A DNA stretch of 64,000 nucleotides from a virus (Duplodnaviria > Heunggongvirae > Uroviricota > Caudoviricetes), in IMG/VR virus record IMGVR_UViG_3300006052_000001; one strand, given 5' to 3'. The notes below the pieces were generated by a model, which had not been told where the DNA came from, searched no databases, and saw only the letters and a list, made by a program, of their open reading frames with translations. Positions 1 to 64,000 of the stretch are shown here, piece by piece (the first letter of the stretch is position 1; each line of letters opens with the position of its first letter). The position numbers were made by a program, and so were the translations under genes.

Positions 1-292
1 AAAACGGTGAAGGTGAGTGGGTGTGTACAGAGTGCATTATCTAGCTTAGACCTAGCCTGTCTAGTGTATTCCCGGCGAAATGGGAATATGCTAGGCAGAG
101 ATGGCCTAATCTGGCGATCAAGGACAGGTTCCACCTTCTAGTGATGATCTGCTCATTGAGCGCAGAAGAGCCCTATTCGGACTACACCATCCGAGAGCGG
201 GAACTTCCTACCGAAGCGGACATTACCCGCTACATGAACCATCTCATAAATTCAGCCGCAGACCGCCTCAACTAGTAGCAGATAGGAAGAAA

Positions 293-466
293 ATGGACAA
301 CTACATCGTTCTAGCCTCTTACCGTGACGATGAGGGTAAAGTCGTCAGGTATGAGGGCAAAGGCACATACAATGAGTGTCTTACGGCACTTCAGGAGCTT
401 TCAGGCAAGAAGGTAATCTCTGTGGAGATTAGCCACATTATCGCCACAGTCACCACCAAGAGGTAG
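293..466 (+). CDS. small hypothetical protein (57 aa)
   Basis: ATG with AGGAAGAA upstream; below ORF-track size cutoff; ends 11 nt before next gene. Confidence 0.3.
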   Translation: MDNYIVLASYRDDEGKVVRYEGKGTYNECLTALQELSGKKVISVEISHIIATVTTKR

Positions 467-476
467 GAAACGGACA

Positions 477-989
477 ATGATCACAAAGGATCAGGCACTA
501 GACACTCGGTACTTTCACTACGCAGTCGGCCTTCGCTGTGACAGTTCGGGCGGAAGGGTCGGATGGCGACGAAACGGTAAGACTCAGACATGGAAGACAA
601 GGCCGGACGAATTCAAGGTTCCGGTCAAATGGGGTCTTCACTCCTACTCCTACGTAACTAGCGCAGATGCCGGAAACTGGTACACACCGGACGAATGCCC
701 AGTGTGTAACTCAAAGGAGACAAAGGTGGACAACATGCCAGGTACGGTGGAAGTTACGTACAAAGGTATCTCACAGTCACAAGTTATGGGATGCCGGTTC
801 ATCGCGGCATTCTGGATCGAAGAGGACGAAGCCGTAGTTATGGCTTACAGGGACGATAAAGACGAATACATTACATGGAAGGGCGTACCAGGCAATTGGT
901 ACGCAGGCCGCTACTTTAGTGGCGAAGACAACTATTCCGGGGCAAAGTGGGACTTTGCCACACGAATCGGGGCAGCACAGAGCATGTAG
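477..989 (+). CDS. hypothetical protein, GNWY-motif family (paralog of 1082..1714)
   Basis: 170-aa ORF; shares GNWY/GPGNW motifs with downstream ORF; CxxC. Confidence 0.55.
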   Translation: MITKDQALDTRYFHYAVGLRCDSSGGRVGWRRNGKTQTWKTRPDEFKVPVKWGLHSYSYVTSADAGNWYTPDECPVCNSKETKVDNMPGTVEVTYKGISQSQVMGCRFIAAFWIEEDEAVVMAYRDDKDEYITWKGVPGNWYAGRYFSGEDNYSGAKWDFATRIGAAQSM

Positions 990-1081
990 TTCGGTAAGGT
1001 GATGTTTGGGGTCAAGCTAATACAGTTGACCCCATTCACCGTCTAACCGGACGGAATAGGACAAAAGGGAGAATTCGGACA

Positions 1082-1714
1082 ATGTATGACGATCCGCCAG
1101 TAGACGACCAAATCCTCGTATTCACCAACAATCGTGAGCGAGAGGTCAAGAACTACTACGATTTGCCTGAAAAGGTACGAACAGACCAGTTCTACTACAT
1201 CAACGCACAAAAGGCGGCAGAAGGGGAGGAAGGCACCGAATTCGTCAAATACCGGGGAAACTGGTACGACCTGGAAGATAACGAGGGAAGGTGGACAGGA
1301 CCGGGCAATTGGGACGGTTACTACTCAAACTCGTTCTTTTCGGGAGTAGTGTTCAGATATCCCCGCGAAGAGGGTTATCCCGGCGCACTCATCTCAGACT
1401 ACGTGATAATGGGACAATACTACGTAGGTCAGCCCAAGTGGGCACTAACCGGCGAATTCCGGCGCAAGTCAGAAGCAATCGACTATCTTACCGCAGATGG
1501 TAACCTAGCCGTACCATGTAGCCGATACGGTAAGGATTCGGCTGAATGCGCTCAAGTAGCATGGAGGCTCGCATACCTCCTATGCCGGGAGATTGGTGAG
1601 TTTCCGGTCAAAAGGGACTTGCTAGACGATGTTATGTCACTTGTGGTCAATGACCGTGATGACGTAGCATATGTCATCAGAACCTACGGAAATCGGCAGT
1701 ACCGGACAAACTAG
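1082..1714 (+). CDS. hypothetical protein, GNWY-motif family
   Basis: 210-aa ORF, GGGAGAA RBS-like upstream; repeated GNWY/GNWD motifs. Confidence 0.55.
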   Translation: MYDDPPVDDQILVFTNNREREVKNYYDLPEKVRTDQFYYINAQKAAEGEEGTEFVKYRGNWYDLEDNEGRWTGPGNWDGYYSNSFFSGVVFRYPREEGYPGALISDYVIMGQYYVGQPKWALTGEFRRKSEAIDYLTADGNLAVPCSRYGKDSAECAQVAWRLAYLLCREIGEFPVKRDLLDDVMSLVVNDRDDVAYVIRTYGNRQYRTN

Positions 1715-1728
1715 CTGATTGATGATGT

Positions 1729-2259
1729 TTGGGGAGGAACTTGCTATCCCTCCCCATTCACCACCAATCACGGTGGATTGCCCGCAAACAGGAGGAACTA
1801 GTGAAAACTAGGACATACGTGGTCACAATCGCAGTTTCCGACCTAGATGAAGACCTTTTCGGCAACATGCCAGAATTCATCACAAATCGGCTCGATACAG
1901 GAGCTATCAGCGTAAATTCGGTCAGAATGACAGATAACCAGCAATTCGGTCAGAATCTCGCTTCTGCCTCAACTAGCACCAAGAGGCTCAGTCCTACCGA
2001 AGTCGATGCAAAATGGCCCATAGGCATAACATACCCCAATGCCGCCACAAGAGACGTAATCAACCACAGATTGCACGAAGGCAGGCGAATCTCAGCAATC
2101 ACCGCATACCGGGATTACATGGGCAAAACGCTAGAATACGGCACTGTCACCCTGATTGGGTGCAAGAACGACATCGAGTGCATTGCCGGGGCATTGTACC
2201 CCACGATGTACCCAATGTGGGCAAATCGGTGCAGGATGGACAAGCACGCCCACAGCTAG
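1729..2259 (+). CDS. hypothetical protein
   Basis: 176-aa ORF tightly following previous gene. Confidence 0.5.
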   Translation: MGRNLLSLPIHHQSRWIARKQEELVKTRTYVVTIAVSDLDEDLFGNMPEFITNRLDTGAISVNSVRMTDNQQFGQNLASASTSTKRLSPTEVDAKWPIGITYPNAATRDVINHRLHEGRRISAITAYRDYMGKTLEYGTVTLIGCKNDIECIAGALYPTMYPMWANRCRMDKHAHS

Positions 2260-2360
2260 CAAATTCGGGCAAAACGGGACGAAAACGAATGCGCGGCGCT
2301 TATGATGATATGCCCGTTATGCGATTTGACGTGTCCGTTTTGGCCTGATATGATCGGTCC

Positions 2361-2819
2361 ATGACCGATTTGAAGCGTTGCCAGGCAGGCCAGCAGGCCA
2401 GCCGCGCCCGAATCGGACATATGCCCCAGGAGGGTACAATGCCTGCTAACTCCACCGCAACCCCCGCGAACGTCCCGAACAAGGCCAAGTCGGACATCAA
2501 GGACAACGAGGCCCCAATCGAGACAACTGCCCCAGCGGCGGAAGTTCCGGCCGAAGTGGACTACAAGGCCATGATCGAGGCAATCCGGTCAATCTTCACG
2601 GAACTGGGCGGAGGGAACAAGTTCTCCCAGAGCCTCCAAATGGCTCTTAAGCCGCGAATCGCCGAACTCACCGATTTCTTCGTATTCGTGGACAAGGGGT
2701 GGGGAAAGCCCACAGACGAGATGATCGTGGTCATTTCGGACCTACGGGACGCGGCGGTCAAACTGGGCGAGGCCGCACTAATCCTCGCAACTGCGGCAGA
2801 CCCCAACAACCGGGGCTAA
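2361..2819 (+). CDS. hypothetical protein
   Basis: 152-aa ORF followed by strong terminator. Confidence 0.5.
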   Translation: MTDLKRCQAGQQASRARIGHMPQEGTMPANSTATPANVPNKAKSDIKDNEAPIETTAPAAEVPAEVDYKAMIEAIRSIFTELGGGNKFSQSLQMALKPRIAELTDFFVFVDKGWGKPTDEMIVVISDLRDAAVKLGEAALILATAADPNNRG

Positions 2820-2834
2820 TCGCCACATAACGGG

Positions 2835-2869
2835 AAAGCCCCCCTCAAAGCACCGAGGGGGGCTTTTTC
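2835..2869 (+). terminator. rho-independent terminator
   Basis: GC stem AGCCCCCCTC...GAGGGGGGCT followed by TTTTTCG. Confidence 0.75.
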
Positions 2870-3084
2870 GCGCCTTTAGTGCTAATTGCGACAAGTAACG
2901 ATTGTCTAGGGCATACTGGTACATACTAGGACAGAAGGGCACGAAAGGGCACAAAAGGGTAGCAACTAGGCGAAAGCGGACATTCCCTCCCAGCCTGGCC
3001 CAAATCACCACAAACCCTCTCAAACCCTCCCATAACTACTCAGTGTCACCCAAACTACCACATTTACCCCCATTTCGTCACAAT

Positions 3085-3330
3085 CTGTGGCAAATCGGAC
3101 ATACAGGACGAACCCCCCCATAGTTAGACATGTCGGATATGTCGGATATGGGGCCAGGAAAAACGATTAGGTTTTATGTCCGATTGTTACACAGTGTCAC
3201 CATTTAGGGTAAATGTATACGATATTTACCGTATAGAAATACAAATATCGTGACAGACAGTGACATTTAGGTGGTTAGAGACGTTTTTAGGGCTACATAG
3301 GCTCTTATAGTGATAAATCGGACATAGGAG
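3085..3330. repeat. non-coding convergent region with AATCGGACAT and ATGTCGGAT repeats and an AT-rich palindrome
   Basis: AATCGGACAT at about 3092 and 3314 (also 2410); tandem ATGTCGGATATGTCGGATATG at 3131; TATACGATATTTACCGTATA palindrome at about 3217. Confidence 0.5.
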
Positions 3331-3363
3331 GGTAAGCCACGAAGTTCTGTGGCTTATTTCCTT

Positions 3364-3567
3364 TTATTCGTCTGGCATTTCTAATCCTTCCGCGAAGTTA
3401 TTTACTTCGTCAGCTAGTTTTCTGTAAAATAGCTCGCTGGGGGTATTTGTATCTCCATAGAGCTTATAGTACCCCCTTCCCCATCTAGAGGCTTCTACTT
3501 CAAGCAGATGAGCTATATGCTTAGCCTGAGCTACCGCTATTGTACTAGCCGGGGAATTTACCACCAT
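3364..3567 (-). CDS. hypothetical protein
   Basis: 67-aa ORF, last gene of minus-strand block. Confidence 0.4.
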   Translation of the reverse strand: MVVNSPASTIAVAQAKHIAHLLEVEASRWGRGYYKLYGDTNTPSELFYRKLADEVNNFAEGLEMPDE

Positions 3568-3776
3568 CTGTTATCCTCATAACCAGCCCAGAGATTATAT
3601 ACCTGCCATCCCTGCTTTTCCGTTAAGCCGTATTTTTCTTCTATCGTCTTTATTACAGCTTCCCTGGCTAGCTCATCAGCTAGTTTCCTGTTAGCAACAT
3701 ATTCGTCATTCTTACGCTTATTCTCAGCCATTCTTTCCTTGTCGGCACACTTCTTGCACTTCTCGAAGTCTGTCAT
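3558..3776 (-). CDS. hypothetical protein (Lys/Glu-rich)
   Basis: 72-aa ORF, start/stop overlap with neighbours. Confidence 0.45.
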   Translation of the reverse strand: MTDFEKCKKCADKERMAENKRKNDEYVANRKLADELAREAVIKTIEEKYGLTEKQGWQVYNLWAGYEDNRWW

Positions 3777-4024
3777 TTACTTACCTCCGAATCAGTAACG
3801 GTATATCTAGCCTCACGGTATGTCCCTGGCGAAAAAACTGCTGTTGTGGTGTAAGCACCAGGATTATCGGAAAAAGCCTGACGGATCAAGATTGCTGGAT
3901 CGTCGGCTTGCAAATAGGCATTCCTGAATATCTCAGTACTACCATCTGTCTTAATCACTATTACGTTTCTGTTACTCATAGTTCCTCCAAAGCTGCCAGA
4001 ATTCTGTTGTTTACGTAATACCAC
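3773..4024 (-). CDS. hypothetical protein
   Basis: 83-aa ORF in operon-like array. Confidence 0.45.
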   Translation of the reverse strand: MVLRKQQNSGSFGGTMSNRNVIVIKTDGSTEIFRNAYLQADDPAILIRQAFSDNPGAYTTTAVFSPGTYREARYTVTDSEVSK

Positions 4025-4242
4025 GGACCTATCTGGGAAGTTCCATCAGGCCAGGTTATCGTGTACATCACTCTTGGATCACCTAGATTTATCAGTTCTC
4101 CCTCAGCACCGTCAGTGTATACGTCGCAAATTTTGTCACCTTCGTTGGTTACAATGACCCACCGAAGGCTGTAATCTTGCTTTATGTAGTCATACAACTT
4201 TACTAGTTCCGGCAATTTCCTCCCCCTTTGAGTGAGTATCAC
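3976..4242 (-). CDS. hypothetical protein
   Basis: 88-aa ORF; 5' overlap means the true start may lie downstream. Confidence 0.4.
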   Translation of the reverse strand: MILTQRGRKLPELVKLYDYIKQDYSLRWVIVTNEGDKICDVYTDGAEGELINLGDPRVMYTITWPDGTSQIGPWYYVNNRILAALEEL

Positions 4243-4507
4243 AAATATTCAGTACTTCCCTGCGAATACCGTCTCGGTCATAAACTGCCTCACAACCACA
4301 AGAAACCAGGAGCCGGGAAACCCCTCTCTGGTTAATCTCATCTTCCAGTCTGGTCATGAAAACTAAAATCCGGTCGAGTAGCTCTTCTTCTACTCTGTAG
4401 GCAGGAGTATCCCAGTCGTAGTCAATCTTAAATTGCCCGGCATCGTAATGGTATACCTGCTTAAGTTCTTCCTTAAGAGCTAACCATGCTGCTTCCCACA
4501 AGTCCAT
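4190..4507 (-). CDS. hypothetical protein
   Basis: 105-aa ORF. Confidence 0.45.
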   Translation of the reverse strand: MDLWEAAWLALKEELKQVYHYDAGQFKIDYDWDTPAYRVEEELLDRILVFMTRLEDEINQRGVSRLLVSCGCEAVYDRDGIRREVLNICDTHSKGEEIAGTSKVV

Positions 4508-4800
4508 CAGTCAGCCGAATCTGCTTTTGCACGCAAGCTGGGATACCAGTTATCGCCATCTCCCTCAAGATAGGTAGCTTCACTTTGAACCCAGGTTCCA
4601 TCTTCAGCCTTATCCATGAATACAATCTTGGCTGGCTTCATGGTAACTGGTATAAGAAACTCTCCCGGCCAGATTTTATGAAGGACTTCAGCAGGAATCA
4701 TCTCTTCAATCCTGCCAATTCTGTCTATCATAATATCCAGAATTTCACCCTGCAAATTAAGGCGTTCTTCCAGTTCCGCAATCTTTTCCTGATCTGTCAT
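4507..4800 (-). CDS. hypothetical protein
   Basis: 97-aa ORF, GGAGG RBS (reverse complement) upstream. Confidence 0.5.
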   Translation of the reverse strand: MTDQEKIAELEERLNLQGEILDIMIDRIGRIEEMIPAEVLHKIWPGEFLIPVTMKPAKIVFMDKAEDGTWVQSEATYLEGDGDNWYPSLRAKADSAD

Positions 4801-4852
4801 TGTTCCTCCAAAGGTAAAAGCCGGGGTAGGAGTTACCCTACCCCGGCTAGTA

Positions 4853-5212
4853 CTACTTAGCCTTAGCGTGAATAACTGTACCTGGACGGAAAACTAGCGT
4901 TAGGTCAGTAGCCACGCAACCAATGCCTGCAATAGCGTCGGCAATAGTAGTTTCCTCGCCGTCTACGTCATAGAATTCGCCATCACCTAGAACGTGGAAA
5001 TGCTCACCATTAATACGCCAGACATCGTGAATCTCGGCAGGCCAATGCTCGGGCCTGTCCTGGCGAACAATAGTTACGTCACCATCAAGAGAAACGGTAT
5101 CGTAATCGTCTGTCTCAACAGAGTTGTACGCGGTGTCAACTGCCATTACGGTAACCGTAGTGGTAACGCTAATCTCATCGCCTGGTAGCAGGTCGTCAAT
5201 AATATTTCTCAT
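4853..5212 (-). CDS. hypothetical protein
   Basis: 119-aa ORF, GGAGGA RBS (rc). Confidence 0.5.
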   Translation of the reverse strand: MRNIIDDLLPGDEISVTTTVTVMAVDTAYNSVETDDYDTVSLDGDVTIVRQDRPEHWPAEIHDVWRINGEHFHVLGDGEFYDVDGEETTIADAIAGIGCVATDLTLVFRPGTVIHAKAK

Positions 5213-5228
5213 GGTTCCTCCTGAATAG

Positions 5229-5432
5229 TTAAATATCTTCGTCTTCGCCGGTCATGCCAAGGTCAGTCATCCTGGCTATAATTGACTTCCAGATGGACTT
5301 TGCTTTTTCATCCGGTTCGGCTTTTTCCCTGGCTTTGGCCCATGTGAACAAAGTCCAGTTTGAGCTATCTCTTTTGTCCAGTTTTCTCTGGAACCAGTCC
5401 AGCATGTCATCTGGATCACCGTTCTGTTTCAT
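5229..5432 (-). CDS. hypothetical protein
   Basis: 67-aa ORF. Confidence 0.4.
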   Translation of the reverse strand: MKQNGDPDDMLDWFQRKLDKRDSSNWTLFTWAKAREKAEPDEKAKSIWKSIIARMTDLGMTGEDEDI

Positions 5433-5631
5433 TTTCCTCCACCTTGTAGAAAACCGGCAGAGGATGAGCCTCTACCATAATCCAGCCTTCCTGGCCCATC
5501 TGGTGAAGGAAGAATCTTACGTGTTCCCCATTCCAGATGCAGTCGTTATATCCTACCTGCCTAGGTGTACCATCGCACAAATAGGCAGGTAGCCACATTT
5601 TGGGGTCTACTTGGTAGAGTACTTCACTCAT
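5416..5631 (-). CDS. hypothetical protein
   Basis: 71-aa ORF. Confidence 0.4.
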   Translation of the reverse strand: MSEVLYQVDPKMWLPAYLCDGTPRQVGYNDCIWNGEHVRFFLHQMGQEGWIMVEAHPLPVFYKVEENETER

Positions 5632-5893
5632 CGTCGTCTGACTCCACGAAAATATCCCACCACTTCTTGTTCTTATTTTTCTCTACGGACATCAGCCACT
5701 TAGGTACAAGACCCATAGCCCTGAGAACACTTGCGCCAACTTCGGCCTTTTCCCAGGCTTCCTTTTCGGAATCAGCGGATGACCACCATCTTTTAGGTGA
5801 CATTGCCCTTACCCTTTTCGTCGTGTTCAAAAGTCTTCTTGAACATGAGATTTCCGGCTGTATGGAAAACCACAACACCCTCTGGATTATCAA
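5624..5893 (-). CDS. hypothetical protein
   Basis: 89-aa ORF; overlaps ligase gene 3' end. Confidence 0.35.
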   Translation of the reverse strand: MIIQRVLWFSIQPEISCSRRLLNTTKRVRAMSPKRWWSSADSEKEAWEKAEVGASVLRAMGLVPKWLMSVEKNKNKKWWDIFVESDDDE

Positions 5894-6371
5894 ACTTAAA
5901 TCCTAGTCTTGCAGCAGCAACGCTTCCCTTTAGCTTAAGAGCATTCATGGAAACGTCAATGACGCCTCTGTTGAAGCGATCAGAAAAAGCTAGAACAGGA
6001 ACGCAATCAAGCTTTGGGGTGGTAAATTCTACTCCATCCCAGCGAGAGGTATTGAATAGCGAGAAAACCTTGTAAGGTACGTTGTAGCCTCTGTTAACAC
6101 CGCTACCCCACCATTCTCCGAAGTGCAGGCCAGGACCAAGATCGGTAACAAGAGTTTCCTTATGTTCCTGTACCCAGCCAGCAAAACCGTAGTTATCGGT
6201 TGCCTTGCCAGGAGTAATGATACGGCTTCTGGACTGTGCCCAGACTGTAACCTCTCCATCTTCCTCATGGATACCGATAGCTGCATTGGTGCCGTCTAGC
6301 TTCTCAGTGACGATAATAGGACGGTCTAGCCTGGCAATTGGGGGCCATCCTGTAAATTCTGGGACAAACAT
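5793..6371 (-). CDS. ATP-dependent RNA/DNA ligase-like nucleotidyltransferase (minimal Rnl-type)
   Basis: 192 aa with motif I EKLDGTN, motif III FGEWWG, motif IV EGVVVF, motif V LMFKK in canonical order. Confidence 0.6.
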   Translation of the reverse strand: MFVPEFTGWPPIARLDRPIIVTEKLDGTNAAIGIHEEDGEVTVWAQSRSRIITPGKATDNYGFAGWVQEHKETLVTDLGPGLHFGEWWGSGVNRGYNVPYKVFSLFNTSRWDGVEFTTPKLDCVPVLAFSDRFNRGVIDVSMNALKLKGSVAAARLGFKFDNPEGVVVFHTAGNLMFKKTFEHDEKGKGNVT

Positions 6372-6379
6372 ATTTCCTC

Positions 6380-6802
6380 CTATAGTTGTTCCTCGATCAG
6401 ATCAGAAATCATTTCGAATGAGTATCCATAGCTGTCGTTGACCTCATCCAGCGTTACTTCTATAGTCTCCGCTTCTACGTATCCGTATTCGTCTTCATGC
6501 GCCGGAATCATCACATATGGACTAGCGTGAATAAGCCCAGCCCATTCCATGACCGGCTTAGGCAAGACACCTACCTCACTGAGAGTTCTGGCATTTCCGT
6601 ATTTGTCTGTGCCAGCCCACGAATAAATATACAAGCCTCCAAATAGTACTGGAGGCTTGATAACGCCCTCTTCAACAGCGATTTCACAAAGAACGTCCAG
6701 ACAGCACTGGTTACCTTCTTCATCTCTGAGCATATTAGTACCTTGGGTTCTCGTACCATCTCTTAGGTACTCAACCCACTTACTTTTAATTCTGGCATCC
6801 AT
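6380..6802 (-). CDS. hypothetical protein
   Basis: ORF-track ORF trimmed to internal ATG (MDARIKSKW) with GGAG RBS to avoid 89-nt overlap. Confidence 0.45.
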   Translation of the reverse strand: MDARIKSKWVEYLRDGTRTQGTNMLRDEEGNQCCLDVLCEIAVEEGVIKPPVLFGGLYIYSWAGTDKYGNARTLSEVGVLPKPVMEWAGLIHASPYVMIPAHEDEYGYVEAETIEVTLDEVNDSYGYSFEMISDLIEEQL

Positions 6803-6803
6803 G

Positions 6804-7298
6804 TCAGACTCCGAAAACACATGCGGGATTGCCGCAGTAGCAGGTAGATACCTTTTCTGGCTTAGACACACGCTCACCAGTACTAGGGTCAATTCCTAGT
6901 ACATTGATAATTGCCCGCCTGATGTCAGTTATGGTATTATCGCCGCTAGTGATACGAAACATCTGATCAGGGCTAATACCGAATAGGCTAGTAAGCCTTC
7001 CTTCAACGGAAATTACTGAGAAAACGAGGTCATGTTCAGCGTGAATCTTCCTAATCGACCACTCAGATTCTCCCGGTCTGGCAATTACGTGATTGTAAAA
7101 GCCATTACAAGGATCATCTGTTACCCAGATTCCTCCGTCAAGTGCTACTACATGACCACCCCAGCAAAGCTGAGTGCCGCATCTGGTAGGGTCTGGTGAC
7201 CTCCATGCTTCCTGTCTCCACTGCTCAGGATGATTCTTGATAAGCTGCCATGCTTCTACGGCTAGCCTCTCAGGATGTGATAGATGTGACAAATCCAT
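6804..7298 (-). CDS. hypothetical protein
   Basis: 164-aa ORF, GGAGGAAAT RBS (rc). Confidence 0.5.
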   Translation of the reverse strand: MDLSHLSHPERLAVEAWQLIKNHPEQWRQEAWRSPDPTRCGTQLCWGGHVVALDGGIWVTDDPCNGFYNHVIARPGESEWSIRKIHAEHDLVFSVISVEGRLTSLFGISPDQMFRITSGDNTITDIRRAIINVLGIDPSTGERVSKPEKVSTCYCGNPACVFGV

Positions 7299-7309
7299 AT
7301 TTCCTCCTA

Positions 7310-7609
7310 TTATTTCCAGTCTGGTAGTGGTATCGGTGGTTCATCTCCTGGGAGATTACCCCAATTCCAGTCTTTCCATTCCTCAACGTTACCCCAGTCT
7401 TCATTAAGAAGCATTCTGAGATAAACACATTCAAAGTCTGTTAGTTCCCATTCATGTACTAGTACTCCATTTTTATGATGAGTAATACGTACTACATTGA
7501 ATGGCAGGTGTTCTATCTTCATAGAACCACCAAGATAGATTGTCTCAGCCATACCGTACCTCCTGGTTTGTCCGGTTACGTCCTCCATACTCTCTCTCAG
7601 TATAACCAC
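7310..7609 (-). CDS. hypothetical protein (first gene of leftward block)
   Basis: 99-aa ORF, AGGAGG RBS (rc) at about 7560. Confidence 0.5.
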   Translation of the reverse strand: MVILRESMEDVTGQTRRYGMAETIYLGGSMKIEHLPFNVVRITHHKNGVLVHEWELTDFECVYLRMLLNEDWGNVEEWKDWNWGNLPGDEPPIPLPDWK

Positions 7610-7671
7610 TGTAGCGCACTACCGGCCCGGCGTCAAGAGGTTCGGCTGGAAAAGTTTTCTCGCCTTGGCTC

Positions 7672-7705
7672 TTGACAACCTCCCCCCGCGTAGGCTAGAC
7701 TGGCT
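7672..7705 (+). promoter_or_regulatory. sigma70-like promoter (TTGACA family)
   Basis: TTGACA ... GTAGGCTAGACT; sits in the divergent region between minus and plus gene blocks. Confidence 0.45.
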
Positions 7706-7760
7706 CTCCTACGAGGCCAGGAGACAATTGTGCCTGGTCACTGATAAGTGCAGGAGGATA

Positions 7761-7847
7761 CATGGTACTTACTGTAATTTTCATCGTGGCGGTTTGCTGG
7801 CTAGCTTACGTCACCATCGAAAAGATTGTTAAGAGCGTGAAGAAGTG
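7761..7847 (+). CDS. 28-aa hydrophobic peptide
   Basis: ATG after strong AGGAGGA RBS; MVLTVIFIVAVCWLAYV... single TM. Confidence 0.3.
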
Positions 7848-8054
7848 AGAGAGCGGCTACTGGCACTTGCCCAGACTACTCATAACATTTCAGTTCATAC
7901 TCCCGCTGTAAACACCGGCGCTCTTATTTTTGCCGTCGTTGCTGCTATGGGAGTTATGTGGGCAGCTAAGAGGCTAAAGGGATTCTTCCCGATTATTTTC
8001 GCTGTTATCGGAGCAATCGCTGTGCTGCTGATTATCAGCGGCAACCTCAAGTGA
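7845..8054 (+). CDS. small membrane protein
   Basis: 69-aa ORF (GTG start) with hydrophobic C-terminal half. Confidence 0.4.
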   Translation: MRERLLALAQTTHNISVHTPAVNTGALIFAVVAAMGVMWAAKRLKGFFPIIFAVIGAIAVLLIISGNLK

Positions 8055-8437
8055 CCTTTGCTCTCCTTGTTATCGCTAGTGTGTTTTTTGGCTTTTGCTA
8101 TGTGGTTTCACTTAAAGTTAAGGAACACACTAGAGGTACTGGTCTTGGAAGAAGACTAGCGGCTGGTGGCGAGAGCAAGGAAGCGCAACTAAAGCGAGAA
8201 GAACGATACATCAAGGGTGCTTCTACTGAGGCGAGAGCTAAGAGAGATAAGTACGATCGTCAAGCTCGCAGAACCAGAAGAGCTAAGCGCAGGGAAAAAG
8301 CTAAGGCTATGATGGCGCACTGGGATGGTGTTGCTAAAGAGCATGAGCGCATAGCAAAGGCAAACCTCGGAAAAGCCGGGGAAAAGAGCCACGGTATCCG
8401 CCGTGCAGGAACAGAGAAGGGGAGGCCGAAACTGTAA
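8051..8437 (+). CDS. membrane-anchored highly basic protein
   Basis: N-terminal TM then Lys/Arg-rich tail (ARAKRDKYDRQARRTRRAKRREKAK). Confidence 0.45.
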   Translation: MTFALLVIASVFFGFCYVVSLKVKEHTRGTGLGRRLAAGGESKEAQLKREERYIKGASTEARAKRDKYDRQARRTRRAKRREKAKAMMAHWDGVAKEHERIAKANLGKAGEKSHGIRRAGTEKGRPKL

Positions 8438-8730
8438 TGGCAACTAAAACACGCGATCCAGTTTTCGAAATTAGCGCTCCTGGTGAGCCTGTAAGATGGC
8501 TTAATCAGAAATACCGTGTTGGCGGAACGGCTCCCAGACATAATAAGCACTCTGATAATCAGGGAAGAAACAGGCATAAGGTAAAGGGAAAGCCAAACTC
8601 TCACGTTCAGAGAGTACTTTATATGCCTGACGCTTATAATGGTCATACTCGAATGATTTCCTACGAGGAATATCTAGAACTTCTTTTTACTCCAGCAGTA
8701 GATGAGGGACCATATTACGATCAGGCATAA
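8437..8730 (+). CDS. hypothetical protein
   Basis: 97-aa ORF, start overlaps previous stop. Confidence 0.45.
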   Translation: MATKTRDPVFEISAPGEPVRWLNQKYRVGGTAPRHNKHSDNQGRNRHKVKGKPNSHVQRVLYMPDAYNGHTRMISYEEYLELLFTPAVDEGPYYDQA

Positions 8731-8773
8731 TATAGTATCCTTATAGTGTCTAAACGGCACTATAAGGAGCTTT

Positions 8774-9202
8774 ATGTCAGACAATACAGCAGTGCAGGCA
8801 CATACGCAAGTAGCGTCACACCGCTACATGATGCACTACCCAGAACATCCTGCAAGAACTTCAGACCCTCATTACGTAGATTTTGAGGCATACAGGAAAA
8901 AGACACACGCAACAGCTAAGTGCGCTATCGGTGATCACAGAAACGATTTCTCAGAATGCTCAGGCGGTCTTGAACTTCACCACTCACATGTAGAATTTTC
9001 GCTACAGAACGGTGTTGATCTTGCCTGGCTAGAGGTTGACTATCCTGGTATATCCGATCCTGCCAACGTAGGAGCGTGGGTTGAATCTGCTATGAACCTA
9101 GAGTGGCTGTGTGAATTCCATCACAGAGGTCATTCGGGAGCACACGTTGCAAGTGCTAGTGATTATGAAGCTATGAAATATGTTCGTGGTCTGATATCAT
9201 AG
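8774..9202 (+). CDS. His/Cys-rich protein (possible HNH-like nuclease)
   Basis: 142 aa; CAIGDH...ELHHSH...N...CEFHHRGH pattern. Confidence 0.4.
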   Translation: MSDNTAVQAHTQVASHRYMMHYPEHPARTSDPHYVDFEAYRKKTHATAKCAIGDHRNDFSECSGGLELHHSHVEFSLQNGVDLAWLEVDYPGISDPANVGAWVESAMNLEWLCEFHHRGHSGAHVASASDYEAMKYVRGLIS

Positions 9203-9206
9203 GAGT

Positions 9207-9677
9207 ATGAGAAACACCAAAACATGCAGCATCAAAGGATGCGAAAAATCACATAGCGCAAAAGGTTACTGTAAGGGTCATTATGACAGGTGGCTCAGGA
9301 AAGGTGATCCTCTGTGGCAGAATCCAAAACCTCTCGGTAGTCTGACAGTACAAGGTTACCGAGAGGTTTACATACCTCTTAATTCACCGTGGGCTGAAAT
9401 GGGAAGACCAAGGCAACACGGAGGATTATCAGTATTAGAACATCGTCTAGTTATGGCTAAGCATCTAGGTAGAGTCTTATTCAGAGACGAAAATGTTCAT
9501 CACAAAAATGGAAATAGATCAGATAACAGGATCGAGAATCTTGAACTGTGGGCAAGAATACAACCTGCTGGACAGCGAGTTGAAGATTTAATTGTTTTCG
9601 CTCATGAGATTCTTGATAGGTATGGAGGAAAAATTGACAAACTTAGGTATGAGAACAGTAACACCAGAATTAGCTAA
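9207..9677 (+). CDS. HNH homing endonuclease
   Basis: N-terminal CxxxGCx..GYCxxHYxRW zinc module; HHKNGNRSDNRIENLELW HNH motif. Confidence 0.7.
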   Translation: MRNTKTCSIKGCEKSHSAKGYCKGHYDRWLRKGDPLWQNPKPLGSLTVQGYREVYIPLNSPWAEMGRPRQHGGLSVLEHRLVMAKHLGRVLFRDENVHHKNGNRSDNRIENLELWARIQPAGQRVEDLIVFAHEILDRYGGKIDKLRYENSNTRIS

Positions 9678-10452
9678 GGACTGGCTGGATAACGCACCAA
9701 AGCGATCTGATGGCTCTTTTGTTAATAGAACGATTGATGAAAAGCGAGTTGGAGGTTACGCTCGAAGTATGGAACGAGACGAGTGGAGTCCTCTTGTTGG
9801 AAAGATTCTCTTTGGAGAAAATGGTGATCTACTTGGAGGATATCATACTCTTTCGGCTATAGTTAAGAGTGGAGTGACACTAGAAATTCCGGTTGTAACT
9901 GAAGCAACTGAGCAGGATTTTGTTAATGAGGGTGTTGGTAGAAACCAAACTCTTACTGACAGAATGAAACATAAAGATATCACATTTTATGTGGAAAGTT
10001 CCCAGCTTGCGAGATTGTTGTTTAGTTTGGATATTGAGGGTGAGTATAATTTCTCAAATTCAAGAGTCCTACCAGCACAGATAGAATTACTTGATTTAGT
10101 CATGGCTGAACCTCTTCGAGAGGAAGCTTGCACTTATATGAAAGCTGTTAGTAAAGATTTACCTGTCAATAAGGGACCGCTTGGGCTTGCTTACATAGTA
10201 TTCATGCGTCAAGACCCTGAAAAGGCAAAGGAATTTCTAACAGGGTTTAGAACGGGAGCAAATTTAGCAGAGGATTCCCCAATTTATAGAGTTCGAGAAT
10301 TCTTTCAGAAGAATAGTCATACTAAGATGAATCAGTACAAACAATTCTATTTTATTTTGGATGCGTGGAAGAAGTTCTTAGCCAGTGAATCCTGCCCACG
10401 TAGAATCAATAATGTCAAAGAGACTAAGTACACTAAGGCGTCAATTAACTGA
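9649..10452 (+). CDS. ParB/sulfiredoxin-like nuclease domain protein (putative)
   Basis: ORF 9592..10452; start uncertain (9622 or 9649); KRSDGSFVNR...LLGGYHTLSAI resembles the ParB N-terminal GxHR region. Confidence 0.45.
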   Translation: MRTVTPELAKDWLDNAPKRSDGSFVNRTIDEKRVGGYARSMERDEWSPLVGKILFGENGDLLGGYHTLSAIVKSGVTLEIPVVTEATEQDFVNEGVGRNQTLTDRMKHKDITFYVESSQLARLLFSLDIEGEYNFSNSRVLPAQIELLDLVMAEPLREEACTYMKAVSKDLPVNKGPLGLAYIVFMRQDPEKAKEFLTGFRTGANLAEDSPIYRVREFFQKNSHTKMNQYKQFYFILDAWKKFLASESCPRRINNVKETKYTKASIN

Positions 10453-10542
10453 GGTCATGGCGGCGTCCATGTAGCAGCAGCCTCAGATTTCGAGGCTGAA
10501 AAGTACGTGAAAGAGCTAATTTCAAAAAATTAAAAAACGCCA

Positions 10543-10571
10543 TTGACACAGGGACGACTGTATGGTACAGT
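10543..10571 (+). promoter_or_regulatory. promoter, TTGACA-N14-TGgTACAGT
   Basis: A-rich UP-like stretch, TTGACA, 14-nt spacer, extended -10; 40 nt before the 10610 gene. Confidence 0.6.
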
Positions 10572-10609
10572 CGTCCCTGTAGCGTTACAACGATCCCCTA
10601 GGAGGGAAA

Positions 10610-10987
10610 ATGTACAATGATAACGAAATTAACGACCTTAAGAGCAAGCTTGCTCCGATAGTCGATGATCTAAAGAATGACTTCGTTAGCTATCTTCTTG
10701 GCTCGGAGTTCAACGATATAGTTGATGAGCGATTCGGAGACTACCTGACGGACAACCAGAAGGTTGCTGTGACCGCCTTCATGGTAGATATGTTCGAGCA
10801 GATTAACGATCAGCCTGATAGTGATTTCTACAACGAGCAGCTTAAGGCATTTGCCGATAGGATTTCGTCTTCGATTATGGCGGCACTAGTTCTGCGTTCT
10901 GCTGGTGGGGTTTCAGCTTTTGAAGAGTCGGAGTACGCAAGGGACGTTTATGACGGCCTTGTGGAATTCGCTCGTATACAAGAGTAA
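10610..10987 (+). CDS. acidic hypothetical protein
   Basis: 125-aa ORF, GGAGGG RBS. Confidence 0.5.
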   Translation: MYNDNEINDLKSKLAPIVDDLKNDFVSYLLGSEFNDIVDERFGDYLTDNQKVAVTAFMVDMFEQINDQPDSDFYNEQLKAFADRISSSIMAALVLRSAGGVSAFEESEYARDVYDGLVEFARIQE

Positions 10988-10998
10988 CAGGAGGAACC

Positions 10999-11214
10999 AT
11001 GAGATGCCCGGCAACAAAGCTGCTGACTGATGTTGATGGAGAAGTAACTCTATCTTGCGACATTCCAGTACCCCACGATGATTTGCCTGTTCACAGGACG
11101 TTTGAACTTCATTATGACGCGGTTCACAACCTTAGATGGGTAGAGCCAGAGGTTAAAGTTAACGCTTGGTCGCTGGCTTCCGTTCCTAGAAAAGAGATGG
11201 AAGAGGCAGCTTAA
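10999..11214 (+). CDS. hypothetical protein
   Basis: 71-aa ORF, AGGAGGAAC RBS. Confidence 0.45.
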   Translation: MRCPATKLLTDVDGEVTLSCDIPVPHDDLPVHRTFELHYDAVHNLRWVEPEVKVNAWSLASVPRKEMEEAA

Positions 11215-12011
11215 TGTATTATAAACTTGATTACGTTGGCATAGCAGGAGACTGGCATAGCAACGTGACGTGGGCATCCACAGCGGTTCACAGAATAGCG
11301 GATCAAATTCGCTCTCATGGTGAAGATGAGGTTGTCATTTTCCAGCTTGGGGACTTTGGTTTCTGGCCCGGAAGTCACGGAGAACGTTACCTAGAGCAGC
11401 TTAACCTAGCTCTGGAAGACGTAAATGCTAGTCTATACTTTATAGACGGAAACCATGAGAATCATGTCTTGCTGAGAAAGCGCGCCGAGAAGCAAGGTGT
11501 TCTAGATCAGCAGGTTCCTGTTGATATTACAAGCAGGATTACCTGGCTTCAAAGAGGTACTAGATTTACCCTAAACGGAAAAATCTGGCTTGCCCTAGGT
11601 GGTGCAGCTTCGGTTGACAGGACTTACAGAACAGAAGGACAATCCTGGTTTCCAGAGGAAAGAATTACACCTGAGCAAAGAGATTTGGCAATAGCTGGTG
11701 GTGAAGCATTTGTTCTGCTATCGCATGATGCACCGGCTGGTCACCATATCAACTTCCCTCCGTATCCCTCATGGCCCGAAAAAGACCTAGCTCTTTCACA
11801 GGTCAATAGGGATTACCTGCAAGATGTCGTTGAGGCTACTGGTGTAGAATACCTTATGCATGGGCACATGCACATGTCTTACGAGGTAATTATGCCCAAG
11901 ATTGGTCCTAACAATGTTGATGTCCGAATGAATTGTTTTAACTGTGATGGTGCCACAGGAAACTGGGGTATCCTTGACTGTAACACAATGGACTGGGTTT
12001 ACGGAGAGTAA
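11214..12011 (+). CDS. calcineurin-like metallophosphoesterase
   Basis: GDWH, GDFG, GNHE, GHMH motif series. Confidence 0.65.
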   Translation: MYYKLDYVGIAGDWHSNVTWASTAVHRIADQIRSHGEDEVVIFQLGDFGFWPGSHGERYLEQLNLALEDVNASLYFIDGNHENHVLLRKRAEKQGVLDQQVPVDITSRITWLQRGTRFTLNGKIWLALGGAASVDRTYRTEGQSWFPEERITPEQRDLAIAGGEAFVLLSHDAPAGHHINFPPYPSWPEKDLALSQVNRDYLQDVVEATGVEYLMHGHMHMSYEVIMPKIGPNNVDVRMNCFNCDGATGNWGILDCNTMDWVYGE

Positions 12012-12191
12012 ATGCTCAGAGACGGTTTAAAAGAGATTAAGGTACTCGCAGACGAGTACTTCGACCAAGTTGATTCTCCTGATGAGGGTTTAAACGAGGA
12101 AGACCAGGCTCGTCTGCGAGGTATCTTAGATGAGGTTAGCTTGCTTATGGAGGAAGCATTAAGTTCGCTTGCTAACCAGTAAGGGGCTAAT

Positions 12192-12410
12192 ATGACAACA
12201 GAAAATGAGGCAGTGCCCCAGGAATCCCAGATTCCTGATTTGTCATTTTCGGATACATGCGATAAGTGCCAGGTACAGGCTTATGTACGAGTTATGATTG
12301 GAACGAGTGATTTGCTTTTCTGCGGCCACCACTTTAGGGAAAATGAGGCCGCTCTAGCGGCCAGAGGTTATCCCTTGCGTGACAGCAGATATATGCTTAC
12401 ACGCAAGTAA
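12192..12410 (+). CDS. small CxxC zinc-binding protein
   Basis: 72 aa; CDKCQ ... CGHH. Confidence 0.45.
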   Translation: MTTENEAVPQESQIPDLSFSDTCDKCQVQAYVRVMIGTSDLLFCGHHFRENEAALAARGYPLRDSRYMLTRK

Positions 12411-12424
12411 CGTTTGGAGAAGCT

Positions 12425-12910
12425 ATGGTGCGTACAGATGAAGACATTATCAAAGCAGCGGTTGAGACATACCGGCTTGAAAAATTGATGGACCCAGACG
12501 CTAAAGCGATTGACGCTGCCCTTGCAGCAGGTCTTTCACACCACGAAAGATCAGTTATTTCCCGAATTGCCGATCAGGCAGAGGAACTAGCAGAGCATCT
12601 TAAGACAGAAGACGATCCTCCCTTTGAGGGAATCGCCGTACTTGAAATCTTTGCCAGGGACTTGAGGGATCAGATTCCAAGGCAAGATCGTTATGAACCC
12701 CAAGACGACGATATTGTTCAGGTTATCATTACTGGAACTGTAACTCTATACGACGAGGAATGTCCTAATTGCGGGCATGATCAAGATAAGACTATCTTTA
12801 GCGTAACTGACAGGGCATCAGGAGCAGAATACTTCTTTGACCCACATGAGGCAAAGAGCCTGAAAGTGAGAGTAATTTCACCCGCAGGAATAGACGAAAT
12901 GCTAAGTTAG
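12425..12910 (+). CDS. hypothetical protein with C-terminal CPNCGH motif
   Basis: 161-aa ORF. Confidence 0.5.
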   Translation: MVRTDEDIIKAAVETYRLEKLMDPDAKAIDAALAAGLSHHERSVISRIADQAEELAEHLKTEDDPPFEGIAVLEIFARDLRDQIPRQDRYEPQDDDIVQVIITGTVTLYDEECPNCGHDQDKTIFSVTDRASGAEYFFDPHEAKSLKVRVISPAGIDEMLS

Positions 12911-12954
12911 TTGTTCTATACTAGAGGTATTATCCACTAGTATAGGAGTCTTGA

Positions 12955-13725
12955 ATGAGACAGCCAGGTAAGTACGGCAAGACCGCTCCCCACCCAATTG
13001 AGACACACCCAAGAGTAGTACTGGACAACTACACCGATTTCTTAGCTCTGCCAAGAATCCCGCGAGATGTTGACAGAGAATCAAAAGTATCTAACTGGCC
13101 TATGTATATGAACGACCAGCTAGGAGACTGCACCTGTGCAGCGGTTGGTCATCAGATTCAGGCATGGACAGCTTTTGCTGGCAGTGAGGCAACTATTGCT
13201 GACAGTGACGTACTGAACCTTTACGAAAAGGTAGGAGGTTACGTACCGGGTGATCCTTCAACAGACAACGGTGCTAACATTCAGGACGTTCTGACTTACT
13301 GGCACGCAAATGGTGTAGCAGGCCACAAGATTTCTGCTTTCGCGCAGATTAGAGATTGCACTAATCCGTGGAAGCTGAAGGAAGCACTGTATCTATTCGG
13401 ATCGGTGTACCTTGGTATCCAGTGTCCTCTATCTGCTCAGCAGCAGTTCCAGACAAACTCTCCCTGGACTTATGACCCGAATTCCCCAATTGAAGGTGGA
13501 CACGCTATCGTACTACAGGAGATGGTCCCTGTTGGTACACAGTACGGCGTGATGGAGGTTGTAACATGGGGAGCATTGCAGAGGATGACTCTTCCTTTTG
13601 CAGAGCATCTAATTGATGAAGCTTGGGTTATTATCACACCTGACTGGATCACAGCTAACGGCACAGACATTGACGGTATTGACCTTAAGACCCTGATGGC
13701 AGATTTCGCGGCCATCACAGCGTAA
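12955..13725 (+). CDS. hypothetical protein, possible Cys/His peptidase
   Basis: 256 aa; NDQLGDCTCAAVGHQ ... GGHAIVLQ is a tentative Cys-His pattern. Confidence 0.45.
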   Translation: MRQPGKYGKTAPHPIETHPRVVLDNYTDFLALPRIPRDVDRESKVSNWPMYMNDQLGDCTCAAVGHQIQAWTAFAGSEATIADSDVLNLYEKVGGYVPGDPSTDNGANIQDVLTYWHANGVAGHKISAFAQIRDCTNPWKLKEALYLFGSVYLGIQCPLSAQQQFQTNSPWTYDPNSPIEGGHAIVLQEMVPVGTQYGVMEVVTWGALQRMTLPFAEHLIDEAWVIITPDWITANGTDIDGIDLKTLMADFAAITA

Positions 13726-13745
13726 AAGAAAGTTAGAACAGGCTC

Positions 13746-13776
13746 TTGACAAACGAGGCCGCATGTGGTAACGTAG
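13746..13776 (+). promoter_or_regulatory. promoter, TTGACA-N14-TGgTAACGT
   Basis: conserved promoter family; upstream of structured leader and tRNA-Asn. Confidence 0.55.
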
Positions 13777-13887
13777 TATCTACCGGGTCGGTGGACAAGG
13801 TAACAGGCACGGCGAATGTGACTAGTCACGCTGTTATCGGAAGCTCGCTCAGTCATAGCGGGGTTTAGAACCCGATCCGGTGACCAT

Positions 13888-13959
13888 TCCGGTGTAGCTC
13901 AGCGGTAGAGCAGCACCCTGTTAAGGTGAAGTGCGTTGGTTCGAATCCAGCCACCGGAG
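13888..13959 (+). tRNA. tRNA-Asn (GTT)
   Basis: cloverleaf: acceptor TCCGGTG/CACCGGA, loop CTGTTAA, T-loop GGTTCGAATCC. Confidence 0.8.
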
Positions 13960-13992
13960 CGTAGTACAAATGGAGCAGTAAATGGAGGTTAT

Positions 13993-14160
13993 ATGAAGAA
14001 GTTTTTCGGAATGCCAAAACATCCTGACGTACTGTTTGCAGGACTAGGCGCTCTTGCAGCGGAGGCATATTTTCTTACTCCTATTATTAGCGCGGAGTAT
14101 GTTCTAGTTATCGGTGCTGTGACAGCACTAGCTACGTATCTGGGAATGAATAAGGACTAA
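13993..14160 (+). CDS. small membrane protein (55 aa)
   Basis: GGAGG RBS then ATG; the ORF-track start at 13936 overlaps the tRNA. Confidence 0.45.
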   Translation: MKKFFGMPKHPDVLFAGLGALAAEAYFLTPIISAEYVLVIGAVTALATYLGMNKD

Positions 14161-14339
14161 TGCCTACGTATGAATTTAAGTGCTCTTGCGGAGAAGAAAA
14201 AGCAACTTTCTTTGATTCAATTCAAGAGCACATTGTACTTCCAGTTTGTACTTGCGGGAAAAAGATGAAAAGACAATTTTCCCCGCCAGGTATAATATTC
14301 AAAGGTGGTGGCTTCTACAGCACTTCTAAGAATAAGTAA
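14160..14339 (+). CDS. FmdB-type zinc-ribbon protein (59 aa)
   Basis: MPTYEFKCSCGEE...VCTCGKKM with a paired CxxC; ATG overlaps previous stop. Confidence 0.45.
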   Translation: MPTYEFKCSCGEEKATFFDSIQEHIVLPVCTCGKKMKRQFSPPGIIFKGGGFYSTSKNK

Positions 14340-14340
14340 T

Positions 14341-14414
14341 GCCCTTTTAGCTCAGGGGTTTAGAGCAGCTCACTTGTAATGAGCAGGTCGTGGGTTCAAA
14401 TCCTACAAGGGGCT
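14341..14414 (+). tRNA. tRNA-Thr (TGT)
   Basis: acceptor GCCCTTT/AAGGGGC, loop CTTGTAA, T-loop GGTTCAAATCC. Confidence 0.8.
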
Positions 14415-14438
14415 CTTTTCTTAAAGGAGGATAGAAAA

Positions 14439-15026
14439 ATGAGTAACGTATGGTTTACTTCAGATACGCACTTTTCGCATAAGCTTGTATCGCAAATTCG
14501 CGGATTCGTTGCTAATGATGAAGTAGATGTAAACAGACATGACGAAACCATTATCCGTAACTGGAACGGTGTAGTTAGACCTGATGATATTGTGTACCTG
14601 CTAGGAGATGTTTCGCTTAAGTCTCCAAGGGTATACGCACCACTTACCGTAAGGCTCAATGGAACTATCCATCTTGTCTATGGTAATCACGATCCCGGCT
14701 TTGGCGGAATTCGCGGTGGTGAGAAGCTAACCAGAGAGTACCTAGATGCTGGATTTGCTTCAATGCACGAATTTCTGAGGAAGAAGATCGACGGAAGAAA
14801 CGTGCTTATGTCTCACTTCCCGTACTCAGGGGATCGCGGTGATGACAGAGCTACACAGTATCGACTAAGGAACGAAGGTGTTCCTATTCTTCATGGTCAT
14901 ACTCACCAGAACGAAGTCATTTCAAGGGATAACGGTACTCTGCAAATCCATGTTGGACTGGATGCGTGGGGTTTGTTTCCCGTTAACATAGATGATATTG
15001 TGGAGATTCTTCGACAGGAGGCGTAA
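14439..15026 (+). CDS. calcineurin-like metallophosphoesterase (second copy)
   Basis: AAAGGAGG RBS; SDTHFSH, GDVS, GNHD, GHTH motifs; ORF-track start trimmed off the tRNA. Confidence 0.65.
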   Translation: MSNVWFTSDTHFSHKLVSQIRGFVANDEVDVNRHDETIIRNWNGVVRPDDIVYLLGDVSLKSPRVYAPLTVRLNGTIHLVYGNHDPGFGGIRGGEKLTREYLDAGFASMHEFLRKKIDGRNVLMSHFPYSGDRGDDRATQYRLRNEGVPILHGHTHQNEVISRDNGTLQIHVGLDAWGLFPVNIDDIVEILRQEA

Positions 15027-15028
15027 AA

Positions 15029-15250
15029 ATGAAAGTTCGCGCCGACATGTACGTTGAAATGGATTGTACTAACCACGTAGGCACAGGAGAAAAGCATTAT
15101 ATCGCCAAAGAACTAATCGGAGGCGAGTGCATTCCTGGCTTTGCACACTTTTTCCAGATTTGGGATGAATCCGAAGTTATGGAAAGAGCTAAAATGATCA
15201 TGGATATGGGTCATACGCTAGAACTAACCTATCTACAGGAGGAAAAATGA
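15029..15250 (+). CDS. hypothetical protein
   Basis: 73-aa ORF tightly coupled. Confidence 0.45.
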   Translation: MKVRADMYVEMDCTNHVGTGEKHYIAKELIGGECIPGFAHFFQIWDESEVMERAKMIMDMGHTLELTYLQEEK

Positions 15251-15414
15251 GTGCTCTCGCTCTTTTGAAGGAAATTGACCACATGCTTAACACCTGGCTC
15301 GCTGCTGGTGGGGGCACAAATCACAAGGTTGCGACTCCGCTTGCGGAATTTACGTGCATTTTCGGGCTTATGAAGACGTGGGCATTGCACAACCTTGCTG
15401 CTCTTGTTCGATGA
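15247..15414 (+). CDS. small hypothetical protein (55 aa)
   Basis: strong AGGAGGAAAAATG; competes with the 15354..15656 ORF in another frame. Confidence 0.3.
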   Translation: MSALALLKEIDHMLNTWLAAGGGTNHKVATPLAEFTCIFGLMKTWALHNLAALVR

Positions 15415-15682
15415 GTCAGTTTCACGGTCCTCAGCCTGGTTTTAAAGGCCGCGATTCTCTTAATAAAGGTGTAATGCGACGTAGAAAAGAGCAAAAAAGG
15501 CTTGAAGCGGAAATCAGGGACGAGAATTTGGCTCCTGATGACCCTAGAAGGCGCAAAATCAGGCTAGGAATCACTCCTGAGCCACCAAAAAAGCGCCACA
15601 GAAGCCGAAATAAAGCTCAAGGACCGCTCTCAGTTCAAGTTTTAGAGAGTGTATAATTGAATAAAGCCGGGAAACCGGCCAT

Positions 15683-15753
15683 TGCAGGATAGTATAACGG
15701 CAGTACACATCGCTCTGGACGATGTAGTTGAGGTTCGAATCCTTGTCTTGCAG
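15683..15753 (+). tRNA. tRNA-Gln (CTG)
   Basis: acceptor TGCAGGA/TCTTGCA, loop CTCTGGA. Confidence 0.7.
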
Positions 15754-15789
15754 CTTGCAGTAAATTCACAATCAAAAAATGGAGGAAAC

Positions 15790-15918
15790 ATGGCATTTAA
15801 CATGGATAAAATAGCTGATTGGGATGACTGCCCGGTATGTGACGGAACTGGCAGAGTAAATGGTCAGGTTTGTGACAATTGCAACGGGCTGAGCATGATT
15901 CTTGTTCCCCGTTCCTGA
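15790..15918 (+). CDS. small zinc-ribbon protein (42 aa)
   Basis: GGAGGAAACATG; CPVCDG...CDNCNG. Confidence 0.4.
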   Translation: MAFNMDKIADWDDCPVCDGTGRVNGQVCDNCNGLSMILVPRS

Positions 15919-15990
15919 TGGAGAGTGGTCTAACGGTAGGACACATGACTTTGGATCATGCTAGTGTTGGTTCGAATCCAGCCTTTCCAG
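15919..15990 (+). tRNA. tRNA-Gln (TTG)
   Basis: acceptor TGGAGAG/CTTTCCA, loop CTTTGGA. Confidence 0.75.
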
Positions 15991-16004
15991 CGTAGGGAGT
16001 TTAT

Positions 16005-16139
16005 ATGAGTAAGCAAGATGGCTATTGTGATAACACAAGGCAGCTAAAAGACGTAGATCATATGTGCAGTTGCGATCTATCATGGCGGCACTTTGACTGG
16101 CACAAGTGCTATATCTGCGGGAGAAACTGGGGCTTTTAA
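16005..16139 (+). CDS. small Cys-rich protein (44 aa)
   Basis: GGGAG RBS; CDN...CSCD...CYICG. Confidence 0.4.
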   Translation: MSKQDGYCDNTRQLKDVDHMCSCDLSWRHFDWHKCYICGRNWGF

Positions 16140-16156
16140 AAAATTTCCTCAGCCTC

Positions 16157-16186
16157 TTGACAGACAGGCTCGGGTGTGGTAAGGTA
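16157..16186 (+). promoter_or_regulatory. promoter, TTGACA-N14-TGgTAAGGT
   Basis: conserved family; drives Y-RNA-like and tRNA-Trp/His. Confidence 0.55.
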
Positions 16187-16211
16187 GTACCAAGACGTGA
16201 GAGACAAGGAC

Positions 16212-16333
16212 TTGGCTGGTCCGAGGGTTCTCGATATGGATTGCTCATTCTGTGGTTGGCTTGGGGCGGAATTGAGCGAGGGTGGATAGCACTTTATCGG
16301 CAGGGGTAAAACTTGCTAGGTAGGGCCAGCCTT
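16212..16333 (+). ncRNA. Y RNA-like ncRNA (metazoan-type Ro-binding stem)
   Basis: starts CTTGGCTGGTCCGAGGG; GGCUGGUCCGA matches the Y RNA 5' consensus; 3' strand ACTTGCTAGGTAGGGCCAGCC pairs GGCTGG/CCAGCC; begins about 25 nt after the promoter. Confidence 0.5.
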
Positions 16334-16371
16334 CTACAAACCGGGTTTGCGGTCCTGGAAAAAACCGCTGT

Positions 16372-16443
16372 GCGGAGATAGTTTAATGGAAAAACAAGAG
16401 CCTCCAAAACTCTTAGATGTGGGTTCGAATCCTACTCGCCGTG
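16372..16443 (+). tRNA. tRNA-Trp (CCA)
   Basis: anticodon arm AGAGC-CTCCAAA-ACTCT, D-arm GTTTAATGGAAAAAC, T-loop GGTTCGAATCC; acceptor has one mismatch. Confidence 0.65.
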
Positions 16444-16518
16444 CGTGAGGATCAGTGCAGAATAGGTAGCACCAGCATTGCCGCTGGAACCTCTGATTGT
16501 AAGAAATTTCTGCGACAT

Positions 16519-16592
16519 GGTGGGTATAGCTTAATTGGAAAAGCGCAAGGTTGTGGTCCTTGTCCATCTGAGTTCGAGTCTCAGTATTCACC
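16519..16592 (+). tRNA. tRNA-His (GTG) with G-1
   Basis: acceptor GTGGGTA/TATTCAC plus extra 5' G pairing discriminator C; loop TTGTGGT. Confidence 0.75.
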
Positions 16593-16662
16593 CCAAGGCT
16601 GTAGTTAGCCTGTAAAGAGAATCGACAACCGGAAAAGTCTCATTAATCAAATAACTACACTT

Positions 16663-16734
16663 GCCGAATTCGTTCAATGGATAGGACATACCGCTACGGA
16701 CGGTATGATAGGGGTTCGATTCCCTTATTCGGTA
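16663..16734 (+). tRNA. tRNA-Arg (ACG)
   Basis: loop CTACGGA, T-loop GGTTCGATTCC; G1-U72. Confidence 0.7.
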
Positions 16735-16816
16735 CGCTTAGAATCTCCGTCATAGTAGGCCAAGGAAAGCGCGCCTTACCTGAGATTTGGGACGTGAACC
16801 GTAGCTATGACAACTT

Positions 16817-16889
16817 TGGCCGTTATATCAGCGGTGAGATAGCTCGTCTGATACGCGAGAGGTCGATGGTTCGAATCCATCACGGCCAA
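16817..16889 (+). tRNA. tRNA-Ile (GAT)
   Basis: acceptor TGGCCGT/ACGGCCA, D TATC/GATA, loop CTGATAC. Confidence 0.8.
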
Positions 16890-16921
16890 CGCAACAACTA
16901 AATAATATCTCGGAGGCTCAT

Positions 16922-17074
16922 ATGTATTCGGCAAAAATGCTAGCTAAGGAACACGAACGTCCTGGCTGCTGCACTTTCGATGACCCTTATTACGCGCCGA
17001 AGATGCACGTTCTACGTCGCAGAATCCAGCGCAGAAGAGAAGATAGAAGTTGGAGAAAAGAATATGGTGTGTGA
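16922..17074 (+). CDS. small basic protein (50 aa)
   Basis: CGGAGG RBS; overlaps the next mini-ORF. Confidence 0.3.
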   Translation: MYSAKMLAKEHERPGCCTFDDPYYAPKMHVLRRRIQRRREDRSWRKEYGV

Positions 17075-17171
17075 TCATTGTGGCGGGCAGATGACTAGAA
17101 CGTTCTCTGATATGACTAAAGATATTTACAGATGTTCGTCCTGTGGTTCTGTAGTAACAGAAGATAAGTAG
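17064..17171 (+). CDS. zinc-ribbon mini-protein (35 aa)
   Basis: GGAGAAAAGAATATG; CDHCGG...CSSCG; followed by GCCCTTCGGGGC hairpin. Confidence 0.4.
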   Translation: MVCDHCGGQMTRTFSDMTKDIYRCSSCGSVVTEDK

Positions 17172-17185
17172 CCCTTCGGGGCTTT

Positions 17186-17257
17186 GCCCCTATCGTTTAA
17201 TGGATAGGACAAGAGCCTTCTAAGCTCTTTGTGGGGGTTCGATTCCCTCTGGGGGTA
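17186..17257 (+). tRNA. tRNA-Arg (TCT)
   Basis: loop CTTCTAA; D-arm like tRNA-Arg(ACG); G1-U72. Confidence 0.7.
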
Positions 17258-17288
17258 CGCTTGGGAAGCTGATTTTCAGGAGGTAAAC

Positions 17289-17462
17289 ATGGGTTTGTCT
17301 GAGTGGATTCCTAGGGAAATGCGCCAGGCCAATGAGGCTAGGCACAAAAGAGAGCGCGAGATGGCTCGTATGGGTCTTATTGAGTGGCTGTTGAAAGACC
17401 ACGCAGACGACCCAATACCAGAAGAGAAGAAAAGCTGGCTTAGAAAACAGCTTGAGAAATGA
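17289..17462 (+). CDS. small charged protein (57 aa)
   Basis: CAGGAGG RBS then ATG. Confidence 0.45.
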   Translation: MGLSEWIPREMRQANEARHKREREMARMGLIEWLLKDHADDPIPEEKKSWLRKQLEK

Positions 17463-17616
17463 GAAGACATGATAGGTAACTTGCTTCACCAGATTGCGGC
17501 AGCGATTCATCTGTACGAGATTGGTGGTGCCCGCAACCTACCCGGACTGATTCATTTTATTAATCAAACTTGCGAGCATATCACGGATATCATCAGGACA
17601 CGCAAGTAGAAAAAAT

Positions 17617-17689
17617 GCGGGTATAATTCAGAGGATAGAATATTCGTTTCCTAAACGAACAGTCGGGAGTTCGAATCTCTCTACTCGCA
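17617..17689 (+). tRNA. tRNA-Arg (CCT)
   Basis: acceptor GCGGGTA/TACTCGC, D ATTC/GAAT, loop TTCCTAA. Confidence 0.8.
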
Positions 17690-17757
17690 CAGAGGTAATG
17701 GGAAAAACCCTCTGGACCTTACGAGGCTCACAAATACCAGTAAATATTTCCCGTCAA

Positions 17758-17830
17758 GGTGGCATAGCATAGTGGTTAATGCACCAGCCCGTCAAGCTGG
17801 ATTACGAGGGTTCGAATCCCTTTGTCATCG
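17758..17830 (+). tRNA. tRNA-Asp (GTC)
   Basis: D GCAT/ATGC, loop CCGTCAA (C33), T-loop GGTTCGAATCC. Confidence 0.7.
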
Positions 17831-17928
17831 CTCACTTAGGTATACAGTTGTAGCTGCCGCCGATATAGAAGCGTAGGTGACGTGGAGCAGTGGCTCACTG
17901 ATCAGGCAACTGTACACCGGAATTCTGC

Positions 17929-17999
17929 CGCTGGTTCCTGAGTTGACATATGGGGCTTGGTACGCTTCAGAGCCGGGTTTGATTCCCGGTGGCGGCTCT
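17929..17999 (+). tRNA. tRNA-like element (possible Thr-GGT, aberrant D-arm and T-loop)
   Basis: acceptor GCCGCTG/TGGCGGC, T-arm CCGGG-TTTGATT-CCCGG, candidate anticodon arm GGGGC-TTGGTAC-GCTTC; D-arm does not pair. Confidence 0.3.
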
Positions 18000-18012
18000 T
18001 GGTTCTAAACTT

Positions 18013-18083
18013 GCCCCATAAGCATTAAGGTGATGCAGAAGACTTTTAATCTTCGGAAGAGCGGTCGGTACGTTCATGGGGTA
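18013..18083 (+). tRNA. tRNA-Lys (TTT) with non-canonical T-loop
   Basis: acceptor GCCCCAT/ATGGGGT, D GCAT/ATGC, arm GAAGA-CTTTTAA-TCTTC; T-loop GTCGGTA. Confidence 0.55.
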
Positions 18084-18094
18084 CGCACGGACTT

Positions 18095-18167
18095 GGGCCG
18101 GTAATTCAGCGGTGAGAAATTCCGTCTTATAAGCGGGAAGTCCTAGGTTCAACTCCTAGTCGGCCTA
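18095..18167 (+). tRNA. tRNA-Ile (TAT)
   Basis: 73-nt canonical cloverleaf; loop CTTATAA; T-arm CTAGG-TTCAACT-CCTAG. Confidence 0.6.
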
Positions 18168-18185
18168 CTTAGCCTTGGAGGGTTA

Positions 18186-18557
18186 ATGAATAGCTGGTAT
18201 CATGCAAAATCTGCCGCCCATAAGTGGGGAGGCAAACCAGAAGATTACATAGAAATAGAAGAGTTCATAGACTCTTCTAAAAAGGTAATAGGCGATTCCC
18301 GCCACAGATCAATGTATCATCACACTTTAGGTGTGTGGCTGTGCCAGGAAATTTTCGGCAGGACAATTCAGGTGGCTGAACATAAGGTAGTTCCTGTTCG
18401 CCTGATAGCTGAGCAGCATATCATAGAAGACCTTGGATGGCTGCCATCTCCTGCTGATTACATAAACAACATGAACTTGGTGCCGTGGATGAGCGGCGCT
18501 CAGAAAAAGACTTACTCACTCGATGAAATTTTAGATGCAGGAGGACTCATTGGATAA
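18186..18557 (+). CDS. hypothetical protein
   Basis: 123-aa ORF, GGAGGG RBS. Confidence 0.5.
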   Translation: MNSWYHAKSAAHKWGGKPEDYIEIEEFIDSSKKVIGDSRHRSMYHHTLGVWLCQEIFGRTIQVAEHKVVPVRLIAEQHIIEDLGWLPSPADYINNMNLVPWMSGAQKKTYSLDEILDAGGLIG

Positions 18558-19122
18558 TGAAGACGGCGTTCTAGGTCTGCCGGTTAAAGGCAGTATAAGC
18601 CACTATGGAACTAAAGTTGAGCAGCTACCTACTGAGCAATTGCTAGAAGCAATTAAGGCTTTGCTTGAAGACGACAAGATAGGCACTTTCGGATGGGTTC
18701 AGCAAACTCCGTATTTTAATGACGGTGACGCTTGTGAGTTTGGTGTTAAGATGGTATGGGTTCGCCCTGCTGTTTCTGACAGTGACAGAAGAACACTTTC
18801 TGTTTCGCCTAATATGCTCAAACCCGGTGACATTATTGAAGCTACTTCGGATGAGGATGAATACGAATTCCTGACAGTATCTCGTCGTATAGAAGATATT
18901 GAAGAGCTAGACGAATACTACGAAGACAGTGACGACTACAAGTACGAAGTAAGAACGTATGCTTACGGTGCTGAGTCAAAGTCACCCGAGCATCATTTAG
19001 CTCTAGCTAAAATGCTAGAGAGTGGTCATTACGATATCTGGCTGGAAAATACTTTTGGTGACCCTGCTAGAGTAGTTTTCCATAAGGACCACATTGAGAT
19101 CGAGTTCTACGATCACGACTGA
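18535..19122 (+). CDS. acidic hypothetical protein
   Basis: 195-aa ORF overlapping previous 3' end. Confidence 0.5.
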   Translation: MQEDSLDNEDGVLGLPVKGSISHYGTKVEQLPTEQLLEAIKALLEDDKIGTFGWVQQTPYFNDGDACEFGVKMVWVRPAVSDSDRRTLSVSPNMLKPGDIIEATSDEDEYEFLTVSRRIEDIEELDEYYEDSDDYKYEVRTYAYGAESKSPEHHLALAKMLESGHYDIWLENTFGDPARVVFHKDHIEIEFYDHD

Positions 19123-19170
19123 TATGTTATACTAGTACCAGAGAAGCCGACTCTTATAAAATCGGCGCAT

Positions 19171-19242
19171 GGGCTGTTGGCATGAAGGGGAAGCACTTGC
19201 TTTGCACGCAAGCACATAAGGGTTCGAATCCCTTACGGTCCA
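19171..19242 (+). tRNA. tRNA-Ala (TGC)
   Basis: arm CTTGC-TTTGCAC-GCAAG, T-loop GGTTCGAATCC, acceptor GGGCTGT/ACGGTCC with two GU pairs. Confidence 0.65.
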
Positions 19243-19426
19243 CGATCAGCTAGAGTAATAGACTGGTAATCTATGAGGGTACTGATAGAATGACGGAATC
19301 TATTTTCAGTCGTATTGGACCGTCCGCGATTAGAAATGGCTGAAAGAATATTTCTCCGGAAAAGTAGACGAGTAGGGGCTGTTTACCAACAGTCTATTTT
19401 CTGAAAGCGAAATAACGACGAAATAT

Positions 19427-19501
19427 CTGGGTATCGCCTAGTTTGGTATGGCACCTGATTTGGGGTCAGGAATAGCGCAGGTTCAAATCCTGCTACTCAG
19501 A
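19427..19501 (+). tRNA. tRNA-Pro (TGG)
   Basis: acceptor CTGGGTA/TACTCAG, arm CCTGA-TTTGGGG-TCAGG (G37), long D-loop. Confidence 0.65.
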
Positions 19502-19505
19502 CGGT

Positions 19506-19543
19506 GGAGGGGTGGTCTAGACCACCCCTCCAAACCCATTTTA
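19506..19543 (+). terminator. 12-bp perfect hairpin, terminator-like
   Basis: GGAGGGGTGGTC-TA-GACCACCCCTCC then AAACCCATTTT. Confidence 0.5.
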
Positions 19544-19595
19544 GGAGGAAAGTGTGTGGTAGAATGTAAGTGGAATATTCCGATTCGAAAGGACC

Positions 19596-19976
19596 ATGAA
19601 AATGGCACTTACAGTTAAGACTCTATCGAACTACCCTCAGTTTGGTAACGCTCTTGGCCTGACAAACGTGGACGCATCTGCATTCACGTTCACTAATGGT
19701 GTTTCTACTACATACACAGGTTATGTAGCAGGATACCTTGATGGTGAAGGTCGCGCTAAGCTATTCTACACTGATGGTCAGTCAGTTGCCCTTCCTTCTA
19801 TGGTTAAGGCTACTCAGGTATCTCAGGTAGACGCAGCAGGTAACACAAAGACTGGTGGATACTACATCACTCTTGGTTCATGGGCATCTGCTTCTCCTGA
19901 CTCAGCATCAGCTAACTCAGAGATTTACCTAGACCAGATGGGCATGATCATCGCCGCTTCCACAGCATATGGGTGA
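19596..19976 (+). CDS. Thr/Gly-rich small protein with hydrophobic C-terminus (paralog of 21063..21686)
   Basis: 126 aa; similar N-terminus and C-terminal ...AASTAYG tail to the 21063 ORF. Confidence 0.5.
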   Translation: MKMALTVKTLSNYPQFGNALGLTNVDASAFTFTNGVSTTYTGYVAGYLDGEGRAKLFYTDGQSVALPSMVKATQVSQVDAAGNTKTGGYYITLGSWASASPDSASANSEIYLDQMGMIIAASTAYG

Positions 19977-19999
19977 TCACAAAAAAGTTTTAAAACGGC

Positions 20000-20029
20000 T
20001 TGACAGACCGCTCCCGGTCTGGTAGGCTG
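20000..20029 (+). promoter_or_regulatory. promoter, TTGACA-N14-TGgTAGGCT
   Basis: conserved family; precedes structured leader and tRNA-Tyr. Confidence 0.55.
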
Positions 20030-20032
20030 TTC

Positions 20033-20110
20033 TACAGAGCGAGGGTCCGTTGCTAAGCGAACGCATGAAACACGGCTACGGACTTAGAAATGTACAAGAC
20101 CCTCGCTCTT
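20033..20110 (+). ncRNA. structured leader / candidate small RNA
   Basis: 12-bp long-range helix AGAGCGAGGGTC...GACCCTCGCTCT enclosing about 50 nt; contains GGGTCCG. Confidence 0.3.
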
Positions 20111-20114
20111 CCAA

Positions 20115-20195
20115 TGCGGTTTACTCAAGCGGCCAACGAGATTTGACTGTAAATCAAATGCGAAAGCTACGGGGGTTCGAATCCCTCAACCGCAA
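20115..20195 (+). tRNA. tRNA-Tyr (GTA)
   Basis: acceptor TGCGGTT/AACCGCA, loop CTGTAAA, long variable arm. Confidence 0.8.
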
Positions 20196-20470
20196 CGTTA
20201 ATCAGACAACTGAGGCTGGCTGATTAAAACGGGACACGTTGACAGCGTGAACTTATACATACCGGATAGATAGCCCGTATACAGGCCGGTACTGCTTTCC
20301 GTAACTTACTGTCAATAAGTTGCAGATAAGTCTTAGCCTAGGCGGAAAACGGCTTTGACAATAACCGCTCTTTCCCTTGTGGTCAGAGTCTAAATATTTT
20401 TTCTCTGGTGGTAGTCAGGCAACATATAGGGTCTGACAAGTGTACAAGGGTGGCTAGGTACACAACTTTT

Positions 20471-20553
20471 GCCCCGTTGGCGAAACGGCAGACGCGCTGG
20501 TCTTAGGAACCAGTTCCAGTTATGGAGTGAGGGTTCAAATCCCTTGCGGGGTA
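20471..20553 (+). tRNA. tRNA-Leu (TAG)
   Basis: class II; arm CTGGT-CTTAGGA-ACCAG, long variable arm, T-loop GGTTCAAATCC. Confidence 0.7.
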
Positions 20554-20566
20554 CGTATTAAAACTT

Positions 20567-20638
20567 GGGTTGTTAGCTCAGTTGGTAGAGCGCTGGTCTG
20601 AAGAACCAGGCGGATAGGTTCGATCCCTATACTTCCCA
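20567..20638 (+). tRNA. tRNA-Phe (GAA)
   Basis: D GCTC/GAGC, arm CTGGT-CTGAAGA-ACCAG; acceptor has two U-U mismatches. Confidence 0.65.
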
Positions 20639-20643
20639 CTTAT

Positions 20644-20716
20644 GGCGTCTTAGTCCAACGGCAGAGACAATACACTCAAAACGTATCAAGTTTGGGTTCA
20701 AATCCCAAAGACGCTA
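20644..20716 (+). tRNA. class-I tRNA with anticodon CAA (atypical)
   Basis: 72-nt cloverleaf, 5-nt variable loop, loop CTCAAAA, A73. Confidence 0.55.
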
Positions 20717-20739
20717 CTTTAATAGGCTGATTTAGATAA

Positions 20740-20812
20740 GGCTCTGTATCCCAATGGCAGAGGAAGAGAACTTAAAATTCTTTCAGTAAGGGTTCGACTC
20801 CCTTCAGAGCTA
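20740..20812 (+). tRNA. class-I tRNA with anticodon TAA (atypical)
   Basis: 73-nt cloverleaf, short variable loop TCAGT, loop CTTAAAA, A73. Confidence 0.55.
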
Positions 20813-20833
20813 CGCCAATTTTAGGAGGTTAAA

Positions 20834-21022
20834 ATGGAAATTGAGAAAGCAGAAGTCACTTTTATGACAGCGAATGAGCTAAGAAAACTCGCTGACGCTT
20901 TAGATGATTTTCCGCTTTATCAAGGAGGCGTCTATTACAATGGTGAAAAGGGTCGTGTCTGTGTCATTACAGATAACACAGTAGCTCTAGTCTCTAATTT
21001 TGCAAGACCCTCTTCGCAGTAG
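20834..21022 (+). CDS. small hypothetical protein (62 aa)
   Basis: TAGGAGGTTAAAATG. Confidence 0.45.
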   Translation: MEIEKAEVTFMTANELRKLADALDDFPLYQGGVYYNGEKGRVCVITDNTVALVSNFARPSSQ

Positions 21023-21062
21023 GGTACAATAGAGTCAGAATATTTCCGAGAAAGGTCTTATT

Positions 21063-21686
21063 ATGGCTCTATCTATCGCAACTTTGTCGGGCTTCCCAGT
21101 AGCTAATACTACTTTTGCCTCAACAAAGGTTCCATCTTTTTACCCAACTGGTGTCGCCGTAACTGGTACTAACAGCCCTTCGCCAACAGTGGCAGCAACT
21201 TACTCATACTCGCTTAGCTCAACTTTCCCGTACAACGGAAAGTATGTTTACACAGCGGGTGCTAACGTATGGGTTGCTGGTATTATTGACTCTCAGGGTG
21301 TTGTACCTTCACGTATCTTCTATGCGAACAATGGTTCGGGATACTACACAAGTACTCAGCCACTACCAACACTTCTGAATGTAATTCAGAACCAGTACAC
21401 AGACCCTTACGGATTAACTGAGTACGGTGGCTACGTTGTTACTCTAACTCCTGCTGAGCCTGGTCAGGATGCTGGTTCACCTTCATCAACAGGTAACCTT
21501 AACCAGTTCGGTCTGACAAACGCAACTTCTCAGTTCCCTAACGAGCCTATTCTTGTACCAGCACAGGGTTATCCTTCTGGTGTAGGAACAGGACCAAGCC
21601 CAACATCAGGATACCCACAGCCTTACATGACATTCTATGTGTCAATGGCAGCTATGCTAATCCTGGCTTCTACACAGTACGGGTGA
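21063..21686 (+). CDS. Thr/Ser/Gly/Pro-rich protein with hydrophobic C-terminus (paralog of 19596..19976)
   Basis: 207 aa; ends MAAMLILASTQYG. Confidence 0.5.
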   Translation: MALSIATLSGFPVANTTFASTKVPSFYPTGVAVTGTNSPSPTVAATYSYSLSSTFPYNGKYVYTAGANVWVAGIIDSQGVVPSRIFYANNGSGYYTSTQPLPTLLNVIQNQYTDPYGLTEYGGYVVTLTPAEPGQDAGSPSSTGNLNQFGLTNATSQFPNEPILVPAQGYPSGVGTGPSPTSGYPQPYMTFYVSMAAMLILASTQYG

Positions 21687-21875
21687 TCTGAATGGCTATT
21701 GTTTACAATCAGGTAAGCGTGGATGACACAGCTATTGGTGCCTATGCCCTAAACTGGTCACAGACTGCATGGACAGTGCAGACACTAGTTTCTGCGGCTC
21801 AGGTAACTGCTACTGGCGGAACATACGCTTAATAAATGTGCCCTAGAACCGAGGCCAGAACATATCGGTTCACAT

Positions 21876-21947
21876 GTGATCGTAGCTCAACGGTAGAGCA
21901 CTACGTTGCCAACGTAGCGGTTACGGGTTCAAATCCCGTTGGTCACT
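21876..21947 (+). tRNA. tRNA-Gly (GCC)
   Basis: acceptor GTGATCG/TGGTCAC, D GCTC/GAGC, arm CTACG-TTGCCAA-CGTAG. Confidence 0.8.
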
Positions 21948-21971
21948 CGCAATTTTTAAAGGAGGAATAAA

Positions 21972-22967
21972 TTGACACCTAACTATATTAACCATATCGT
22001 TTTAGTGTTAGATGCGTCATCTAGCATGACCAATCATGCTAAGAAACTAATCGAAGTGGCAGACAGTCACGTAGCTTACTTAGCCCAGAGGTCAAAAGAT
22101 TTAGACCAGGAAACACGTATCACCGTCTACTCGTTTAGCGATAGGAACAGTGCCCGTTGTCTTGTCTATGACAAAGACGTTCTGCGTATGCCAAGTATTG
22201 CTAATCTGTATAAGACCAATGGAATGACGGCTCTGGTAGATGCTACCATCCTGGCTATTGAAGACCTTCACCTAACCCCTCAGAAGTACGGCGAACACGC
22301 TTTTCTTATCTACGTGCTAACTGACGGTCAGGAGAATGACTCTCACGCCAGACCAGATGTTCTTAAGAACAAGATTGCTGCTCTTCCTAATCACTGGACT
22401 CTTGCGGCTTTCGTTCCTAACCAGCACGGTATCTTTGAAGCTAAGAAATTTGGTTTTCCGCCGAACAACATTGCTATCTGGGATACTACTTCTGTAGCTG
22501 GAATGGTTGAAGTTGGCAACACAATCAAGAAGTCAACTGAGCAGTTCATGGTTAACAGGACCAAGGGTATCCGAGGCACCACTAACCTATTCCAGCTTAA
22601 CGTTCTGTCCCCAGATGTCATTGAAGCGTCTTTGCCAAGTATTCCGCCAAGTGAGTTCCGTATGATTCCTGTTCGTCAGGAAGGAAGAATTGACGACACA
22701 GTACTGAATGAGCTAGGCATACCCTACGCTGTAGGAAAAGCGTTCTATCAGCTAACAAAGACTGAGACTATTCAGCCCCAGAAGGAAATTGCTCTTCTGG
22801 CAAATGGCAGAGTCCACGTTGGCAGCAACGCTCGTAAACTTCTAGGACTTCCAGATGACCATGTTAAGGTCAAGCCTGGTGACCATCCTGGTTACACTAT
22901 CTTCGTGCAAAGCACAAGTGTTAACAGGAAGCTACTAGCAGGAACAAACTTGCTAGTATTTAAGTAG
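21972..22967 (+). CDS. von Willebrand factor A (vWA) domain protein
   Basis: AAAGGAGG RBS, TTG start; N-terminal MIDAS motif LVLDASSSM with TDGQEND. Confidence 0.6.
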   Translation: MTPNYINHIVLVLDASSSMTNHAKKLIEVADSHVAYLAQRSKDLDQETRITVYSFSDRNSARCLVYDKDVLRMPSIANLYKTNGMTALVDATILAIEDLHLTPQKYGEHAFLIYVLTDGQENDSHARPDVLKNKIAALPNHWTLAAFVPNQHGIFEAKKFGFPPNNIAIWDTTSVAGMVEVGNTIKKSTEQFMVNRTKGIRGTTNLFQLNVLSPDVIEASLPSIPPSEFRMIPVRQEGRIDDTVLNELGIPYAVGKAFYQLTKTETIQPQKEIALLANGRVHVGSNARKLLGLPDDHVKVKPGDHPGYTIFVQSTSVNRKLLAGTNLLVFK

Positions 22968-22993
22968 GAGTTATATTGAACATTAGATCAAAG

Positions 22994-23614
22994 ATGGCTG
23001 TTGCTCTTGTAGCAGCAGTTAGTATCATCAGTCCAGTTGTGGCTACCACCACCGCATATGCTTCTCCTGTAGCAGTGTCAGCACCGCTAATTAGCGGTCA
23101 GCAAGTTTGCTCAGACACTGGTGCAGGTCTATGTATACAAGGTGCTGCCGGTGACGGTGATGGAGTATTAAATAACAACAGCCAGCCGAGTTCCGATATC
23201 CAAAGATGGAAAGTTGTTTTCGCCACTAGTTCTTGCAACAGCGGCGATGTATCCTACCCCGGTGATCAGTATGGTGGCACTACTTGGTGCCCATTTACAA
23301 ATCACTCTTATGACACTCAGTACGATGGGTACGCTATTACTCACTTTACTGAGCAGTACGATTCTAATTATTGTATAGGTGCAAAGACTTTCGGGCCACC
23401 AATTGCTGACACTTTGCCAACAGTGGTAAATTGCGGTGGAGGTACGGGAGTTAACTTCGTGCAGACTGGCACATACACATACACAAATGTATACCTGTCG
23501 AATACCGCAGGTATCCCCGGAAAATACGATCTTTGCTCAGACGGATTTTCCGGTGATAACATGGTATTCGAAACTTACCAGGCTGTCTATTGTCAGCTAG
23601 CCTGGGTCGGTTAA
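22994..23614 (+). CDS. secreted Cys-rich protein with ricin-type (QxW) lectin-like motifs
   Basis: ATG within ORF 22976..23614; predicted signal peptide; many paired Cys; QRWKV motif. Confidence 0.5.
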   Translation: MAVALVAAVSIISPVVATTTAYASPVAVSAPLISGQQVCSDTGAGLCIQGAAGDGDGVLNNNSQPSSDIQRWKVVFATSSCNSGDVSYPGDQYGGTTWCPFTNHSYDTQYDGYAITHFTEQYDSNYCIGAKTFGPPIADTLPTVVNCGGGTGVNFVQTGTYTYTNVYLSNTAGIPGKYDLCSDGFSGDNMVFETYQAVYCQLAWVG

Positions 23615-23623
23615 AGAAAATTT

Positions 23624-23663
23624 CCACAAGGGCTTGACAGACCGGCCCGAGTGTGGTACAGTA
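23624..23663 (+). promoter_or_regulatory. promoter, TTGACA-N14-TGgTACAGT
   Basis: conserved family. Confidence 0.55.
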
Positions 23664-23734
23664 GTAACTGTGAGCGGGGAGGGTTCGTTCTTTCCATGCT
23701 AGGTTCCTTCAGACCTAAACCGTTCACAGCTTAT

Positions 23735-23812
23735 GCCGCTGTTACTCTGCTGGCAAGGGGTAACCAGATTTTCACTCTGGGTAGGACGAGGGTTCAATTC
23801 CCTTCAGCGGTA
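23735..23812 (+). tRNA. tRNA-Glu (TTC), probable
   Basis: acceptor GCCGCTG/CAGCGGT, arm CCAGA-TTTTCAC-TCTGG, T-arm GAGGG-TTCAATT-CCCTT; D region irregular, 7-nt variable loop. Confidence 0.5.
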
Positions 23813-23900
23813 CGAGTGTTAGATGCGAAGACACAGGGTTACTTCTATCATATGGGATAATCAAAGACACCCTAGTCGCTTTATTCACTAACACATTAGA

Positions 23901-23974
23901 CGCGGGTTAGAGAAGTTCGGTATCTCACCAGCCTCATAAGCTGACATTGCATGGGTTCAAATCCCATACCCGCT
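23901..23974 (+). tRNA. tRNA-Met/Ile2 (CAT)
   Basis: D GAGA/TCTC, loop CTCATAA, T-loop GGTTCAAATCC; 1-72 mismatch. Confidence 0.65.
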
Positions 23975-24052
23975 ACTTAGGTTAGGCCAGGAGTCAAATT
24001 GCCCGACGTAGCTAGTTCGATTCCAGCATCATACTTGGTGTATAGTAGGGTC

Positions 24053-24083
24053 TTGACAGTGTGGTATCCATTAGGATATTATG
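24053..24083 (+). promoter_or_regulatory. sigma70-like promoter TTGACA-N18-TATTAT
   Basis: canonical -35 and -10. Confidence 0.5.
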
Positions 24084-24119
24084 GACGGGACTGTTGAAAT
24101 AAACAGCGAACAGCCTAAC

Positions 24120-24227
24120 CTTTAAGTTTAAAGTTCTAGATGCGGTTATTTGAGTTTCATCAACGCCAGGGACCGACACACTCAAGTATGTGTGTCCTCT
24201 AGAACTATTGTTGGTCGGTCCCACCCT
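24120..24227 (+). ncRNA. structured RNA candidate (interleaved long-range helices)
   Basis: AGTTCTAGA(24132)/TCTAGAACT(24198); GGGACCGACA(24168)/TGGTCGGTCCC(24213); central CACAC...GTGTG hairpin; sits between the promoter and tRNA-Met. Confidence 0.3.
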
Positions 24228-24300
24228 AGTCGGTAAGCCAGAGGCATAAGGCACTAGTCTCATAAGCTAGTATTCATCGGTTCGAATCCGATACTGACGA
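24228..24300 (+). tRNA. tRNA-Met/Ile2 (CAT), second copy
   Basis: arm CTAGT-CTCATAA-GCTAG, T-arm ATCGG-TTCGAAT-CCGAT; 1-72 mismatch. Confidence 0.6.
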
Positions 24301-24445
24301 CTTGGTTTGATGTGAAGAATACGGTTACTTCTAATAAAGGGAACTGGATGTTATAGGTTCGAATCCTATCTGACCGGCTTCATCGGTCAGTAGCTCAATG
24401 GTAGAGCGCTAGTCATATAAAAAGCTCCGTTTTCGATTTTTTCTC
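24301..24445 (+). ncRNA. YrlA-type Y-RNA-like tRNA-mimic, unit 1
   Basis: box TGATGTGAAGAATACGGTTACTTC(24309-31); T-arm ATAGG-TTCGAAT-CCTAT; capped acceptor hairpin CTGACCG-gcttcat-CGGTCAG (24369-91); D-arm TA-GCTC-AATGGTA-GAGC; ends pair GGTTTGA/TCAAACC. Confidence 0.45.
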
Positions 24446-24454
24446 AAACCTATC

Positions 24455-24596
24455 ATCTTGCTAGATGTGATAGAACAAACAGTTACTTCTCATTCAAAGA
24501 GAGAGTTTGCGGTTCGAGTCCGCATGTCGGCTCCACTTGCCGATATAGCTTAATGGTAAAGCGCTAAAAACACTGTAGTTCGCTTTGTACCCTAGC
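24455..24596 (+). ncRNA. YrlA-type Y-RNA-like tRNA-mimic, unit 2
   Basis: box TAGATGTGATAGAA...GTTACTTC; anticodon-like hairpin TTCTC-ATTCAAA-GAGAG (TCA); T-arm TGCGG-TTCGAGT-CCGCA; acceptor hairpin TGTCGGC-tCCActt-GCCGATA; D-arm TA-GCTT-AATGGTA-AAGC; ends pair TTGCTAG/CTAGCAA. Confidence 0.45.
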
Positions 24597-24603
24597 AAAT
24601 AAC

Positions 24604-24721
24604 TTAATATCTGATGCGATAGAATTTGGTTACTTCTAGTGAAAATGGCAAACACAATCAACATCAAATTGATATATCTGGGTTCAAACCCCAGGAAGAT
24701 TAAAACACCAAGTTCGCATTT
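24604..24721 (+). ncRNA. Y-RNA-like repeat unit 3 (no acceptor/D module)
   Basis: box CTGATGCGATAGAATTTGGTTACTTC; T-arm-like CTGGG-TTCAAAC-CCCAG; terminal pairing GATGCGA/TCGCATT. Confidence 0.35.
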
Positions 24722-24737
24722 GTTCTCAGGTATATTT

Positions 24738-24808
24738 GGCACCTTGACCGAGAGGCTAGGTGGCGGTCTGCAAAACCGTATACAGCAGTTCAATTCTGCT
24801 AGGTGCCT
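24738..24808 (+). tRNA. tRNA-Cys (GCA)
   Basis: acceptor GGCACCT/AGGTGCC, arm GCGGT-CTGCAAA-ACCGT, T-arm AGCAG-TTCAATT-CTGCT. Confidence 0.7.
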
Positions 24809-24811
24809 CTT

Positions 24812-24932
24812 TACTAGTTGCGTCTGAGTTCGGTTACTTCAGTTCGAATCTGATATGCCCCTCCAATCATGGGGCATAGCGGTCTGGCCGCTAAACCACC
24901 TGAAAGGGTGTCCCACCCGAAGTCGTTTTATC
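24812..24932 (+). ncRNA. Y-RNA-like repeat unit 4
   Basis: partial box GGTTACTTC; T-arm-like TCAG-TTCGAAT-CTGA; acceptor hairpin ATGCCCC-tCCAatcat-GGGGCAT (24855-77); terminal pairing GAGTTCGG/CCGAAGTC. Confidence 0.35.
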
Positions 24933-24954
24933 CTCTAGTATTAAAATTAAATAG

Positions 24955-25070
24955 CTTTACCAGATGTGAAGACATACAGATACTTCGCTACCAAAATAGG
25001 CGGGCCAGGGTTCGACTCCCGGCCTAATGGGACGGTTCCCTTTCTGTGGTCGATAATGTTCTCTGGTATT
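24955..25070 (+). ncRNA. Y-RNA-like repeat unit 5 (degenerate)
   Basis: box CAGATGTGAAGACATACAGATACTTC; T-arm-like CAGGG-TTCGACT-CCCGG; terminal pairing TACCAGA/TCTGGTA. Confidence 0.3.
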
Positions 25071-25139
25071 TTTACTACCGTCAGAAGCGTAGTTATCGGA
25101 TACTTCATCGCTGGTTAACATACCTGTGCAACAATAGAC

Positions 25140-25167
25140 CGATTACGTCTTTTACTCTGACGGTTTT
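25140..25167 (+). terminator. weak terminator-like hairpin plus T-tract
   Basis: CGTC-ttttactct-GACGG then TTTTTTG; also a long-range CCGTCAGA/TCTGACGG pairing. Confidence 0.35.
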
Positions 25168-25187
25168 TTGTATTCTAGGAGGTAAGA

Positions 25188-25466
25188 ATGAAAACTAGTT
25201 CTGCTTATGTAGATCCTTTCTCTGAAATGGAAAGATGGTTTTACAATCTTCCCTGCCGTTATCTAAGTAATATCTGTCATTGTGGCTCAGGTAAGCCGGT
25301 TCTATATTGGTCACCAGATGACGGAACAGGTTGTGAAGATTGCAGAGGATCGTTGTTTGTTTATATTCCGGCTGCAACGATGTACAACATAATGAATAAA
25401 TTTAACTTCCCTCCCGAACTTCAGAAAGCTGTATATGACCAGCTAGACGGAGATTTGGCAAGATAA
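25188..25466 (+). CDS. Cys-rich small protein (92 aa)
   Basis: TAGGAGGTAAGAATG; CHCGSG...CEDC. Confidence 0.5.
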   Translation: MKTSSAYVDPFSEMERWFYNLPCRYLSNICHCGSGKPVLYWSPDDGTGCEDCRGSLFVYIPAATMYNIMNKFNFPPELQKAVYDQLDGDLAR

Positions 25467-25482
25467 AAAGGAGATGTGAATT

Positions 25483-27117
25483 ATGGGAAAGCTAAACAAG
25501 TACACACCAAAGACAGTTACTTCACCTATTCAGATGAGCACGGTTCCTAACGCTCATACTGCTCTAGGCGGAATTGGTTACGCACCAGCAAACGCTGAGA
25601 GCGAGCTATTCGATCTTGGTATCAACCTTTTTGCCGGTGAGGACAACTACCATGAGTCAGGACAGGCAAGAGATAATCGTTTCACCCGTCTAGTTGAGGC
25701 TGTTGCGGTTAGCAATCCTGCTTGGATTACCGGATTCCTGGGCTGGCTAAGGTCAGAGGGAAACATTCGTACTGCTTCTATTATGGGTGCGGTTGTAGCT
25801 GTACATGCCCGTCTTAACGATCCAAGGTCTGTTGAGGCAGACAAGAACAGTGCCTCTCACGGTCCCTCTTGGAACCGTAGAATCGTTGATGCTGTTTGTC
25901 AGCGTGCAGATGAGCCTGGTGAGTTTATCGCTTACTGGACACAGAGATATGGTAAGAACATTCCTATGCCAGTAAAGCGTGGTCTATCTGACGCTGCTCG
26001 CAGGCTATACAACGAGTACTCATTTATGAAGTATGACAGTGACAAGGCTGGCTGGCGTATTGGTGACGTTATTGAGTTTGTTCACCCTAAGCCAGTTGAC
26101 AACGATCAGGCAGCGCTTTTCGGTTACGCGATTTCTGCCCGTCATGGAAATGCCTTTGAGGACATGTCTAGGCTTAGCAGAATTGAGGCCAACAAGGCTC
26201 TTAGGGAAGAGTTCAAGACTAACCCTGATGTTCTGCTAAACACAGGATTTCTGAAGAAGGCCGGTTTCACCTGGGAGGATGCTCTGTCTCTGGCAGGTAC
26301 AAAGGTGGATAAGGCTAAGCTATGGGAGTCTTTGATCTTCGCAAAGGCAGTGCCTATTTTCGCGCTGATCAGGAATCTAAGGAACATGGAGCAGGCAGGA
26401 ATTAGCCGCGCTGCTATGACAGAAGTTTGCAACACTATTGCTAACCCAGAAGTGATTGCAAAGTCTCGTCTATTCCCATTCCAGATTTACGCGGCTCACA
26501 AGTACGCTCAGTCAATGCACTGGAAGTCTGCTCTTGAGGATGCTATGACATATTCAACCCTGAATGTGCCACAGCTTGACGGAGACACTTTGCTGCTTAT
26601 TGATGCTTCTGGCTCAATGTTCGGCACAAAGCTTTCCGGCAAGAGCGATCTAGAGCGCGTTGAAGCTGCTGCTGTATTTGGTGCTGCTTTCGCTGTGCGT
26701 AACCCTGATACAACAAAGGTAGTGACTTTCTCTAACGACACCAAGATCGTTCCGGTGACAAAGGGAATGTCAATGCTTGGGCTGACAGATAAGATCATGC
26801 GTACTGCCGCAACTCAGCAAAGTGGTACTGCTACTGCTGCTGCTCTTAAGGCAAGTTACACAGGACAGAAGAGAGTTATCATCGTAACTGATGAGCAGTC
26901 TTCTGGTTCTTACGGTTACTACTCAAGAGGTAGCGTTTCTGATAAGGTTCCTGACAGTACATACCTATACTCATTCGACCTTGCTGGACACCGCATTTCT
27001 GACATTCCTTCGGGAAAGAATCGCAGGCACCAGCTTGGAGGTTTGACTGACAAGTCATTCGGCATGATCCCGCTCCTAGAGCGTGGTAACAGTGCAAGAT
27101 GGCCTTGGGAAAAGTAA
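25483..27117 (+). CDS. rsr: Ro60/Rsr-like ribonucleoprotein (TROVE-like N-terminal region plus C-terminal vWA)
   Basis: 544 aa; C-terminal vWA with MIDAS LLLIDASGSMFG; the large N-terminal region fits the Ro60 TROVE+vWA architecture; follows the tRNA-like array; GGAG RBS. Confidence 0.55.
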   Translation: MGKLNKYTPKTVTSPIQMSTVPNAHTALGGIGYAPANAESELFDLGINLFAGEDNYHESGQARDNRFTRLVEAVAVSNPAWITGFLGWLRSEGNIRTASIMGAVVAVHARLNDPRSVEADKNSASHGPSWNRRIVDAVCQRADEPGEFIAYWTQRYGKNIPMPVKRGLSDAARRLYNEYSFMKYDSDKAGWRIGDVIEFVHPKPVDNDQAALFGYAISARHGNAFEDMSRLSRIEANKALREEFKTNPDVLLNTGFLKKAGFTWEDALSLAGTKVDKAKLWESLIFAKAVPIFALIRNLRNMEQAGISRAAMTEVCNTIANPEVIAKSRLFPFQIYAAHKYAQSMHWKSALEDAMTYSTLNVPQLDGDTLLLIDASGSMFGTKLSGKSDLERVEAAAVFGAAFAVRNPDTTKVVTFSNDTKIVPVTKGMSMLGLTDKIMRTAATQQSGTATAAALKASYTGQKRVIIVTDEQSSGSYGYYSRGSVSDKVPDSTYLYSFDLAGHRISDIPSGKNRRHQLGGLTDKSFGMIPLLERGNSARWPWEK

Positions 27118-27130
27118 TTTACAGAAACTC

Positions 27131-27160
27131 TTGACAGCAGGGTCCGTCCGTGGTAGGCTA
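27131..27160 (+). promoter_or_regulatory. promoter, TTGACA-N14-TGgTAGGCT
   Basis: conserved family. Confidence 0.55.
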
Positions 27161-27197
27161 GTGCTTGCCACGGACGGACGGCACCAGGAGGAACAAG

Positions 27198-27377
27198 ATG
27201 CCCGAGCTAATTATAGGTTCTTTAACAAGCGTGACAGCAGGATTTATGATCCTGTTCGGAATGTACTACAGCCGCACGCATCCTTCGCCTAAAGTCCTTA
27301 AGAAAAAATTGAGGAAAAGGTACATCAAGTCAGGGCACCTTGAAGACCTTGACGAATTAGTTAGGTTGGAGGGGTAA
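27198..27377 (+). CDS. small single-pass membrane protein (59 aa)
   Basis: CAGGAGGAACAAGATG; internal ATG of ORF 27165..27377; TM then Lys-rich tail. Confidence 0.45.
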   Translation: MPELIIGSLTSVTAGFMILFGMYYSRTHPSPKVLKKKLRKRYIKSGHLEDLDELVRLEG

Positions 27378-27378
27378 T

Positions 27379-28296
27379 ATGAGCATGTTTATGTTCATTC
27401 TTTCTATGATCCTTTTTCTGGGAGCAATTGCTACAGGTGTATACTTTGCTATCAGTATGGAGCTATCAGCCGCAGGAATTGGAGCAGCGCTTCTAGTTGT
27501 TGGCCTGATTTTCTTCGGCTGGTCAGGGGTCAGGGAAGTCCCGACCAATAGTGTTGGTGTTCCAACAGCATTTGGTAGTGTTGAGCCTGCGGTAAATCCC
27601 GGTTTTCATTGGATGGCTCCGTGGACTAGAGTAAACATCATTGACAAGACTGTGCAGACTACTTACTTCACTGGTGGTTTTGACAAGAACGGCGTTTGCA
27701 CAAACGGTCTGGATGTTCGTATTGGTGGTCAGCAGCAGGCATGTGGTGACATGACAATTAAGTGGCAGGTCACTGATGCTGGTGCCCCAGTACTATTTAA
27801 GCAGTATAGTAACGGCGGAGATGTTATGAGCAGCATTCAGAATTCGCTGGTTATCACTGATCTGCAAACAGTAGCGAACAAGGTACTTGGTGACTACAAT
27901 CCTATTCAGGACGTGGCGCTAACTACTGGTGCTGGAAACAGCCAGTTCTCTACATTCGGTCCTCTTATCGAAGCTCAGATGAAGCAGCTTTTCGGCCAGG
28001 ATATTAAGGTCGTAGGCTTCAATATGTCTTTGCTTCATTATGACACTGCAACACAGACTAGGCTGAATGCTATTCAGCAGCAGTACGGTGACACCGCTAT
28101 TGCTCTTGAACTGCTTAAGACTAACCAGGCGCAGGCTAAGGCTAACGCAGCTATTGGTACTCCAAGCCCGTCGCAGATGCAGTATCTTTGCTTCCAGCTT
28201 ATTCAGACAGCAGAGAAGACCGGATATATGGGCCTTCCCGGTTCGCTTAGCTGTGGTACAAGCAGCGGCACAACCATTGTGTCTGCCCATCCATAA
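27379..28296 (+). CDS. SPFH/band-7-like (prohibitin/stomatin family) membrane protein
   Basis: two N-terminal TM segments then a conserved periplasmic-type domain; GGAGGGG RBS. Confidence 0.5.
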   Translation: MSMFMFILSMILFLGAIATGVYFAISMELSAAGIGAALLVVGLIFFGWSGVREVPTNSVGVPTAFGSVEPAVNPGFHWMAPWTRVNIIDKTVQTTYFTGGFDKNGVCTNGLDVRIGGQQQACGDMTIKWQVTDAGAPVLFKQYSNGGDVMSSIQNSLVITDLQTVANKVLGDYNPIQDVALTTGAGNSQFSTFGPLIEAQMKQLFGQDIKVVGFNMSLLHYDTATQTRLNAIQQQYGDTAIALELLKTNQAQAKANAAIGTPSPSQMQYLCFQLIQTAEKTGYMGLPGSLSCGTSSGTTIVSAHP

Positions 28297-28302
28297 AGTA
28301 GC

Positions 28303-28332
28303 TTGACAAACGGGGAGTGTCGTGTTACTATA
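28303..28332 (+). promoter_or_regulatory. promoter, TTGACA-N14-TGtTACTAT
   Basis: conserved family; precedes the tRNA-Gly/Ser/Lys group. Confidence 0.55.
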
Positions 28333-28352
28333 AATATGACACTCCCCCACAT

Positions 28353-28423
28353 GCGTCTTTAGTTTAGAGGCAAAACCGCTGACTTCCAATCAGCCATCGC
28401 GGGTTCGATTCCCGCAAGACGCT
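28353..28423 (+). tRNA. tRNA-Gly (TCC)
   Basis: acceptor GCGTCTT/AAGACGC, arm GCTGA-CTTCCAA-TCAGC, T-arm GCGGG-TTCGATT-CCCGC. Confidence 0.8.
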
Positions 28424-28434
28424 CGCACAGTTAT

Positions 28435-28521
28435 GGAATCTTCGCCTAGTCTGGTTTATGGCGCGTCACTGCTAATGACGTTGAGGTAATACTCTCGTAG
28501 GTTCAAATCCTACAGATTCCG
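28435..28521 (+). tRNA. tRNA-Ser (GCT)
   Basis: class II; acceptor GGAATCT/AGATTCC, arm CGTCA-CTGCTAA-TGACG, long variable arm. Confidence 0.8.
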
Positions 28522-28544
28522 CTCTGGATTGCGCCGTGCAGGGC

Positions 28545-28612
28545 ACGAACAGGTCTTGAAAACCTGGGTATGGTGAAGAGCCATAGGGGATCGTTACCTC
28601 CGCTCTCCGCGT
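28545..28612 (+). pseudogene. truncated tRNA-Ser (TGA) remnant
   Basis: arm CAGGT-CTTGAAA-ACCTG, variable arm, 3' acceptor GCTCTCC; no matching 5' acceptor or D-arm. Confidence 0.35.
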
Positions 28613-28622
28613 AGTAAATTAA

Positions 28623-28694
28623 GCCTCTTTAGCACAGCGGTAGTGCAGCAGACTCTTAATCTGTGGGTCATTGGTTCGAATCCAATAAGGGGTA
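28623..28694 (+). tRNA. tRNA-Lys (CTT)
   Basis: D GCAC/GTGC, loop CTCTTAA, T-arm ATTGG-TTCGAAT-CCAAT; G1-U72. Confidence 0.7.
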
Positions 28695-28772
28695 CGCTAC
28701 AGTAGGAAATGAAAACCCCCGTATCTGATAGCACCACCGGTAACCAGTCCGGGGCGTAAACGGGGTTACAAT

Positions 28773-28846
28773 GCGAGCATAGAGTAATAGGTTAACTCAC
28801 CACTCCCTCAAAGTGGAGACTGCGGGTTCGATTCCCGTTGTTCGTA
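28773..28846 (+). tRNA. tRNA-Glu (CTC), probable
   Basis: acceptor GCGAGCA/TGTTCGT, arm CCACT-CCCTCAA-AGTGG (C33), long D-loop. Confidence 0.5.
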
Positions 28847-28980
28847 CCCGGCGCAACAGCTAGGTAATTAATGAAGCACAAGTGCATGTATCTTCTTCCC
28901 GGCAAGGTAGTGATACAATCAACCGAAGATGGATACAAGCTTCAGCAGCTATGGCTTTGTATTATCTGCCGGGAAACTAA

Positions 28981-29052
28981 GGGCGGTTAGCTCAGTGGAA
29001 GAGCAGGACTTTTACACAGTCAAGGTCAAAGGTTCAATCCCTTTACTGCCTA
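28981..29052 (+). tRNA. tRNA-Val (TAC)
   Basis: D GCTC/GAGC, loop TTTACAC, T-arm AAAGG-TTCAATC-CCTTT. Confidence 0.75.
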
Positions 29053-29073
29053 CGTAGCGGTTCCGCTATAGAA

Positions 29074-29104
29074 AGCCCCGGCCAAAACCGGGGCTTTTTT
29101 CGTT
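29074..29104 (+). terminator. rho-independent terminator ending the tRNA island
   Basis: AGCCCCGG-ccaaaa-CCGGGGCT then TTTTTTCG. Confidence 0.8.
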
Positions 29105-29119
29105 TAAAGAAGGGGTACG

Positions 29120-30175
29120 ATGTTAACACTGAACGATATGGCAGAAAAATTTCCGACCATTAAGAACACGCTTAACAATCTAGAATTCGGAAACACAGAA
29201 GCCGCAAGCTCAATTAATTACTTATGTAAGAACTTCCTAGAAGATTACGATGTTGCATTTCAGCGGTTCACTACATCAGAAACTTCGGTTCGCAGATGGC
29301 GTCGCACCAAGGTAGCAGGACTAGCCCTAGACGGCTCTGAGAGCGACGCTGAGGCACAAACAGAAGTGGCCCTAGGTAAGAGTGAGGGTAGCGATCCTGA
29401 CATGGCAGAGGCCATCTCAGAGCCGCGTCTGCCGAAGGTACTTTTGATAGACATTGAAACTTCTCCTAACCTAGTACACGTATGGCAGATGTGGCAGGTA
29501 GATGTTAATTCTGATCACATTGTCAGCCCAGTTAGGATGCTTTGTTTCTCGGCCAAGTGGCTAGGAGATGAGGAAGTTCTTTTCTATTCTGAGTTCCATG
29601 ACGGCAAAGCTCGTATGCTAGATGCTCTATGGCAGCTACTAGATGAAGCTGATATAGTCATGCATTATAACGGTAAGAAGTTTGATATCCCTCATATCAA
29701 CAGGGAATTCCTGATGCGAGGATATACACCACCGTCTCCGTACAAGCAGATTGACTTGCTGCATACGATTAGAAGGCAGTTTAATTTTCCGTCTAACAAG
29801 TTGTCCTACGTGAGCAAGGCCCTAGGTACTTCGGGGAAACTTAATTCGGTAGGGTACGATACGTGGAAAGCCTGTATGGTAGATGATCCTGTTGCCTGGC
29901 AGAAGATGAAAAAGTACAACATCCAAGACACGGCAGTACTTGAGGAAATCTACATGAAGATCAGGCCGTGGATTCAGAACCATCCTAGTTTTTCCGCTAT
30001 CTCAGGTAAGTCTTTGCCCAACTGTCCTTACTGCGGCGAAGACAGGCTGAAGCCTGATGGGTTCTACTACACGTCTGTTTCTACTTACATTAGATATAAT
30101 TGTACTAATTGTGGAGCTTATTCAAGAGGAACAACAAAAACAGCAGGAACAAACGTAGCAGGAGTGTCACCCTAA
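29120..30175 (+). CDS. RNase H-like 3'-5' exonuclease (PolB-exo-like) with C-terminal zinc ribbon
   Basis: LLIDIETSP (Exo I), HYNGKKFDIPHI; CPYCG...CTNCG. Confidence 0.55.
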   Translation: MLTLNDMAEKFPTIKNTLNNLEFGNTEAASSINYLCKNFLEDYDVAFQRFTTSETSVRRWRRTKVAGLALDGSESDAEAQTEVALGKSEGSDPDMAEAISEPRLPKVLLIDIETSPNLVHVWQMWQVDVNSDHIVSPVRMLCFSAKWLGDEEVLFYSEFHDGKARMLDALWQLLDEADIVMHYNGKKFDIPHINREFLMRGYTPPSPYKQIDLLHTIRRQFNFPSNKLSYVSKALGTSGKLNSVGYDTWKACMVDDPVAWQKMKKYNIQDTAVLEEIYMKIRPWIQNHPSFSAISGKSLPNCPYCGEDRLKPDGFYYTSVSTYIRYNCTNCGAYSRGTTKTAGTNVAGVSP

Positions 30176-30450
30176 TGTACATAAATGACCCGTTCGACAA
30201 AGCCATTCCACCCTCTCTTGAAGAGGTCATATTAGATGACGAACCCAGAGATTACCATGAGTATTTCTGGGATGAGTACGTCGAGCGTGGTCAGCGTGTT
30301 TCCCGAAAGCAAAAGCTTTACACTCAGGTATGCAGATTTGATCAGAATGGTGATCATATAACGATGGCAAAAGATTGTCCTCACTTTGATGCTGAGGATG
30401 AGGAAGGTCGTAGAATTCGACCAGGATGGACGGTGCAAAGTGGCATGTAA
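30175..30450 (+). CDS. hypothetical protein
   Basis: ATG overlapping previous stop; internal start of ORF 30109..30450. Confidence 0.45.
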   Translation: MYINDPFDKAIPPSLEEVILDDEPRDYHEYFWDEYVERGQRVSRKQKLYTQVCRFDQNGDHITMAKDCPHFDAEDEEGRRIRPGWTVQSGM

Positions 30451-30618
30451 GAACGATAGCTGCCGGTGGGTCTGGCTTCCGAATAGAGGTATCTATGTCT
30501 GCTATAACTGCGGCTCTAGCAAAGAAAGCTGACCCCTGGCGCTCTGAATGCAAGCACAGAAATATTATGACGGTTGGTACTGTTAAAGTATGTAGTGATT
30601 GCGGAAAGGTGATAATGG

Positions 30619-30978
30619 GTGGCTAAGAGAAAAGGATTGCCAAAACTAGGTAAGACTCTTCGCCCTACTGCACAGGGTATTGAGGCTAAAAAGTTCGCGT
30701 CAAGTCAGGCCATAGGTGATGAAATTCTTATGACCTATGATCCTACTGCTACCACCTGGCCCCAAAATGGCTGGGATCACAGAAGGACAACTGCGGCTGG
30801 ATATGATAAAACTACCGGCAGACTCAGAATAGAATTTTTCACGGATGGCTCTCTCTACGATTATGGTACATCAAGACCAGTGCCACCAGAAGTGGCTAGA
30901 CAATTCCGTAGAGCGGAGTCGCCGGGCAGTTTCATTAATCAGATATTGGAGGGTTATGGCTATGAGAGAGTACGATAG
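30619..30978 (+). CDS. hypothetical protein
   Basis: 119-aa ORF. Confidence 0.45.
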   Translation: MAKRKGLPKLGKTLRPTAQGIEAKKFASSQAIGDEILMTYDPTATTWPQNGWDHRRTTAAGYDKTTGRLRIEFFTDGSLYDYGTSRPVPPEVARQFRRAESPGSFINQILEGYGYERVR

Positions 30979-31011
30979 ACAGCCAGAATTAGAGGCTGAG
31001 GGGAGAACTAT

Positions 31012-31368
31012 ATGGGAATATTTAATGGGAAAAACGGAAAGCGACAAGAGCAAGCCGAAGATTCAGTTGGCTACGATAAAGGCAAGATTAATGAAAGCCC
31101 AAGCATGAACGTTTATTTCAATGCTTATAAGGGCGAAAGAGGCGACATAGCAGCAAATGGCGTCTGGCTAAAGGAATACAACGGGGTTCTAATTCATCTA
31201 GAAGACGGCAGAGGCGTGGTTGTCTTCTGTACTGGAGAAATACTTAGATTTGATAGAGACGGAAAATTCATAGCAAATGAAGACGTATGGAAAGCCAGTA
31301 TTCATAGCATTTCCTCACCTGAAGAGGGAAGCACCGATATATCATCAGGCTCCGACAACAGAGATTGA
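31012..31368 (+). CDS. hypothetical protein
   Basis: GAGGGGAG RBS; 118 aa. Confidence 0.45.
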   Translation: MGIFNGKNGKRQEQAEDSVGYDKGKINESPSMNVYFNAYKGERGDIAANGVWLKEYNGVLIHLEDGRGVVVFCTGEILRFDRDGKFIANEDVWKASIHSISSPEEGSTDISSGSDNRD

Positions 31369-31508
31369 GTATCCTTGGCGAGTATGTAAGAAATCTCATA
31401 TAATAAAATTCCCAGGGGGCAGGGGCCTTATTATAGGTTTATGGCGAACCAATAACGAGCATTGGGAAAAACGATTAATGGAAGCACTAAAAGGAAGAGA
31501 AGCAGACT

Positions 31509-31811
31509 TTGAAGATACCATTGAGGCGTCCATCGCAGGACGAGTTACTGAAAACGTACCAGAGGATAGAGAAAATCTGGGACACGCCGGAATATAGAAC
31601 TGCTTGTAAGCGTGTGGACAGTATGAGTGCCCACACTATTATCGGCAGGTTAGATGACATAGTACTTGCGATGGCTAAGACATTGTATGAGTACTCTGGT
31701 GAGAGGGACGAGCAAATCAGACGGCACTTGCTCAATGAACTCAGGTTAGCAACATCTAGTCTTCAAGCTGGTATTGAAAAGTTACTTAGTCTTGAAGGCG
31801 TGATACAATAG
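31509..31811 (+). CDS. hypothetical protein
   Basis: 100-aa ORF; competes with 31277..31597. Confidence 0.35.
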   Translation: MKIPLRRPSQDELLKTYQRIEKIWDTPEYRTACKRVDSMSAHTIIGRLDDIVLAMAKTLYEYSGERDEQIRRHLLNELRLATSSLQAGIEKLLSLEGVIQ

Positions 31812-31902
31812 GAATTAGAAAATTAATGAGCGGAAGACTTGTGTTGTTCCACGAAAAGGAGTAAGGCTAACGTCTTCCTCCTTTACCTATTGGGGCTTGT
31901 AA

Positions 31903-32262
31903 GTGGCTAATCTAGAGTCTATGCCGACAACTACTATCACATATGCAGTGGCCGACATTCTTCAACGTATTGAGTCTAAATTAGACCATGTATCTTCCCG
32001 CTTGGAATCCAAAGCAGAGAGTTCCGAAGTGGCGCTTGTTGCTGACCGAATTCACACAATTGAAATCGAAGGCACGATTCATAGCAAGCAAATTGCCAGC
32101 GAAGTTAGGGATATTGAGCAGCGTCTACGTGAAGTGGAGAAGACATCGACTTCACTACAGGCAGTTGATGGAGCGCTTTTTCGAGCTAAGGCCGCTATGT
32201 ATTCTGCCCTTGGTGCTGTAATAGCAGCCGTCACAGCGTTAATCCTTTATCTGCATAAGTAG
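31903..32262 (+). CDS. coiled-coil protein with C-terminal TM segment
   Basis: 119 aa. Confidence 0.5.
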   Translation: MANLESMPTTTITYAVADILQRIESKLDHVSSRLESKAESSEVALVADRIHTIEIEGTIHSKQIASEVRDIEQRLREVEKTSTSLQAVDGALFRAKAAMYSALGAVIAAVTALILYLHK

Positions 32263-32267
32263 GAAAT

Positions 32268-32462
32268 ATGAGCAAGCAGCACACATATGAAAATAAAATT
32301 CATATCAGGGAATCAAGAGTAGGGACATTCACTGCTGCTGCTACAAAACACCACATGGGAGTACAGCAGTTTGCTGCTACTGTTCTAGCCAACAGGAGCA
32401 GGTACTCTTCTAGCGTGGTAAAGAAAGCCAACTTCGCCAGGAATTTCGGCGGACACAAATAA
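32268..32462 (+). CDS. small hypothetical protein
   Basis: 64-aa ORF. Confidence 0.4.
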   Translation: MSKQHTYENKIHIRESRVGTFTAAATKHHMGVQQFAATVLANRSRYSSSVVKKANFARNFGGHK

Positions 32463-32524
32463 ATAGATTTTTATGATAACCTGATAGGTGACCACCTATC
32501 AGGTTATTTTTATTTGGGGCTAAT

Positions 32525-34114
32525 GTGGAGAATGAGTTTTTAGACGACGAGCTATCAGATGAGACAGATGCAGAGAGGGAAGCTAGAGCAGGCACAGAGG
32601 TTATCCTAGATGAAACAAGCAAGACCTTTGTGGAAAATCTTATCGACAGGCTTCTTATTGTATGCGAGGAAATGTCGGGTCATAGGTTCTATGAATATCA
32701 GAAGCCCTTTGCTCGCAGAGTTTTTGAATCTTTAATTATTGATGACGGCGCAACTATTACCGCGCTATTTTCGCGCCAGTCAGGGAAGACAGAGACAGTT
32801 GCTAATGTAGTTGCAACAGCAATGGTTATGTTTCCAAGACTAGCCAAGGTATTCCCAGAGCTACTGGGCAAATATAAAGAAGGCGTTCTAGTAGGCGCAT
32901 TCGCACCTGTTGACGAACAGGCTGACAACCTTTTTGGCCGTGTCGTAGCTAGGCTAGAGTCAGAAGCTACAGCACGTATCCTGGCTGATCCTGAGATTAA
33001 CGACAGGCTCGAAGGCAGAGGCAGGACTATGGTTCTGAAGAACTGTGGTTCTCTTGTGCGTAAGACTACTTGCCATCCTAGAGCCACAATTGAAGGACGT
33101 ACCTATCACGTTATCTTAGTTGACGAGTGCCAGTTTGCCGACACTTATGTTATCAACAAGTCGGTTGCTCCTATGGGTGCGTCAACCAACGCTACCATGA
33201 TCTTTACCGGAACACCGACATACTCAAAGAACGTGTTCTATACGACTATTCAGAACAACAAGAGACAGGCTACAAAAGCAGGCGGTAAGGTTAATCACTT
33301 TGAGATTGACTGGCGTTCTGCTGCCAAGGAAAATCCCCAGTACAAGAAGTACATATCAAGGGAAATGCTACGATTAGGAGAAGACTCTGATGAATTTAAA
33401 CTTTCCTACCGAATCCAGTGGCTTCTGGACAAAGGTATGTTCACAACTTCAGAGCGGCTGGATTCACTCGGAGACACTTCTATGCAATCTGTGGTTCATG
33501 CTTATCATAGAACGCCCGTTGTCGCAGGAATTGATTGCGGACGAAAGCAAGACAGAACGATTGTTACTGTGGTCTTTGTGGATTGGGATAATCCTGACCC
33601 CTTTGGCTTTTATCACCACCATGTTCTTAACTGGCTTGACCTAGAAGGAATGGACTGGGAAGAGCAGTATTTCCGCATTGCGGAATTCTTGTCTAACTAT
33701 AATATCTGGAAAGTAGGAATCGACATCGGAGGTCTGGGAGATACAGTATCTCAGAGACTAAAGATCATGATGCCGCACGTAGATATAGTAGAGCTAGGTT
33801 CCGCTCAGTCAGAGCAGACAGTAAGATGGAAGCACCTGAAGCAGCTTCTTGAGACAGGTAATATTTCGTGGCCTGCTGGTGCTAAGGTACGAAGGCTAAA
33901 GGTTTACAGAAGATTCCGTCAGGAAATGGAAGACCTTGAAATACTTTTCAAGGGGCCATACGTCCTAGCTGAAGCGCCCCACGAAACAGATGCACATGAT
34001 GACTACCCTGATTCACTGTCAATGGCGTGTGTTTTAACCACAATGGAAGAGACAAAAACAGAAGAAGCAGAGATGTACGATAACCTTCTGTATAGGCGTA
34101 ACCCAAGAAGATGA
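32525..34114 (+). CDS. terminase large subunit
   Basis: Walker A SRQSGKTE, Walker B VILVDECQF, C-terminal acidic nuclease-type residues; 529 aa. Confidence 0.75.
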   Translation: MENEFLDDELSDETDAEREARAGTEVILDETSKTFVENLIDRLLIVCEEMSGHRFYEYQKPFARRVFESLIIDDGATITALFSRQSGKTETVANVVATAMVMFPRLAKVFPELLGKYKEGVLVGAFAPVDEQADNLFGRVVARLESEATARILADPEINDRLEGRGRTMVLKNCGSLVRKTTCHPRATIEGRTYHVILVDECQFADTYVINKSVAPMGASTNATMIFTGTPTYSKNVFYTTIQNNKRQATKAGGKVNHFEIDWRSAAKENPQYKKYISREMLRLGEDSDEFKLSYRIQWLLDKGMFTTSERLDSLGDTSMQSVVHAYHRTPVVAGIDCGRKQDRTIVTVVFVDWDNPDPFGFYHHHVLNWLDLEGMDWEEQYFRIAEFLSNYNIWKVGIDIGGLGDTVSQRLKIMMPHVDIVELGSAQSEQTVRWKHLKQLLETGNISWPAGAKVRRLKVYRRFRQEMEDLEILFKGPYVLAEAPHETDAHDDYPDSLSMACVLTTMEETKTEEAEMYDNLLYRRNPRR

Positions 34115-34149
34115 TAGAATATAGACAGAATATTCGACCAGGGAGATAG

Positions 34150-35007
34150 ATGAGCTATCCAAATATTGCACAGCAAACCATCGGGGAGCCTTTAGCTAAC
34201 CCTTGGTATACACCTGGCTTTACATCACAGATGCCCAACTATCAGGTTATTCCATCTAACCAATATCAGTTGGCAGGATTTCCCTCAGCAGCTACGTATG
34301 TAACCGTAACAGGCAACTTCTTCGATGAAGACGGTAACCCTATCTCTGGATACCTGACGTTCTACCCTAGCTCTTCATTGACTATGACTTACAACTCAGT
34401 AACAACAGTTATTCCGCAGAGATTTGTTGGTCAGAATCTTTGGGACGTTCCTGGTGCTTTCTGGGGTACAGGAAATATGTACTTGCATGACGGCAACCTT
34501 CTGGTTAGCTTGCTAGCTACTGACAACGCAGCAGTGGCTATGGTCCCTACGACTTTCACATATGCTGTTGTAGAAAATTGGCTGGGAGGAAGAACCTACA
34601 ATATAACGGTTCCCTCAACTAGCACAAGTCCTGTTGATATTAATTCACTTATTATTCCAGGTTCTACAGCAGACGAGGAAGTTGCAGAGTCAAGTACGAT
34701 TACTCTTGCTGCTACTTCAACCGAGTACATCCCTGCAAATATCAGCGCAAATACAGGCGGAATGAGTTTCAACCCAACAAGTTACACTGTGCAGTTTGCG
34801 TTCATTGCAGGATCAACTCAGCCGCAATCAGGAGACTGGCACACTGGTTCCTGGTCGTCATCTAACGCTCCGTATATTGCTGAGATTCTAGTTGGCCCGG
34901 CGAATGGTGGTCTTGTTCTGGCAGCAGGTTCATACGTGATCTGGGTTAAGGTTATTAGCAGCCCCCAAGTTCCTGTCTTCCCTGTCGGAACACTCGTTAT
35001 TTATTAA
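34150..35007 (+). CDS. Ser/Thr/Gly-rich virion structural protein
   Basis: 285-aa low-complexity ORF. Confidence 0.5.
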   Translation: MSYPNIAQQTIGEPLANPWYTPGFTSQMPNYQVIPSNQYQLAGFPSAATYVTVTGNFFDEDGNPISGYLTFYPSSSLTMTYNSVTTVIPQRFVGQNLWDVPGAFWGTGNMYLHDGNLLVSLLATDNAAVAMVPTTFTYAVVENWLGGRTYNITVPSTSTSPVDINSLIIPGSTADEEVAESSTITLAATSTEYIPANISANTGGMSFNPTSYTVQFAFIAGSTQPQSGDWHTGSWSSSNAPYIAEILVGPANGGLVLAAGSYVIWVKVISSPQVPVFPVGTLVIY

Positions 35008-35016
35008 GGATTTATC

Positions 35017-35490
35017 ATGGCCGTAACTTCCCACGTCTTCCCATCGGTAGACACCGCACTACTTGGCAAGCTTGCCAAGTTCACAGCCACAAGCGACACT
35101 CTTCAGGTGCTTCTAGTAGCTAGTACATCTCCTGCATATACATGGAATGGTACTTCCCAGGGCCACGCAACCGTAACAAACTTCCTTGCTGGTTCTGGTG
35201 CAGGAGCACTTACTGAAGTATCTGGTGGTGGATATTCACGTCAGACTCTAACATCAGTTACAGCGACAACTACTGGTCTTGTGACTACGCTGACTTGCGC
35301 TAATCCTTCATGGGCAGCCTCTACAATTTCCGCTACATATGCGTTGTTCTTTGACAACACTATTGGTGGTACTGACTCTACTAACCAGATCATTTGCTAC
35401 TGGGATTTCGGTGGTACTCAGGCTACTACAAGCGCAACATTCACACTAACAATCAGCGGTTCTGGTCTTGTTACCTGGACAGCAAGCTAA
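35017..35490 (+). CDS. Thr/Ser-rich structural protein
   Basis: 157-aa ORF. Confidence 0.5.
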   Translation: MAVTSHVFPSVDTALLGKLAKFTATSDTLQVLLVASTSPAYTWNGTSQGHATVTNFLAGSGAGALTEVSGGGYSRQTLTSVTATTTGLVTTLTCANPSWAASTISATYALFFDNTIGGTDSTNQIICYWDFGGTQATTSATFTLTISGSGLVTWTAS

Positions 35491-35502
35491 AGGAAATTAA
35501 AT

Positions 35503-36117
35503 ATGTCTTTCTTCACAGGTACAGTTGGCGAAGTAATTTACAACATGCCGGGTGCTGGTACTGCTTACAACACAAGCACTTCAGCTACAGTTATCTCAGC
35601 TAACTCCGCATCTAACCCACCTTTCCAGATGCCTACTCCGCTATGGCAGCCTTCATATGCGTCAGCACGTCTTCTTAGAATCGTTGCTGGTGGTACATAC
35701 GGTACTACAGTCTCAACACCGACACTTATCATTGGTGCTTACCTAGACCCAACACAGAACAGCACAACCTCTCAGATTGCCCTTGCAAAGACTGGTACAT
35801 ACACCATGCCTGCAACAGCTATCACAAACGGTAGCTGGCTGATGGATTTCTACGTAACAGTTAACCAGATCGGTGTTGGTGCTGGTGCATATGCTACTCT
35901 TGTATACACCAACGGTCTTCTGAACTTCTACCCTAACGGTAACAACGCAGCTACAGTTAACACAGGTAACGCAACAATTGGCATCGGAAGCCCTGGTGCT
36001 ACAATCTCTATCAACCCAATGGCTACTTACTTCCTAGAGCTTTGGGCAACATGGGGTACATCTTCAGCTTCTAACACAATTCAGTGTACTCAGTTCACCG
36101 TATTCGGTCTTAACTAA
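35503..36117 (+). CDS. Thr/Ala/Gly-rich structural protein
   Basis: 204-aa ORF followed by a hairpin. Confidence 0.5.
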   Translation: MSFFTGTVGEVIYNMPGAGTAYNTSTSATVISANSASNPPFQMPTPLWQPSYASARLLRIVAGGTYGTTVSTPTLIIGAYLDPTQNSTTSQIALAKTGTYTMPATAITNGSWLMDFYVTVNQIGVGAGAYATLVYTNGLLNFYPNGNNAATVNTGNATIGIGSPGATISINPMATYFLELWATWGTSSASNTIQCTQFTVFGLN

Positions 36118-36130
36118 AAGCCGCAAAATA

Positions 36131-36175
36131 GAAATACTCCTTAGATATACTCATGCTCTAAGGAGTATTTCGCCA
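36131..36175 (+). terminator. stem-loop (terminator-like)
   Basis: ATACTCCTTAGA...TCTAAGGAGTAT inverted repeat; no T-tract. Confidence 0.35.
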
Positions 36176-36196
36176 TACCTTAGAAGCTGAGATAAC

Positions 36197-38458
36197 GTGG
36201 CTTTACAGATACCAGCATCATCAGCGTATGTTACCTTACCACTTGCGCTTAGGTACAATAATTCGCTAATTGCGCTGAAGCAAACATATCCTAATGAGCG
36301 ACCCGCTCCTGTAAATATTGCTGGCCCGACAGCCGGAATTCTTGTACAGGCTCCCGGTTCGCCCATCGGTAACCCATACGTTATCTCAAATCTTTCAGCT
36401 ACATCTGCTTCTACCTCACAGGTTTTCGCTGCTCAGAATGCGTCTAACTCTCCTGATGCTATTGTCGTAGCTCTTTCACAAACTGGTACTGTCCAGGTTA
36501 CTGCTGTTGCTGATTCAAAGGGAAATACCTATAAGCAAGTTGCTATTTCAACTACTCAGATGAACGGCCATCTGTGGGTTGCTGTTGGTAATATAGTAGC
36601 GCTGACAACTGCTAATACTTTTACAATCACGTATAACTCTGCAACTTCCTGTACTAAGACGCTCATTGCTATTGGTGCCCCCGGCGCTGCTGCCATTGAC
36701 CGTCACCAGAGCGGTTCGGGTAACAGCACTGCTCCTACAGTTTCTACTGGTGTTCTTACTCTTCCATACCAGATAGTTATTGCACAGATAGCATCGGGCA
36801 ACGGGGCCAACCTGCCTGCGTCTTTGTCATTTAACCTATTAGCTCAGCAAGTTTCCGCACAGCAAGCATCTACCGTTGGGTACACCATAACCCAATACGG
36901 TAATAGCACGCAAACAATGTCTGGAACATTGCCACTAACAGGTCAGTGGTCAGCACAAGTAGTCTCTCTAGCCCTATGGCTTCCTCTTGAACTTCCGGCT
37001 CAGAACTGGCCTAGCAATGTAATAACTAATCCGTCCCTGAGATTTAACCCTGGATTAGTTCTTCAGCCTACCCCAACTCTTCCCGGTAATTACACCGTAG
37101 TTCCTGGTCCTACAGCAGCCAACATAACTGTATCTGGTCCAGCTAATAGCAACATCCATACAGACGCACCTTTCGTAAGTCCTGTATACAGTACGCAGCT
37201 ACCGCCTTCTTTCACCTACAATAATTCATTTACCGGGCTAAGACAGCAGTTCCCAACTGCTCCTGTTCCTACAAGCGTTCCTTATCCAGCGCCAGCTAGC
37301 GTAACGATAACAGCCGCGCCTGGTAATAATATCCATACAGATGCGCCGTTCGTCGTACCAATAATGAGTACGATACTTCCATCCTTCATGGAATTTAATC
37401 CGGCTCTACAGAATATGATGCCTCAGTATCCTGCGGCTCCTGTTCCTACGTTAGTACCTTATCCTTCCGCAGCTAGCATAACTGTAGCTGCTGTAGCAGG
37501 TTCTACGGTTGACACAATACCAGGAACAGTTTCGTCAGTAAGCGTTGCCGGAATTGCCGGTTCGACTATTGATATAATTCCTGGGTCTGTTGCAAACGTA
37601 AGTGTGGCCGGATATGCAACAGACGCATTTATTTCTGCCGTTGGAACTGTATCTCAGGTAAACGTTGCTGGTGTAAATGGTTCAATAGTTGTCGGCTTTA
37701 ATGCTGCACCATTTGTTTACCCGGTAACAAACACAATAGTACCGGCTTTTATGCGGTACAACGCTGCCTATCTTGGTCTAAAACCTAACGTTGTACTGCC
37801 TTTGCCGCCAACACCGATCTTTGTTGTTGGCACAACGTCTAGTGTTTCTGTAGCTACTATCTCAGGTTCGCTTCTAGTTTCCCCGCAGGGAACAGTACCT
37901 AATATAACTGTAGCTGGTGCCTCTGGTGTCATAAGTATTGCACCTTCTGGCACGGCTTCTGGGGTTTCAGTAGCCGGAAATTCTGGCGGTATAATTGTCG
38001 CCACAATTGGATCAGTAGGTTCTGTAACTACCACAGGAGTTAGCGGAATAATACAGATAAGCCAGTCTGTTCCTGCACCTAATGTTTCTACTGCTGGGTA
38101 TCCTGGCGGATTCATAATTAATCTAGCGGGCACAACAGCAGGAGTTTCTGTAGCTGCTCCTAATTTGTGGGTTGCTATATCAGTATCAGCAAGTCCAGCT
38201 ACCATAAGTACTCAGGCAGTAAGCGGATTTCTTCCTGTCTTTGGTACTACTGCTGCTGCTGTCAACGTTAAGTCTTACCCTGGAATAGCGGGTATTCTGG
38301 ACTTCAATGGTACACTAGATACGAATACCTGGAATGGAAGTGTAGGTAATATGTTTGGTGGTACAGTAGGAAATATCGGGTGGAGTGGTTCTGTAATTTC
38401 TTACGATGAAACATTTACGGTAACTGGCGGCGATGTGGACGCTTCTAGTAGTGACTGA
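36197..38458 (+). CDS. large repetitive structural protein (fibre/decoration-like)
   Basis: 753 aa; tandem NIHTDAPFV..P..ST.LP.F repeats and VS(V)AG(I/V) repeats. Confidence 0.55.
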   Translation: MALQIPASSAYVTLPLALRYNNSLIALKQTYPNERPAPVNIAGPTAGILVQAPGSPIGNPYVISNLSATSASTSQVFAAQNASNSPDAIVVALSQTGTVQVTAVADSKGNTYKQVAISTTQMNGHLWVAVGNIVALTTANTFTITYNSATSCTKTLIAIGAPGAAAIDRHQSGSGNSTAPTVSTGVLTLPYQIVIAQIASGNGANLPASLSFNLLAQQVSAQQASTVGYTITQYGNSTQTMSGTLPLTGQWSAQVVSLALWLPLELPAQNWPSNVITNPSLRFNPGLVLQPTPTLPGNYTVVPGPTAANITVSGPANSNIHTDAPFVSPVYSTQLPPSFTYNNSFTGLRQQFPTAPVPTSVPYPAPASVTITAAPGNNIHTDAPFVVPIMSTILPSFMEFNPALQNMMPQYPAAPVPTLVPYPSAASITVAAVAGSTVDTIPGTVSSVSVAGIAGSTIDIIPGSVANVSVAGYATDAFISAVGTVSQVNVAGVNGSIVVGFNAAPFVYPVTNTIVPAFMRYNAAYLGLKPNVVLPLPPTPIFVVGTTSSVSVATISGSLLVSPQGTVPNITVAGASGVISIAPSGTASGVSVAGNSGGIIVATIGSVGSVTTTGVSGIIQISQSVPAPNVSTAGYPGGFIINLAGTTAGVSVAAPNLWVAISVSASPATISTQAVSGFLPVFGTTAAAVNVKSYPGIAGILDFNGTLDTNTWNGSVGNMFGGTVGNIGWSGSVISYDETFTVTGGDVDASSSD

Positions 38459-38519
38459 CAGCAAAAGCATGGTATTATGAGAAAAGAAATTTCTATTACG
38501 TTAACGTAAGGACGAATCA

Positions 38520-39182
38520 ATGGTTCTAACACCAGTCGCCGCTGATGGCGTGCAGACAATCATTCCTGGTTGGACTAACCAGTCAGCCTCACCTTATTCA
38601 ACAGGTCTGGAAAGTTATTCCAACACAAGCGCTCCGCTATTCGATCCGCCACAGGCGAATAACTACGTAGCGTGGACTCTTATTCCTGATGACGCTATTG
38701 GTACAACAAACCACGTAGCATCAACTCACGGACAGCTTTCAAGAGTTTTTATACCAGCCAACGGCTCTGTTGGTCACCTTGACTTCCTGTTCACAACAGC
38801 AGGTACAGTTACGGTTTTCTATGCTGGTATTTACTCAGCAACAGGTGTACAGCTAGCGGTTACCGCTGAGTCTCATGCATCTATTTCTGGTTCAGCGATT
38901 ACGGCTCTTGCCCTTACAGCAGCTACAAACCTAACTGGCGGAACATTCGTTTACGTGTTCACCACAATGACTTGGAGCGTCCAGCCAGTTCTTGCCGGTG
39001 TTAACTACGCATCTGCTGGTGGAGCTACAAACTACGCTATCGCTATGGCTAACGCTGGTCTTACAGTAGCAACTGCTCCTAACTCTTCTGACTACGGTGT
39101 GCAGGCAACACTGCCAGCTTCACTAACAATGTCTGGTCTAACTGGTTACGGTTCAAAGCCTTGGATCGGTCTGAGAGCATAA
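38520..39182 (+). CDS. structural protein (Thr/Ala-rich)
   Basis: 220-aa ORF. Confidence 0.5.
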   Translation: MVLTPVAADGVQTIIPGWTNQSASPYSTGLESYSNTSAPLFDPPQANNYVAWTLIPDDAIGTTNHVASTHGQLSRVFIPANGSVGHLDFLFTTAGTVTVFYAGIYSATGVQLAVTAESHASISGSAITALALTAATNLTGGTFVYVFTTMTWSVQPVLAGVNYASAGGATNYAIAMANAGLTVATAPNSSDYGVQATLPASLTMSGLTGYGSKPWIGLRA

Positions 39183-39185
39183 TTT

Positions 39186-39599
39186 ATGGCTACCTTTTCT
39201 ATTAGTGGAACCTTAGTAGCCACTACTAATCAGGAAGTAGTACTAACTCCTAGATGGTCCTACGTTACTGTGGAAAACACAGGAGCCTCTGGTACTATCT
39301 ATCTTAGAACTGACGGTACTGCTGCTACTGTTGCGGGTACTGATTGCTATAGCCTTCAGCCGGGAGAGCGTGGAGTATTTGCTAATCAGCTTCCTCTTTG
39401 GACACAAGCAGCTACAGTTATTGCTGCTGGTACTGATGTAGCTAATCCATTAGCTGCTGGTTCACCAGGCTGGCCCGGTACTCCTGCATCTCCTAACATT
39501 TATGGTGCTTCACTATATGGTGGAACATCTAACCCAGGAACAAAGGTAGACCTAATTAGCTCTGGTACTCCAACATTTACAGTTTCGGCTGCCGGATAA
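39186..39599 (+). CDS. structural protein
   Basis: 137-aa ORF. Confidence 0.5.
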   Translation: MATFSISGTLVATTNQEVVLTPRWSYVTVENTGASGTIYLRTDGTAATVAGTDCYSLQPGERGVFANQLPLWTQAATVIAAGTDVANPLAAGSPGWPGTPASPNIYGASLYGGTSNPGTKVDLISSGTPTFTVSAAG

Positions 39600-39613
39600 G
39601 AAAGAAGATTAAA

Positions 39614-40036
39614 ATGGCAGATACAAGAAGTCCAATCGCTCCTTCAGGTATGTATCCTGAGCGTCCTGGCACAGCTTATGAGCGTAAGATGGGACCAGAT
39701 CGCGCTGGCGTTGTTGGTCCTCTACGTTTTGAGGAAGGTCTGGCTACAGATACAGACATTCCTAACGAGTACACTAAGGGCTTCATGCAGGGATTTGTTA
39801 CTGCTCCTGGTCGCCCAAATCACAACGCAAACGTATACGAGAAGTGGCCGGAAGAGACAATGCGTGAGCGCGCTCACGTAGGTTCTGCCGCTTGGGTAGA
39901 GGCACCAACTTACCTTGGTGAATTTGCTCATGGTGCTGACTCTGTTGTTACAGAGAAGAAGTACGAGATGGTAGACCGTAGCGCTCCTTATGGCCGTCGT
40001 TACGAGCGTCACAATCCTGCTGAGGTAATGGACTAG
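39614..40036 (+). CDS. hypothetical protein
   Basis: 140-aa ORF. Confidence 0.5.
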   Translation: MADTRSPIAPSGMYPERPGTAYERKMGPDRAGVVGPLRFEEGLATDTDIPNEYTKGFMQGFVTAPGRPNHNANVYEKWPEETMRERAHVGSAAWVEAPTYLGEFAHGADSVVTEKKYEMVDRSAPYGRRYERHNPAEVMD

Positions 40037-40053
40037 TCCATTAGGAGATTCCA

Positions 40054-40257
40054 ATGGCACAGCCAAACGCTCTCAATAATCATCAGTTTAAAGCCCGTTT
40101 AAGAAAAGACCCCATTCACGACACAAGAAAGCCGTCGTTTAAGGGTTCTGATGGGTCCAAGACGATGCGTGTTGATACTGGCAAGGGCTTGCCTAGGCCG
40201 CAGGAAAGACACCGCCACCATAGGCATAATGCTCCCAGGACACGCAGAGCAAGATGA
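40054..40257 (+). CDS. small highly basic protein
   Basis: 67 aa; HRHHRHNAPRTRRAR. Confidence 0.4.
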   Translation: MAQPNALNNHQFKARLRKDPIHDTRKPSFKGSDGSKTMRVDTGKGLPRPQERHRHHRHNAPRTRRAR

Positions 40258-40520
40258 TTGAGTTTAATGATCGTCGTAATCTCGGGCACCTTCCAAAGCC
40301 AGAAGATTACGAAACCCCTTTGACAAAAGCCAGACTGACGGAAGCCAATAGGCGCTTCCGTCAGTCTGGTGTTCCTAGGGTAGTTAGTACAGACAGAGAA
40401 AAAGCTGCTAATATAGTTAGCATTGTGACTAAAGAACGTCGCAAAGGGACAATTAATCCGGGTCAGACAGTTGGAGAATACCTTGAATTCCTTAATTCAA
40501 TTTCAGAGAGCCGCGAATAG
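40254..40520 (+). CDS. hypothetical protein
   Basis: 88-aa ORF. Confidence 0.4.
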   Translation: MIEFNDRRNLGHLPKPEDYETPLTKARLTEANRRFRQSGVPRVVSTDREKAANIVSIVTKERRKGTINPGQTVGEYLEFLNSISESRE

Positions 40521-42251
40521 ATGAGTATTGATTTCGTATCCCCAAGTATGCGGGCTTCGGGTTCAGACCTTACTATCGCTATATCTCCACTTGGATTGGT
40601 GGAACTATCAGACGAAGAGTTTGAAGTACACGGACCAAGACTAAATAGATATGCTCAAGCTTGGGCTTTCTACCTTGGTCATCATTGGGCTTACCGCAGA
40701 GAAGCGGGAGAGCCGCAGATCACATTTAACTATGTGAGGGCGTTGTCAGACTGGCTGACTAACTTTACTTTCTCAAAGGGCGTGACATTCCGCTCTGTAC
40801 CTAAGTATGCACACACTATCCCCGCATTACTTCAGCGTATCTGGGATAAGGATAACAACAAGCAGCAGATCATCTGGGAAATCGGGAACCAGGGATCAGT
40901 ACAGGGTGATGCTTTTGTTAAGATCGCATACGAACCAGCTTTCATTGACGGAGTTGGTGTTCCTCATCCCGGTCGTGTAAGAATCCTGCCTCTTAATGCT
41001 TCATTCTGTTTCCCAGAATGGCACCCTCACGACAGGCAGAGACTAATCAGGTTCAAGCTTAAGTATCGTTTCTGGGGAACTGCCCCAGAAGGAACGAGAC
41101 AAGTTTACACATACGTAGAAATCATTACAGATGATGTAATTGAAGAGTACGTAAATGACGAGCTTATTGATCGCAGGGAAAATCCCCTAGGTTTTATTCC
41201 AGTAGTGCATATCGCCAACCGTATTGCATCTGCTTCTCCTTGGGGTCTTTCAGATATCATGGATGTTATTCCGCTGAACAGAGAGTTCAATGAGAAGGCA
41301 ACTGATATCTCGGATATTGTAAACTACTACACCGCTCCGGTCACTATCATTACAGGCGCTAAGGTTTCCAATCTGGAACGAGGCGCTAACAAAATGTGGT
41401 CCATCGCACAAAAGGATGTTAAGGTTGAGAACCTTTCCGGTGGATCAGAAGGTTTACCCCCTGCCCTAGAGTATCTTCAGATGGTGAAGATCGGTATGCA
41501 CGAAATGATCGGCATTCCCGAGAACTCACTAGGTATGGCTCAGCCAATTTCCAACACTTCAGGTGTTGCTCTGGCTATCCAGTACATGCCAACAATGATG
41601 ACTTATGATCAGAAGAGAACACAGTATGAAGTGGGCTTTAAAGAGATAAGTAAAATTGCGCTGAAGACGCTCTTTCTTTTTGAGCCAGACACGTTAATAT
41701 ATGATCCAACTACAGAGGGTATACTAGAGAATGTAGATCAGCCAATTGTGATTGATCCTACTGACCCAGAAGTTTATGACATATCTTGTGTTTGGCCGCC
41801 GCCTTTGCCAGTTGATAAGACTATTCAGCTAACAGAGCTACAGGCAAAGGAAGCACTTGGTCTTGAGTCAAAGATCGGTATGCTAAGAGAACTTGGATAC
41901 GAGTTCCCTGATGAGAAGCTAGCCGAGCTATTTGACGAAAGAGTAACAGACATGGAGCAAGCTGCTGGAATGCAGATTAGGCAAGCTATGGTAGCTGCTC
42001 TTATCACTAGACTTACAGGTCTTGTACCTGAAGGTTACGCTGAAGAGGAACCACCGCCAGCGCCGAATGCAGATGGAACTAAGCCGCCATCAGCACCGGC
42101 AAGGCCGATGGATAAGATGCCTCTACCAGCACTGCCATCATTGGGAGATATTTCGGGGCTGGGTGGCAGCAACGTTCTAGAGAATATTAACACCTATGCG
42201 TTTGGCACAAAGCTACCGCAAAGAAGAAATGTAAATAACACTAACGATTAA
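40521..42251 (+). CDS. portal protein (putative)
   Basis: 576 aa directly upstream of scaffold and capsid genes; Pro/Ala-rich flexible C-terminus. Confidence 0.5.
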   Translation: MSIDFVSPSMRASGSDLTIAISPLGLVELSDEEFEVHGPRLNRYAQAWAFYLGHHWAYRREAGEPQITFNYVRALSDWLTNFTFSKGVTFRSVPKYAHTIPALLQRIWDKDNNKQQIIWEIGNQGSVQGDAFVKIAYEPAFIDGVGVPHPGRVRILPLNASFCFPEWHPHDRQRLIRFKLKYRFWGTAPEGTRQVYTYVEIITDDVIEEYVNDELIDRRENPLGFIPVVHIANRIASASPWGLSDIMDVIPLNREFNEKATDISDIVNYYTAPVTIITGAKVSNLERGANKMWSIAQKDVKVENLSGGSEGLPPALEYLQMVKIGMHEMIGIPENSLGMAQPISNTSGVALAIQYMPTMMTYDQKRTQYEVGFKEISKIALKTLFLFEPDTLIYDPTTEGILENVDQPIVIDPTDPEVYDISCVWPPPLPVDKTIQLTELQAKEALGLESKIGMLRELGYEFPDEKLAELFDERVTDMEQAAGMQIRQAMVAALITRLTGLVPEGYAEEEPPPAPNADGTKPPSAPARPMDKMPLPALPSLGDISGLGGSNVLENINTYAFGTKLPQRRNVNNTND

Positions 42252-42284
42252 TTTGTGGCTTATTCGGAGAACTTAAAGTATTAA

Positions 42285-43118
42285 ATGAAAGGGACAGAAA
42301 TGACAACACCAGGAACAATCATTGGTTACCGTAAGAACGGTATGCCAATAAGATTGCAGGCAGGCGGAAGTGAGCCAACTCCACCGGCAGTTCCGCCAGT
42401 TACAATTAACATGCCTCCTGCACCGCCAACTGGTGAGCAATATTTTACAGCCGCTCAGCTAGAGGCAGCAAGACAGCAGGAAAAAGACAAGGTGTATGGT
42501 CGCCTAGAAGCGGCAGAACAATTAGCACAGGCTATGAGAGCCGAAGTAGAAACTCTCAAGTCTAAAGAAGCCCAACGCGAAGCTGAAGTTGCAGCAAGGC
42601 AAGCTGAAGCAGAAGCGGCAGCTAGAGCAGCAGCAGAAGAAAAGCTTTCTGTTGCCGAGCTAATTGCGGCTAGAGAAAAGGAACTACTTGCAAAGCAAGA
42701 AGCTTTCGAACAAGAAATGCGTCTAAAGCAAGCAGTTATCGAAAAAGAACAACAGTTCATTCAGATGCAGGCATACATTAGTAGCCGTGTAAATGAAGAA
42801 ATGGCTCAGGGTAATCTAGCACCTGAGTTCCTAGATTATATTACAGGTAATACTACTGACGAAGTTGAAGCAAGTATTACTAAAGCCAAGGAAAAAACTG
42901 CTAGTATAGCAGAAGCGAGAGCAAAAGCGCTAGGACATACACGTCCTGGTGTATCCCCAACAGGAGCAGGTCTAACAGGACCAATGGATCAACTACTAGG
43001 ACAACCGCAAGAGCCAACTGACGCGCAAATTGCAGCGATGAGCATGGCCGAATATGCACAATACAGGGCAGCTAGGGGAATTGACAAGGCAGGAAAAGAT
43101 CGAGGAATGTTCGGCTAA
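42285..43118 (+). CDS. scaffolding protein
   Basis: Ala/Glu/Gln-rich coiled coil between portal and capsid genes. Confidence 0.6.
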   Translation: MKGTEMTTPGTIIGYRKNGMPIRLQAGGSEPTPPAVPPVTINMPPAPPTGEQYFTAAQLEAARQQEKDKVYGRLEAAEQLAQAMRAEVETLKSKEAQREAEVAARQAEAEAAARAAAEEKLSVAELIAAREKELLAKQEAFEQEMRLKQAVIEKEQQFIQMQAYISSRVNEEMAQGNLAPEFLDYITGNTTDEVEASITKAKEKTASIAEARAKALGHTRPGVSPTGAGLTGPMDQLLGQPQEPTDAQIAAMSMAEYAQYRAARGIDKAGKDRGMFG

Positions 43119-43480
43119 TGCTTCTTCGTTGTAACGCTTGCGGCGAAGAAAAAGATTCCTCAGAGTTTTACGCAAGAAAAAGTACTCCACGAGGCTTTAG
43201 ATACGAGTGTAAAATTTGCGAGAACCATAGGCGTAACGTAAACCGATATGGTATAACTAAAGAAGACTTTAAAAAACTCTATGAGCAGCAAGAAGGCGCG
43301 TGCGCCGTTTGCGGTAAGTTTCTTGAGTACAATGGTCTTGATACGCACATAGATCATGACCACGATACAGGAAAAGTGCGTGGCATTCTTTGTTCGAACT
43401 GCAATACTGCTTTAGGTTTACTAAAAGAAAACGTTGAAATCATATTGGCGCTGGCCATGTACAAGCTAGCCAGCGAATAA
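43118..43480 (+). CDS. endonuclease VII-like (HNH) nuclease
   Basis: CNACG...HIDHDHDTGKVRGILCSNCN. Confidence 0.65.
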   Translation: MLLRCNACGEEKDSSEFYARKSTPRGFRYECKICENHRRNVNRYGITKEDFKKLYEQQEGACAVCGKFLEYNGLDTHIDHDHDTGKVRGILCSNCNTALGLLKENVEIILALAMYKLASE

Positions 43481-43510
43481 AAAACTAGCCGTCCTGAAAG
43501 GAAACAAAAC

Positions 43511-44512
43511 ATGGCCGGTTCAGCCCTAACAGGAACCAGCTTTCTGAGCGCGTCACCAACAGCTTATAGTGGTGGCGGTAATCAGCTTACAGCAGCAGTT
43601 CAGACAATCTGGTCGAAAGAAATTTTGTTCCAGGCAATGCCGATTTTAAGATTCGAACAGTTCGCTGTTAAGAAGACAGAATTGGGCGTTCAGCCAGGAC
43701 TTACTATTCACTTCATGCGTTACAATAACCTAGGTGCGGCTTCGCAGCTAGTTGAAGGTGTACGTATGGAAACATTCCCTCTAACCGCTTCTCAGTTCGA
43801 CATCACTGTCGCTGAGCAGGGTTACGCTATTGCGGTTTCAGAACTGCTGCTAAACGCATCTTTCGATGACGTTATGGCATCTGGTTCTAGACTACTTGGC
43901 CGTAACATGGCGCTGTACCTTGACGGTTCAGCTAGGGACACGCTATACCAGGCTTCATCAATGATCTGGGGATACAACAAGTTCGCGCTTTCAACAGCAG
44001 TTCGTACTCCACTTTCACCATATGACCACGGTGCAGCCGCAACAGCAACAGCAACTCTAAGCGCTGGTAACTACAGCTTCACAACTGCCGTAGTTAAGGA
44101 CGCTCAGGAGACTCTTGCTACTAAGAACGTGCCACGTCTAGGTGAGACATATGTATGTTTCATTCACCCTCACCAGTCACGTCAGCTACGTGATGACCCT
44201 GAGTTCATTGAGGTAACAAAGTATGCCGCTCCTGGTAACTTCCTCCTAGGTGAAATCGGTCGTCTAAACGACGTTGTATTCATCGAGACAACTCAGGTCT
44301 ACAACAACTACGTATCTGGTACTTCCGGTCCTCTATACTACAACGCTATCTTCATCGGAGACAATGCGTTTGGTCACGCTATTTCACTTCCTGTGGAACT
44401 ACGTGATGGTGGTATTCTAGACTTCGGTAGAGAGCACGCACTTGGTTGGTATTCAATTTGGGGTCTTGGTATTATTACTGACCAGGCTGTTCTGATCGCT
44501 CAGACAAACTAA
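43511..44512 (+). CDS. major capsid protein
   Basis: 333 aa after the scaffold gene; followed by a strong hairpin. Confidence 0.6.
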   Translation: MAGSALTGTSFLSASPTAYSGGGNQLTAAVQTIWSKEILFQAMPILRFEQFAVKKTELGVQPGLTIHFMRYNNLGAASQLVEGVRMETFPLTASQFDITVAEQGYAIAVSELLLNASFDDVMASGSRLLGRNMALYLDGSARDTLYQASSMIWGYNKFALSTAVRTPLSPYDHGAAATATATLSAGNYSFTTAVVKDAQETLATKNVPRLGETYVCFIHPHQSRQLRDDPEFIEVTKYAAPGNFLLGEIGRLNDVVFIETTQVYNNYVSGTSGPLYYNAIFIGDNAFGHAISLPVELRDGGILDFGREHALGWYSIWGLGIITDQAVLIAQTN

Positions 44513-44526
44513 GCTTTAAATTTTGA

Positions 44527-44548
44527 TGGGGCCGGGTAAAACCGGCCC
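44527..44548 (+). terminator. GC-rich stem-loop after the capsid gene
   Basis: GGGGCCGG-gtaaaa-CCGGCCCC; no clear T-tract. Confidence 0.4.
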
Positions 44549-44589
44549 CATATAAAACAACATATGAACAAGTAATTAGGGATAGAAAA

Positions 44590-45027
44590 ATGACAGAATC
44601 AACTCCATCATCACCACGTACACAGCGTAAGCGCCCAGCGGACTTCACCGGGATACAGTCTGAAAGACTGAATGAAGAAAAGAAAGTCGAGCGCGCTGCT
44701 TCTAAAATCGCTATGGTTAACGCAGTAGATGAGGTTTCAGGTCCACAGTTTGTTGACTACACTGGCGCTGATATTCCGCTTCCAGAGGTAGAAGTACATG
44801 AAGTGGAAGTAAACAACCCATACCGCACAATCAGAGTTAACACAAAGATTGAGCAGATGACATTCGGCCGAAGAGTTATGGACCCAGGCGACCCGCAACA
44901 CGGAATTCCGCCTATCATGGGTGACCTGCCAATGTACAACTTCGATGAAGGTAAATCATATAGAGTGCCTAAAGATATGGCAGAACATCTTGAGGCCAAG
45001 GGCTATCTAGCTTACATAGGATCATAG
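44590..45027 (+). CDS. head-associated protein
   Basis: 145-aa ORF, GGGATAGAAAAATG. Confidence 0.45.
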   Translation: MTESTPSSPRTQRKRPADFTGIQSERLNEEKKVERAASKIAMVNAVDEVSGPQFVDYTGADIPLPEVEVHEVEVNNPYRTIRVNTKIEQMTFGRRVMDPGDPQHGIPPIMGDLPMYNFDEGKSYRVPKDMAEHLEAKGYLAYIGS

Positions 45028-45028
45028 A

Positions 45029-45436
45029 ATGACAGGAACAGCACAAAGCGGAGCGCAAGACGCTCTTAGCGCAATGGTGGGATCAGGTGTCTCATCTGGT
45101 ACATATTACTTTGCTCTCCTAACTGCTGATCCTACTGGTTTAACTACAGTCGCAGCGCTAACAGAAGTAACGACTTCTGGTTACGCAAGAGTAGCAGCAG
45201 CTTGGGGAAGCCCAACTGCTGCATATCCTTCGGTAATTGCAAACAGCGGTACAATTACGTTCGGTCCAATGACATCAAATATGCTTCTACCCGCGCAGTG
45301 GATTGCGCTAGTAACCTCTTCATCTGGTACGGGTGGTTCGCTCAAATATACTTGGACATTAAATGCGCCACAGCAAGTAGCGAGTACGCAATCAATCGTT
45401 ATCGCTGCTGGGGCACTAACAATCACGCAAAACTAA
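45029..45436 (+). CDS. structural protein
   Basis: 135-aa ORF. Confidence 0.45.
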   Translation: MTGTAQSGAQDALSAMVGSGVSSGTYYFALLTADPTGLTTVAALTEVTTSGYARVAAAWGSPTAAYPSVIANSGTITFGPMTSNMLLPAQWIALVTSSSGTGGSLKYTWTLNAPQQVASTQSIVIAAGALTITQN

Positions 45437-45445
45437 GGAACTATT

Positions 45446-46021
45446 ATGACCGCGATTGTTTCTACAGATATTCTGTATTACTTAGCAGCACCAGGCGCTT
45501 CAGCAGGTTTTACGACTACAGGAACCGCAGGTAACTCCTGGGGTAACTTTATCTCAACCACTCAGGTATCCGCCACTCCGCTAGACAACCTATTCCTAGA
45601 CATCACAGGTGCCCAGAACGCCGCGAGTCAGGTAGACTACGCATGTGTTTTCATTCTGAATAACACATCGAGTGGTAACTCAATGCTTAACACTGTAGCC
45701 TGGCTACCCCTTTCGCTCTACGTTGCGGGTGGCGCTACTGTACAGCTAGCCGCTGATCCAACAGCAGCAAGCGCAAAAGCTTCAGGAACACAGCAGGCCG
45801 TGAAAATTACGGCTGGTACTAATGCTCCTGCTGGTGTATCTGGCTGGGTTTCTCCTACAAGCACAGCACCGTCTTACCCTTCATACACTAACGGTATCCA
45901 GCTTGGTACAATTGCACCAGGATACTGCAAGGCAGTTTGGGTAAAGCGCTCAGCAGCTAACACCGCTCCTGTCAACAACGATGGATTCACTATCGAAGTT
46001 GACTTCGATACACAAGGCTAA
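45446..46021 (+). CDS. structural protein
   Basis: 191-aa ORF. Confidence 0.45.
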   Translation: MTAIVSTDILYYLAAPGASAGFTTTGTAGNSWGNFISTTQVSATPLDNLFLDITGAQNAASQVDYACVFILNNTSSGNSMLNTVAWLPLSLYVAGGATVQLAADPTAASAKASGTQQAVKITAGTNAPAGVSGWVSPTSTAPSYPSYTNGIQLGTIAPGYCKAVWVKRSAANTAPVNNDGFTIEVDFDTQG

Positions 46022-46031
46022 GGTTTAACCA

Positions 46032-47690
46032 ATGGCTCAGAACAGATATTATAGCTCTGTTGCATTTCCTACTTACCTGACTTCAGCGCTTGGTGCTTCT
46101 GGAAATCCGCAGGTAGCGAGCATCGCAGGACTACCATCTTCGTACCCTTACACAATGCTAATTGACTGGGGACTTTCTACTCAGGAAGCTATCTCAGTTA
46201 CATCAGCACCTACAGGTACAGGTCCGTACACACTTCCTTGCACAAGAGGTATTGACGGAAGCACTGCACAGTCTCACAGCCAGAATGCCGTTGTTGTTCA
46301 TGGAGTAACAGCAGAAGACTACAACGAGCCACAGGTTCACATTTCTACTGGTACTTCGGGTGCGAGCTACCCTAACGTTATCCACGGACTTGCAAACGGT
46401 AGTGCTGTTGTAGGAACAACAGACACACAGACTCTTTCAAACAAGACTCTGGCTGGTGCTACTCTTACCGGCGCGATTACAATTTCCGCTAGCGCAACTG
46501 GCGGTCTATTAGAGACTGTAACTAACACTCACTCAACACCTACTGCTCCTAACATCAAGTGGGTTGCTAATGCCTCTGCTGATCTTCAGCTAGGTATTTT
46601 TGTTTCTGGTGATACAGTTAACAGATTCCAGTCTGACTCTAATGGTAAGCTTCAGTGGGGTGCTGGTGGTGCTTCAGCAGTTGACGCTAACTTCTACCGT
46701 AGCAGCGCAGGAACACTGAAGACTGACACAGCTTTCACAGTTGGAACTACTCTTACAACAGCTACAGAAGTTATTTCTAGTGGTCAGGCTGCTGGTGCTC
46801 TTATGCAGATAACCAATACAACTTCTGCCCCATCCGCTCCTAATGTGCAGTACGTAGCAAATGCGGCGGCTGATGCAACTACTGGTATCAAGGTAACAGG
46901 TGATACTCAGTTCAGACTTACTGTTGACTCTAACGGTAAGATGTCCTGGTCTTCTGGTTCAGCCGTTTCTGACGTTAACCTTTACCGTAGCGCAGCGAAC
47001 ATTATTTCTACTGACAACTCTTTCACTGCTACAACAGGTATGCAGGTTGGTGGAACTACAACTACTTACGGATCAGGCTCAGGTGGTATTCTTGGTATCA
47101 CTAACGCTTCTACTCCACCTTCAGCAGCGTCTATCTCTGGTGGTCTAGCAGTATTCGCCCAGAGTGGTTTGCTTCGTTACATGAACGCAAATGGTCTATC
47201 TCAGGTTATTACAGGATCACAGCTTGGCGGTACTGTAACGTATGCTAATGCTACAGCAGAAACAGCACTGGCAACTCTTACCGTTCCGGCTAACGATCCT
47301 ATTGCTGGTGCTGTGTACTTTATGCAGGGTTTCGGCGTTGTAAGTACAACAGGTTCTCCTACTCTGACCTGGAAGACAAGATGGGGTGGTACATCAGGTA
47401 CTTCCCTAGCTACAACAGCAGCGCTTACTCAGGGTACTGGTGTAACAACATTGCCATTCTTCTTCACAATACAGGTTCTATTCACAAGCACAACTCAGTG
47501 CATTGCTTCAATGAATCTTGGCTACTTTACAGCAGCGGGTACAGTACCTACAATCAACTACCAGCAGGGTACGGCGGTTTCTACTGTTACAACTAACGCC
47601 AGCGAAGCGCTTGTATTCACAGGTACTTGGTCAGCAGCAAGCTCATCCAACACACTAACTACATGGTATTCAGCAGAACGTATCTCATAA
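46032..47690 (+). CDS. tail fibre-like protein (N-terminal domain shared with 50244..52472)
   Basis: 552 aa; N-terminal 110 aa (MAQNRYY...LPSSYPYTML...GPYTLPC) repeats in the tailspike. Confidence 0.5.
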   Translation: MAQNRYYSSVAFPTYLTSALGASGNPQVASIAGLPSSYPYTMLIDWGLSTQEAISVTSAPTGTGPYTLPCTRGIDGSTAQSHSQNAVVVHGVTAEDYNEPQVHISTGTSGASYPNVIHGLANGSAVVGTTDTQTLSNKTLAGATLTGAITISASATGGLLETVTNTHSTPTAPNIKWVANASADLQLGIFVSGDTVNRFQSDSNGKLQWGAGGASAVDANFYRSSAGTLKTDTAFTVGTTLTTATEVISSGQAAGALMQITNTTSAPSAPNVQYVANAAADATTGIKVTGDTQFRLTVDSNGKMSWSSGSAVSDVNLYRSAANIISTDNSFTATTGMQVGGTTTTYGSGSGGILGITNASTPPSAASISGGLAVFAQSGLLRYMNANGLSQVITGSQLGGTVTYANATAETALATLTVPANDPIAGAVYFMQGFGVVSTTGSPTLTWKTRWGGTSGTSLATTAALTQGTGVTTLPFFFTIQVLFTSTTQCIASMNLGYFTAAGTVPTINYQQGTAVSTVTTNASEALVFTGTWSAASSSNTLTTWYSAERIS

Positions 47691-47700
47691 AGGAGACACA

Positions 47701-47907
47701 ATGGAAGTAACACCGGAAGAACTATTAGAGCAGTCAAAGACATCAGCACTTGAAGCAGCACTTTACAAAAGCAGAGCGCAGAAGGCATCAGGATTCTACA
47801 AGGCTCTTTACGAAAAAGTAAAGCACGCTTCTGAAGACGCCAAGACAGATGCACAGAAAAAGCATTTCGAGTTTCTAAGTAATTTCCCCGAGACAATAGA
47901 AGTTTAA
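47701..47907 (+). CDS. small helical protein
   Basis: 68-aa ORF. Confidence 0.4.
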   Translation: MEVTPEELLEQSKTSALEAALYKSRAQKASGFYKALYEKVKHASEDAKTDAQKKHFEFLSNFPETIEV

Positions 47908-47941
47908 GGGCCACAGACATTTGCCAGGATAGGAGACTAAT

Positions 47942-49423
47942 ATGAGCGTCACATTAGTCTACTCTCCTGGCATTTCTGCGCCTATAGTAATGCCGATTGA
48001 CGATGCGTTCATTGCTACGTCATCTGTACTACCGGCAACCTGGAATATTCTAACCAGAGTATCGAGCCAATCTTCTTACTCATGGAAGATAACACAACAG
48101 CAAGTAACTGCAACTGTGGCTTGTGCGTGGAACACAGAATTCCGCGTTAAGTCTAATACTCTTGGTGCTAGTCAAGCAGGTCTTACTGCTCCTGTTGTTC
48201 ACCCTATAACATGGTCATATAGTTCGGCGCAATTTAGATGGAACGCGGACAAGAGGCTGTTCGTCTACTTCCTTGGTAACGAGGTAGTTCCACAGGATCA
48301 GACAAGTAATCCCGGTCTTAGATTCCCTGTTGACAGACCTCTGCTATGGAGTTACACTACGACAGCTAAGACTGTCGTAGCTAATTGCAGCACGTTCGTC
48401 TGGAACATAACCCAGACTAAAATTTCCCGCAAGTCATTTGGCTGGAATGTACGTTCTCTAGTTCATACATCAAAGCAGGTAGCCTTCAGGGCTTTGCAGA
48501 GAGTGTACTCTCCTGGCAACGTACCAGAGAACTTCTACAACGGTATTGCTCAGGCAATCGTTCACCCTATTGACAACACCAATTACGTAGGTCCAGCTAA
48601 GTACACCTGGAATGTTAATGCCAGACGTTACAGTCAGGAAACTGTAAGATACAACGTCTTGAGTACCAGAGTTTCCCAGAAGGCGTTTGCTTTCAAGACC
48701 CTGTGTACTCATGTTGTAACTCAGGTGGCGGCGACTTGGATGCTACGCAAATCTGTAGTGTCAAGAAAAGCCTCTTCGTGGGCTATGCAGCTTCGTACAT
48801 ACAGGCGTCTAAAGACAGCATGGAATGTCCTTAATCCTGTTGTGTCTCAGAAGGCAGTAGCCTTCAATGTCAGGAATCTAGTACGAGTACTTAAGGTTCC
48901 GACAACAAACTACATGCTGACAATGCCTATCGTACATCCGATAGACGTGTACCAGACAGCTACCATAGAATTCCAGTGGGCAGTAGTAAAGCGCCAATCA
49001 AGTAAGCTAAAGGTTGCTTACAACGTAGCTCTACGTGATCCGGCCCTTATGAAGTCCTCTTGGAACACACTATTCAGGGTAACGATACCAAACCCTGATG
49101 CTATTTACGTGCCTGGTGTTACACAGCCTGTCGTGCATCCAATCACTGAGAAGAGATACAACTGGGGTCCGAGGTTTACCTGGAATCTTGGTGTTACTCA
49201 CGTAGTAACACAGCAGCAGTTCGCTTACAACGCTCTGAATAAAGTAGTTACAAAGAAGGCTTGCAAGTGGAATACAAGCCAGAGATACCCAACCTATGCC
49301 GCTGTTTCTTTCAATACTCTTATGTCAGTCGTATCTCAGGATACAATGGACTGGAATGTTGGTCAGGCTTTGCCGCAGTATATAAGACAGACAGCTATGG
49401 CCCGCGAAGATTTTGCCTACTGA
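47942..49423 (+). CDS. repetitive structural protein (about 20 tandem WNV..RV.SQKA.AF repeats)
   Basis: 493 aa. Confidence 0.5.
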   Translation: MSVTLVYSPGISAPIVMPIDDAFIATSSVLPATWNILTRVSSQSSYSWKITQQQVTATVACAWNTEFRVKSNTLGASQAGLTAPVVHPITWSYSSAQFRWNADKRLFVYFLGNEVVPQDQTSNPGLRFPVDRPLLWSYTTTAKTVVANCSTFVWNITQTKISRKSFGWNVRSLVHTSKQVAFRALQRVYSPGNVPENFYNGIAQAIVHPIDNTNYVGPAKYTWNVNARRYSQETVRYNVLSTRVSQKAFAFKTLCTHVVTQVAATWMLRKSVVSRKASSWAMQLRTYRRLKTAWNVLNPVVSQKAVAFNVRNLVRVLKVPTTNYMLTMPIVHPIDVYQTATIEFQWAVVKRQSSKLKVAYNVALRDPALMKSSWNTLFRVTIPNPDAIYVPGVTQPVVHPITEKRYNWGPRFTWNLGVTHVVTQQQFAYNALNKVVTKKACKWNTSQRYPTYAAVSFNTLMSVVSQDTMDWNVGQALPQYIRQTAMAREDFAY

Positions 49424-49431
49424 GGATACTT

Positions 49432-50244
49432 ATGTTAATTACCGATGCTATTTCAAGAGTTAGAGCAGAGATTGGTGACCCACTACAGCCGTTCCTGACT
49501 AACTCTCTTGGTGATGGACTGACTTCTCTATATGATCTTCCTAAGCAGAATCTAGATGCTAGCACTATAACGGCTACTATAGTAAATGGCGCTACGACAA
49601 CATTACTGAATTCTCAGACAGACTACGTTCTAAATACGGAACTGGGATTCATTCAGCTAACTAATCCTGTACCTAACGGAGCTAACCTTATCATTCAGGG
49701 CATGGCTTGGGCGCTATTTACAGATGAGGAACTTGAAACTTACATCAATGACTCTGTGAATCAGCACTGTTATAACCAGTTCATAGAAATTCGCAGCCAT
49801 GACAAGCGCGGATTTATTATGTACCGGGAAGTTCCTAAGAACCTGGACAATCTGCCAAGTATTGAAGAGCCTCTTATTGTAATGCTTAGTACGTACAATG
49901 TTCTTTGGGTTCTAGCTAACGACGCTGCTACTGACGCTAACATTCAAACGGCTGAGGGTACGAATATAGATCGTGTATCTAGGTATCGTCAGTTGATGGA
50001 CCACATTATGATGCTTGAAGACAGGTATCAGCGTTACTGTGGTCAGCTAAATGTTGGCGCTTTCAGGATTGAAACACTTAAGCTTCGTCGCGTATCTCGT
50101 ACAACAGGCAGACTTGTTCCGCTATTCAAAGAGCGCGAGTACGACGATCACGCTTGGCCGTTGCGTGAACTGCCACAGATTGACAGGCACAACGCGGACG
50201 GTAGCGGTATACCTTCACCACTTTGGAATGCGAGCGGTTACTAA
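49432..50244 (+). CDS. structural/assembly protein
   Basis: GAGGA RBS; internal start of ORF 49261..50244. Confidence 0.45.
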   Translation: MLITDAISRVRAEIGDPLQPFLTNSLGDGLTSLYDLPKQNLDASTITATIVNGATTTLLNSQTDYVLNTELGFIQLTNPVPNGANLIIQGMAWALFTDEELETYINDSVNQHCYNQFIEIRSHDKRGFIMYREVPKNLDNLPSIEEPLIVMLSTYNVLWVLANDAATDANIQTAEGTNIDRVSRYRQLMDHIMMLEDRYQRYCGQLNVGAFRIETLKLRRVSRTTGRLVPLFKEREYDDHAWPLRELPQIDRHNADGSGIPSPLWNASGY

Positions 50245-52472
50245 TGGCCCCAAACAGATATTACGGAACAGGTGTTCCGGCAACTACTCTGTATCAGAAT
50301 CTTGGTTCAACAGGAAATCCTGTTATCCCTGCTTCTTACAATATTGCACAACTTCCTTCTAGCTATCCTTACACGATGCTGCTGGACTGGAATGTTACAA
50401 ACTCATACGAGGTAATCACTGTAACTGGTCCTCCTACTGGTGGCGGTCCTTACACACTGCCATGTTTGCGCGGGCAAGATGGTACTACTGCTGTGTCTCA
50501 CACTGCTGGTGCTGTAGTTAATCATGGAGTTTCGGCTAGAGATTTTCAGGAGCCGCAGAATCATCTAGGCGCTTCCTCTGCTGTTCACGGTTTAGCTGGC
50601 ACAGTTGTTGGCACAACCGATACTCAGACACTAACTAACAAGACTTTCACTAACAGCAATTTCGCCGGGGTTAATAACGTTTTCCCTGGTGTTAGCTGGG
50701 TTAATGTAGTAACACAGTATGGTGCTGATCCAACAGGAGCTACAGACTCAACAGCAGCTATTCAGGCCGCGCTTAATGCTACTCCCCTTGGCGGAATTAC
50801 ATACGTTCCTGCTGGTAAGTATGCAGTTAACTCTCAGATTACTATTCCAAAGGGCGTTACTCTAAGAGGCGACCAGTCCTATCGTGCAGCGGCTAACTCT
50901 AACTCTTACATCAGGCCAAGTGCTACCTTTGCTGGTGCATCTGTTTTCACTTTCATTGCTGGTACTCCATCAGGTGCTATCGAAAATCTAGTTATTGACG
51001 GTACGAATCTCCCTGGTGGAAATACTGTTGACGGTATTGATATTACAGGTGGTGCAAAGTTCTGGCAGCTTATCGGCCTACAGGTAAGAAACTTCGGCGG
51101 ATACGGAATCTATATCTATGCATCGGGTGGTAATCCTGATGGTGGATATATGCGTGATCTATCTGTGTCAGGTAACACACTAGATGGTATCTACTGGTCA
51201 TACTGTGTTGATGGTTATGCAACCTCTCTTCACGTTGACGGTAATGGTGCATCTGGTATTCACCTTGGCAATATGAACAACACCATTCTCGTTGGTTGCA
51301 AGGCCCAGCAGAACACCAACCACGGTTACTATATGACGGGTTCATCTGACAAGGCTAACGGGGCATTCATTGGCTGTGACTCAGAAAACAACAGCCAGAA
51401 CGGATTTAGTATATCTGGCGTTGGCAACGCTGGTGCCTTGTCATTCGTGGGTTGCTCAACAAGAGACGATGGTGTGTCTGGTACGAGCGGTTCTGGGTTC
51501 ATTGGATTCAACATAGCTAACACATCTATTGACATCCTAATGACAGGCTGCTCTAACTACATCACAGCTTCTACTGCTGGACCTGACTATGGACTTAATC
51601 TTACAAACGTTACAGGATCGGTTGCTGTTAGTGCCTGTACTTTCATCGGAAGCGTAGCAGCTTACCACAGCGGAGGCGGAAACTCTCACGTTAATTTTGA
51701 TTCGACAACAATTTTTGCAACTGGTCAGTCAGATGCTACCAGGACAGTACAGACTAACTTGTATCTTCCAACTGTAAGTGCTACCTCTGTAGCTACAGGT
51801 ACATCTGGTGATGCGTACCCTAGAGTTAACGTAGACAACACAGGAAAGATTAACTTCGGCTCAGGTGCTATTGCTACAGATACAGACTTGTATCGCGGTG
51901 GCGCGGGCATCTTGACAACAGATAGCTCACTTGATGTTATAGGTCACTCTCTAGGTATCGCCACTCCTAGAGATTTCGGGCTTATCGCGTGGGCGTTCGA
52001 CCCTGTTGGTATCAGCGCTAACCAGTCTCTAACCAGCGGTACTATTTATCTGTCAGGTTTTTATGTCAGCAGGTCTGTGTCCATCTCTAACATTTTGTGG
52101 GGCCTTAACACTGGTGCTACTGGTGTTACAGCTTCCCAGAACTACATTGGTATCTACAACTCTAGCGGTGTTGTACAAGGTTCACCCATTGGCATCGACT
52201 CAGCTATTACCGGCTCAGGAGTTGTTGTAACTGCAACAGGTGGTATCTCAGTAACTCCTGGTTTCTATTGGATAGGATGGGTTGTAAACGCTACAGGTTC
52301 TCCTGCTCTATCAAGAAGCTCATCATCTAACATTGGTGCTGTTATTAACCTTAACACTTCCAACGCGGCTTCTCGTTTTGCGACTAACAGTGTGTCGCAG
52401 ATTACTCTGCCAACCATTACTACTTCTTCAAACACTAAGACAACATACGGAATCTGGTCGGCGGTGTCATAA
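50244..52472 (+). CDS. tailspike with pectate-lyase-like beta-helix (putative depolymerase)
   Basis: GADPTGATDSTAAIQAAL; multiple NxxDGI/GxxLG beta-helix coils; shared N-terminus with 46032. Confidence 0.6.
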   Translation: MAPNRYYGTGVPATTLYQNLGSTGNPVIPASYNIAQLPSSYPYTMLLDWNVTNSYEVITVTGPPTGGGPYTLPCLRGQDGTTAVSHTAGAVVNHGVSARDFQEPQNHLGASSAVHGLAGTVVGTTDTQTLTNKTFTNSNFAGVNNVFPGVSWVNVVTQYGADPTGATDSTAAIQAALNATPLGGITYVPAGKYAVNSQITIPKGVTLRGDQSYRAAANSNSYIRPSATFAGASVFTFIAGTPSGAIENLVIDGTNLPGGNTVDGIDITGGAKFWQLIGLQVRNFGGYGIYIYASGGNPDGGYMRDLSVSGNTLDGIYWSYCVDGYATSLHVDGNGASGIHLGNMNNTILVGCKAQQNTNHGYYMTGSSDKANGAFIGCDSENNSQNGFSISGVGNAGALSFVGCSTRDDGVSGTSGSGFIGFNIANTSIDILMTGCSNYITASTAGPDYGLNLTNVTGSVAVSACTFIGSVAAYHSGGGNSHVNFDSTTIFATGQSDATRTVQTNLYLPTVSATSVATGTSGDAYPRVNVDNTGKINFGSGAIATDTDLYRGGAGILTTDSSLDVIGHSLGIATPRDFGLIAWAFDPVGISANQSLTSGTIYLSGFYVSRSVSISNILWGLNTGATGVTASQNYIGIYNSSGVVQGSPIGIDSAITGSGVVVTATGGISVTPGFYWIGWVVNATGSPALSRSSSSNIGAVINLNTSNAASRFATNSVSQITLPTITTSSNTKTTYGIWSAVS

Positions 52473-52775
52473 ATGCCAGCTAAGGATATGCTGAGTGACA
52501 TTCAGTTTCACTACGAAAATGCCGGTGGAATAGCTAGTATAGAAGCTCATCATCCCGAACATGGATTGGTCGGTCACCTATACTGGAATACAAATCCTAA
52601 CTACAAAGGTGCGCCTATGCACTCTGTTACTAGTGTTGCTGTATCTCATCCACGTCAGGGAATAGCTACAGCCATGTGGCAAGAAGCTAAGAAGATAGAG
52701 CCGAACATTCAGCACGCCCCACCGAGCCAGAGAACCGCACAGGGTAAGAAATGGGTTAAGGCGGTTGGGGACTAA
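52473..52775 (+). CDS. GNAT-motif mini-protein (copy 1)
   Basis: 100 aa; HPRQGIATAMW resembles the GNAT acetyl-CoA motif; paralog of next ORF. Confidence 0.4.
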   Translation: MPAKDMLSDIQFHYENAGGIASIEAHHPEHGLVGHLYWNTNPNYKGAPMHSVTSVAVSHPRQGIATAMWQEAKKIEPNIQHAPPSQRTAQGKKWVKAVGD

Positions 52776-53083
52776 TGGCAGCTTCAGACCACCTTAGTCC
52801 TTACCAATTCGAAGAAATTCCTGGCTCAATGTTTAGTTCAGTGCTAGCTAAACATGATGGCAAAAACATAGGCAATTTAATGTGGAGAACAAGTAGTTAC
52901 GAGATAAAGTCAAAGCCAGAGGATCAGGGTAGGGTTTTCGACGTATCTGTTGATTCGGACCACCAGAGAAAAGGTGTTGCCTCAGAGATGTGGAGAAAAG
53001 CTAAGCAAATAGACCCTGGTATCCACCACTCTAGTAATCAAACATCAGCAGGAAAAGCTTGGGCTAAGAAGGTTGGAGACTAA
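52775..53083 (+). CDS. GNAT-motif mini-protein (copy 2)
   Basis: 102 aa; HQRKGVASEMW; same C-terminal KKVGD. Confidence 0.4.
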   Translation: MAASDHLSPYQFEEIPGSMFSSVLAKHDGKNIGNLMWRTSSYEIKSKPEDQGRVFDVSVDSDHQRKGVASEMWRKAKQIDPGIHHSSNQTSAGKAWAKKVGD

Positions 53084-53610
53084 TGGGAAGACTGGACTGG
53101 AAGCGTGGCAGATGGTCAGCCGATCAGGAAACTGATCGTATGTTTAAAGCCATGCGGGGATGGCGTGATGTTTCTGGTGACTGGATAGACTACTATAGAT
53201 TTGATCAGGCATCTACTATTCTTGACCCCATTTACGATGAAGCTATTGGTTCGGGTAGAATTTATAAGCCTGCTGTTAGAGTACCTTGTATGCACGTACA
53301 AGACATTAAAGGCGAGAACGAGAACACTGACACAGGTTTCTACTACAACGATACACTGGTAGCAACCATAGCGTTCGATCAGTTCACAGGAGTTGGCATG
53401 AGCCATGCTGACATCCTTACCGGAAATTATCTTAACGATAGATTGTACTACGACCAGCGAATTTTCCGCGTAGTACAGCTATCTATTAGAGGGCAAATTC
53501 AGCAAAGAGATATTATAGTTGGTCTGGACGCAACACAGATGAAGCCAGATGAACTAGTAGACGACCAATTATTCGCTCAGTGGAGCGAAGGAAATGTGAA
53601 ATACAGATGA
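53083..53610 (+). CDS. hypothetical protein
   Basis: 175-aa ORF, ATGA overlap. Confidence 0.45.
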   Translation: MGRLDWKRGRWSADQETDRMFKAMRGWRDVSGDWIDYYRFDQASTILDPIYDEAIGSGRIYKPAVRVPCMHVQDIKGENENTDTGFYYNDTLVATIAFDQFTGVGMSHADILTGNYLNDRLYYDQRIFRVVQLSIRGQIQQRDIIVGLDATQMKPDELVDDQLFAQWSEGNVKYR

Positions 53611-55034
53611 CAGTTCCTACACTGCCAGTTGACGGACAGACAGCATGGGGAGACGAGCTTAATGCTGGTATCCTTACTGTTAATACTACTGCTAACAACG
53701 CTGCTTCAGCGGCAGCAAACCACGCAGCTAACGTGCCCGCTGATCCTCATGGAGACAGAGCTTACTCACTATCTCTTGTTTCTCCAATCACAACAGGAGT
53801 AAACGCGGCTAATGGATATGTTAAGCTGGACAACCACGGACACCTTGCAGGCTCAATGGTTTATGCTCTAGGTGGTTCTTTCACTAACGTATATGATGCT
53901 GTTGCTAATTACGGTGCTGTTCCCAACACAGGAGCAGACCAGACAGCAGCTATTCAGTCAGCCCTTACAGCATGTAGTTCCGCTGGTGGTGGAGTTGTGT
54001 GGCTTGGCGCTGGTACATTCTCACTAGCTGGATACCTAGTTATTGGTAGCAATACAATGCTGCTTATGTCTGAGGGAACTGTACTGAGCAGAATTTCTGG
54101 TTCTCCAACACCGCCTTATCTTATCAGCAACGTGCAATTTGGGACATCAAATACTCCATCCACAAACGTTAAAATTGTTGGCGGAAAGCTGGACGCTATC
54201 GGAGCTAGCAACCTTACAACTGCTTGCACTCCTATCTTCCTTATCCAGTCTGGTAAGACAGTAATCGAAGATGTCATCATCAACAACGTATTTAATAATC
54301 CGGCTATCGAGCTAAATGGTGTACCACAGGCTTACCTGGCTAACCTAGATCTAACTGGTAAAGGTTCGGCTGTTACACAGGCTACAGTTCCTAGCATCAG
54401 AGTTAACGTATCTAACACGCACACAACTCCAACAGGTCTTGCTGGTGGTATCTATAACAACGCTACTACTAACAACGTAGTTGTAGTAGGATGCCGCTGG
54501 ACAGGTAGTACAACATTCGCTAACTGGGGTAGCTTCCTGGCTATGGATATGACTTACGGTGGTGCTACTTGCTCTAACATATCAGTTATCGGCTGCGAGA
54601 CAACTATGCCAGCGAACAACGGAATCCCTCTTCCTTCTGCTAACATATCAACATTCTCAAATGCTGGTTGCATATTTGCTGATTATCCGGGTCTAGAGTG
54701 GTCGCCAATTACTCTTAGTGGTCCTACAGGTTGGAGTAATTCCGGTTTCGGTCCAAACTTCCAGTACAGAATTGTCAATAGTAACACCCTTGAAGTTATC
54801 GGTGATCTGAGTGCGGGTACTATAACAGACGGTACGCCTATTAACTTCGTTGGCATTCCATTCTACTCAAAGAGCCCACAAACTCTCAGCATAACTCTGC
54901 CTAATGCTTCTAGTAGTGCGCCACAGGCAAGAATTTACTGGAATGGAAGCGGCACGTTCTCTATCGCCGGCATTTCGGCTCTAACAGGTACTCCAAGAGT
55001 TTCTGTTCACGGTTTCATAAGCCTAGACGCCTAG
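53607..55034 (+). CDS. second tailspike with pectate-lyase-like beta-helix
   Basis: ANYGAVPNTGADQTAAIQSAL...GGGVVWLGAGTF; internal start of ORF 53580..55034. Confidence 0.6.
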   Translation: MTVPTLPVDGQTAWGDELNAGILTVNTTANNAASAAANHAANVPADPHGDRAYSLSLVSPITTGVNAANGYVKLDNHGHLAGSMVYALGGSFTNVYDAVANYGAVPNTGADQTAAIQSALTACSSAGGGVVWLGAGTFSLAGYLVIGSNTMLLMSEGTVLSRISGSPTPPYLISNVQFGTSNTPSTNVKIVGGKLDAIGASNLTTACTPIFLIQSGKTVIEDVIINNVFNNPAIELNGVPQAYLANLDLTGKGSAVTQATVPSIRVNVSNTHTTPTGLAGGIYNNATTNNVVVVGCRWTGSTTFANWGSFLAMDMTYGGATCSNISVIGCETTMPANNGIPLPSANISTFSNAGCIFADYPGLEWSPITLSGPTGWSNSGFGPNFQYRIVNSNTLEVIGDLSAGTITDGTPINFVGIPFYSKSPQTLSITLPNASSSAPQARIYWNGSGTFSIAGISALTGTPRVSVHGFISLDA

Positions 55035-55120
55035 TGTGATAGAATGTTCTTATGATTTCCAAGCGAGAAATCATCTTGTTTTGCGCTTTACTTTTTGCTA
55101 CTTAGATTCTGAGGTTTCGC

Positions 55121-55303
55121 ATGTCCGAATATGCTAACGCTCCTGGCGTAACGATAGACCAGGGACGTATTTCAGATTTCCTGTCTGGTGTTTACGACAC
55201 CAAGCAAGCGAGTAAAGCAAAAGCGGGGAGGGATGCTGTCAAGATTGTGCTAGCTTTAACTGCTTACGAGATGTATAAGCGCGGCAAGAAGGGCAAGAAG
55301 TAA
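55121..55303 (+). CDS. small hypothetical protein
   Basis: 60-aa ORF. Confidence 0.4.
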   Translation: MSEYANAPGVTIDQGRISDFLSGVYDTKQASKAKAGRDAVKIVLALTAYEMYKRGKKGKK

Positions 55304-56019
55304 TGCCCTGGCTTCTAAATGAAGATGCTGCTCTTAAGCTAAAGCTTCAAGGTCTTACAGTATCAGACGCTAATTCATCTAACCGTCCTGTTCCGGTTAG
55401 ATTCAGGCTGCCAGAAACAGAAGTGGCTGACCTGACCTTTCCCATCATTGTTATCTCACATGATGGATGGTATCCTGCCCCAGAAAGAATGCATAGTGGT
55501 TACGCTAAGCTACCCTATGCACCAGAGGGATACAACCCTTGGTTTGCCGACACAGGAGCGGCCACCACAACATTTGATCCAACTGATAGTCCTTATTATT
55601 CATGGTTTCCTGTGCCATATAACTTTGACTACCAGATAACAGTGTATGCGCGTTTAATGCATGAGCATACTATCCCGTTAGTATCTGCTCTAGCGCAATA
55701 CTCTCGTCTTGACCCAAGAATCGGCTTCCTAGATATTCCCCAAGATGGAACCAAAAGAACCATGCAATTGCTTGGTGGTCCTGAGCTACAGACTGGTAAA
55801 GACAACAACGGCAAAAGATTGTTCTGGGTTAACTATAAAGTAAGAGTTTTCTCAGAGCTAGTTCCATCAGTAATTCAGCCAATTTTGGCTAATAGAGTTA
55901 ACCTAGATTTAAGTGTCTACAACTCCACACAAGACCTGAGTATCACTGATCTTATTGAAGTTAAGGCACTGCTAAGTGTAGGCTCACCTGCTATTAGCTG
56001 GAACACTGCTAGCCTATAA
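55303..56019 (+). CDS. tail-associated protein
   Basis: 238-aa ORF upstream of the sheath gene. Confidence 0.45.
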   Translation: MPWLLNEDAALKLKLQGLTVSDANSSNRPVPVRFRLPETEVADLTFPIIVISHDGWYPAPERMHSGYAKLPYAPEGYNPWFADTGAATTTFDPTDSPYYSWFPVPYNFDYQITVYARLMHEHTIPLVSALAQYSRLDPRIGFLDIPQDGTKRTMQLLGGPELQTGKDNNGKRLFWVNYKVRVFSELVPSVIQPILANRVNLDLSVYNSTQDLSITDLIEVKALLSVGSPAISWNTASL

Positions 56020-56033
56020 CTATAGGAGTAATC

Positions 56034-57596
56034 ATGTCAGTACCTTACGAGTACCCAGGTATTTTTATCGGGGAAACTCTAGCGCCGCTGAATAGCAACA
56101 TCAATAATGTTCCCGGTCTAGCAGTAGCTACATTCGCTGCGGCATACAACCAGGGTCCAACAGTACCTACTTTCGTGCAGTCATGGAATCAGTACGCACA
56201 GCTATTCGGTGGTTTTGCAACAGCTAATGGTAACCTTCTACCATACGCTGTATACCAGTATTTCAACAACGGCGGAACCGGCTGCTACATTCTTCGTGTT
56301 CCAAACACAGATGCAGTCTCCGCTTCTCTAACTCTTCAGGACGTAAACACTCCTGCCGATAACGTTATGACAGTTACAGCTAAGTCTCCTGGTGCGTGGG
56401 GAAACACAATTTATATTTCCATCACAACAGCAGGTAACACAGGCCGCTTTAACTTCGTAGTTTACTCGGGTGGAACTGCTGCATCTAACGTAGTAGAAAA
56501 CTTCCTAGACCTTAGCATTAACCCTGCTGATCAGAGGAACGTATCTGCGGTTGTTAACTCACCAGTTTCCGGCTCAAACTATGTAACGCTTAACGTAACT
56601 CTTCCTGGTGCTTACACACTAGGAGTTTACGACCCGGCGCTTATCTCTCCCACTCTTCTATCAGGTGGTAGCGATGGTGTAACTGCTCCGAACCTTTCAA
56701 GCGTTGTACCTACTCAGCTAGACTCACTTCAGGGCGTAATCATTAACCTGAATCTTCCTGGCGTTTACGCAAGTACAACCATTAACCCTATCCTGGCTTG
56801 GGCAGCAGGACGTGGCGACGTTATGATGGTTATTGATGGACCTGCACCGTCATTCCCGACAACAAGCGCTACGGTTGTACAGAACTATGTCAACCTAGTT
56901 ACAGGTGGTTCTGCAATTACCCCATCTACTTACGCGACAATTTACGCGCCGTGGATTCAGGTACAGAACCCAGGTTCTTCCGTTGCTAACGCTACAATCT
57001 GGCTACCACCTGGCGGTTCAGTTCTTGGTGTATGGAACAGAACAGATAATCAGGTTGGTCCTCAGCAGACTCCTGCCGGTGTTGAATATGGTCAGGTTAA
57101 CCTTATCAACCTAGAGGCTCAGTTCACAGCAGCAGACCTGACAAACCTTGAAGCATACAACATCAATCCAATTAGATTCGTTCCTGGTTATTACCCGGCA
57201 ATCATGGGTGGTCGTACTCTTCAGCAGAGCTATCCAGACCGTTACATCTCAGTACGTCGTGAGCTAATCCAGCTAGAGCATGATTTCTCTCAGCTTCTAC
57301 AGTTCGCTCTATTTGAGCCTAACGACCAGACCTTGTGGGACCAGATCATTTACGTGATCACTAACTATCTAAATCAGCAGCTTCAGGCTGGTGTTTTCGG
57401 TGGTAACACACAGGCCAATTCATTCAGTGTTGTGTGTGACTCCACAAACAACACACCAGCTACAACTGTTGCCGGTATCGTTAATGTTAACGTTGCTGTA
57501 TCGCTTCTGAACCCTGCTGAGTTCATTCTAATCAACATCAGCCAGTTCCAGAACACAGGTACTACAATCACATCTACAACTACTTCAGCACAGTAA
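56034..57596 (+). CDS. tail sheath protein (putative)
   Basis: N-terminal YEYPGIFIGE resembles the sheath PGVYIEE motif; 520 aa; followed by tube, chaperone and TMP genes. Confidence 0.55.
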   Translation: MSVPYEYPGIFIGETLAPLNSNINNVPGLAVATFAAAYNQGPTVPTFVQSWNQYAQLFGGFATANGNLLPYAVYQYFNNGGTGCYILRVPNTDAVSASLTLQDVNTPADNVMTVTAKSPGAWGNTIYISITTAGNTGRFNFVVYSGGTAASNVVENFLDLSINPADQRNVSAVVNSPVSGSNYVTLNVTLPGAYTLGVYDPALISPTLLSGGSDGVTAPNLSSVVPTQLDSLQGVIINLNLPGVYASTTINPILAWAAGRGDVMMVIDGPAPSFPTTSATVVQNYVNLVTGGSAITPSTYATIYAPWIQVQNPGSSVANATIWLPPGGSVLGVWNRTDNQVGPQQTPAGVEYGQVNLINLEAQFTAADLTNLEAYNINPIRFVPGYYPAIMGGRTLQQSYPDRYISVRRELIQLEHDFSQLLQFALFEPNDQTLWDQIIYVITNYLNQQLQAGVFGGNTQANSFSVVCDSTNNTPATTVAGIVNVNVAVSLLNPAEFILINISQFQNTGTTITSTTTSAQ

Positions 57597-57608
57597 GGGA
57601 GATAGAAA

Positions 57609-58178
57609 ATGCCAGTAACACAGAAGTCATCTATCGCCCATCTAAGTACCGATCCGCTACGTAACTTTAAGTTCGTAGTAAACATTAATCCGCCGTCAGG
57701 TAGGACTGTATCTCTTGGTTTCATGAGTGTATCTGGTCTTAATATTACGGTTGACGTTATTGCGTATCGTGAAGGTGGGTACAACACCACAACTCAGAAG
57801 ATGCCAGGACAGGCAGACTTTTCACCGATTACCCTATCGCGTGGAGTGGCAGTTGGACACACAGAAGACATTAACTGGATGAGTCAGTTGTTCACAGTTA
57901 TGCAGGGTGCTGGTACTACAGCAGCAGGCACAGATTTCAGAAGAACACTTGACATTCAGATTCTAGACCACCCTGTTACAACCGCAACTGTGCCTATTAA
58001 GGCATGGTTCCGCGTGTACAATGCGTGGCCTACAAGCGTGGCTTGGTCTGACCTAGACGCGGGAGCTAACCAGCTATTTATTAGCCAGCTAGTTCTAGCT
58101 CACGAAGGTTTTGACTACTCACTCGCTACAAAGATCGGAAACGTTGACGCAGGTAAGCCTTCTGGCGCATCTGCTTAA
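57609..58178 (+). CDS. tail tube protein (putative)
   Basis: 189-aa ORF right after the sheath gene. Confidence 0.5.
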   Translation: MPVTQKSSIAHLSTDPLRNFKFVVNINPPSGRTVSLGFMSVSGLNITVDVIAYREGGYNTTTQKMPGQADFSPITLSRGVAVGHTEDINWMSQLFTVMQGAGTTAAGTDFRRTLDIQILDHPVTTATVPIKAWFRVYNAWPTSVAWSDLDAGANQLFISQLVLAHEGFDYSLATKIGNVDAGKPSGASA

Positions 58179-58194
58179 TTGATAAGGAAAATAA

Positions 58195-59088
58195 ATGGCT
58201 ACAACACGAACATCTAAAGTTGTAAAATTACCTGATGCTGACTGGATTAACCCAGCAGAGAATCCAGAGAGAGCGAACGCAGAAATAGCTGCTCTTCTAG
58301 CTGAAACTACTCGCGCAGATATTCCTATTATCGAGCCACCGGAAGATGATTTAGTACATCTTCCGGGTGGCTTGGTTAAAGGCGGTAAAGTTCATAGGAC
58401 CGCCGTTGTAAAAGAGCTAACAGGAGAAGATGAAGAGGCTCTAGCAAGAGCTAGTCAGTCATTGAACCCTTACCACTTCATTGATCGTCTTCTTAAGTGT
58501 GGTGTTGTGCAGATTGGTGACCTACCAGAACACCAGACAGAAGCACATCTAAAAGACTTGCTAGTAGGAGACAGAGAGCAGCTAATTCTGGGCATCAGAA
58601 GAGCTACTTATGGTGAAGAAGTAGAAGTACCCGACTGGCGCTGTTCTTCTTGCGGAAATGTAGCTACTCTGACTATGGAACTTGATGACATCCCAAGTGT
58701 CTCCCTAAGTAATCCGCTTGAAGAGATTAGCTTTGACGTATCTCTAAGAAAAGGTGGAGTAGCCAGAGTAAGACTAGCAACTGGTGAAGATCACACCGCT
58801 ATATATGAGAACAAGGAAATCACTCAGGCTCAGAGAGAAACCATCCTTCTATCTCGCTGCGTTATGAAGATTACTCAGCCATCAGGCATGGAGCAGAACG
58901 TAGCCGGATATCCTTCTATCGTAAGAAACATGTCAGTACCCGACAGGCACAAGATTCTAAGAGAACTAAGGAATCGTCAGCCTGGTCCTAAGTACGACGA
59001 CATTCACTACACTTGTGAGGCTTGCGGGGAGGAAGTAACCGTTGTCGTTGGCATCGGTAATTTGTTTCTCGACTTCGGATGGCTCTAA
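58195..59088 (+). CDS. tail assembly chaperone (putative)
   Basis: 297 aa between the tube and TMP genes. Confidence 0.45.
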   Translation: MATTRTSKVVKLPDADWINPAENPERANAEIAALLAETTRADIPIIEPPEDDLVHLPGGLVKGGKVHRTAVVKELTGEDEEALARASQSLNPYHFIDRLLKCGVVQIGDLPEHQTEAHLKDLLVGDREQLILGIRRATYGEEVEVPDWRCSSCGNVATLTMELDDIPSVSLSNPLEEISFDVSLRKGGVARVRLATGEDHTAIYENKEITQAQRETILLSRCVMKITQPSGMEQNVAGYPSIVRNMSVPDRHKILRELRNRQPGPKYDDIHYTCEACGEEVTVVVGIGNLFLDFGWL

Positions 59089-59236
59089 AGGCTTGAATTA
59101 TCCTCTGCTTTACAGAGAGATAGAAACGATTGTCGAAGTTTTCCCGGCTTGGACAGTTAAAGATATTAAGTCCCTAACCGTGCGTGAACGTAAGCATTGG
59201 TTCAAAAGATCAGAAGCGAAAGTTAGGTCAGTGTGA
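59042..59236 (+). CDS. overlapping ORF, candidate frameshift extension of the chaperone
   Basis: 64-aa ORF overlapping the chaperone 3' end by 47 nt in another frame and ending at the TMP start. Confidence 0.3.
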   Translation: MSLASVICFSTSDGSKGLNYPLLYREIETIVEVFPAWTVKDIKSLTVRERKHWFKRSEAKVRSV

Positions 59237-62200
59237 CAACACCAACAGGAGATGGCGGATGGCCGGTAGCTGATCCTGCCGGTGGTACTCTCATGGGTAC
59301 TAACGTATTGCAATCGTCCATTGATAGTCTTACCAGCGCAGTTAACAACCTTAATACCGCTATCGGCCGCATTAATTTTAGCGGAGTTGGCGGTACTACA
59401 GGTGCGCCCGCAGGTACAGCAGCTAATGGAGGAATGGCGTCATCATTTGGTGGCGGTGGTGGAGGTACATCTAACGTAGCACCAGCTAGACCTTTCGGAG
59501 CCGGTGGAAAATTCGTCGCCTACACTGCTGCTGTTGCGTCATCTTTTGCGGCGTATGGTCAGGGTCAGCTTCCTGGTCAGCTTGCTATTAACTCGTTTGC
59601 TACAACAACAGCAACAGCGCTAGGCCAGACATCCAATAACTTCACTGCTCAGTACAAGCAAGCCTTTGGATACCAGGGTAAAGGTATTAATTTCATGGCA
59701 AGTAGTGTCATGGATGCCGCCCAAGGTACTCAGATGCTTCAGTACGCGGGAGGAATGTACACTAACAGCCCGCAATACCGTGCCGCTTATGGTGCTGCCG
59801 CTGCTATGAACAGCGCTAATCCGCTCTCTAGCATGGCTCAGTCTGCCGCATTTGCACAGCAATTTTATAGCGCAAATACAAGCATGAACATGTATGCTAT
59901 GGGTTATGGTGTTACTCCTAGAACAGCATTCAGGCCGGGAGCTAACGGAACTGGTGCTGTTATTCAGGGTATGCTGCAAAGGTGGTATGGCACCGGGAAA
60001 GTTAATCCATATACACTAAACCAGGGACTAGCAGAGAACGGAAGGCTTTCAACTATCAACCTTCCTGCTGCTGGTCTGAATGCTCAGCAGATGACTCCTA
60101 TTCTTAGAGAGTACAACACGCTGTTCAATGCTGGACTTACACCAGCACAGGCTGACGCTCTTATTAACAGAGCCAACAACGGAAGTTTAGCCTCAGCTAG
60201 ATCAGCACAGTCACAGCTTGCGTCTTACGGCATTAAAACAGCTAACAACAGCGTGCAGAGCATGAAGAATAACCAGTCTATTCTTACAGCTAGAGACGCC
60301 AACGTAGCTAGTGGTTTCGCAAGAGGCTTGCAGGATGCTACAACCATGCTGTCCCAGTTCAATAACGCTCTTAGCGCTATTATGACAACACTCCACCTTA
60401 ACGGCATCACTGGATTTGCTGGTGGATTCGGTGGCATTATGAGCGGTACTAATACTTCTGGTCTTCTAGGATTGGGTGGAGGTCTAGGACTCGCGTCTAT
60501 GGCTATGAGACTTGGAGGAACTGCTCTTGGCGGTGGTGGAATGCTAAGTGGTCTTAGTAGCCTATTCGGTGGTGGTTCTGCCGCTGCTGCCGGTGGTTCT
60601 GCCGCTGGTGGCGCTGCTGCGGCTGGCGGTGGTCTATCTCTAGGTGGTGCCGCTGCTGTTGGACTTCCTATTGCCGCTCTAGCTGCTGCTATTTATTTTG
60701 GCAATAGAAACGCCAGCATTCCTAAGTGGAATCCTCCTGGCTTCCACGCAAATAAGAATACCCAGTACCATATGGAAATGCGCGCTGCTGGTAAGGGTGC
60801 CTACAGCATCATGGTTCCCAATGGCTATGCATCAGGAGGAATCGTACCTGGATATGGTCCTGGTGTAGATAATGTTCCTGCTATGCTTTCCAAGGGTGAG
60901 TCAGTACTTACACCTGGCGCTACAATGGCTATAGGACCAGGAAGAATTTCCGCTCTTAATGCTATGTACAGTCCTCCTGGTTCTAAGAGCGGAATTAGTG
61001 GTGGTGTTCTTCACGCTGGTTCTGGAACTGCTGGTGGTGCGGTTGGAAGCAATTACGCTAACCCATTCAGAAGCGTTAGCGGACTTACACCAGAGCGAGT
61101 TGACATGGGAGTTGACTACGCAGGTTCCGGTCCCGTATATGCTATTGGTCCTGGTGTTGTTAAGAATCTTTACAACAGTGGTTGGCCTGGTGGTGGATTC
61201 ATTTCTTATCAGCTATCTGGTGGACCAGATGCGGGTAAATATGTTTATCTTGCCGAAAATGTGAAGCCTACTGTGAAAATCGGGCAGAGAGTTAACTCTA
61301 ATACTGTCATTGGTAACATGGGATTTGGTGGCATTGAAACAGGCTGGGCTGAACCTCCTGGTAGTGGCTGGGCTTTAGGTCGTCATCAGTATAACGGCAG
61401 CAACGCAACAGCTTATGGTGTTAACTTTAACCAGCTTCTAAAGTCCCTTGGTGCGCCTGGTGGTATAGTAAGTGGCGCTGTTGGAGGTAATCTTCCTGGT
61501 AACTGGGGTAACGTTACATCAGGTATGTCTGGTGGTTCTAATGGAAGTTCGTTTGGTGGTAATACCATCACTGGTGCTGGTTCTGTTGGTGGCCTAGGAT
61601 TTAATGAGTCTTCTCTTATACCTATGTTCAGTGAACTTTCCGCTCTTATGGGTGGCGGTGGAGGAAATGCTGGTACTCTAGCTGGACCAACATCTAACGG
61701 TACTTCTAGTGGTACTCCAAGCACAGGTTCTTCATCTTCTCCAACTTCTACTAACGGCAGCTTCGGTACGGTGCCTGGTGTTGGTGGAACTCCTGCTCAG
61801 AACAAGGTTCTTATGCAACGTCTAGCAGCAGCTAGAGGATGGGGAAGCGGGTCTGAATGGAATTCTCTTAACACGCTTGTTATGCACGAATCTGGGTACA
61901 ACAGCAACGCACAGAACCCAACTTCTACAGCGTATGGTATCGGTCAGTTCCTAGATTCGACTTGGGCTGGATATGGTCCTAAGACATCTAATCCGCGTCT
62001 TCAGGAAATATACATGCTAGAGTATATTAAGAACAGGTATGGCGACCCTAATCACGCTTGGGCACAATATTATCAGCATCCTGGTGGTGTAGGATGGTAT
62101 GGTGCTGGTGGTCAGCTAGGAGATGGTGTTAGCATCGTTGGTGATCGTGGACCTGAAGCTGTGACAAGAGACGGTCAGGTTATGAGTAATGCTAAGACTA

Positions 62201-62457
62201 TGGCTCTTCTAAAGGGGCACACAGCTAAGCCTACTCAAGCTCCTTGGTCTGTTGGTAACAATTCTGTTCCACATGCAGGTCTTGGTCCTGCGGTTAAGGT
62301 AACTTTTGGTAAGGAATCTGTTGTCGTTAAGATTGACCACGTAGCTAGCGGAGATACCTCTGCTGCTGGTCGTGAAATTGCCCACCAGATAGCTAAGCAT
62401 CTTGACCAGGAAATAATGTACGCAGCAATCAGATCAGGAGATAAGAATGGCTTCTAG
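59233..62457 (+). CDS. tape measure protein with lytic transglycosylase (SLT-like) and M23-like regions
   Basis: 1074 aa, Gly/Ala-rich; MHESGYNSNAQNPTSTAYGIGQFLDSTW is SLT-like; GVDYAGSGPVYAIGPGVV is M23-like. Confidence 0.7.
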   Translation: MTTPTGDGGWPVADPAGGTLMGTNVLQSSIDSLTSAVNNLNTAIGRINFSGVGGTTGAPAGTAANGGMASSFGGGGGGTSNVAPARPFGAGGKFVAYTAAVASSFAAYGQGQLPGQLAINSFATTTATALGQTSNNFTAQYKQAFGYQGKGINFMASSVMDAAQGTQMLQYAGGMYTNSPQYRAAYGAAAAMNSANPLSSMAQSAAFAQQFYSANTSMNMYAMGYGVTPRTAFRPGANGTGAVIQGMLQRWYGTGKVNPYTLNQGLAENGRLSTINLPAAGLNAQQMTPILREYNTLFNAGLTPAQADALINRANNGSLASARSAQSQLASYGIKTANNSVQSMKNNQSILTARDANVASGFARGLQDATTMLSQFNNALSAIMTTLHLNGITGFAGGFGGIMSGTNTSGLLGLGGGLGLASMAMRLGGTALGGGGMLSGLSSLFGGGSAAAAGGSAAGGAAAAGGGLSLGGAAAVGLPIAALAAAIYFGNRNASIPKWNPPGFHANKNTQYHMEMRAAGKGAYSIMVPNGYASGGIVPGYGPGVDNVPAMLSKGESVLTPGATMAIGPGRISALNAMYSPPGSKSGISGGVLHAGSGTAGGAVGSNYANPFRSVSGLTPERVDMGVDYAGSGPVYAIGPGVVKNLYNSGWPGGGFISYQLSGGPDAGKYVYLAENVKPTVKIGQRVNSNTVIGNMGFGGIETGWAEPPGSGWALGRHQYNGSNATAYGVNFNQLLKSLGAPGGIVSGAVGGNLPGNWGNVTSGMSGGSNGSSFGGNTITGAGSVGGLGFNESSLIPMFSELSALMGGGGGNAGTLAGPTSNGTSSGTPSTGSSSSPTSTNGSFGTVPGVGGTPAQNKVLMQRLAAARGWGSGSEWNSLNTLVMHESGYNSNAQNPTSTAYGIGQFLDSTWAGYGPKTSNPRLQEIYMLEYIKNRYGDPNHAWAQYYQHPGGVGWYGAGGQLGDGVSIVGDRGPEAVTRDGQVMSNAKTMALLKGHTAKPTQAPWSVGNNSVPHAGLGPAVKVTFGKESVVVKIDHVASGDTSAAGREIAHQIAKHLDQEIMYAAIRSGDKNGF

Positions 62458-63304
62458 CAAAGGCGTAGCTGCTGTTACACATCCTCCATTTGATACGAGG
62501 ATTAAGACTCTTGCGTTCCCGCTTGAGGGAAAAGGTCAGTTCGGCCCTCTTAAGAGAGGCTTTATGATCTGGGATAAGCCTATTCCTGGTTACACAACAA
62601 GAGCGCAGGTTAACTTCTTGTATAACCCAAGTTCTATTAACGCTTCGTATGGTTTCGACTCTGGTATCGCTGCTACTCTTGCTTTCCCTAATCCCGGTGA
62701 CACAGCTAACCTTACGGTGCCTCTTTCACAGACGGTAACTTGGTCTGTGCTGTATGATAGAACCTATGAACTATGGGGGCAGTACAACACAGACGGTACT
62801 CCTAAGCAAAGCGTGTCGGGTAACCCATTTAATCCGGCAGTTTATGGTGTGCTAACAGATATCTATATGATGCAGCAGTTCACAGGCATGAAGGTGCAGT
62901 ACACAACCCAGTCTGGTACATCAACACCAACTACTAGTACTTCATCTACATCAACGACTACAACAACTGGTGCTGCTACAAACGCTAACCCTAACAACTA
63001 TCAAGGTATTCTTCAGCTTGTGCCGATGCATGTATATTTTGGCGATCAGACAAACTTGACATACTATGGATACATTACTAGCTGGGACGTGACGATTACT
63101 CACTGGACACAGTACATGGTTCCTATGAGATGCGTAGTAGATATCACAATGAATTTACTACCGCCACCGTACAACCAGACCAGCGCAAACATTGGGCCTA
63201 CAGGTGTGAGTCCTGGTACTCACATTAACGGCGGGCCTACTGGTCATCTCACTGGTCCTCCCGGCTCTTTGCAAACTTCGAATGGAAATAAGAGCGGCAG
63301 ATGA
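62447..63304 (+). CDS. distal tail/baseplate protein
   Basis: 285-aa ORF overlapping the TMP stop. Confidence 0.45.
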   Translation: MASSKGVAAVTHPPFDTRIKTLAFPLEGKGQFGPLKRGFMIWDKPIPGYTTRAQVNFLYNPSSINASYGFDSGIAATLAFPNPGDTANLTVPLSQTVTWSVLYDRTYELWGQYNTDGTPKQSVSGNPFNPAVYGVLTDIYMMQQFTGMKVQYTTQSGTSTPTTSTSSTSTTTTTGAATNANPNNYQGILQLVPMHVYFGDQTNLTYYGYITSWDVTITHWTQYMVPMRCVVDITMNLLPPPYNQTSANIGPTGVSPGTHINGGPTGHLTGPPGSLQTSNGNKSGR

Positions 63305-63576
63305 TTTCGTCAACATCAAGATACGCGAACAGCAGCGTTGTTACGATAGAAAATGCTGCCGGAAATCACGTACAGGTTATAGTTCCTGGCGAGCAGGAGA
63401 GTTTCACATTCAGCTATGTCTATCATGTGGTAGCTGCTCAGGATAGAATTGATCTAGTAGCAGACGCTTACTACAATGACCCTCTTCAGTGGTGGAGAAT
63501 TGGTGACGCTAATCCAGAAATTCTGGACTGGTCAGCTATGCCTGTAGGTACTCAGATAAGGGTGCCTAACGCATGA
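63301..63576 (+). CDS. LysM-like domain protein
   Basis: DRIDLVADAYYNDPLQWWRIGDANP...GTQIRVP. Confidence 0.45.
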   Translation: MISSTSRYANSSVVTIENAAGNHVQVIVPGEQESFTFSYVYHVVAAQDRIDLVADAYYNDPLQWWRIGDANPEILDWSAMPVGTQIRVPNA

Positions 63577-64000
63577 CTCTACCTCTTGGCCCTGTTGTGT
63601 ATTCCATCTGGATTAACGATCAGCTTGTCACAGACACCCCACTTGACGTAGAGCTACGTCAGGGATGGGGAATGCACGACATGTTTTTCCTGCGGATTGA
63701 GTATTACAGGCAGTATCTTCTTACGCATAGGCTACCTCTATGGCCTGACAATGCACCAATCAGAATTGTCTGGGGAATGCGCCCCTCAAACATTCAGACT
63801 TGGTATGGATATGTAAACCATCATACCGTTGATGCTAACGCTGACTCTGGCTCTCAGGCTATGCAGATTACCTATGTGTGCCTTGGTACGTCTAAGCCCA
63901 TGAATACAGACAAGAGCCGTCAGTGGGGTGCTGTAACTCCAACGTACATCGCCAAGAAAATAGCCGGTGAGTACGGTTTCAGGTGTGTTCTTACTTCTAC
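63573..64000 (+). CDS. baseplate/tail protein (partial, runs off the window)
   Basis: ATG overlapping previous stop; ORF open to the window end. Confidence 0.4.
   Translation, partial: MTLPLGPVVYSIWINDQLVTDTPLDVELRQGWGMHDMFFLRIEYYRQYLLTHRLPLWPDNAPIRIVWGMRPSNIQTWYGYVNHHTVDANADSGSQAMQITYVCLGTSKPMNTDKSRQWGAVTPTYIAKKIAGEYGFRCVLTS

Follow-up and report, generated by a model that had tools for sequence, protein, structure and literature searches.

A G-rich three-way-junction RNA with a Y-RNA-like 5' strand in the tRNA array of a phage encoding a Ro60 homologue

A stand-alone structured non-coding RNA gene of about 118 nt lies on the plus strand at 16214-16331 of the window, by which we mean the whole 64,000-nt stretch of phage DNA that was analysed. 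Its overall fold is a G-rich three-way junction, made of a 9-bp terminal helix (P1) and two hairpins (P2 and P3). The sequence-only reading had suggested a separate promoter-driven RNA gene at this place, and the promoter family, the pairing ends and the covariation all agree with it. Judging from the sequence, we tentatively propose that in the clade of the window phage this RNA may serve the phage Ro protein as a ligand of a second, non-canonical class and be released by tRNA processing, a reading that we hold at somewhat less than an even chance.

The window comes from a metagenomic phage contig of 116 kb (ENA: ERZ27247953), of which four other ENA/Logan/JGI assemblies have identical copies. 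The phage has a GC content of 46.5%; its products include a terminase, a tail sheath and a portal of the SPP1 type, and 30 tRNA genes are found between 13.9 and 29 kb of the window. The features discussed here are the following, all on the plus strand:

16157..16185, plus: sigma-70-type promoter consisting of the -35 box TTGACA (16157-16162) and the extended -10 box TGgTAAGGT (16177-16185, with TAAGGT at 16180-16185), the spacer being 17 nt long with TGg at its end
16186..16213, plus: 5' leader AGUACCAAGACGUGAGAGACAAGGACUU, in which the block AGUA(A)CCAGACAGUGAGAGACA is kept in close relatives according to the upstream alignment
16214..16222, plus: 5' strand of P1, GGCUGGUCC, which pairs with 16323-16331 in both the MFE and the consensus fold and, with G10 and A11 added, gives the vertebrate Y RNA 11-mer
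16223..16240, plus: junction J1/2, GAGGGUUCUCGAUAUGGA, with (G/C)AGGG directly 3' of P1 in 12 of 12 lineages
16241..16279, plus: hairpin P2 in the consensus fold, with the outer stem UUGCUCA/UGAGCGA, an inner stem and a G-rich loop with GGCUUGGGG
16280..16286, plus: junction J2/3, GGGUGGA, with GG(G/A)UGG conserved (AGGUGG in lineage L087)
16287..16318, plus: hairpin P3, with the outer stem UAGCA/UGCUA, the inner stem UUUA/UAAA, a 3' bulge ACU and the loop UCGGCAGGGG
16319..16322, plus: junction J3/1, GGUA, directly 5' of the P1 3' strand in 12 of 12 lineages
16323..16331, plus: 3' strand of P1, GGGCCAGCC, in the MFE and consensus folds
16332..16371, plus: spacer to tRNA-Trp, unconserved and 6-318 nt long in relatives
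16372..16444, plus: tRNA-Trp(cca), the first tRNA of the transcription unit of the RNA
23815..25180, plus: array of modules that resemble YrlA and in part tRNA, immediately upstream of Ro, with sub-threshold Rfam YrlA matches at 24312-24439 (36.8 bits) and 24505-24562
25483..27117, plus: Ro60 homologue with TROVE and vWA domains (Pfam TROVE E = 4e-17), the candidate protein partner, 9.15 kb downstream of the RNA on the same strand

In the MFE fold of 16212-16333, which has a z-score of -3.7 against shuffled sequences, GGCUGGUCC is paired to GGGCCAGCC. The CCAGCC at the 3' end, within the region AACTTGCTAGGTAGGGCCAGCC (16310-16331), thus pairs with the 5' motif, as had been proposed. The hairpins are also supported across lineages. 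All seven pairs of the P2 outer stem covary, and so do both the outer and the inner stem of P3, the outer stem reading UAGCG/CGCU, UAUGC/GCAUA or GACGC/GCGUC in other lineages. Folded on its own, the 3' domain forms one long P3 hairpin in 8 of 9 lineages. RNAalifold suggested another fold of this domain (GAUAG/CUAUC and GCAG/UUGC), which is possible only in the closest relatives; P3 is preferred because it is the only one of the two that holds in L061, L063 and L060.

Because the distant homologues are beyond the reach of MAFFT, the pair statistics were scripted on a manual structural alignment of 8 distinct sequences with 26 aligned pairs. In this alignment, which was fitted with the structure in mind, 97% of the cells are standard pairs and 22 of the 26 pairs show two-sided changes. 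Neither value was reached in 2000 column shuffles, and sliding the partners lowered the pairing to 30-40%. The compensatory changes in 22 of 26 pairs indicate that selection acts on the structure. Besides the stems, the strands between them are conserved without being paired: GAGGG follows P1, GGGUGG lies between the hairpins and GGUA leads back into P1, with (G/C)AGGG and GG(G/A)UGG as the family forms. The P3 loop contains (C/U)AGGGG across lineages. G makes up 35-40% of the RNA and 40-46% outside the aligned stems, and at least four G3 tracts are kept in the 9 lineages measured.

Searches with the nucleotide sequence itself brought up little. In a blastn search of 15900-16600 against deposited phages (50,697 genomes) only the tRNA-Trp was matched and nothing like the RNA. 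Rfam was run on the window, a 386-nt region and three relatives, with both gathering and permissive thresholds, and reported only tRNAs and the sub-threshold YrlA matches near Ro, leaving the candidate unmatched. Scanning IMG/VR for GGCTGGTCCGA-N80-110-GGCCAGCC gave 16 matches, by our estimate a number that chance alone would give, nearly all in GC-rich sequence, none of them homologous and none with a Ro gene in the fetched stretch. Three further IMG/VR scans with conserved blocks had no match; their patterns were too clade-specific. A protein anchor later did reach IMG/VR relatives. A JGI metagenome scan for GTCCGAGGG-N40-70-GGGTGGATAGC returned 20 stretches, one of which is the RNA, from the same phage.

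Relatives were reached through proteins, namely through Ro homologues on contigs of about 116 kb, from which the syntenic loci were located. Using the phosphoesterase at 14379-15026 as an anchor gave only relatives with at most 34% identity. A first homologue of the RNA (L049; nhmmer E = 2.7e-19) sits in the same slot, from tRNA-Gln(ttg) to tRNA-Trp, and the nhmmer similarity reaches into the leader and the promoter. A 10-kb flank around Ro narrowly missed the slot in four relatives; re-anchoring on a conserved 126-aa protein (19596-19976) gave the homologues in L053, L054 and L055/L057. A covariance model then recovered a diverged copy in L061 (30.7 bits), weak syntenic copies were found in L063/L064 and L060, and the IMG/VR relatives L087, L088 and L089 were added later. 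We also searched 1.9 Mb of fetched DNA with a descriptor made of a 9-bp helix, (G/C)AGGG and GGUA on its flanks and GG(G/A)UGG inside. The family members then known had 9 of 9 pairs and the strays were two, with 8 of 9; the same descriptor picked up L088 and L089 and missed L087 with its AGGUGG. No copy of the RNA turned up in the Ro/tRNA regions of two actinophages that encode Ro, Streptomyces phage LuckySocke and Arthrobacter phage Atuin.

In total the RNA is present in 12 lineages of a family of tRNA-rich phages of about 116 kb, with the slot order tRNA-Gln(ttg), RNA, tRNA-Trp/His. All 12 have Ro 9-11 kb downstream on the same strand, a co-occurrence that is uninformative because every sampled relative has Ro. 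As a family the RNA is undescribed, with no Rfam match and, at the sensitivity of blastn, no similar sequence in deposited phages. The two strands of P1 differ between lineages as follows:

Window, L053, L054 and L055: 5' GGCUGGUCC, 3' GGGCCAGCC
L049: 5' GGCUGGUCC, 3' GGAUCAGCC
L061: 5' GACCAGUCC, 3' GGACUGGUC
L087: 5' GACCAGUCC, 3' GGUCUGGUC
L063 and L064: 5' GAGACACGC, 3' GCGUGUCUC
L088: 5' GAGAUGCGC, 3' GUGCGUUUC
L060 and L089: 5' GGGAGCUGGC, 3' GCUAGCUCCC

All nine P1 pairs are therefore retained by compensatory changes despite a complete turnover of the sequence.

The reason to think of Ro is the sequence at the start of P1. The 5' motif of the window, CTTGGCTGGTCCGAGGG, contains the 11-mer GGCTGGTCCGA at 16214-16224. 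As RNA this is GGCUGGUCCGA, given in many papers as the 5' end of human Y RNAs, and the exact match that had been pointed out is thus real and unique in the window. The 11-mer occurs once in both strands (128 kb) against 0.01 expected from shuffles, whereas its 7-mer GGTCCGA is at chance level (4 found, 4.0 expected). It also falls where Y RNAs have it, on the 5' strand of the helix that joins the two ends. Against hY3 the identity extends to a 12-mer.

Conservation of the motif in homologous phages, which the first reading had made a check on its proposal, holds among the close relatives and breaks down beyond them. The 11-mer is identical in 5 lineages (the window and four relatives) and GUCCGAGGG is invariant in 7; the five distant Ro-positive homologues have an unrelated P1. 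In L061 and L087 the lower part of P1 is altered by three compensatory pairs with GUCCGAGGG unchanged, and opposite a constant 5' strand the bases paired with G6 and U7 differ in L049, L061 and L087. That GUCC is more conserved than the lower P1 is based on two independent variants only (p ~0.12 by our own Fisher estimate). Clade B (L063, L064 and L088) reads ..CGCUGAGGG and clade C (L060 and L089) ..UGGCCAGGG, both without GGUCCGA. These two clades keep the RNA and Ro, so the motif is not required for the core role of the RNA.

Y RNAs are 80-130 nt long and carry the Ro site in their terminal stem, where most contacts of Ro60 are with the 5' strand and a formed helix may be dispensable (PMC4201824). 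The phage RNA resembles the metazoan Y RNAs (Rfam: RF00019; hY1, hY3, hY4 and hY5) in its length, in having GGCUGGUCCGA as the first 11 nt on the 5' strand of an end-to-end helix and in the Ro60 homologue encoded in the same genome. The differences are as clear. For metazoan Y RNAs the primary Ro60 determinant is said to be a bulged C9 (PMC4030889), and a bulged Ro-binding helix had been expected here; instead the fold pairs C9 with a conserved G, leaving no bulge. The 3' strand UUGACUA of Y RNAs is missing as well. The 'CUUG-CUAG' of CUUGCUAG, read earlier as such a strand, lies within P3, where UUGCUA forms the 3' strand and pairs with UAGCA, and CUUG is found in two lineages only. Furthermore, P1 is a perfect 9-bp stem that leads into a three-way junction, unlike the stem, internal loop and stem of Y RNAs, and the loops are G-rich rather than pyrimidine-rich. 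The Y_RNA covariance model does not match the phage RNA, and the motif is missing from its distant homologues. The Rfam scan that had been suggested gave no Y_RNA or YrlA match at E ≤ 10 in the 386 nt from 15990 to 16375, nor in the homologues.

The bacterial and phage class, YrlA/Yrl (Rfam: RF02553; Chen et al. 2014, PMC4201824; PMC12135203), shares other features with the candidate, which is likewise a small RNA encoded by a Ro-positive phage and transcribed in the direction of Ro. Its terminal stem is followed by a CGA-containing strand, GUCCGAG, that may correspond to GNCGAAN0-1G (PMC4201824) and 'CGAA' of this class; relative to the first of these motifs, GUCCGAGG has an extra C and G in place of A. 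As a rule, the genomes in question have more than one Ro ligand. On the other hand, the candidate has neither a tRNA-like T-arm (GGUUCGAAUCC) nor a D-arm, and the YrlA and tRNA models do not match it. The bacterial and phage Y RNAs known so far are at most about 2 kb away from Ro (PMC4201824, PMC12135203), whereas here the distance is 9.15 kb, and 9-11 kb in the relatives.

The YrlA model does match, below the gathering score, the modules at 24312-24562. The YrlA-like modules next to Ro are the canonical candidate Y RNAs of the phage: 6-9 such modules abut Ro, with a similar array in all 8 lineages inspected, and their motifs 5' AGAUGUGA..GGUUACUUC and 3' UAUUCUCUGG recur in every relative. 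The candidate RNA is without GGUUACUUC and UAUUCUCUGG, and in 16186-16340 neither 5' AGAUGUGA..(A/G)G(U/A)UACUUC nor 3' UAUUCUC(U/A)GG is present. The nearest solved structures to the Ro protein itself are those of phage phiLo Ro60 (PDB: 9KOP/9L5Y) and Xenopus Ro60 (PDB: 1YVP). Its closest deposited genes belong to Streptomyces, Gordonia and Arthrobacter phages (36-40% identity), where Ro is also found within tRNA arrays.

Defining features of RF00019 and of RF02553 were looked for and are absent, and the RNA is not a member of either family. It may still work like a Y RNA. In the clade of the window phage the upper end of P1 and the junction bases next to it read GGUCCGAG, exactly the strand of animal Y RNAs with which Ro60 makes contact, and we therefore propose the RNA as a second, non-tRNA-like Ro ligand. 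According to this proposal the RNA would bind the phage Ro ring beside the YrlA-like modules, and its G-rich P2/P3 body could be an effector module that recruits or blocks another factor. We put Ro binding first because an exact identity of 11-12 nt, on the right strand and helix of an RNA from a Ro-encoding genome, is hard to obtain by chance; we keep it below an even chance since the motif does not extend to the whole family and the RNA lacks the defining bulged helix. A more specific version, in which a Y RNA that the phage evolved or retained, with the animal-identical Ro-docking strand GGCUGGUCCGAG, sits on a new G-rich three-way-junction effector body, maybe G-tract or loop-E-like, co-transcribed with tRNAs 9 kb from Ro, seems to us rather doubtful. 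Two classes of Ro ligands in one phage, as suggested earlier, would not in themselves be a novelty: two Ro-bound RNAs per genome are normal in bacteria and were found in the one phage studied (PMC4201824, PMC12135203), the precedent being the Ro60 of the Thermus phage phiLo, which binds the two phage-encoded Y-like RNAs Yrl1 and Yrl2 (PMC12135203).

As a kind of thing, the RNA is at most a variant of the Ro-associated RNAs or of the stable RNAs of tRNA clusters. The latter are exemplified by the species 1 and 2 RNAs of phage T4 (rnaC/rnaD), non-tRNA RNAs of about 120-140 nt that lie among tRNA genes, are co-transcribed with them and are presumably freed by tRNA processing. The candidate resembles them in its place inside a tRNA array and in the order of promoter, RNA and tRNA in one co-transcribed unit; the likeness considered here is one of size and genomic setting, and the T4 RNAs have no link to Ro. 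The candidate could accordingly be a Ro-independent stable RNA matured from a tRNA polycistron, with a purine-rich junction and G-rich loops that bind another factor and a Y match that is a clade-specific coincidence in a GC-rich helix. The junction GAGGG/GGGUGG/GGUA would then possibly adopt a loop-E-like or G-tract fold. We regard this as possible, if on the unlikely side. It fits the pattern of conservation, in which the junction strands, the G-rich loops, the high G content and the G3 tracts are what the family keeps while P1 covaries freely over clades A, B and C. The lack of any motif in common with the Ro-adjacent modules, the missing Y and YrlA model matches and the 9 kb to Ro point the same way. 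What speaks against it is the 11-mer, an unlikely coincidence on the correct strand of a terminal helix in a Ro genome. In addition, complements of the conserved loops occur in the window at chance frequency, and no other partner or target was found.

The size and the three-way junction also recall 5S rRNA, an RNA of about 120 nt which is a Ro60 substrate when misfolded. Both have a terminal helix and two arms, yet the junction strands of the candidate are much longer (18, 7 and 4 nt) and the loop C and loop E sequences are absent. The Rfam model RF00001 was not matched at E ≤ 10, so that a 5S rRNA was rejected.

Returning to the proposed Ro ligand and how it would be made, the promoter TTGACA-N14-TGgTAAGGT is located where it had been reported. 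GGCTGGTCCGAGGG begins at 16214, 28 nt past the -10 hexamer, close to the roughly 25 nt given before. The pattern TTGACA-N13-16-TGNTANNNT has 7 copies in the window, all on the plus strand, against 0.18 expected, which makes the promoter at 16157-16185 part of a genuine phage promoter family of the form TTGACA-N14-TG(G)TAnnnT. The copies are spaced about 3 kb apart and most directly precede tRNAs. A TTGACA/extended -10 promoter is found 22-48 nt upstream of the RNA in 9 of 9 homologues examined and is also visible in L087 and L088. In the window the RNA lies directly 3' of the promoter, between tRNA-Gln(ttg) and tRNA-Trp, and transcription from this host-type (sigma-70-like) promoter would start near 16192. 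There is no terminator between the RNA and tRNA-Trp, and the transcription unit headed by the RNA continues into tRNA-Trp/His/Arg/Ile. The 3' end would result when RNase P cuts at the downstream tRNA and exonucleases then trim the RNA back to P1, and the 5' leader would be cut off by an endonuclease. Release by tRNA processing is a plausible suggestion of the sequence-only reading, as the RNA of clade B ends only 6-7 nt before tRNA-Trp.

The constant place of the RNA behind the promoter and in front of the tRNAs would also suit a cis-acting leader of the tRNA unit, for example an element for its processing or stability, an antiterminator of the put type or a sensor like a riboswitch, in which case no separate RNA accumulates. 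The sequence from the promoter to P1 is itself conserved in close relatives, and conserved unpaired purines in a junction are, by our own inference, typical of leaders that sense a ligand or protein. We nevertheless consider such a leader improbable. The RNA is followed by no terminator and no expression platform that sequesters a Shine-Dalgarno sequence. The distance to the next gene is as variable as listed above, and in L061 a 65-codon ORF even sits between the two. The other six promoters of the family have tRNAs or ORFs downstream without a three-way-junction RNA, no riboswitch family was matched, and with promoters every 3 kb or so long-range antitermination seems unnecessary.

A decaying tRNA or YrlA pseudogene, or a coding region, is very improbable and was rejected: the RNA is placed within a tRNA array, GGGUUC and UGGAUAGC bear a faint likeness to strings of the T-arm and the D-loop and two mechanical ORFs overlap it (16106-16309, plus; 15961-16248, minus), but neither ARAGORN nor the Rfam tRNA model makes a call, all six frames are interrupted by stops in 7 of the 8 homologues checked, the indels are not multiples of three, Pfam is empty for the ORF and the compensatory changes described above speak for a structured RNA.

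Leaving Ro aside, the finding is an undescribed structured RNA family with strong covariation support and a fixed position in phage tRNA arrays. To our knowledge, the non-tRNA stable RNAs of phage tRNA arrays have been functionally unexplained since the T4 finding. The family also illustrates that an 11-mer identical to a famous motif can sit in a helix that drifts freely in sister clades. If the RNA binds Ro, the definition of Y RNAs would widen past the stem-loop and tRNA-like forms. Y RNA genes would then not need to adjoin Ro, so that scans limited to Ro neighbourhoods miss them. The phage would offer a compact natural system, with one Ro protein and two RNA classes, for how Y RNA bodies redirect Ro during infection. 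Should the reading of an animal-type docking strand be true, the phage Ro ring would have two mechanistically different RNA adaptors, the tRNA-like modules and the three-way-junction RNA, and the Ro60 recognition code would be shared or convergent between animals and phages.

Immediately 5' of the gene for the Ro60 homologue (Ro) there are 6-9 tandem Y-RNA-like modules, and this array is seen in every relative. Its coordinates in the window and in the related Ro-encoding phages at the loci L049, L053, L061, L063 and L060 are:

Window 23815-25180, Y-like module array
L049 8350-9990, Y-like module array
L053 14600-16200, Y-like module array
L061 14520-15700, Y-like module array
L063 14920-16400, Y-like module array
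L060 15370-16880, Y-like module array

Common to each module are a 5' motif, C(C)AG(A/G)UG(U/C)GA-N7-9-(A/G)G(U/A)UACUUC, and a 3' motif, UAUUCUC(U/A)GG, while the middle varies and is often tRNA-like, with a T-arm GGUUCGAAUCC and a D-arm UAGCUCAAUGGUAGAGC. Compared with the bacterial Y RNA family YrlA (Rfam: RF02553), the modules gave sub-threshold matches only (36.8 bits at window 24312-24439). Tandem Y-like modules this numerous per Ro gene appear to be unusual.

The ARAGORN call 'tRNA-SeC(tca)' at window 24630-24702 falls within a Y-like module (GGTTACTTC at 24628), and its match to the Rfam tRNA model (35.5 bits) is limited to positions 4-67. The likely identity of this sequence is a Y module of tRNA-like form, not a suppressor or selenocysteine tRNA. 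Another element, of about 88 nt and highly conserved (86-93% translated-level identity to the relatives by tblastx), lies 3' of tRNA-Ser(gct) at window 28523-28612. ARAGORN made no call for it and the Rfam search gave only a weak tRNA-Sec match of 24.6 bits. In the relatives the same position is occupied by tRNA-Ser(tga), thus the element probably represents a tRNA-Ser(UGA) of atypical form whose variable arm is long.

The tRNA/Ro region is split into transcription units of about 3 kb by a family of near-identical promoters, TTGACA-N14-TG(G)TAnnnT, of which the window has seven copies, all on the plus strand, where 0.18 are expected by chance:

Window 10543, 13746, 16157, 20000, 23634, 27131 and 28303, plus strand, promoter family copies

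Between tRNA-Gln(ttg) and the promoter at 16157 there is also a Cys-rich ORF of 44 codons (window 16005-16139; MSKQDGYCDNTRQLKDVDHMCSCDLSWRHFDWHKCYICGRNWGF) with no match in Pfam. Several similar small zinc-ribbon-like ORFs are dispersed across the tRNA array.

The candidate RNA, a three-way-junction ncRNA gene at window 16214-16331, and all its homologues have a G content of 35-40%. At least four G3-G4 tracts are conserved in the family (GAGGG, UUGGGG, GGGUGG, CAGGGG, UAGGG), located in the junction strands and in the loops of both hairpins, and the GGUA/GAG either side of the terminal helix P1 resembles a loop-E (bulged-G) arrangement. A G-quadruplex or a loop-E-type core is conceivable.

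In an unrelated viral contig of low GC content (34%; IMG/VR: UViG_3300030099_002133), a 122 nt stretch on the minus strand (12-133) begins GGCUGGUCCGAA and ends GGCCAGCC. Its predicted fold is tidy and multi-branched (-45.4 kcal/mol), there is no match in Rfam, and the 1.5 kb of available sequence contains no Ro. The stretch may be a further Y-like RNA or a chance occurrence.

As in the window, the Ro gene of two cultured actinophages, Streptomyces phage LuckySocke and Arthrobacter phage Atuin, lies inside an extensive array of tRNA genes. In LuckySocke, whose genome is 114.5 kb, the genes for terminase, portal and capsid are moreover found downstream of Ro, an arrangement shared with the window that hints at an actinobacterial host for the metagenomic phage family.

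Follow-up and report, generated by a model that had tools for sequence, protein, structure and literature searches.

Two adjacent type-I tRNALeu genes with UUR-reading anticodons in the tRNA cluster of a BRock-like phage, predicted to act as leucine isoacceptors

A biochemically characterized counterpart of the tRNAs analyzed here is the type-I tRNALeu(CAA) of Streptomyces coelicolor, which has the five-nucleotide variable loop ACAGC and occurs together with four type-II isoacceptors (Fan et al. 2019, PMC6614811). The single leucyl-tRNA synthetase of S. coelicolor (ScoLeuRS) leucylates both types of tRNALeu; U8-A14 was found to be an identity element of the type-I tRNA, ScoLeuRS requires a variable loop of at least five nucleotides to charge it well, and the E. 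coli enzyme reportedly fails to charge the S. coelicolor type-I tRNALeu (PMC6614811). The same paper treats bacterial type-I tRNALeu as exceptional and confined to some Streptomyces, and ScoLeuRS as the only prokaryotic LeuRS that charges both types, while its introduction gives the recognition set of bacterial LeuRS as A73, A14, A15-U48, G18G19-U55C56 and U54-A58. Our literature search for type-I tRNALeu of phages found nothing beyond Fan et al. 2019. The tRNALeu(UUR) of animal mitochondria is also of type I, reads UUR and carries A73, but it differs from the genes described below in having an organellar, relaxed body and a dedicated mitochondrial LeuRS, and it is not charged by ScoLeuRS (PMC6614811); the likeness to it is an analogy and, as far as shown, not homology.

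The window, i.e. the whole stretch of 64,000 nucleotides analyzed here, contains two short-loop tRNA genes with leucine anticodons next to each other in a large tRNA gene cluster (Table 1). The cluster is situated upstream of the module that encodes terminase, portal, capsid and sheath, an arrangement shared with the Streptomyces phage BRock, and within it tRNA-Leu(tag) (20471-20554 in ARAGORN) and tRNA-Phe directly precede tRNA-Leu(caa) (20644-20717), which is followed by tRNA-Leu(taa) (20740-20813). No other tRNA of the cluster has an anticodon matching UUR. C74 is encoded in 29 of the 29 window tRNAs, the complete CCA end in tRNA-His only. Elsewhere in the cluster ARAGORN called a 'SeC(tca)' tRNA at 24630-24702, which does not reach the Rfam gathering score when the whole window is scanned, and YrlA-like matches were identified at 24312-24439, adjoining a Ro60/TROVE gene; the search of IMG/VR for loci related to the Ro60-like protein gave no confirmed relative. 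There was likewise no match for a 753-aa ORF in tblastn searches against phages, for the locus in a near-identity DNA search against isolated phages, or for an exact 27-mer of tRNA(CAA) in IMG/VR.

Table 1. Leucine tRNA genes of the window and the cluster that holds them
Feature	Position	Strand	Evidence
tRNA gene cluster holding the three Leu tRNAs	13888..29053	+	ARAGORN 30, Rfam 29 above gathering score; BRock synteny, 25 tblastn matches
Type-II tRNA-Leu, anticodon UAG (reads CUN)	20471..20553	+	ARAGORN (to 20554); Rfam 47.5 bits; sequence comparison; codon usage
Type-I tRNA-Leu, anticodon CAA (reads UUG)	20644..20716	+	ARAGORN; Rfam tRNA 51.9 bits; model R1 71.0 bits; sequence parse
Type-I tRNA-Leu, anticodon UAA (reads UUA and UUG)	20740..20812	+	ARAGORN; Rfam tRNA 53.9 bits; model R1 81.8 bits

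The sequence of tRNA(CAA) is parsed as GGCGUCU UA GUCC AACGGCAG AGAC A AUACA CUCAAAA CGUAU CAAGU UUGGG UUCAAAU CCCAA AGACGCU A and that of tRNA(UAA) as GGCUCUG UA UCCC AAUGGCAG AGGA A GAGAA CUUAAAA UUCUU UCAGU AAGGG UUCGACU CCCUU CAGAGCU A. Both have 73 nt to the discriminator and comprise a 7-bp acceptor stem that opens with G1·U72 and is followed by A73, a D arm (GUCC-AACGGCAG-AGAC and UCCC-AAUGGCAG-AGGA, respectively) with a 3-bp stem and C13 opposite A22, an anticodon loop (CUCAAAA and CUUAAAA) with A36A37A38, a variable loop of 5 nt (CAAGU and UCAGU) and a standard T arm (loops UUCAAAU and UUCGACU). The variable loops have no stem-loop, which makes the architecture type I (class I). All conserved tertiary nucleotides are intact (U8, A14, G18G19, U33, U54U55C56 and A58), the third acceptor pair is C3-G70 and not G3·U70, and both genes encode C74 with the CCA absent. 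The two tRNAs align to the full Rfam tRNA model (RF00005, positions 1-71) with 51.9 and 53.9 bits (gathering score, 29), and are thus members of the tRNA family. The first-pass annotation had described two cloverleaves of 72-73 nt with 5-nt variable loops, the anticodon loops CTCAAAA and CTTAAAA and A73, and ARAGORN, Rfam and the direct parse agree with it. The register is fixed by U33 and A37, and neither gene acquires another anticodon in an alternative register. A role as suppressor tRNAs was rejected: the anticodons CAA and UAA read UUG and UUA and are not complementary to a stop codon.

The neighboring tRNALeu(UAG) provides an internal reference for these genes. As the first-pass annotation stated, it has a long variable arm; the tRNA is 83 nt long and its 15-nt variable region includes the hairpin CCAGUUAUGG. 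Its D loop is AACGGCAGA and its D arm GCGA-AACGGCAG-ACGC, accompanied by A14, A15-U48, A73 and G1·U72. The D loop AAYGGCAGA, N13·A22, the 3-bp D stem, A14, A15-U48 and A73 are common to tRNALeu(UAG) and both short tRNAs, and excision of the hairpin CCAGUUAUGG from the former leaves the variable loop UUAGU, compared with UCAGU and CAAGU in the type-I genes. At the level of sequence, the short tRNAs therefore look like tRNALeu with the variable hairpin removed. G1·U72 was considered as a Leu-specific mark of the three Leu tRNAs, and was ruled out because 11 of the 29 window tRNAs carry it. Canonical bacterial type-II tRNALeu (E. coli leuZ and leuX, and the window gene itself) have the same A73, A14, A15-U48, G18G19 with YAGA and 3-bp D stem with N13·A22, and those that read UUR also have A36A37A38; the E. 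coli tRNALeu(UAA) even shares G1·U72 with the window pair (PMC6614811). What separates canonical type-II tRNALeu from tRNA(CAA) and tRNA(UAA) is the variable stem-loop of about 10 nt, which is missing from the latter. The identity set of bacterial tRNALeu, namely A73, U8-A14, A15-U48, the Leu-type D arm (G18G19 followed by YAGA) and U54/U55/C56/A58, is found complete in both short tRNAs.

With the type-I tRNALeu(CAA) of S. coelicolor the window genes share the CAA anticodon, the variable loop of 5 nt (ACAGC versus CAAGU and UCAGU), U8-A14, A73 and coexistence with type-II tRNALeu, and Streptomyces is the genus infected by the closest isolated relatives of the window phage. They differ at position 48, which is C in the S. 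coelicolor tRNA and U in the window pair (A15-U48). Furthermore, the UAA tRNA of S. coelicolor (bldA) is of type II, whereas the UAA isoacceptor of the window is of type I and phage-borne.

In order to delineate the family, we derived the search pattern GGCAGAG-N8-CTYAAAA-N13-GGTTC from the two window genes; given how many bases it specifies, about 1 match is estimated to arise by chance. In IMG/VR, at least 120 contigs contain the pattern. ARAGORN identified 129 tRNAs of up to 78 nt with Leu anticodons in the matched loci (100 UAA, 22 CAA, 5 UAG, 1 CAG and 1 GAG) and only 10 long-arm Leu tRNAs, in loci that were selected for containing type I; in many of these viral loci the short Leu tRNA is the sole tRNA present. 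The closest relative of tRNA(UAA) is a viral-contig tRNA with 86% identity. A set of 129 members was parsed, composed of 126 viral-contig tRNAs, the two window tRNAs and a T5-like tRNA described below. Features that the pattern does not impose are strongly conserved in it: A73 (129/129), A14 (128/129), A15-U48 (121/129), C13 opposite A22 (125/129) and a 5-nt variable loop (128/129) with the consensus NNAGU, while ascertainment accounts for part of the conservation, as its retrieval relied on motifs of the two window tRNAs themselves (GGCAGAG, CTYAAAA, GGTTC). The acceptor end is G1·U72 in 81 and G1-C72 in 44 of the 129. Covariation is seen in each of the three long stems: 93-100% of the cells are paired, and most positions show 4-6 different pair types (n=129).

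These data bear on the idea that the genes are tRNA-like elements with a non-translational role or in decay, i.e. decoys for anticodon nucleases, mimics related to Ro/Y RNAs, or pseudogenes drifting after duplication. The cluster does contain poor tRNA-like elements, the 'SeC(tca)' call and the YrlA-like matches beside the Ro60/TROVE gene. Moreover, an A31·C39 mismatch, which recurs in one other family member (L066), is located at the lower end of the weak, AU-rich anticodon stem of tRNA(CAA), and no clean cloverleaf results when this sequence is folded alone by MFE. Such folding of single sequences gave no useful information on the weak D arm or on the anticodon stem of tRNA(CAA), and the cloverleaf is backed by the covariance-model alignment and by the covariation over the 129 family members. 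Against this idea, the 52-54 bits on the general tRNA model lie within the range of the other 27 cluster tRNAs (35.8-68.3 bits), the conserved tertiary nucleotides are all in place, the family covaries strongly, the 14,495 codons of the window include 144 UUR codons that no other cluster tRNA matches, and the T5-like member is annotated as a suppressor after a change of its anticodon. We therefore judge a non-translational or decaying state to be very unlikely.

The search was extended to isolated phages with blastn, using the family consensus against INPHARED, and returned 428 records, in which nearly all annotated matches are tRNA-Leu. Sorted by the leading word of the organism name, they comprise 194 Salmonella and 99 Escherichia phages, those listed being 84-123 kb in size; the remaining matches include phages of Bacillus, Streptomyces, Vibrio, Erwinia, Pseudomonas and Lactobacillus, and the Prochlorococcus phage P-SSM7 (92% identity). 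Homologs of the window's own two genes were found in phages of Mycobacterium, Enterococcus, Lactobacillus, Acinetobacter, Synechococcus and Prochlorococcus, and the Streptomyces phage Belfort has a tRNA-Leu(tag) of 76 nt and a tRNA-Leu(caa) of 75 nt. The most informative record is AJ604531 of the T5-like 'bacteriophage 5' (Tequintavirus), whose tRNAL2 (74 nt, annotated as reading UUA) has a type-I sequence with G1·U72 and A73. According to the annotation of the record, a change of its anticodon to CUA gives an effective amber suppressor, and this member of the family therefore works in translation. The T5-family tRNALeu(UAA) resembles the window genes in its 74-nt type-I body, G1·U72, A73, N13·A22, A14, A15, the CUUAAAA loop and its location inside a phage tRNA cluster, and shows about 78% identity to the type-I consensus used as the query. 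Its variable loop (GUUUU) and D loop (AAUUGGCAU) set it apart from them, as does its functioning in E. coli, a host with tRNALeu of type II only.

The same pattern matched at least 120 contigs in one-per-species bacterial genomes. Among the titled matches listed, 71 of 80 belong to Actinomycetota, represented by Mycobacterium, Nocardia, Gordonia, Rhodococcus, Tsukamurella, Corynebacterium, Arthrobacter and Nocardioides as well as Microbacteriaceae, Bifidobacteriaceae, Acidimicrobiia and the acI strain IMCC26103; the other 9 of the 80 listed come from Planctomycetota, Chloroflexaceae, Rokubacteria, Abditibacteriaceae, a Christensenellaceae MAG and a Deltaproteobacteria MAG. The chromosomal type-I genes reside on megabase chromosomes and are near-identical across genera of Mycobacteriales (Mycobacterium, Nocardia, Gordonia, Rhodococcus, Tsukamurella), which is the pattern expected of a vertically inherited core gene. 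In many Actinomycetota chromosomes type I was the only UUR-type tRNALeu recovered. From the matched contigs (at least 120) we obtained 108 distinct sequences, of which 100 have the anticodon UAA and 8 CAA, 107 have A73, 92 G1-C72 and 16 G1·U72; the state with C74 only was observed in 86 of 120 chromosomal type-I genes among the matches listed. These genes and the window pair have in common the D arm YCC AAYnGGCAG AGR, the loop CUYAAAA, the variable loop NNAGU, A73 and C74 without CCA. On the other hand, the chromosomal copies are GC-rich and mostly G1-C72 (92/108), whereas a higher AT content and G1·U72 characterize those of the window; for tRNA(UAA), the best match found among the chromosomal genes has about 80% identity, and the nearest sequences overall are viral.

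As a stand-in for the isotype scoring proposed in the first-pass annotation, a covariance model (R1, from alignment A1) was built from 60 chromosomal type-I genes and run over the window from 13 to 30 kb with filters off. It assigned 81.8 bits to tRNA(UAA) and 71.0 bits to tRNA(CAA), compared with 15.8-47.4 bits for the other window tRNAs (next best, a tRNA-Arg with 47.4); the margin is 24-34 bits, of which up to about 19 bits are estimated to be inflation, since the training set was found with the window-derived pattern. The architecture is thus widespread, with members in numerous orders of Actinomycetota, a few further phyla and hundreds of phages, as opposed to the rarity described in PMC6614811. 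The statement that bacterial tRNA-Leu(CAA/UAA) normally have long variable arms, from which the first-pass annotation started, holds for bacteria of the E. coli type but, according to the pattern and blastn searches, not for Actinomycetota and many phages. The short form being common in both, the feature is much less unusual than had been assumed.

This distribution also invites the suggestion that the short-loop tRNALeu is itself selected, beyond mimicry of the host, by evading a host or phage nuclease that attacks type-II tRNAs, by evading a phage-induced tRNA depletion directed at type-II tRNAs, or by being usable across hosts; in a possible variant of the last, it would be charged by many different LeuRS and hence travel easily between phages. 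The suggestion is compatible with leucine insertion. Type-I genes are indeed present in phages whose hosts have type II only (T5-like coliphages, the cyanophage P-SSM7, and phages of Bacillus, Lactobacillus, Enterococcus, Vibrio and Pseudomonas), the ratio of type I to type II is 129:10 in viral loci selected for type I, G1·U72 is commoner in the phage copies (81/129) than in the chromosomal ones (16/108), and human Schlafens cleave type-II tRNAs according to the title of PMC13245857. However, the literature search found no bacterial nuclease specific for type-II tRNAs, and a link to bacterial Schlafen tRNases found no support, because the studied member of that group cleaves the tRNAs for Lys, Met and Ala, and does so in the anticodon arm. 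Moreover, the window keeps its type-II tRNALeu(UAG), and an actinobacterial host that already uses type-I tRNALeu is a simpler option for this phage. Selection for the short loop as such thus appears very unlikely here; if evasion or portability were true, the window pair would exemplify a general strategy of counter-defence or portability that is as yet undescribed.

The meaning of the UUR codons was assessed by comparison with BRock, to which the window is related by 25 tblastn matches (capsid 71% identical, terminase and portal about 55%) in the same gene order. Of 66 window UUR codons, 33 are aligned with Leu in BRock proteins (50%; UUA 14/33, UUG 19/33), a share statistically the same as the 214 of 371 (58%) for CUN codons (Fisher p = 0.28), while only 3.9% of the 4,967 non-Leu codons face Leu (highest for the single amino acids Met, 16%, and Phe, 15%). 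The next partners of UUR are F (7), V (5), S (4) and M (3), and no non-Leu residue is in excess opposite the window UUR codons in these alignments. As judged from the alignments, UUR means Leu in this phage, being aligned with Leu as often as CUN, and the first-pass proposal that the tRNAs switched identity and insert another amino acid at UUR receives no support. That proposal requires the short-loop body to be charged by a synthetase other than LeuRS. Its attraction lies only in the combination of a class-I body and a Leu anticodon, and the low share of UUR among Leu codons (13.5%) might be taken to reflect the avoidance of ambiguous codons. Most synthetases other than LeuRS, SerRS and AlaRS read the anticodon; these three are anticodon-independent, SerRS needing the long arm and AlaRS G3·U70 (reviewed by Giegé and Eriani, PMC9976931). 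The window tRNAs have neither the long arm nor G3·U70, and they do have A14, A15-U48, the Leu-type D arm and A73. Partners such as F, V, S and M are for the most part ordinary substitutions of Leu, Leu opposite UUR stands far above the 3.9% background, and type I is the sole form of UUR-type tRNALeu recovered in many Actinomycetota chromosomes. An identity switch is therefore extremely improbable. Different decoding after modification of the anticodon, which was also raised, has nothing in its favor.

The explanation that remains is the other one offered in the first-pass annotation, unusual Leu isoacceptors, which is supported by the Leu-type D arm, A14, A15-U48, A73, the R1 scores of 71-82 bits and the precedent of the S. 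coelicolor type-I tRNALeu (PMC6614811). With high confidence, we propose that the pair are functional type-I tRNALeu isoacceptors, for UUG and for UUA/UUG, respectively, predicted to be charged by the host LeuRS. In detail, tRNALeu(CAA) would decode UUG and tRNALeu(UAA) both UUA and UUG, with the adjacent type-II tRNALeu(UAG) covering CUN. The elements by which LeuRS recognizes its substrates independently of the anticodon are kept (U8-A14, A15-U48, the Leu-type D arm with G18G19, A73 and exactly five nucleotides in the variable loop), so that the LeuRS of the host would be able to load the pair with leucine. Because only C74 is encoded, the CCA end would be added by host enzymes. A36A37A38 is the known motif of MiaA for the formation of i6A37 in tRNAs reading UNN codons, and both anticodon loops would be expected to take a modification of this type. 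The short-loop form is the normal chromosomal UUR-reading tRNALeu of Actinomycetota, common also in phages, and with its own UUR decoders the phage could translate UUA and UUG codons (1.0% of all) independently of the supply by the host.

UUA and UUG make up 5.8% and 7.7% of the Leu codons of the window (UUR 13.5%), 144 of 14,495 codons in all, and CUN 86%; the UUR share is 15.8% on the tRNA/early side and 12.4% in the structural module, which is no meaningful difference. BRock, the closest isolated relative, has type-II tRNALeu(CAA) and tRNALeu(UAG) and no tRNALeu(UAA), so that possession of type-I genes is not conserved within the lineage; UUA accounts for only 1% of the BRock Leu codons. 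The UUA codons of S. coelicolor, only 145 in the genome, are read by bldA, a dispensable tRNA (PMC6614811). In this comparison of two genomes, the 5.8% of UUA together with a UAA tRNA of its own fits a phage that supplies the decoder for a codon whose host tRNA is scarce.

Given the relationship to the Streptomyces phage BRock, the host is most likely an actinobacterium whose LeuRS already handles type-I tRNALeu, and the UUR-reading pair probably matches such a host. The GC content of the window (46.5%) is far below that of Streptomyces, but BRock has 52% and nevertheless infects Streptomyces; the low GC of the window is therefore compatible with a host of this kind. Since the E. coli LeuRS reportedly rejects the type-I tRNALeu of S. 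coelicolor, charging of the window pair would depend on the host; some of the phages with type-I tRNALeu infect hosts such as E. coli. For the window itself, the two genes are best seen as ordinary leucine decoders, and they suggest an actinobacterium as the host of this BRock-like myovirus, which is otherwise unplaced.

The wobble pair G1·U72 opens the acceptor stem in 11 of the 29 tRNAs of the window, representing the isotypes Trp, Arg (two), Ile(UAU), Leu (three), Glu (two), Lys and Val. Among type-I tRNALeu, i.e. leucine tRNAs with a short, 5-nt variable loop, this pair is enriched on the phage side: it was found in 81 of 129 phage sequences (viral-contig tRNAs, the two of the window and a T5-like one) versus 16 of 108 chromosomal ones, among the matches listed. 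At the 3' end, C74 is encoded after all 29 tRNA genes of the cluster (13888-29053), while the complete CCA is encoded by tRNA-His only. The state with C74 alone is also exhibited by 86 of 120 chromosomal type-I tRNALeu genes, mostly actinobacterial, among the matches listed; C74 without CCA may reflect tRNA 3' processing of the host type.

The T5-like phage record AJ604531 (L121:1501-1577) holds a T5-family type-I tRNALeu(UAA), which according to the annotation of this record suppresses amber codons effectively in E. coli when its anticodon is changed. In contrast, the type-I tRNALeu(CAA) of S. coelicolor is reportedly not charged by E. coli LeuRS (PMC6614811).

In all long plus-strand ORFs of the window, leucine is encoded preferentially by CUU (35.5%) and CUA (30.5%), while UUA and UUG together account for just 13.5% of Leu codons, despite the GC content of 46.5%. 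This low share runs against the general preference of these ORFs for A or U in the third position. The avoidance of UUA is even stronger in the Streptomyces phage BRock, the closest isolated relative, where this codon makes up 1% of Leu codons.

Several other elements of the region are weak or odd as tRNAs (see the table). Both tRNA-Glu genes are unusually long among class-I tRNAs, and tRNA-Glu(UUC) has the lowest Rfam score in the cluster (35.8 bits). Searches with R1, a custom tRNA-shaped covariance model built from chromosomal type-I tRNALeu genes, revealed three weak full-length matches that were not called as tRNAs by ARAGORN or, at the gathering threshold, by Rfam; these may represent degenerate tRNA-like relics in the gaps that separate the tRNA genes. 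The 'tRNA-SeC(tca)' reported by ARAGORN was not recovered by the Rfam scan of the whole window at the gathering threshold, and the permissive local scan yielded just a truncated match (35.5 bits) to model positions 4–67, with an acceptor stem of 4 bp and U33 replaced by A. It is a weak, unconvincing tRNA candidate. It should not be taken for a UGA suppressor; 9 of the 50 long ORFs of the window end with TGA in its usual role as a stop codon.

Selected features of the window
Position	Feature	Details
16372, 16663, 17186, 18095, 20471, 20644, 20740, 23735, 28623, 28773, 28981	tRNAs with G1·U72	
17927-17997	R1 match	15.0 bits
18013-18083	R1 match	27.4 bits
24464-24532	R1 match	18.7 bits
23735-23812	tRNA-Glu	78 nt to discriminator
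28773-28846	tRNA-Glu	74 nt to discriminator
24630-24702	'tRNA-SeC(tca)'	ARAGORN
24312-24439	YrlA-like (RF02553) match	36.8 bits, E = 3.9e-6; sub-threshold (gathering score 69)
24505-24562	YrlA-like (RF02553) partial match	23.2 bits; sub-threshold (gathering score 69)
25483-27117	TROVE (Ro60-like) + vWA protein gene	Pfam TROVE 4e-17

Two sub-threshold matches to YrlA, a Y RNA-like family, are located some 1 kb upstream of the gene for a protein with TROVE and vWA domains, which shows 37% identity to BRock gp191, annotated as 'RNA-binding protein'. The YrlA-like matches and the TROVE gene probably constitute a phage Ro/Y-RNA module inside the tRNA cluster.

Follow-up and report, generated by a model that had tools for sequence, protein, structure and literature searches.

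The DNA upstream of the Ro60-type gene of an uncultured phage of ~116 kb (IMGVR_UViG_3300006052_000001) raises the question of which RNAs it encodes and whether they are partners of the phage protein. The analysed stretch of this genome, here called the window, is 64 kb long. The original prediction was of five tandem, tRNA-mimicking Y-RNA-like units in 24301-25070. Those five (U1-U5) are present, but the array is larger, with eight units over 23817-25162; U0, the degenerate U0b and U6 had been missed (Table 1). The most probable reading (probability of roughly 0.8) is that the region encodes eight small RNAs of the bacterial Y-RNA kind which are the predicted partners of the phage Ro60. It is an expanded and diversified array of predicted phage Y RNAs, the kind itself being already known.

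The large gene downstream of the array encodes, as judged from its sequence, a Ro60/Rsr-type protein with a TROVE ring region and a C-terminal vWA domain. The Pfam profile PF05731 matches with 62.9 bits (E 4e-17) against a gathering cutoff of 23, confirming the TROVE assignment of the N-terminal region, and the identical database protein P0001 carries a precomputed PF05731. The vWA/MIDAS motif that had been recognized near the C-terminus, DASGSM, occupies residues 374-379, with D374, S376 and S378 invariant in 18 homologues. Residues 290-536 align with the phiLo Ro60 structure, and the matches of the protein to Pfam VWA_2 and vWA_Ro60 are below the cutoffs. The protein also matches PHROG 850 (E 2.6e-41) and the PDB entries 9L5Y/9KOP (E 3.6e-23) and 1YVP (E 3.7e-6). 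The best solved relative is the Ro60 of Thermus phage phiLo, and the Xenopus and human Ro60 structures can be aligned as well. The alignments to 9L5Y, 9KOP and 1YVP suggest a ring-shaped HEAT-repeat fold which would bind Y RNA on its outer surface. The protein is ~40% identical to Streptomyces and Gordonia phage proteins named "Ro-like RNA binding protein". Neither Pfam nor PHROG gives a match for the Cys-rich ORF that separates the array from the Ro gene; on other contigs with the same Ro protein it is among the called genes.

The units are located 321-1666 nt before the Ro start codon and on the same strand, which places them within the 4 kb, same-strand limit used for YrlA (Chen et al. 2014). 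Real tRNA genes are interleaved with them: the stretch from U0 to U1 includes two tRNA-Met genes and that from U3 to U4 a tRNA-Cys gene, and tRNA-Glu is found just upstream. The units do not repeat one another in sequence; only the two scaffold halves are common to them, and the modules are dissimilar.

Table 1. Features of the array and of the adjoining Ro60-type gene in the 64-kb window.
Feature	Position	Strand	Basis
Sigma-70-like promoter match TTGACA-17-TACAGT, TG-extended	23634-23662	+	Consensus scan; upstream of tRNA-Glu
tRNA-Glu(UUC)	23735-23813	+	ARAGORN; Rfam tRNA 35.8 bits; synteny
U0, 77 nt	23817-23893	+	Box HMM E 1.2e-5; model R1 32.3 bits, E 8e-6; fold
tRNA-Met(CAU), first	23901-23976	+	ARAGORN; Rfam tRNA 51.2 bits
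Sigma-70-like promoter match TTGACA-18-TATTAT, 11/12	24053-24082	+	Consensus scan; best of region
U0b, 71 nt, degenerate	24134-24204	+	Model R1 25.7 bits, E 4e-4; alternative folds
tRNA-Met(CAU), second	24228-24301	+	ARAGORN; Rfam tRNA 45.9 bits
U1, 147 nt, YrlA-type	24304-24450	+	Rfam YrlA 36.8 bits, E 5.5e-6; fold; RNAalifold
U2, 139 nt, YrlA-type	24459-24597	+	Partial Rfam YrlA 23.2 bits; fold; RNAalifold
U3, 125 nt, normal-order tRNA mimic	24608-24732	+	ARAGORN; Rfam tRNA 35.5 bits; fold
tRNA-Cys(GCA)	24738-24809	+	ARAGORN; Rfam tRNA 56.3 bits; syntenic in 8/8 phages
U4, 129 nt	24812-24940	+	Box HMM E 2.2e-3; fold -43 kcal/mol, z -3.55
U5, 111 nt	24958-25068	+	Box HMM E 9.7e-6; fold
U6, 84 nt, last unit	25079-25162	+	Box HMM E 1.8e-4; model R1 15.9 bits; fold z -2.70
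G + six-T run, probable intrinsic terminator	25163-25169	+	Read from sequence, directly 3' of U6 terminal stem
ORF, 92 aa, Cys-rich	25188-25466	+	Between array and Ro gene
Ro60/Rsr-type protein, 544 aa	25483-27117	+	PF05731, PHROG 850, PDB matches

In each unit a terminal stem leads into a large internal loop (AUGYGA... on the 5' side, UUAUUCUC on the 3' side), after which come a second stem and UUACUUC. In the canonical units the two ends form a terminal stem of 6-7 bp, the second stem is 5-7 bp, UUACUUC is constant, and the loop is asymmetric, with 5' (A)UGYGA(A)G facing 3' ..CG..UUAUUCU. The 5' box that the units were proposed to share is real, but makes up only one half of a conserved scaffold whose other half is a corresponding 3' box. 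It is carried by all five of the units first described rather than by four; the U4 copy has diverged to CTAGTTGCGTCTGAGTTCGGTTACTTC. The box HMM finds seven copies on the + strand between 23819 and 25108 (E 1e-5 to 2e-3), and no copy in the rest of the 64-kb window on either strand, where the best match has an E of 0.17. The cores are UGCGAAG in U0, UGUGAAG in U1 and U5, UGYGAUAG in U2 and U3, UGCGUCUG in U4 and AGCGUAG in U6. The published GNCGAAN0-1G motif close to the 5' end of Y RNAs is related to the core UGYGA(A/U)(A)G without being identical, and CGAA itself is found only in U0. Unconstrained MFE folding closes the terminal stem in 7/7 units folded, with modest single-unit z-scores of -1.3 to -3.6. 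The general bacterial Y-RNA layout of paired ends, internal loop and second helix is found in the seven window folds and in the 64 units described below, and the predicted scaffold matches the order of stem, bulge with a CGAA-like motif, and stem of known Y RNAs.

Pairing was assessed in 64 units from eight syntenic phages, a set that includes the seven canonical window units and leaves out U0b. The two stems (12 pairs) are paired in 90.9% of cases, compared with 67.3% in column shuffles and 28-43% with slid partners. Changes on both sides of a pair occupy 200 cells versus 71.5 in the shuffles, although such counts overstate the number of independent events because the set mixes paralogues and orthologues. 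The covariation score is 0.679 versus 0.245, and RNAalifold recovers the same two stems independently. Pairing was part of the score by which the 3' halves were first placed; a rerun with a position weight matrix, which has no pairing term and is a partial control, reproduced 58/64 of the calls. At the weight-matrix positions all six outer pairs form in 47/64 units, as against 6% for mismatched unit pairs. Covariation thus supports the pairing of the unit ends, and the outcome set in advance as fatal to the original prediction, tRNA debris without covariation, did not occur.

The modules distal to the scaffold differ. U1 has the terminal stem GGUUUGA/UCAAACC and, in order, a T-arm (24353-24369), a closed acceptor hairpin (24370-24390) and a D-arm (24393-24407). 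U2 has the stem UGCUAG/CUAGCA, followed by a T-arm (~24508-24524), an acceptor hairpin (~24524-24546) and a D-arm (24548-24562). The T-arms, the closed acceptor hairpins of U1, U2 and U4, and the D-arms of U1 and U2 all appear in the unconstrained MFE folds as had been proposed, but the complete YrlA order is limited to U1 and U2 and does not extend to the remaining six of the eight units. A search of the region with Rfam YrlA (RF02553) matched U1 (36.8 bits, E 5.5e-6 in a 1.7-kb search) and part of U2 (23.2 bits) and no other window unit; none of the units reaches the gathering score of 69 bits. Matches of 30-47 bits, also sub-threshold, occur among the ten loci scanned, with none in L002, L003 or L007. 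The YrlA-type units (n=11) have in common the T-arm and a 7-bp closed acceptor stem, and RNAalifold shows compensatory changes in 17/19 of their predicted pairs.

In U3 the scaffold surrounds a D-like arm, an anticodon-like arm and a T-arm in normal tRNA order, and the 4-bp acceptor borrows CUUC from the box. U4 and U5 combine a T-arm with other hairpins. U4 has the diverged 5' core UUGCGUCUG and then UUACUUC, on which a T-arm follows directly, a 7-bp closed acceptor-like hairpin and two more hairpins; units of its kind are found at L002 4609 and L003 3755. U5 consists of a hairpin, the T-arm-like hairpin GGCC-A-GGG UUCGACU CCCGGCC and a small GGGA/UCCC hairpin, with counterparts in L001, L002, L004, L006 and L007. 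The short modules of U0, U0b and U6 have no T-arm. U0 has a full scaffold (the UGCGAAG core, GGUUACUUC and 3' UUUAUUCAC) around a 24-nt hairpin, and similar units lie directly 3' of tRNA-Glu in L001, L002, L003 and L005. U0b has a degenerate scaffold in which UUUCAUC replaces UUACUUC, and in alternative folds its module pairs with the leader of the next tRNA-Met. The terminal stem of U6, CGUCAGA/UCUGACG, is richer in G+C, and its module is short.

The array is not a local oddity. It is conserved across a phage clade: the eight syntenic phages have 5-10 units each, and unit classes and their order are kept even though the Ro proteins are only 46-54% identical. In all of them tRNA-Glu is the upstream edge of the array, and the box is confined to the + strand of the gap upstream of Ro. 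TACTTC, with which the box ends on its 3' side, is found within 1 kb upstream of Ro in 71/75 actinobacterial genomes (mode 2 copies), compared with 0.14 per kb elsewhere, and upstream of Ro in 66/67 IMG/VR loci. The full box CCCGGUGCGAAG-N-CGGUUACUUC is present in 6/6 actinobacterial loci inspected, and the core at actinobacterial rsr loci is GGUGCGAAG. The sampled Ro60 loci mostly have 2-3 copies of the box, compared with eight units here. Northern probes for the Rsr-immunoprecipitated YrlA and YrlB of M. smegmatis have the reverse complements ..CCACUUCUAAU.. and ..CGACUUCAAGGUUCGACU.. (PMC4201824). These segments match U1 (GGUUACUUCUAAU) and U4 (UUACUUCAGUUCGAAU), and the part common to box and probes is ACUUC(UAAU).

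The scaffold could instead be a Ro-independent cassette for processing or stabilizing the tRNA-like RNAs of the tRNA island, in which case an RNase or some other RNA-binding protein would recognise the paired ends and loop and the linkage to Ro would be incidental. Real tRNA genes stand among the units and are probably co-transcribed with them, the L005 scaffold encloses a sequence scoring 67.7 bits as a tRNA, and the U0b module is able to pair with a tRNA-Met leader. However, the box occurs only in the gap directly upstream of Ro and is absent from the tRNA island at 13888-23700 and 28350-29053. TACTTC also accompanies bacterial Ro genes, in a scan blind to tRNA islands, and the ACUUC of the box is present in RNAs that co-precipitate with Rsr (PMC4201824), so this explanation is unlikely. 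It is very unlikely that the units are functionless, decaying tRNA-gene remnants with a repeated intergenic spacer. The tRNA parts in the modules, the ARAGORN call of one module as a tRNA and the degeneracy of U0b would fit such decay, but it does not yield closed acceptor hairpins, nor does it agree with a class order preserved among phages with such divergent Ro proteins; this reading is disfavoured because the stems stay paired through compensatory changes.

A box of ~30 bp that is conserved and spaced every 110-200 bp in non-coding DNA might also be a signal read at the level of DNA, for example a phage promoter, an operator or a recombination repeat. This is highly improbable, since the motif is strictly strand-specific, each copy is partnered by a 3' box at variable distance, and the flanks co-vary to keep Watson-Crick or G-U pairing, the latter being meaningful only in RNA. 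There is equally little to expect from the proposal that functional decoding tRNAs (e.g. a UGA suppressor) within long leaders and trailers are to be found among the units, with U3 as the foremost candidate. ARAGORN does call "tRNA-SeC(tca)" at 24630-24702 in U3 and Ile, Tyr and Stop(tta) in related units, with Rfam tRNA scores of 35-68 bits. Against this, U3 lacks the 7-bp acceptor stem, the U33 and the full-length model match of a tRNA gene: its acceptor is only 4 bp, its loop CAUCAAA has A for the universal U at position 33, and its 35.5-bit match covers model positions 4-67 only. Units of the U3 kind also preserve the D-arm and scaffold but vary in their anticodon (UCA, GAU, GUA, UUA), and the normal-order fold is restricted to this class, or 1/8 of the units in the window.

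The units are likely to be co-transcribed with the tRNA-Met, tRNA-Cys and adjacent tRNA-Glu genes as one or two precursors. The promoter match at 23634-23662 is a candidate start of such a precursor, although the number of sites in the promoter scan of the region is not above that in shuffles. The stem of U6 with its T-run is a probable intrinsic terminator, at which transcription would stop. A T-run also follows the last unit in L001, L002, L003 and L004; a generic terminator scan makes no call at 25163-25169 because the enclosed loop is long. tRNA-processing enzymes and trimming to the closed terminal stems may then free RNAs of 71-147 nt. Ro60 would dock on the shared scaffold, and the variable modules could equip a single Ro60 ring with several distinct partners or gates. 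Partners in characterised systems include PNPase and tRNA-recognising enzymes. It can be suggested, tentatively, that the Ro60/Y-RNA pair of this clade is a modular adaptor set whose modules recruit different host enzymes, or a set of decoys for tRNA-targeting anti-phage nucleases. A single ring of the phage protein would then carry as many as ten different Y RNAs; in the former case the recruits might be PNPase, the CCA-adding enzyme, RNase P or enzymes that modify tRNA. The fast-changing anticodon-like loops of the U3 class might reflect conflict with such nucleases.

The closest bacterial counterparts are YrlA and YrlB, which, like the window units, are encoded next to rsr on the same strand just upstream of the Ro60 orthologue (PMC4201824, RF02553). 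In both, the ends pair, and beyond an internal loop, whose motif in the window units is related to CGAA, there is a second helix; U1 and U2 also have the YrlA-type module of T-arm, closed acceptor stem and D-arm. Co-transcription of a Y RNA with tRNAs is known in D. radiodurans, and S. Typhimurium, M. smegmatis and D. radiodurans have two characterised Y RNAs apiece (PMC4201824). The window differs in having eight units, six of them without the full YrlA module, in U1/U2 scores of 23-37 bits versus 69, in its core sequence, and in the constant UUACUUC and 3' UUAUUCUC box, neither of which is in the Rfam YrlA consensus. Among phages, the Ro60 of Thermus phage phiLo binds two Y-like RNAs encoded upstream, Yrl1 and Yrl2, in which a bulge flanked by stems contains a CGAA motif; complexes of the RNAs with the host PNPase have been demonstrated as well (PMC12135203). 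The two systems share a phage Ro60 (PDB 9KOP, 9L5Y), upstream Y-like RNAs and the stem-bulge-stem layout; phiLo differs in having two RNAs rather than eight, only part of the protein aligns, the host lineage is unrelated, and the description of Yrl1 and Yrl2 used here mentions no tRNA-like module.

Units with the box and 3' box of the window number five in Streptomyces phage LuckySocke and four in Gordonia phage VanLee; they too lie upstream of a Ro gene, annotated as "Ro-like RNA binding protein", and sub-threshold YrlA matches are present. These phages have fewer units and their Ro proteins are only 38-40% identical to that of the window; none of the units is labelled as a Y RNA in the two records, and one of those in LuckySocke bears the annotation tRNA-Ser(gct). 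The metazoan Y RNAs (human Y1, Y3, Y4, Y5) are RNA polymerase III transcripts, have no tRNA-like module and show no detectable sequence similarity to the window units. The stem by which they bind Ro is a bulged helix that includes GGUCCGA (PMC4201824), a motif absent from the units here. They nevertheless resemble the predicted array in being paralogous small RNAs with one Ro60-binding stem and a distal loop which differs among them and selects partners.

The gene at 25483-27117 encodes a 544-aa protein which matches TROVE (PF05731) at 62.9 bits against a cutoff of 23 (E 4e-17), has weaker vWA matches and matches PHROG 850 'RNA-binding protein' (E 2.6e-41). The TROVE match bears out the Ro60-like identity that had been proposed for this gene. 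Phages of Streptomyces, Gordonia and Arthrobacter encode a 'Ro-like RNA binding protein' with which it shares 35-40% identity over the full length. The closest solved structures are those of Thermus phage phiLo Ro60 (9L5Y/9KOP, E 3.6e-23), followed by human and Xenopus Ro60 (E about 3e-6), and MIDAS residues D374, S376 and S378 show no variation across 18 homologues. The window is phage-like and has a tRNA island (13888-29053) of 30 ARAGORN calls, all on the + strand, 29 of which are at or above the Rfam tRNA gathering score. Megablast of window 23600-27200 found no similar DNA in GenBank phages. An identical Ro protein is found on contigs from metagenomes, the longest of them 116,018 bp. An IMG/VR search with the window Ro protein as single query found no close relative; an alignment of Ro proteins was needed as the query to retrieve related IMG/VR Ro loci.

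Motif GGTTACTTC forms a cluster at 23837-25106 ahead of the Ro gene. Seven + strand copies (starts 23819, 24306, 24460, 24610, 24814, 24960 and 25080) are matched by an HMM of the 5' box, whose best score over the rest of the 64 kb is only E 0.17. Every box has a partner 3' box (consensus UUAUUCUC), and the bases ahead of the 5' box have their complement directly behind this partner. In the degenerate eighth unit, U0b, UUACUUC is replaced by UUUCAUC. The covariance model of the joined scaffold halves picks up no units but the short-module ones, U0, U0b and U6; since it is unable to bridge modules of 57-95 nt, it is no census of the whole window. The original prediction of a five-unit array at 24301-25070 holds in that the array is real and its units are U1-U5, but the extent was too small, as eight units occupy 23817-25162.

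Features of the array and its surroundings in window coordinates; module classes were set by inspection, and those of the window are found again in other phages
Feature	Coordinates	Strand	Basis	Module class or remark
vWA/TerF-like protein gene	21972-22967		PHROG 26613	near array
tRNA-Glu	23735-23813			immediately 5' of array
U0	23817-23893	+	5' box and partner 3' box	short hairpin behind tRNA-Glu
tRNA-Met	23901-23976			true gene inside array
U0b	24134-24204		covariance model of joined scaffold halves, 25.7 bits, E 4e-4	degenerate eighth unit
tRNA-Met	24228-24301			second true gene inside array
U1	24304-24450	+	5' box and partner 3' box	YrlA-type
U2	24459-24597	+	5' box and partner 3' box	YrlA-type
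U3	24608-24732	+	5' box and partner 3' box	normal-order tRNA mimic, 4-bp acceptor using CUUC of box
tRNA-Cys	24738-24809			true gene inside array
U4	24812-24940	+	5' box and partner 3' box	T-arm directly 3' of box, then closed acceptor hairpin, other hairpins
U5	24958-25068	+	5' box and partner 3' box	hairpin, T-arm-like hairpin, small hairpin
U6	25079-25162	+	5' box and partner 3' box	short last unit, G+C-richer terminal stem, then T-run
Band_7/SPFH protein gene	27379-28296			near array

Seven further contigs, with Ro proteins 46-54% identical to that of the window, were compared (loci L001-L007). Synteny from tRNA-Glu(UUC) to Ro is common to the compared loci, and all contigs have a non-coding gap of 1.2-2 kb ahead of Ro with 5-10 box-bearing units each. 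The flanking vWA protein, Band_7 protein and RNase_H_2 exonuclease genes are present in several loci, not all, and L004 is without tRNA-Met. Band_7 is annotated 3' of Ro in L001, L003, L004 and L006; the vWA protein 5' of the array has a Pfam annotation only in L007, and four others have unannotated ORFs of similar size. The T-run behind the last unit is also found in L001-L004. In L005, the last unit (4928-5036) has a 3' half that runs 36 nt beyond the Ro start codon called at 5001, which is either a mis-called start or a unit overlapping the coding sequence.

The 64 units of these eight phages were cut to two scaffold halves and aligned, and 12 pairs of the terminal and second stems were scored. 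Standard pairs fill 90.9% of cells, compared to 67.3% in column shuffles and 28-43% with slid partners, and both sides have changed in 200 cells compared to 71.5 in shuffles, although, with units related as paralogues and orthologues, these cell counts are not numbers of independent events. The covariation score of 0.679 (0.245 in shuffles) is reached by 0 of 500 shuffles. Unprompted, RNAalifold finds both stems and lengthens the second by two covarying pairs. Because the 3' halves had first been placed using pairing, they were re-placed by a weight matrix that was built from the 8-nt box only and left out one locus at a time. The positions agree with the original in 58 of 64 units, and all six outer pairs form at the new positions in 47 of 64, compared to 6% for mismatched 5'/3' combinations. 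The terminal stems that had been noticed in the sequence are thus supported by covariation.

Unconstrained folds close the terminal and second stems in all seven canonical units (z-scores -1.3 to -3.6). A T-arm forms in each of U1-U5; U1, U2 and U4 also form a closed acceptor-like hairpin, and a D-arm is present in U1 and U2. The RNAalifold prediction for eleven units of YrlA type comprises the terminal stem, the T-arm and a closed acceptor stem of 7 bp, and 17 of its 19 pairs have compensatory changes. At gathering thresholds, tRNAs are the sole Rfam matches returned. Rfam YrlA has two matches short of its gathering score of 69: one spans the full model on U1 in a local search (36.8 bits, E 5.5e-6), and the other lies in the tRNA-like core of U2 (23.2 bits). 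The earlier interpretation as tRNA-mimicking Y-RNA-like units next to a Ro60-like gene is supported.

Other readings of the scaffold were considered. A hairpin inside the 5' box (GAAG/CUUC or GAUGYGA/UUACUUC) is rejected, since its 5' side varies while UUACUUC stays invariant and G6 is in every case a paired base of the terminal stem. A kink-turn or C/D-box for UGAUGUGA would require a GA that is missing from the opposite strand, and pairing of the U4 ACUUC with a downstream GAAGU is superseded by the covarying second stem UUCGG/CCGAA. By eye, several units allow a third helix of GYGA with a 3'-side UCGC, and the U6 fold has it as well; it is absent from the RNAalifold prediction on the MAFFT alignment, and its bases are left within the internal loop.

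Several units have been called or annotated as unusual tRNAs. ARAGORN calls the U3 module 'tRNA-SeC(tca)' (24630-24702); its acceptor has 4 bp and its position 33 is A. In relatives, U3-class units carry GAU, GUA and UUA under the calls tRNA-Ile(gat), tRNA-Tyr(gta) and tRNA-Stop(tta), and the L005 copy has a tRNA score of 67.7 bits. The A at position 33 and the differing anticodons make a decoding role unlikely; U3-class units are probably not decoding tRNAs. A Y-like unit with the box overlaps the tRNA-Ser(gct) annotated in Streptomyces phage LuckySocke (L008 3274-3347, record 10738-10811); this tRNA-Ser gives no match to Rfam tRNA at E 0.01 or better and is probably a wrongly annotated Y-like RNA. 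LuckySocke and phage Alone3 have five units each. Counts of tRNAs and inferences of suppressor tRNAs near Ro genes of large actinophages need checking.

The region also has other elements. The stretch from the first tRNA-Met to U0b holds a conserved structured element (23977-24125), with a closing stem GGUUAGGC/GCCUAACC that has a compensatory change in L001 3851-3987, a T-arm-like hairpin (GCUAG-UUCGAUU-CCAGC) and a fold of -48.9 kcal/mol (z -4.28). Neither the box nor an Rfam match was found in it, and the best promoter-like site of the region falls within it. The U0b module GGGACCGAC can pair with GUCGGUCCC, just 5' of ACCCU and tRNA-Met 24228 (24168-24222), which excludes closure of the U0b scaffold. 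This arrangement also occurs in L002 3529-3623, L005 3629-3736 and L007 3572-3692, and the U0b region may act as a switch that chooses between a Y-RNA fold and a pre-tRNA leader fold. The probable terminator of the array and the Ro gene are separated by a 92-aa Cys-rich ORF (25188-25466, CHCGSG...GCEDC) with no match in Pfam or PHROG; L003 has a similar sequence 5' of Ro, and other contigs that encode the same Ro protein also have the ORF called. Just 3' of its Ro gene, LuckySocke has two tRNA-Lys genes with an Rfam manA RNA match between them (L008 5467-5699, 47.8 bits against a gathering score of 55.2). A non-coding element common to L002 (~3960-4050) and L003 (~3010-3120), CCCGCUG ... AAGGUCAUACCUU.GAGCGGGAGC, has ends that pair and is absent from the window.

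Across the phage clade, a Ro60 gene is kept together with adjacent same-strand genes for structured RNAs, which have one covarying scaffold in common and tRNA-like modules of diverse kinds. It is likely, with a probability of about 0.8, that the array units are Ro60-partner Y-like RNAs. By analogy with D. radiodurans, S. Typhimurium, M. smegmatis and phiLo, the scaffold would be bound by Ro60, and the modules may tether or gate Ro60 relative to factors such as PNPase or, alternatively, mimic tRNA toward tRNA-recognising enzymes. The RNAs would be excised from a tRNA-containing precursor that ends with the stem of U6 and its U-run; the sites at 23634 and 24053 are promoter-like only by consensus match. 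With eight to ten paralogues sharing one scaffold and differing in module, the clade supplies at least 64 natural variants, which make each module's recruited partner a directly testable question. The constant elements AUGYGA, UUAUUCUC and UUACUUC are a natural dissection of candidate Ro-binding determinants, and the key AUGYGA ... GGUUACUUC ... UUAUUCUC is a simple, specific search for Y RNAs missed by the current Rfam model.

An expanded, diversified Y-RNA array is conserved in this clade of roughly 116-kb tRNA-rich phages. In characterised systems, a genome carries between one and a few Y RNAs, and the full-text literature searched reports neither an array of this size nor this scaffold definition. 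Y RNAs adjoining phage Ro genes are already established in 22 phages (Chen et al. 2014, PMC4201824), a Listeria phage has Y-RNA candidates next to its Ro gene (PMC12282133) and phiLo has two Y-like RNAs (PMC12135203). The + strand TACTTC lies just ahead of Ro in nearly all of 80 IMG/VR loci, usually in 2-3 copies. Four low-G+C loci (L010, L011, L013 and L045) have 6-10 copies, three of them on contigs of ~116 kb like the window's own. TACTTC is also found within 1 kb 5' of Ro in 71 of 75 actinobacterial genomes (mode 2, background 0.14 per kb), and the box in six actinobacterial loci inspected is CCCGGUGCGAAG-N-CGGUUACUUC. In M. smegmatis, YrlA and YrlB are bound by Rsr, as found by immunoprecipitation, and the reverse complements of their northern probes are TTACCACTTCTAATGGAATGGTC and TATCTGGCGACTTCAAGGTTCGACT (Chen et al. 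2014, PMC4201824); the former parallels GGTTACTTCTAATAAAGGG of U1 and the latter TTACTTCAGTTCGAATCTGA of U4. The unit layout of terminal stem, internal loop with a CGAA-like motif, second helix and module is that of the Rfam YrlA consensus and agrees with the description of phiLo Yrl1 and Yrl2 (PMC12135203). The window scaffold is homologous to the rsr-linked units of bacteria and is the actinobacterial Y-RNA scaffold.
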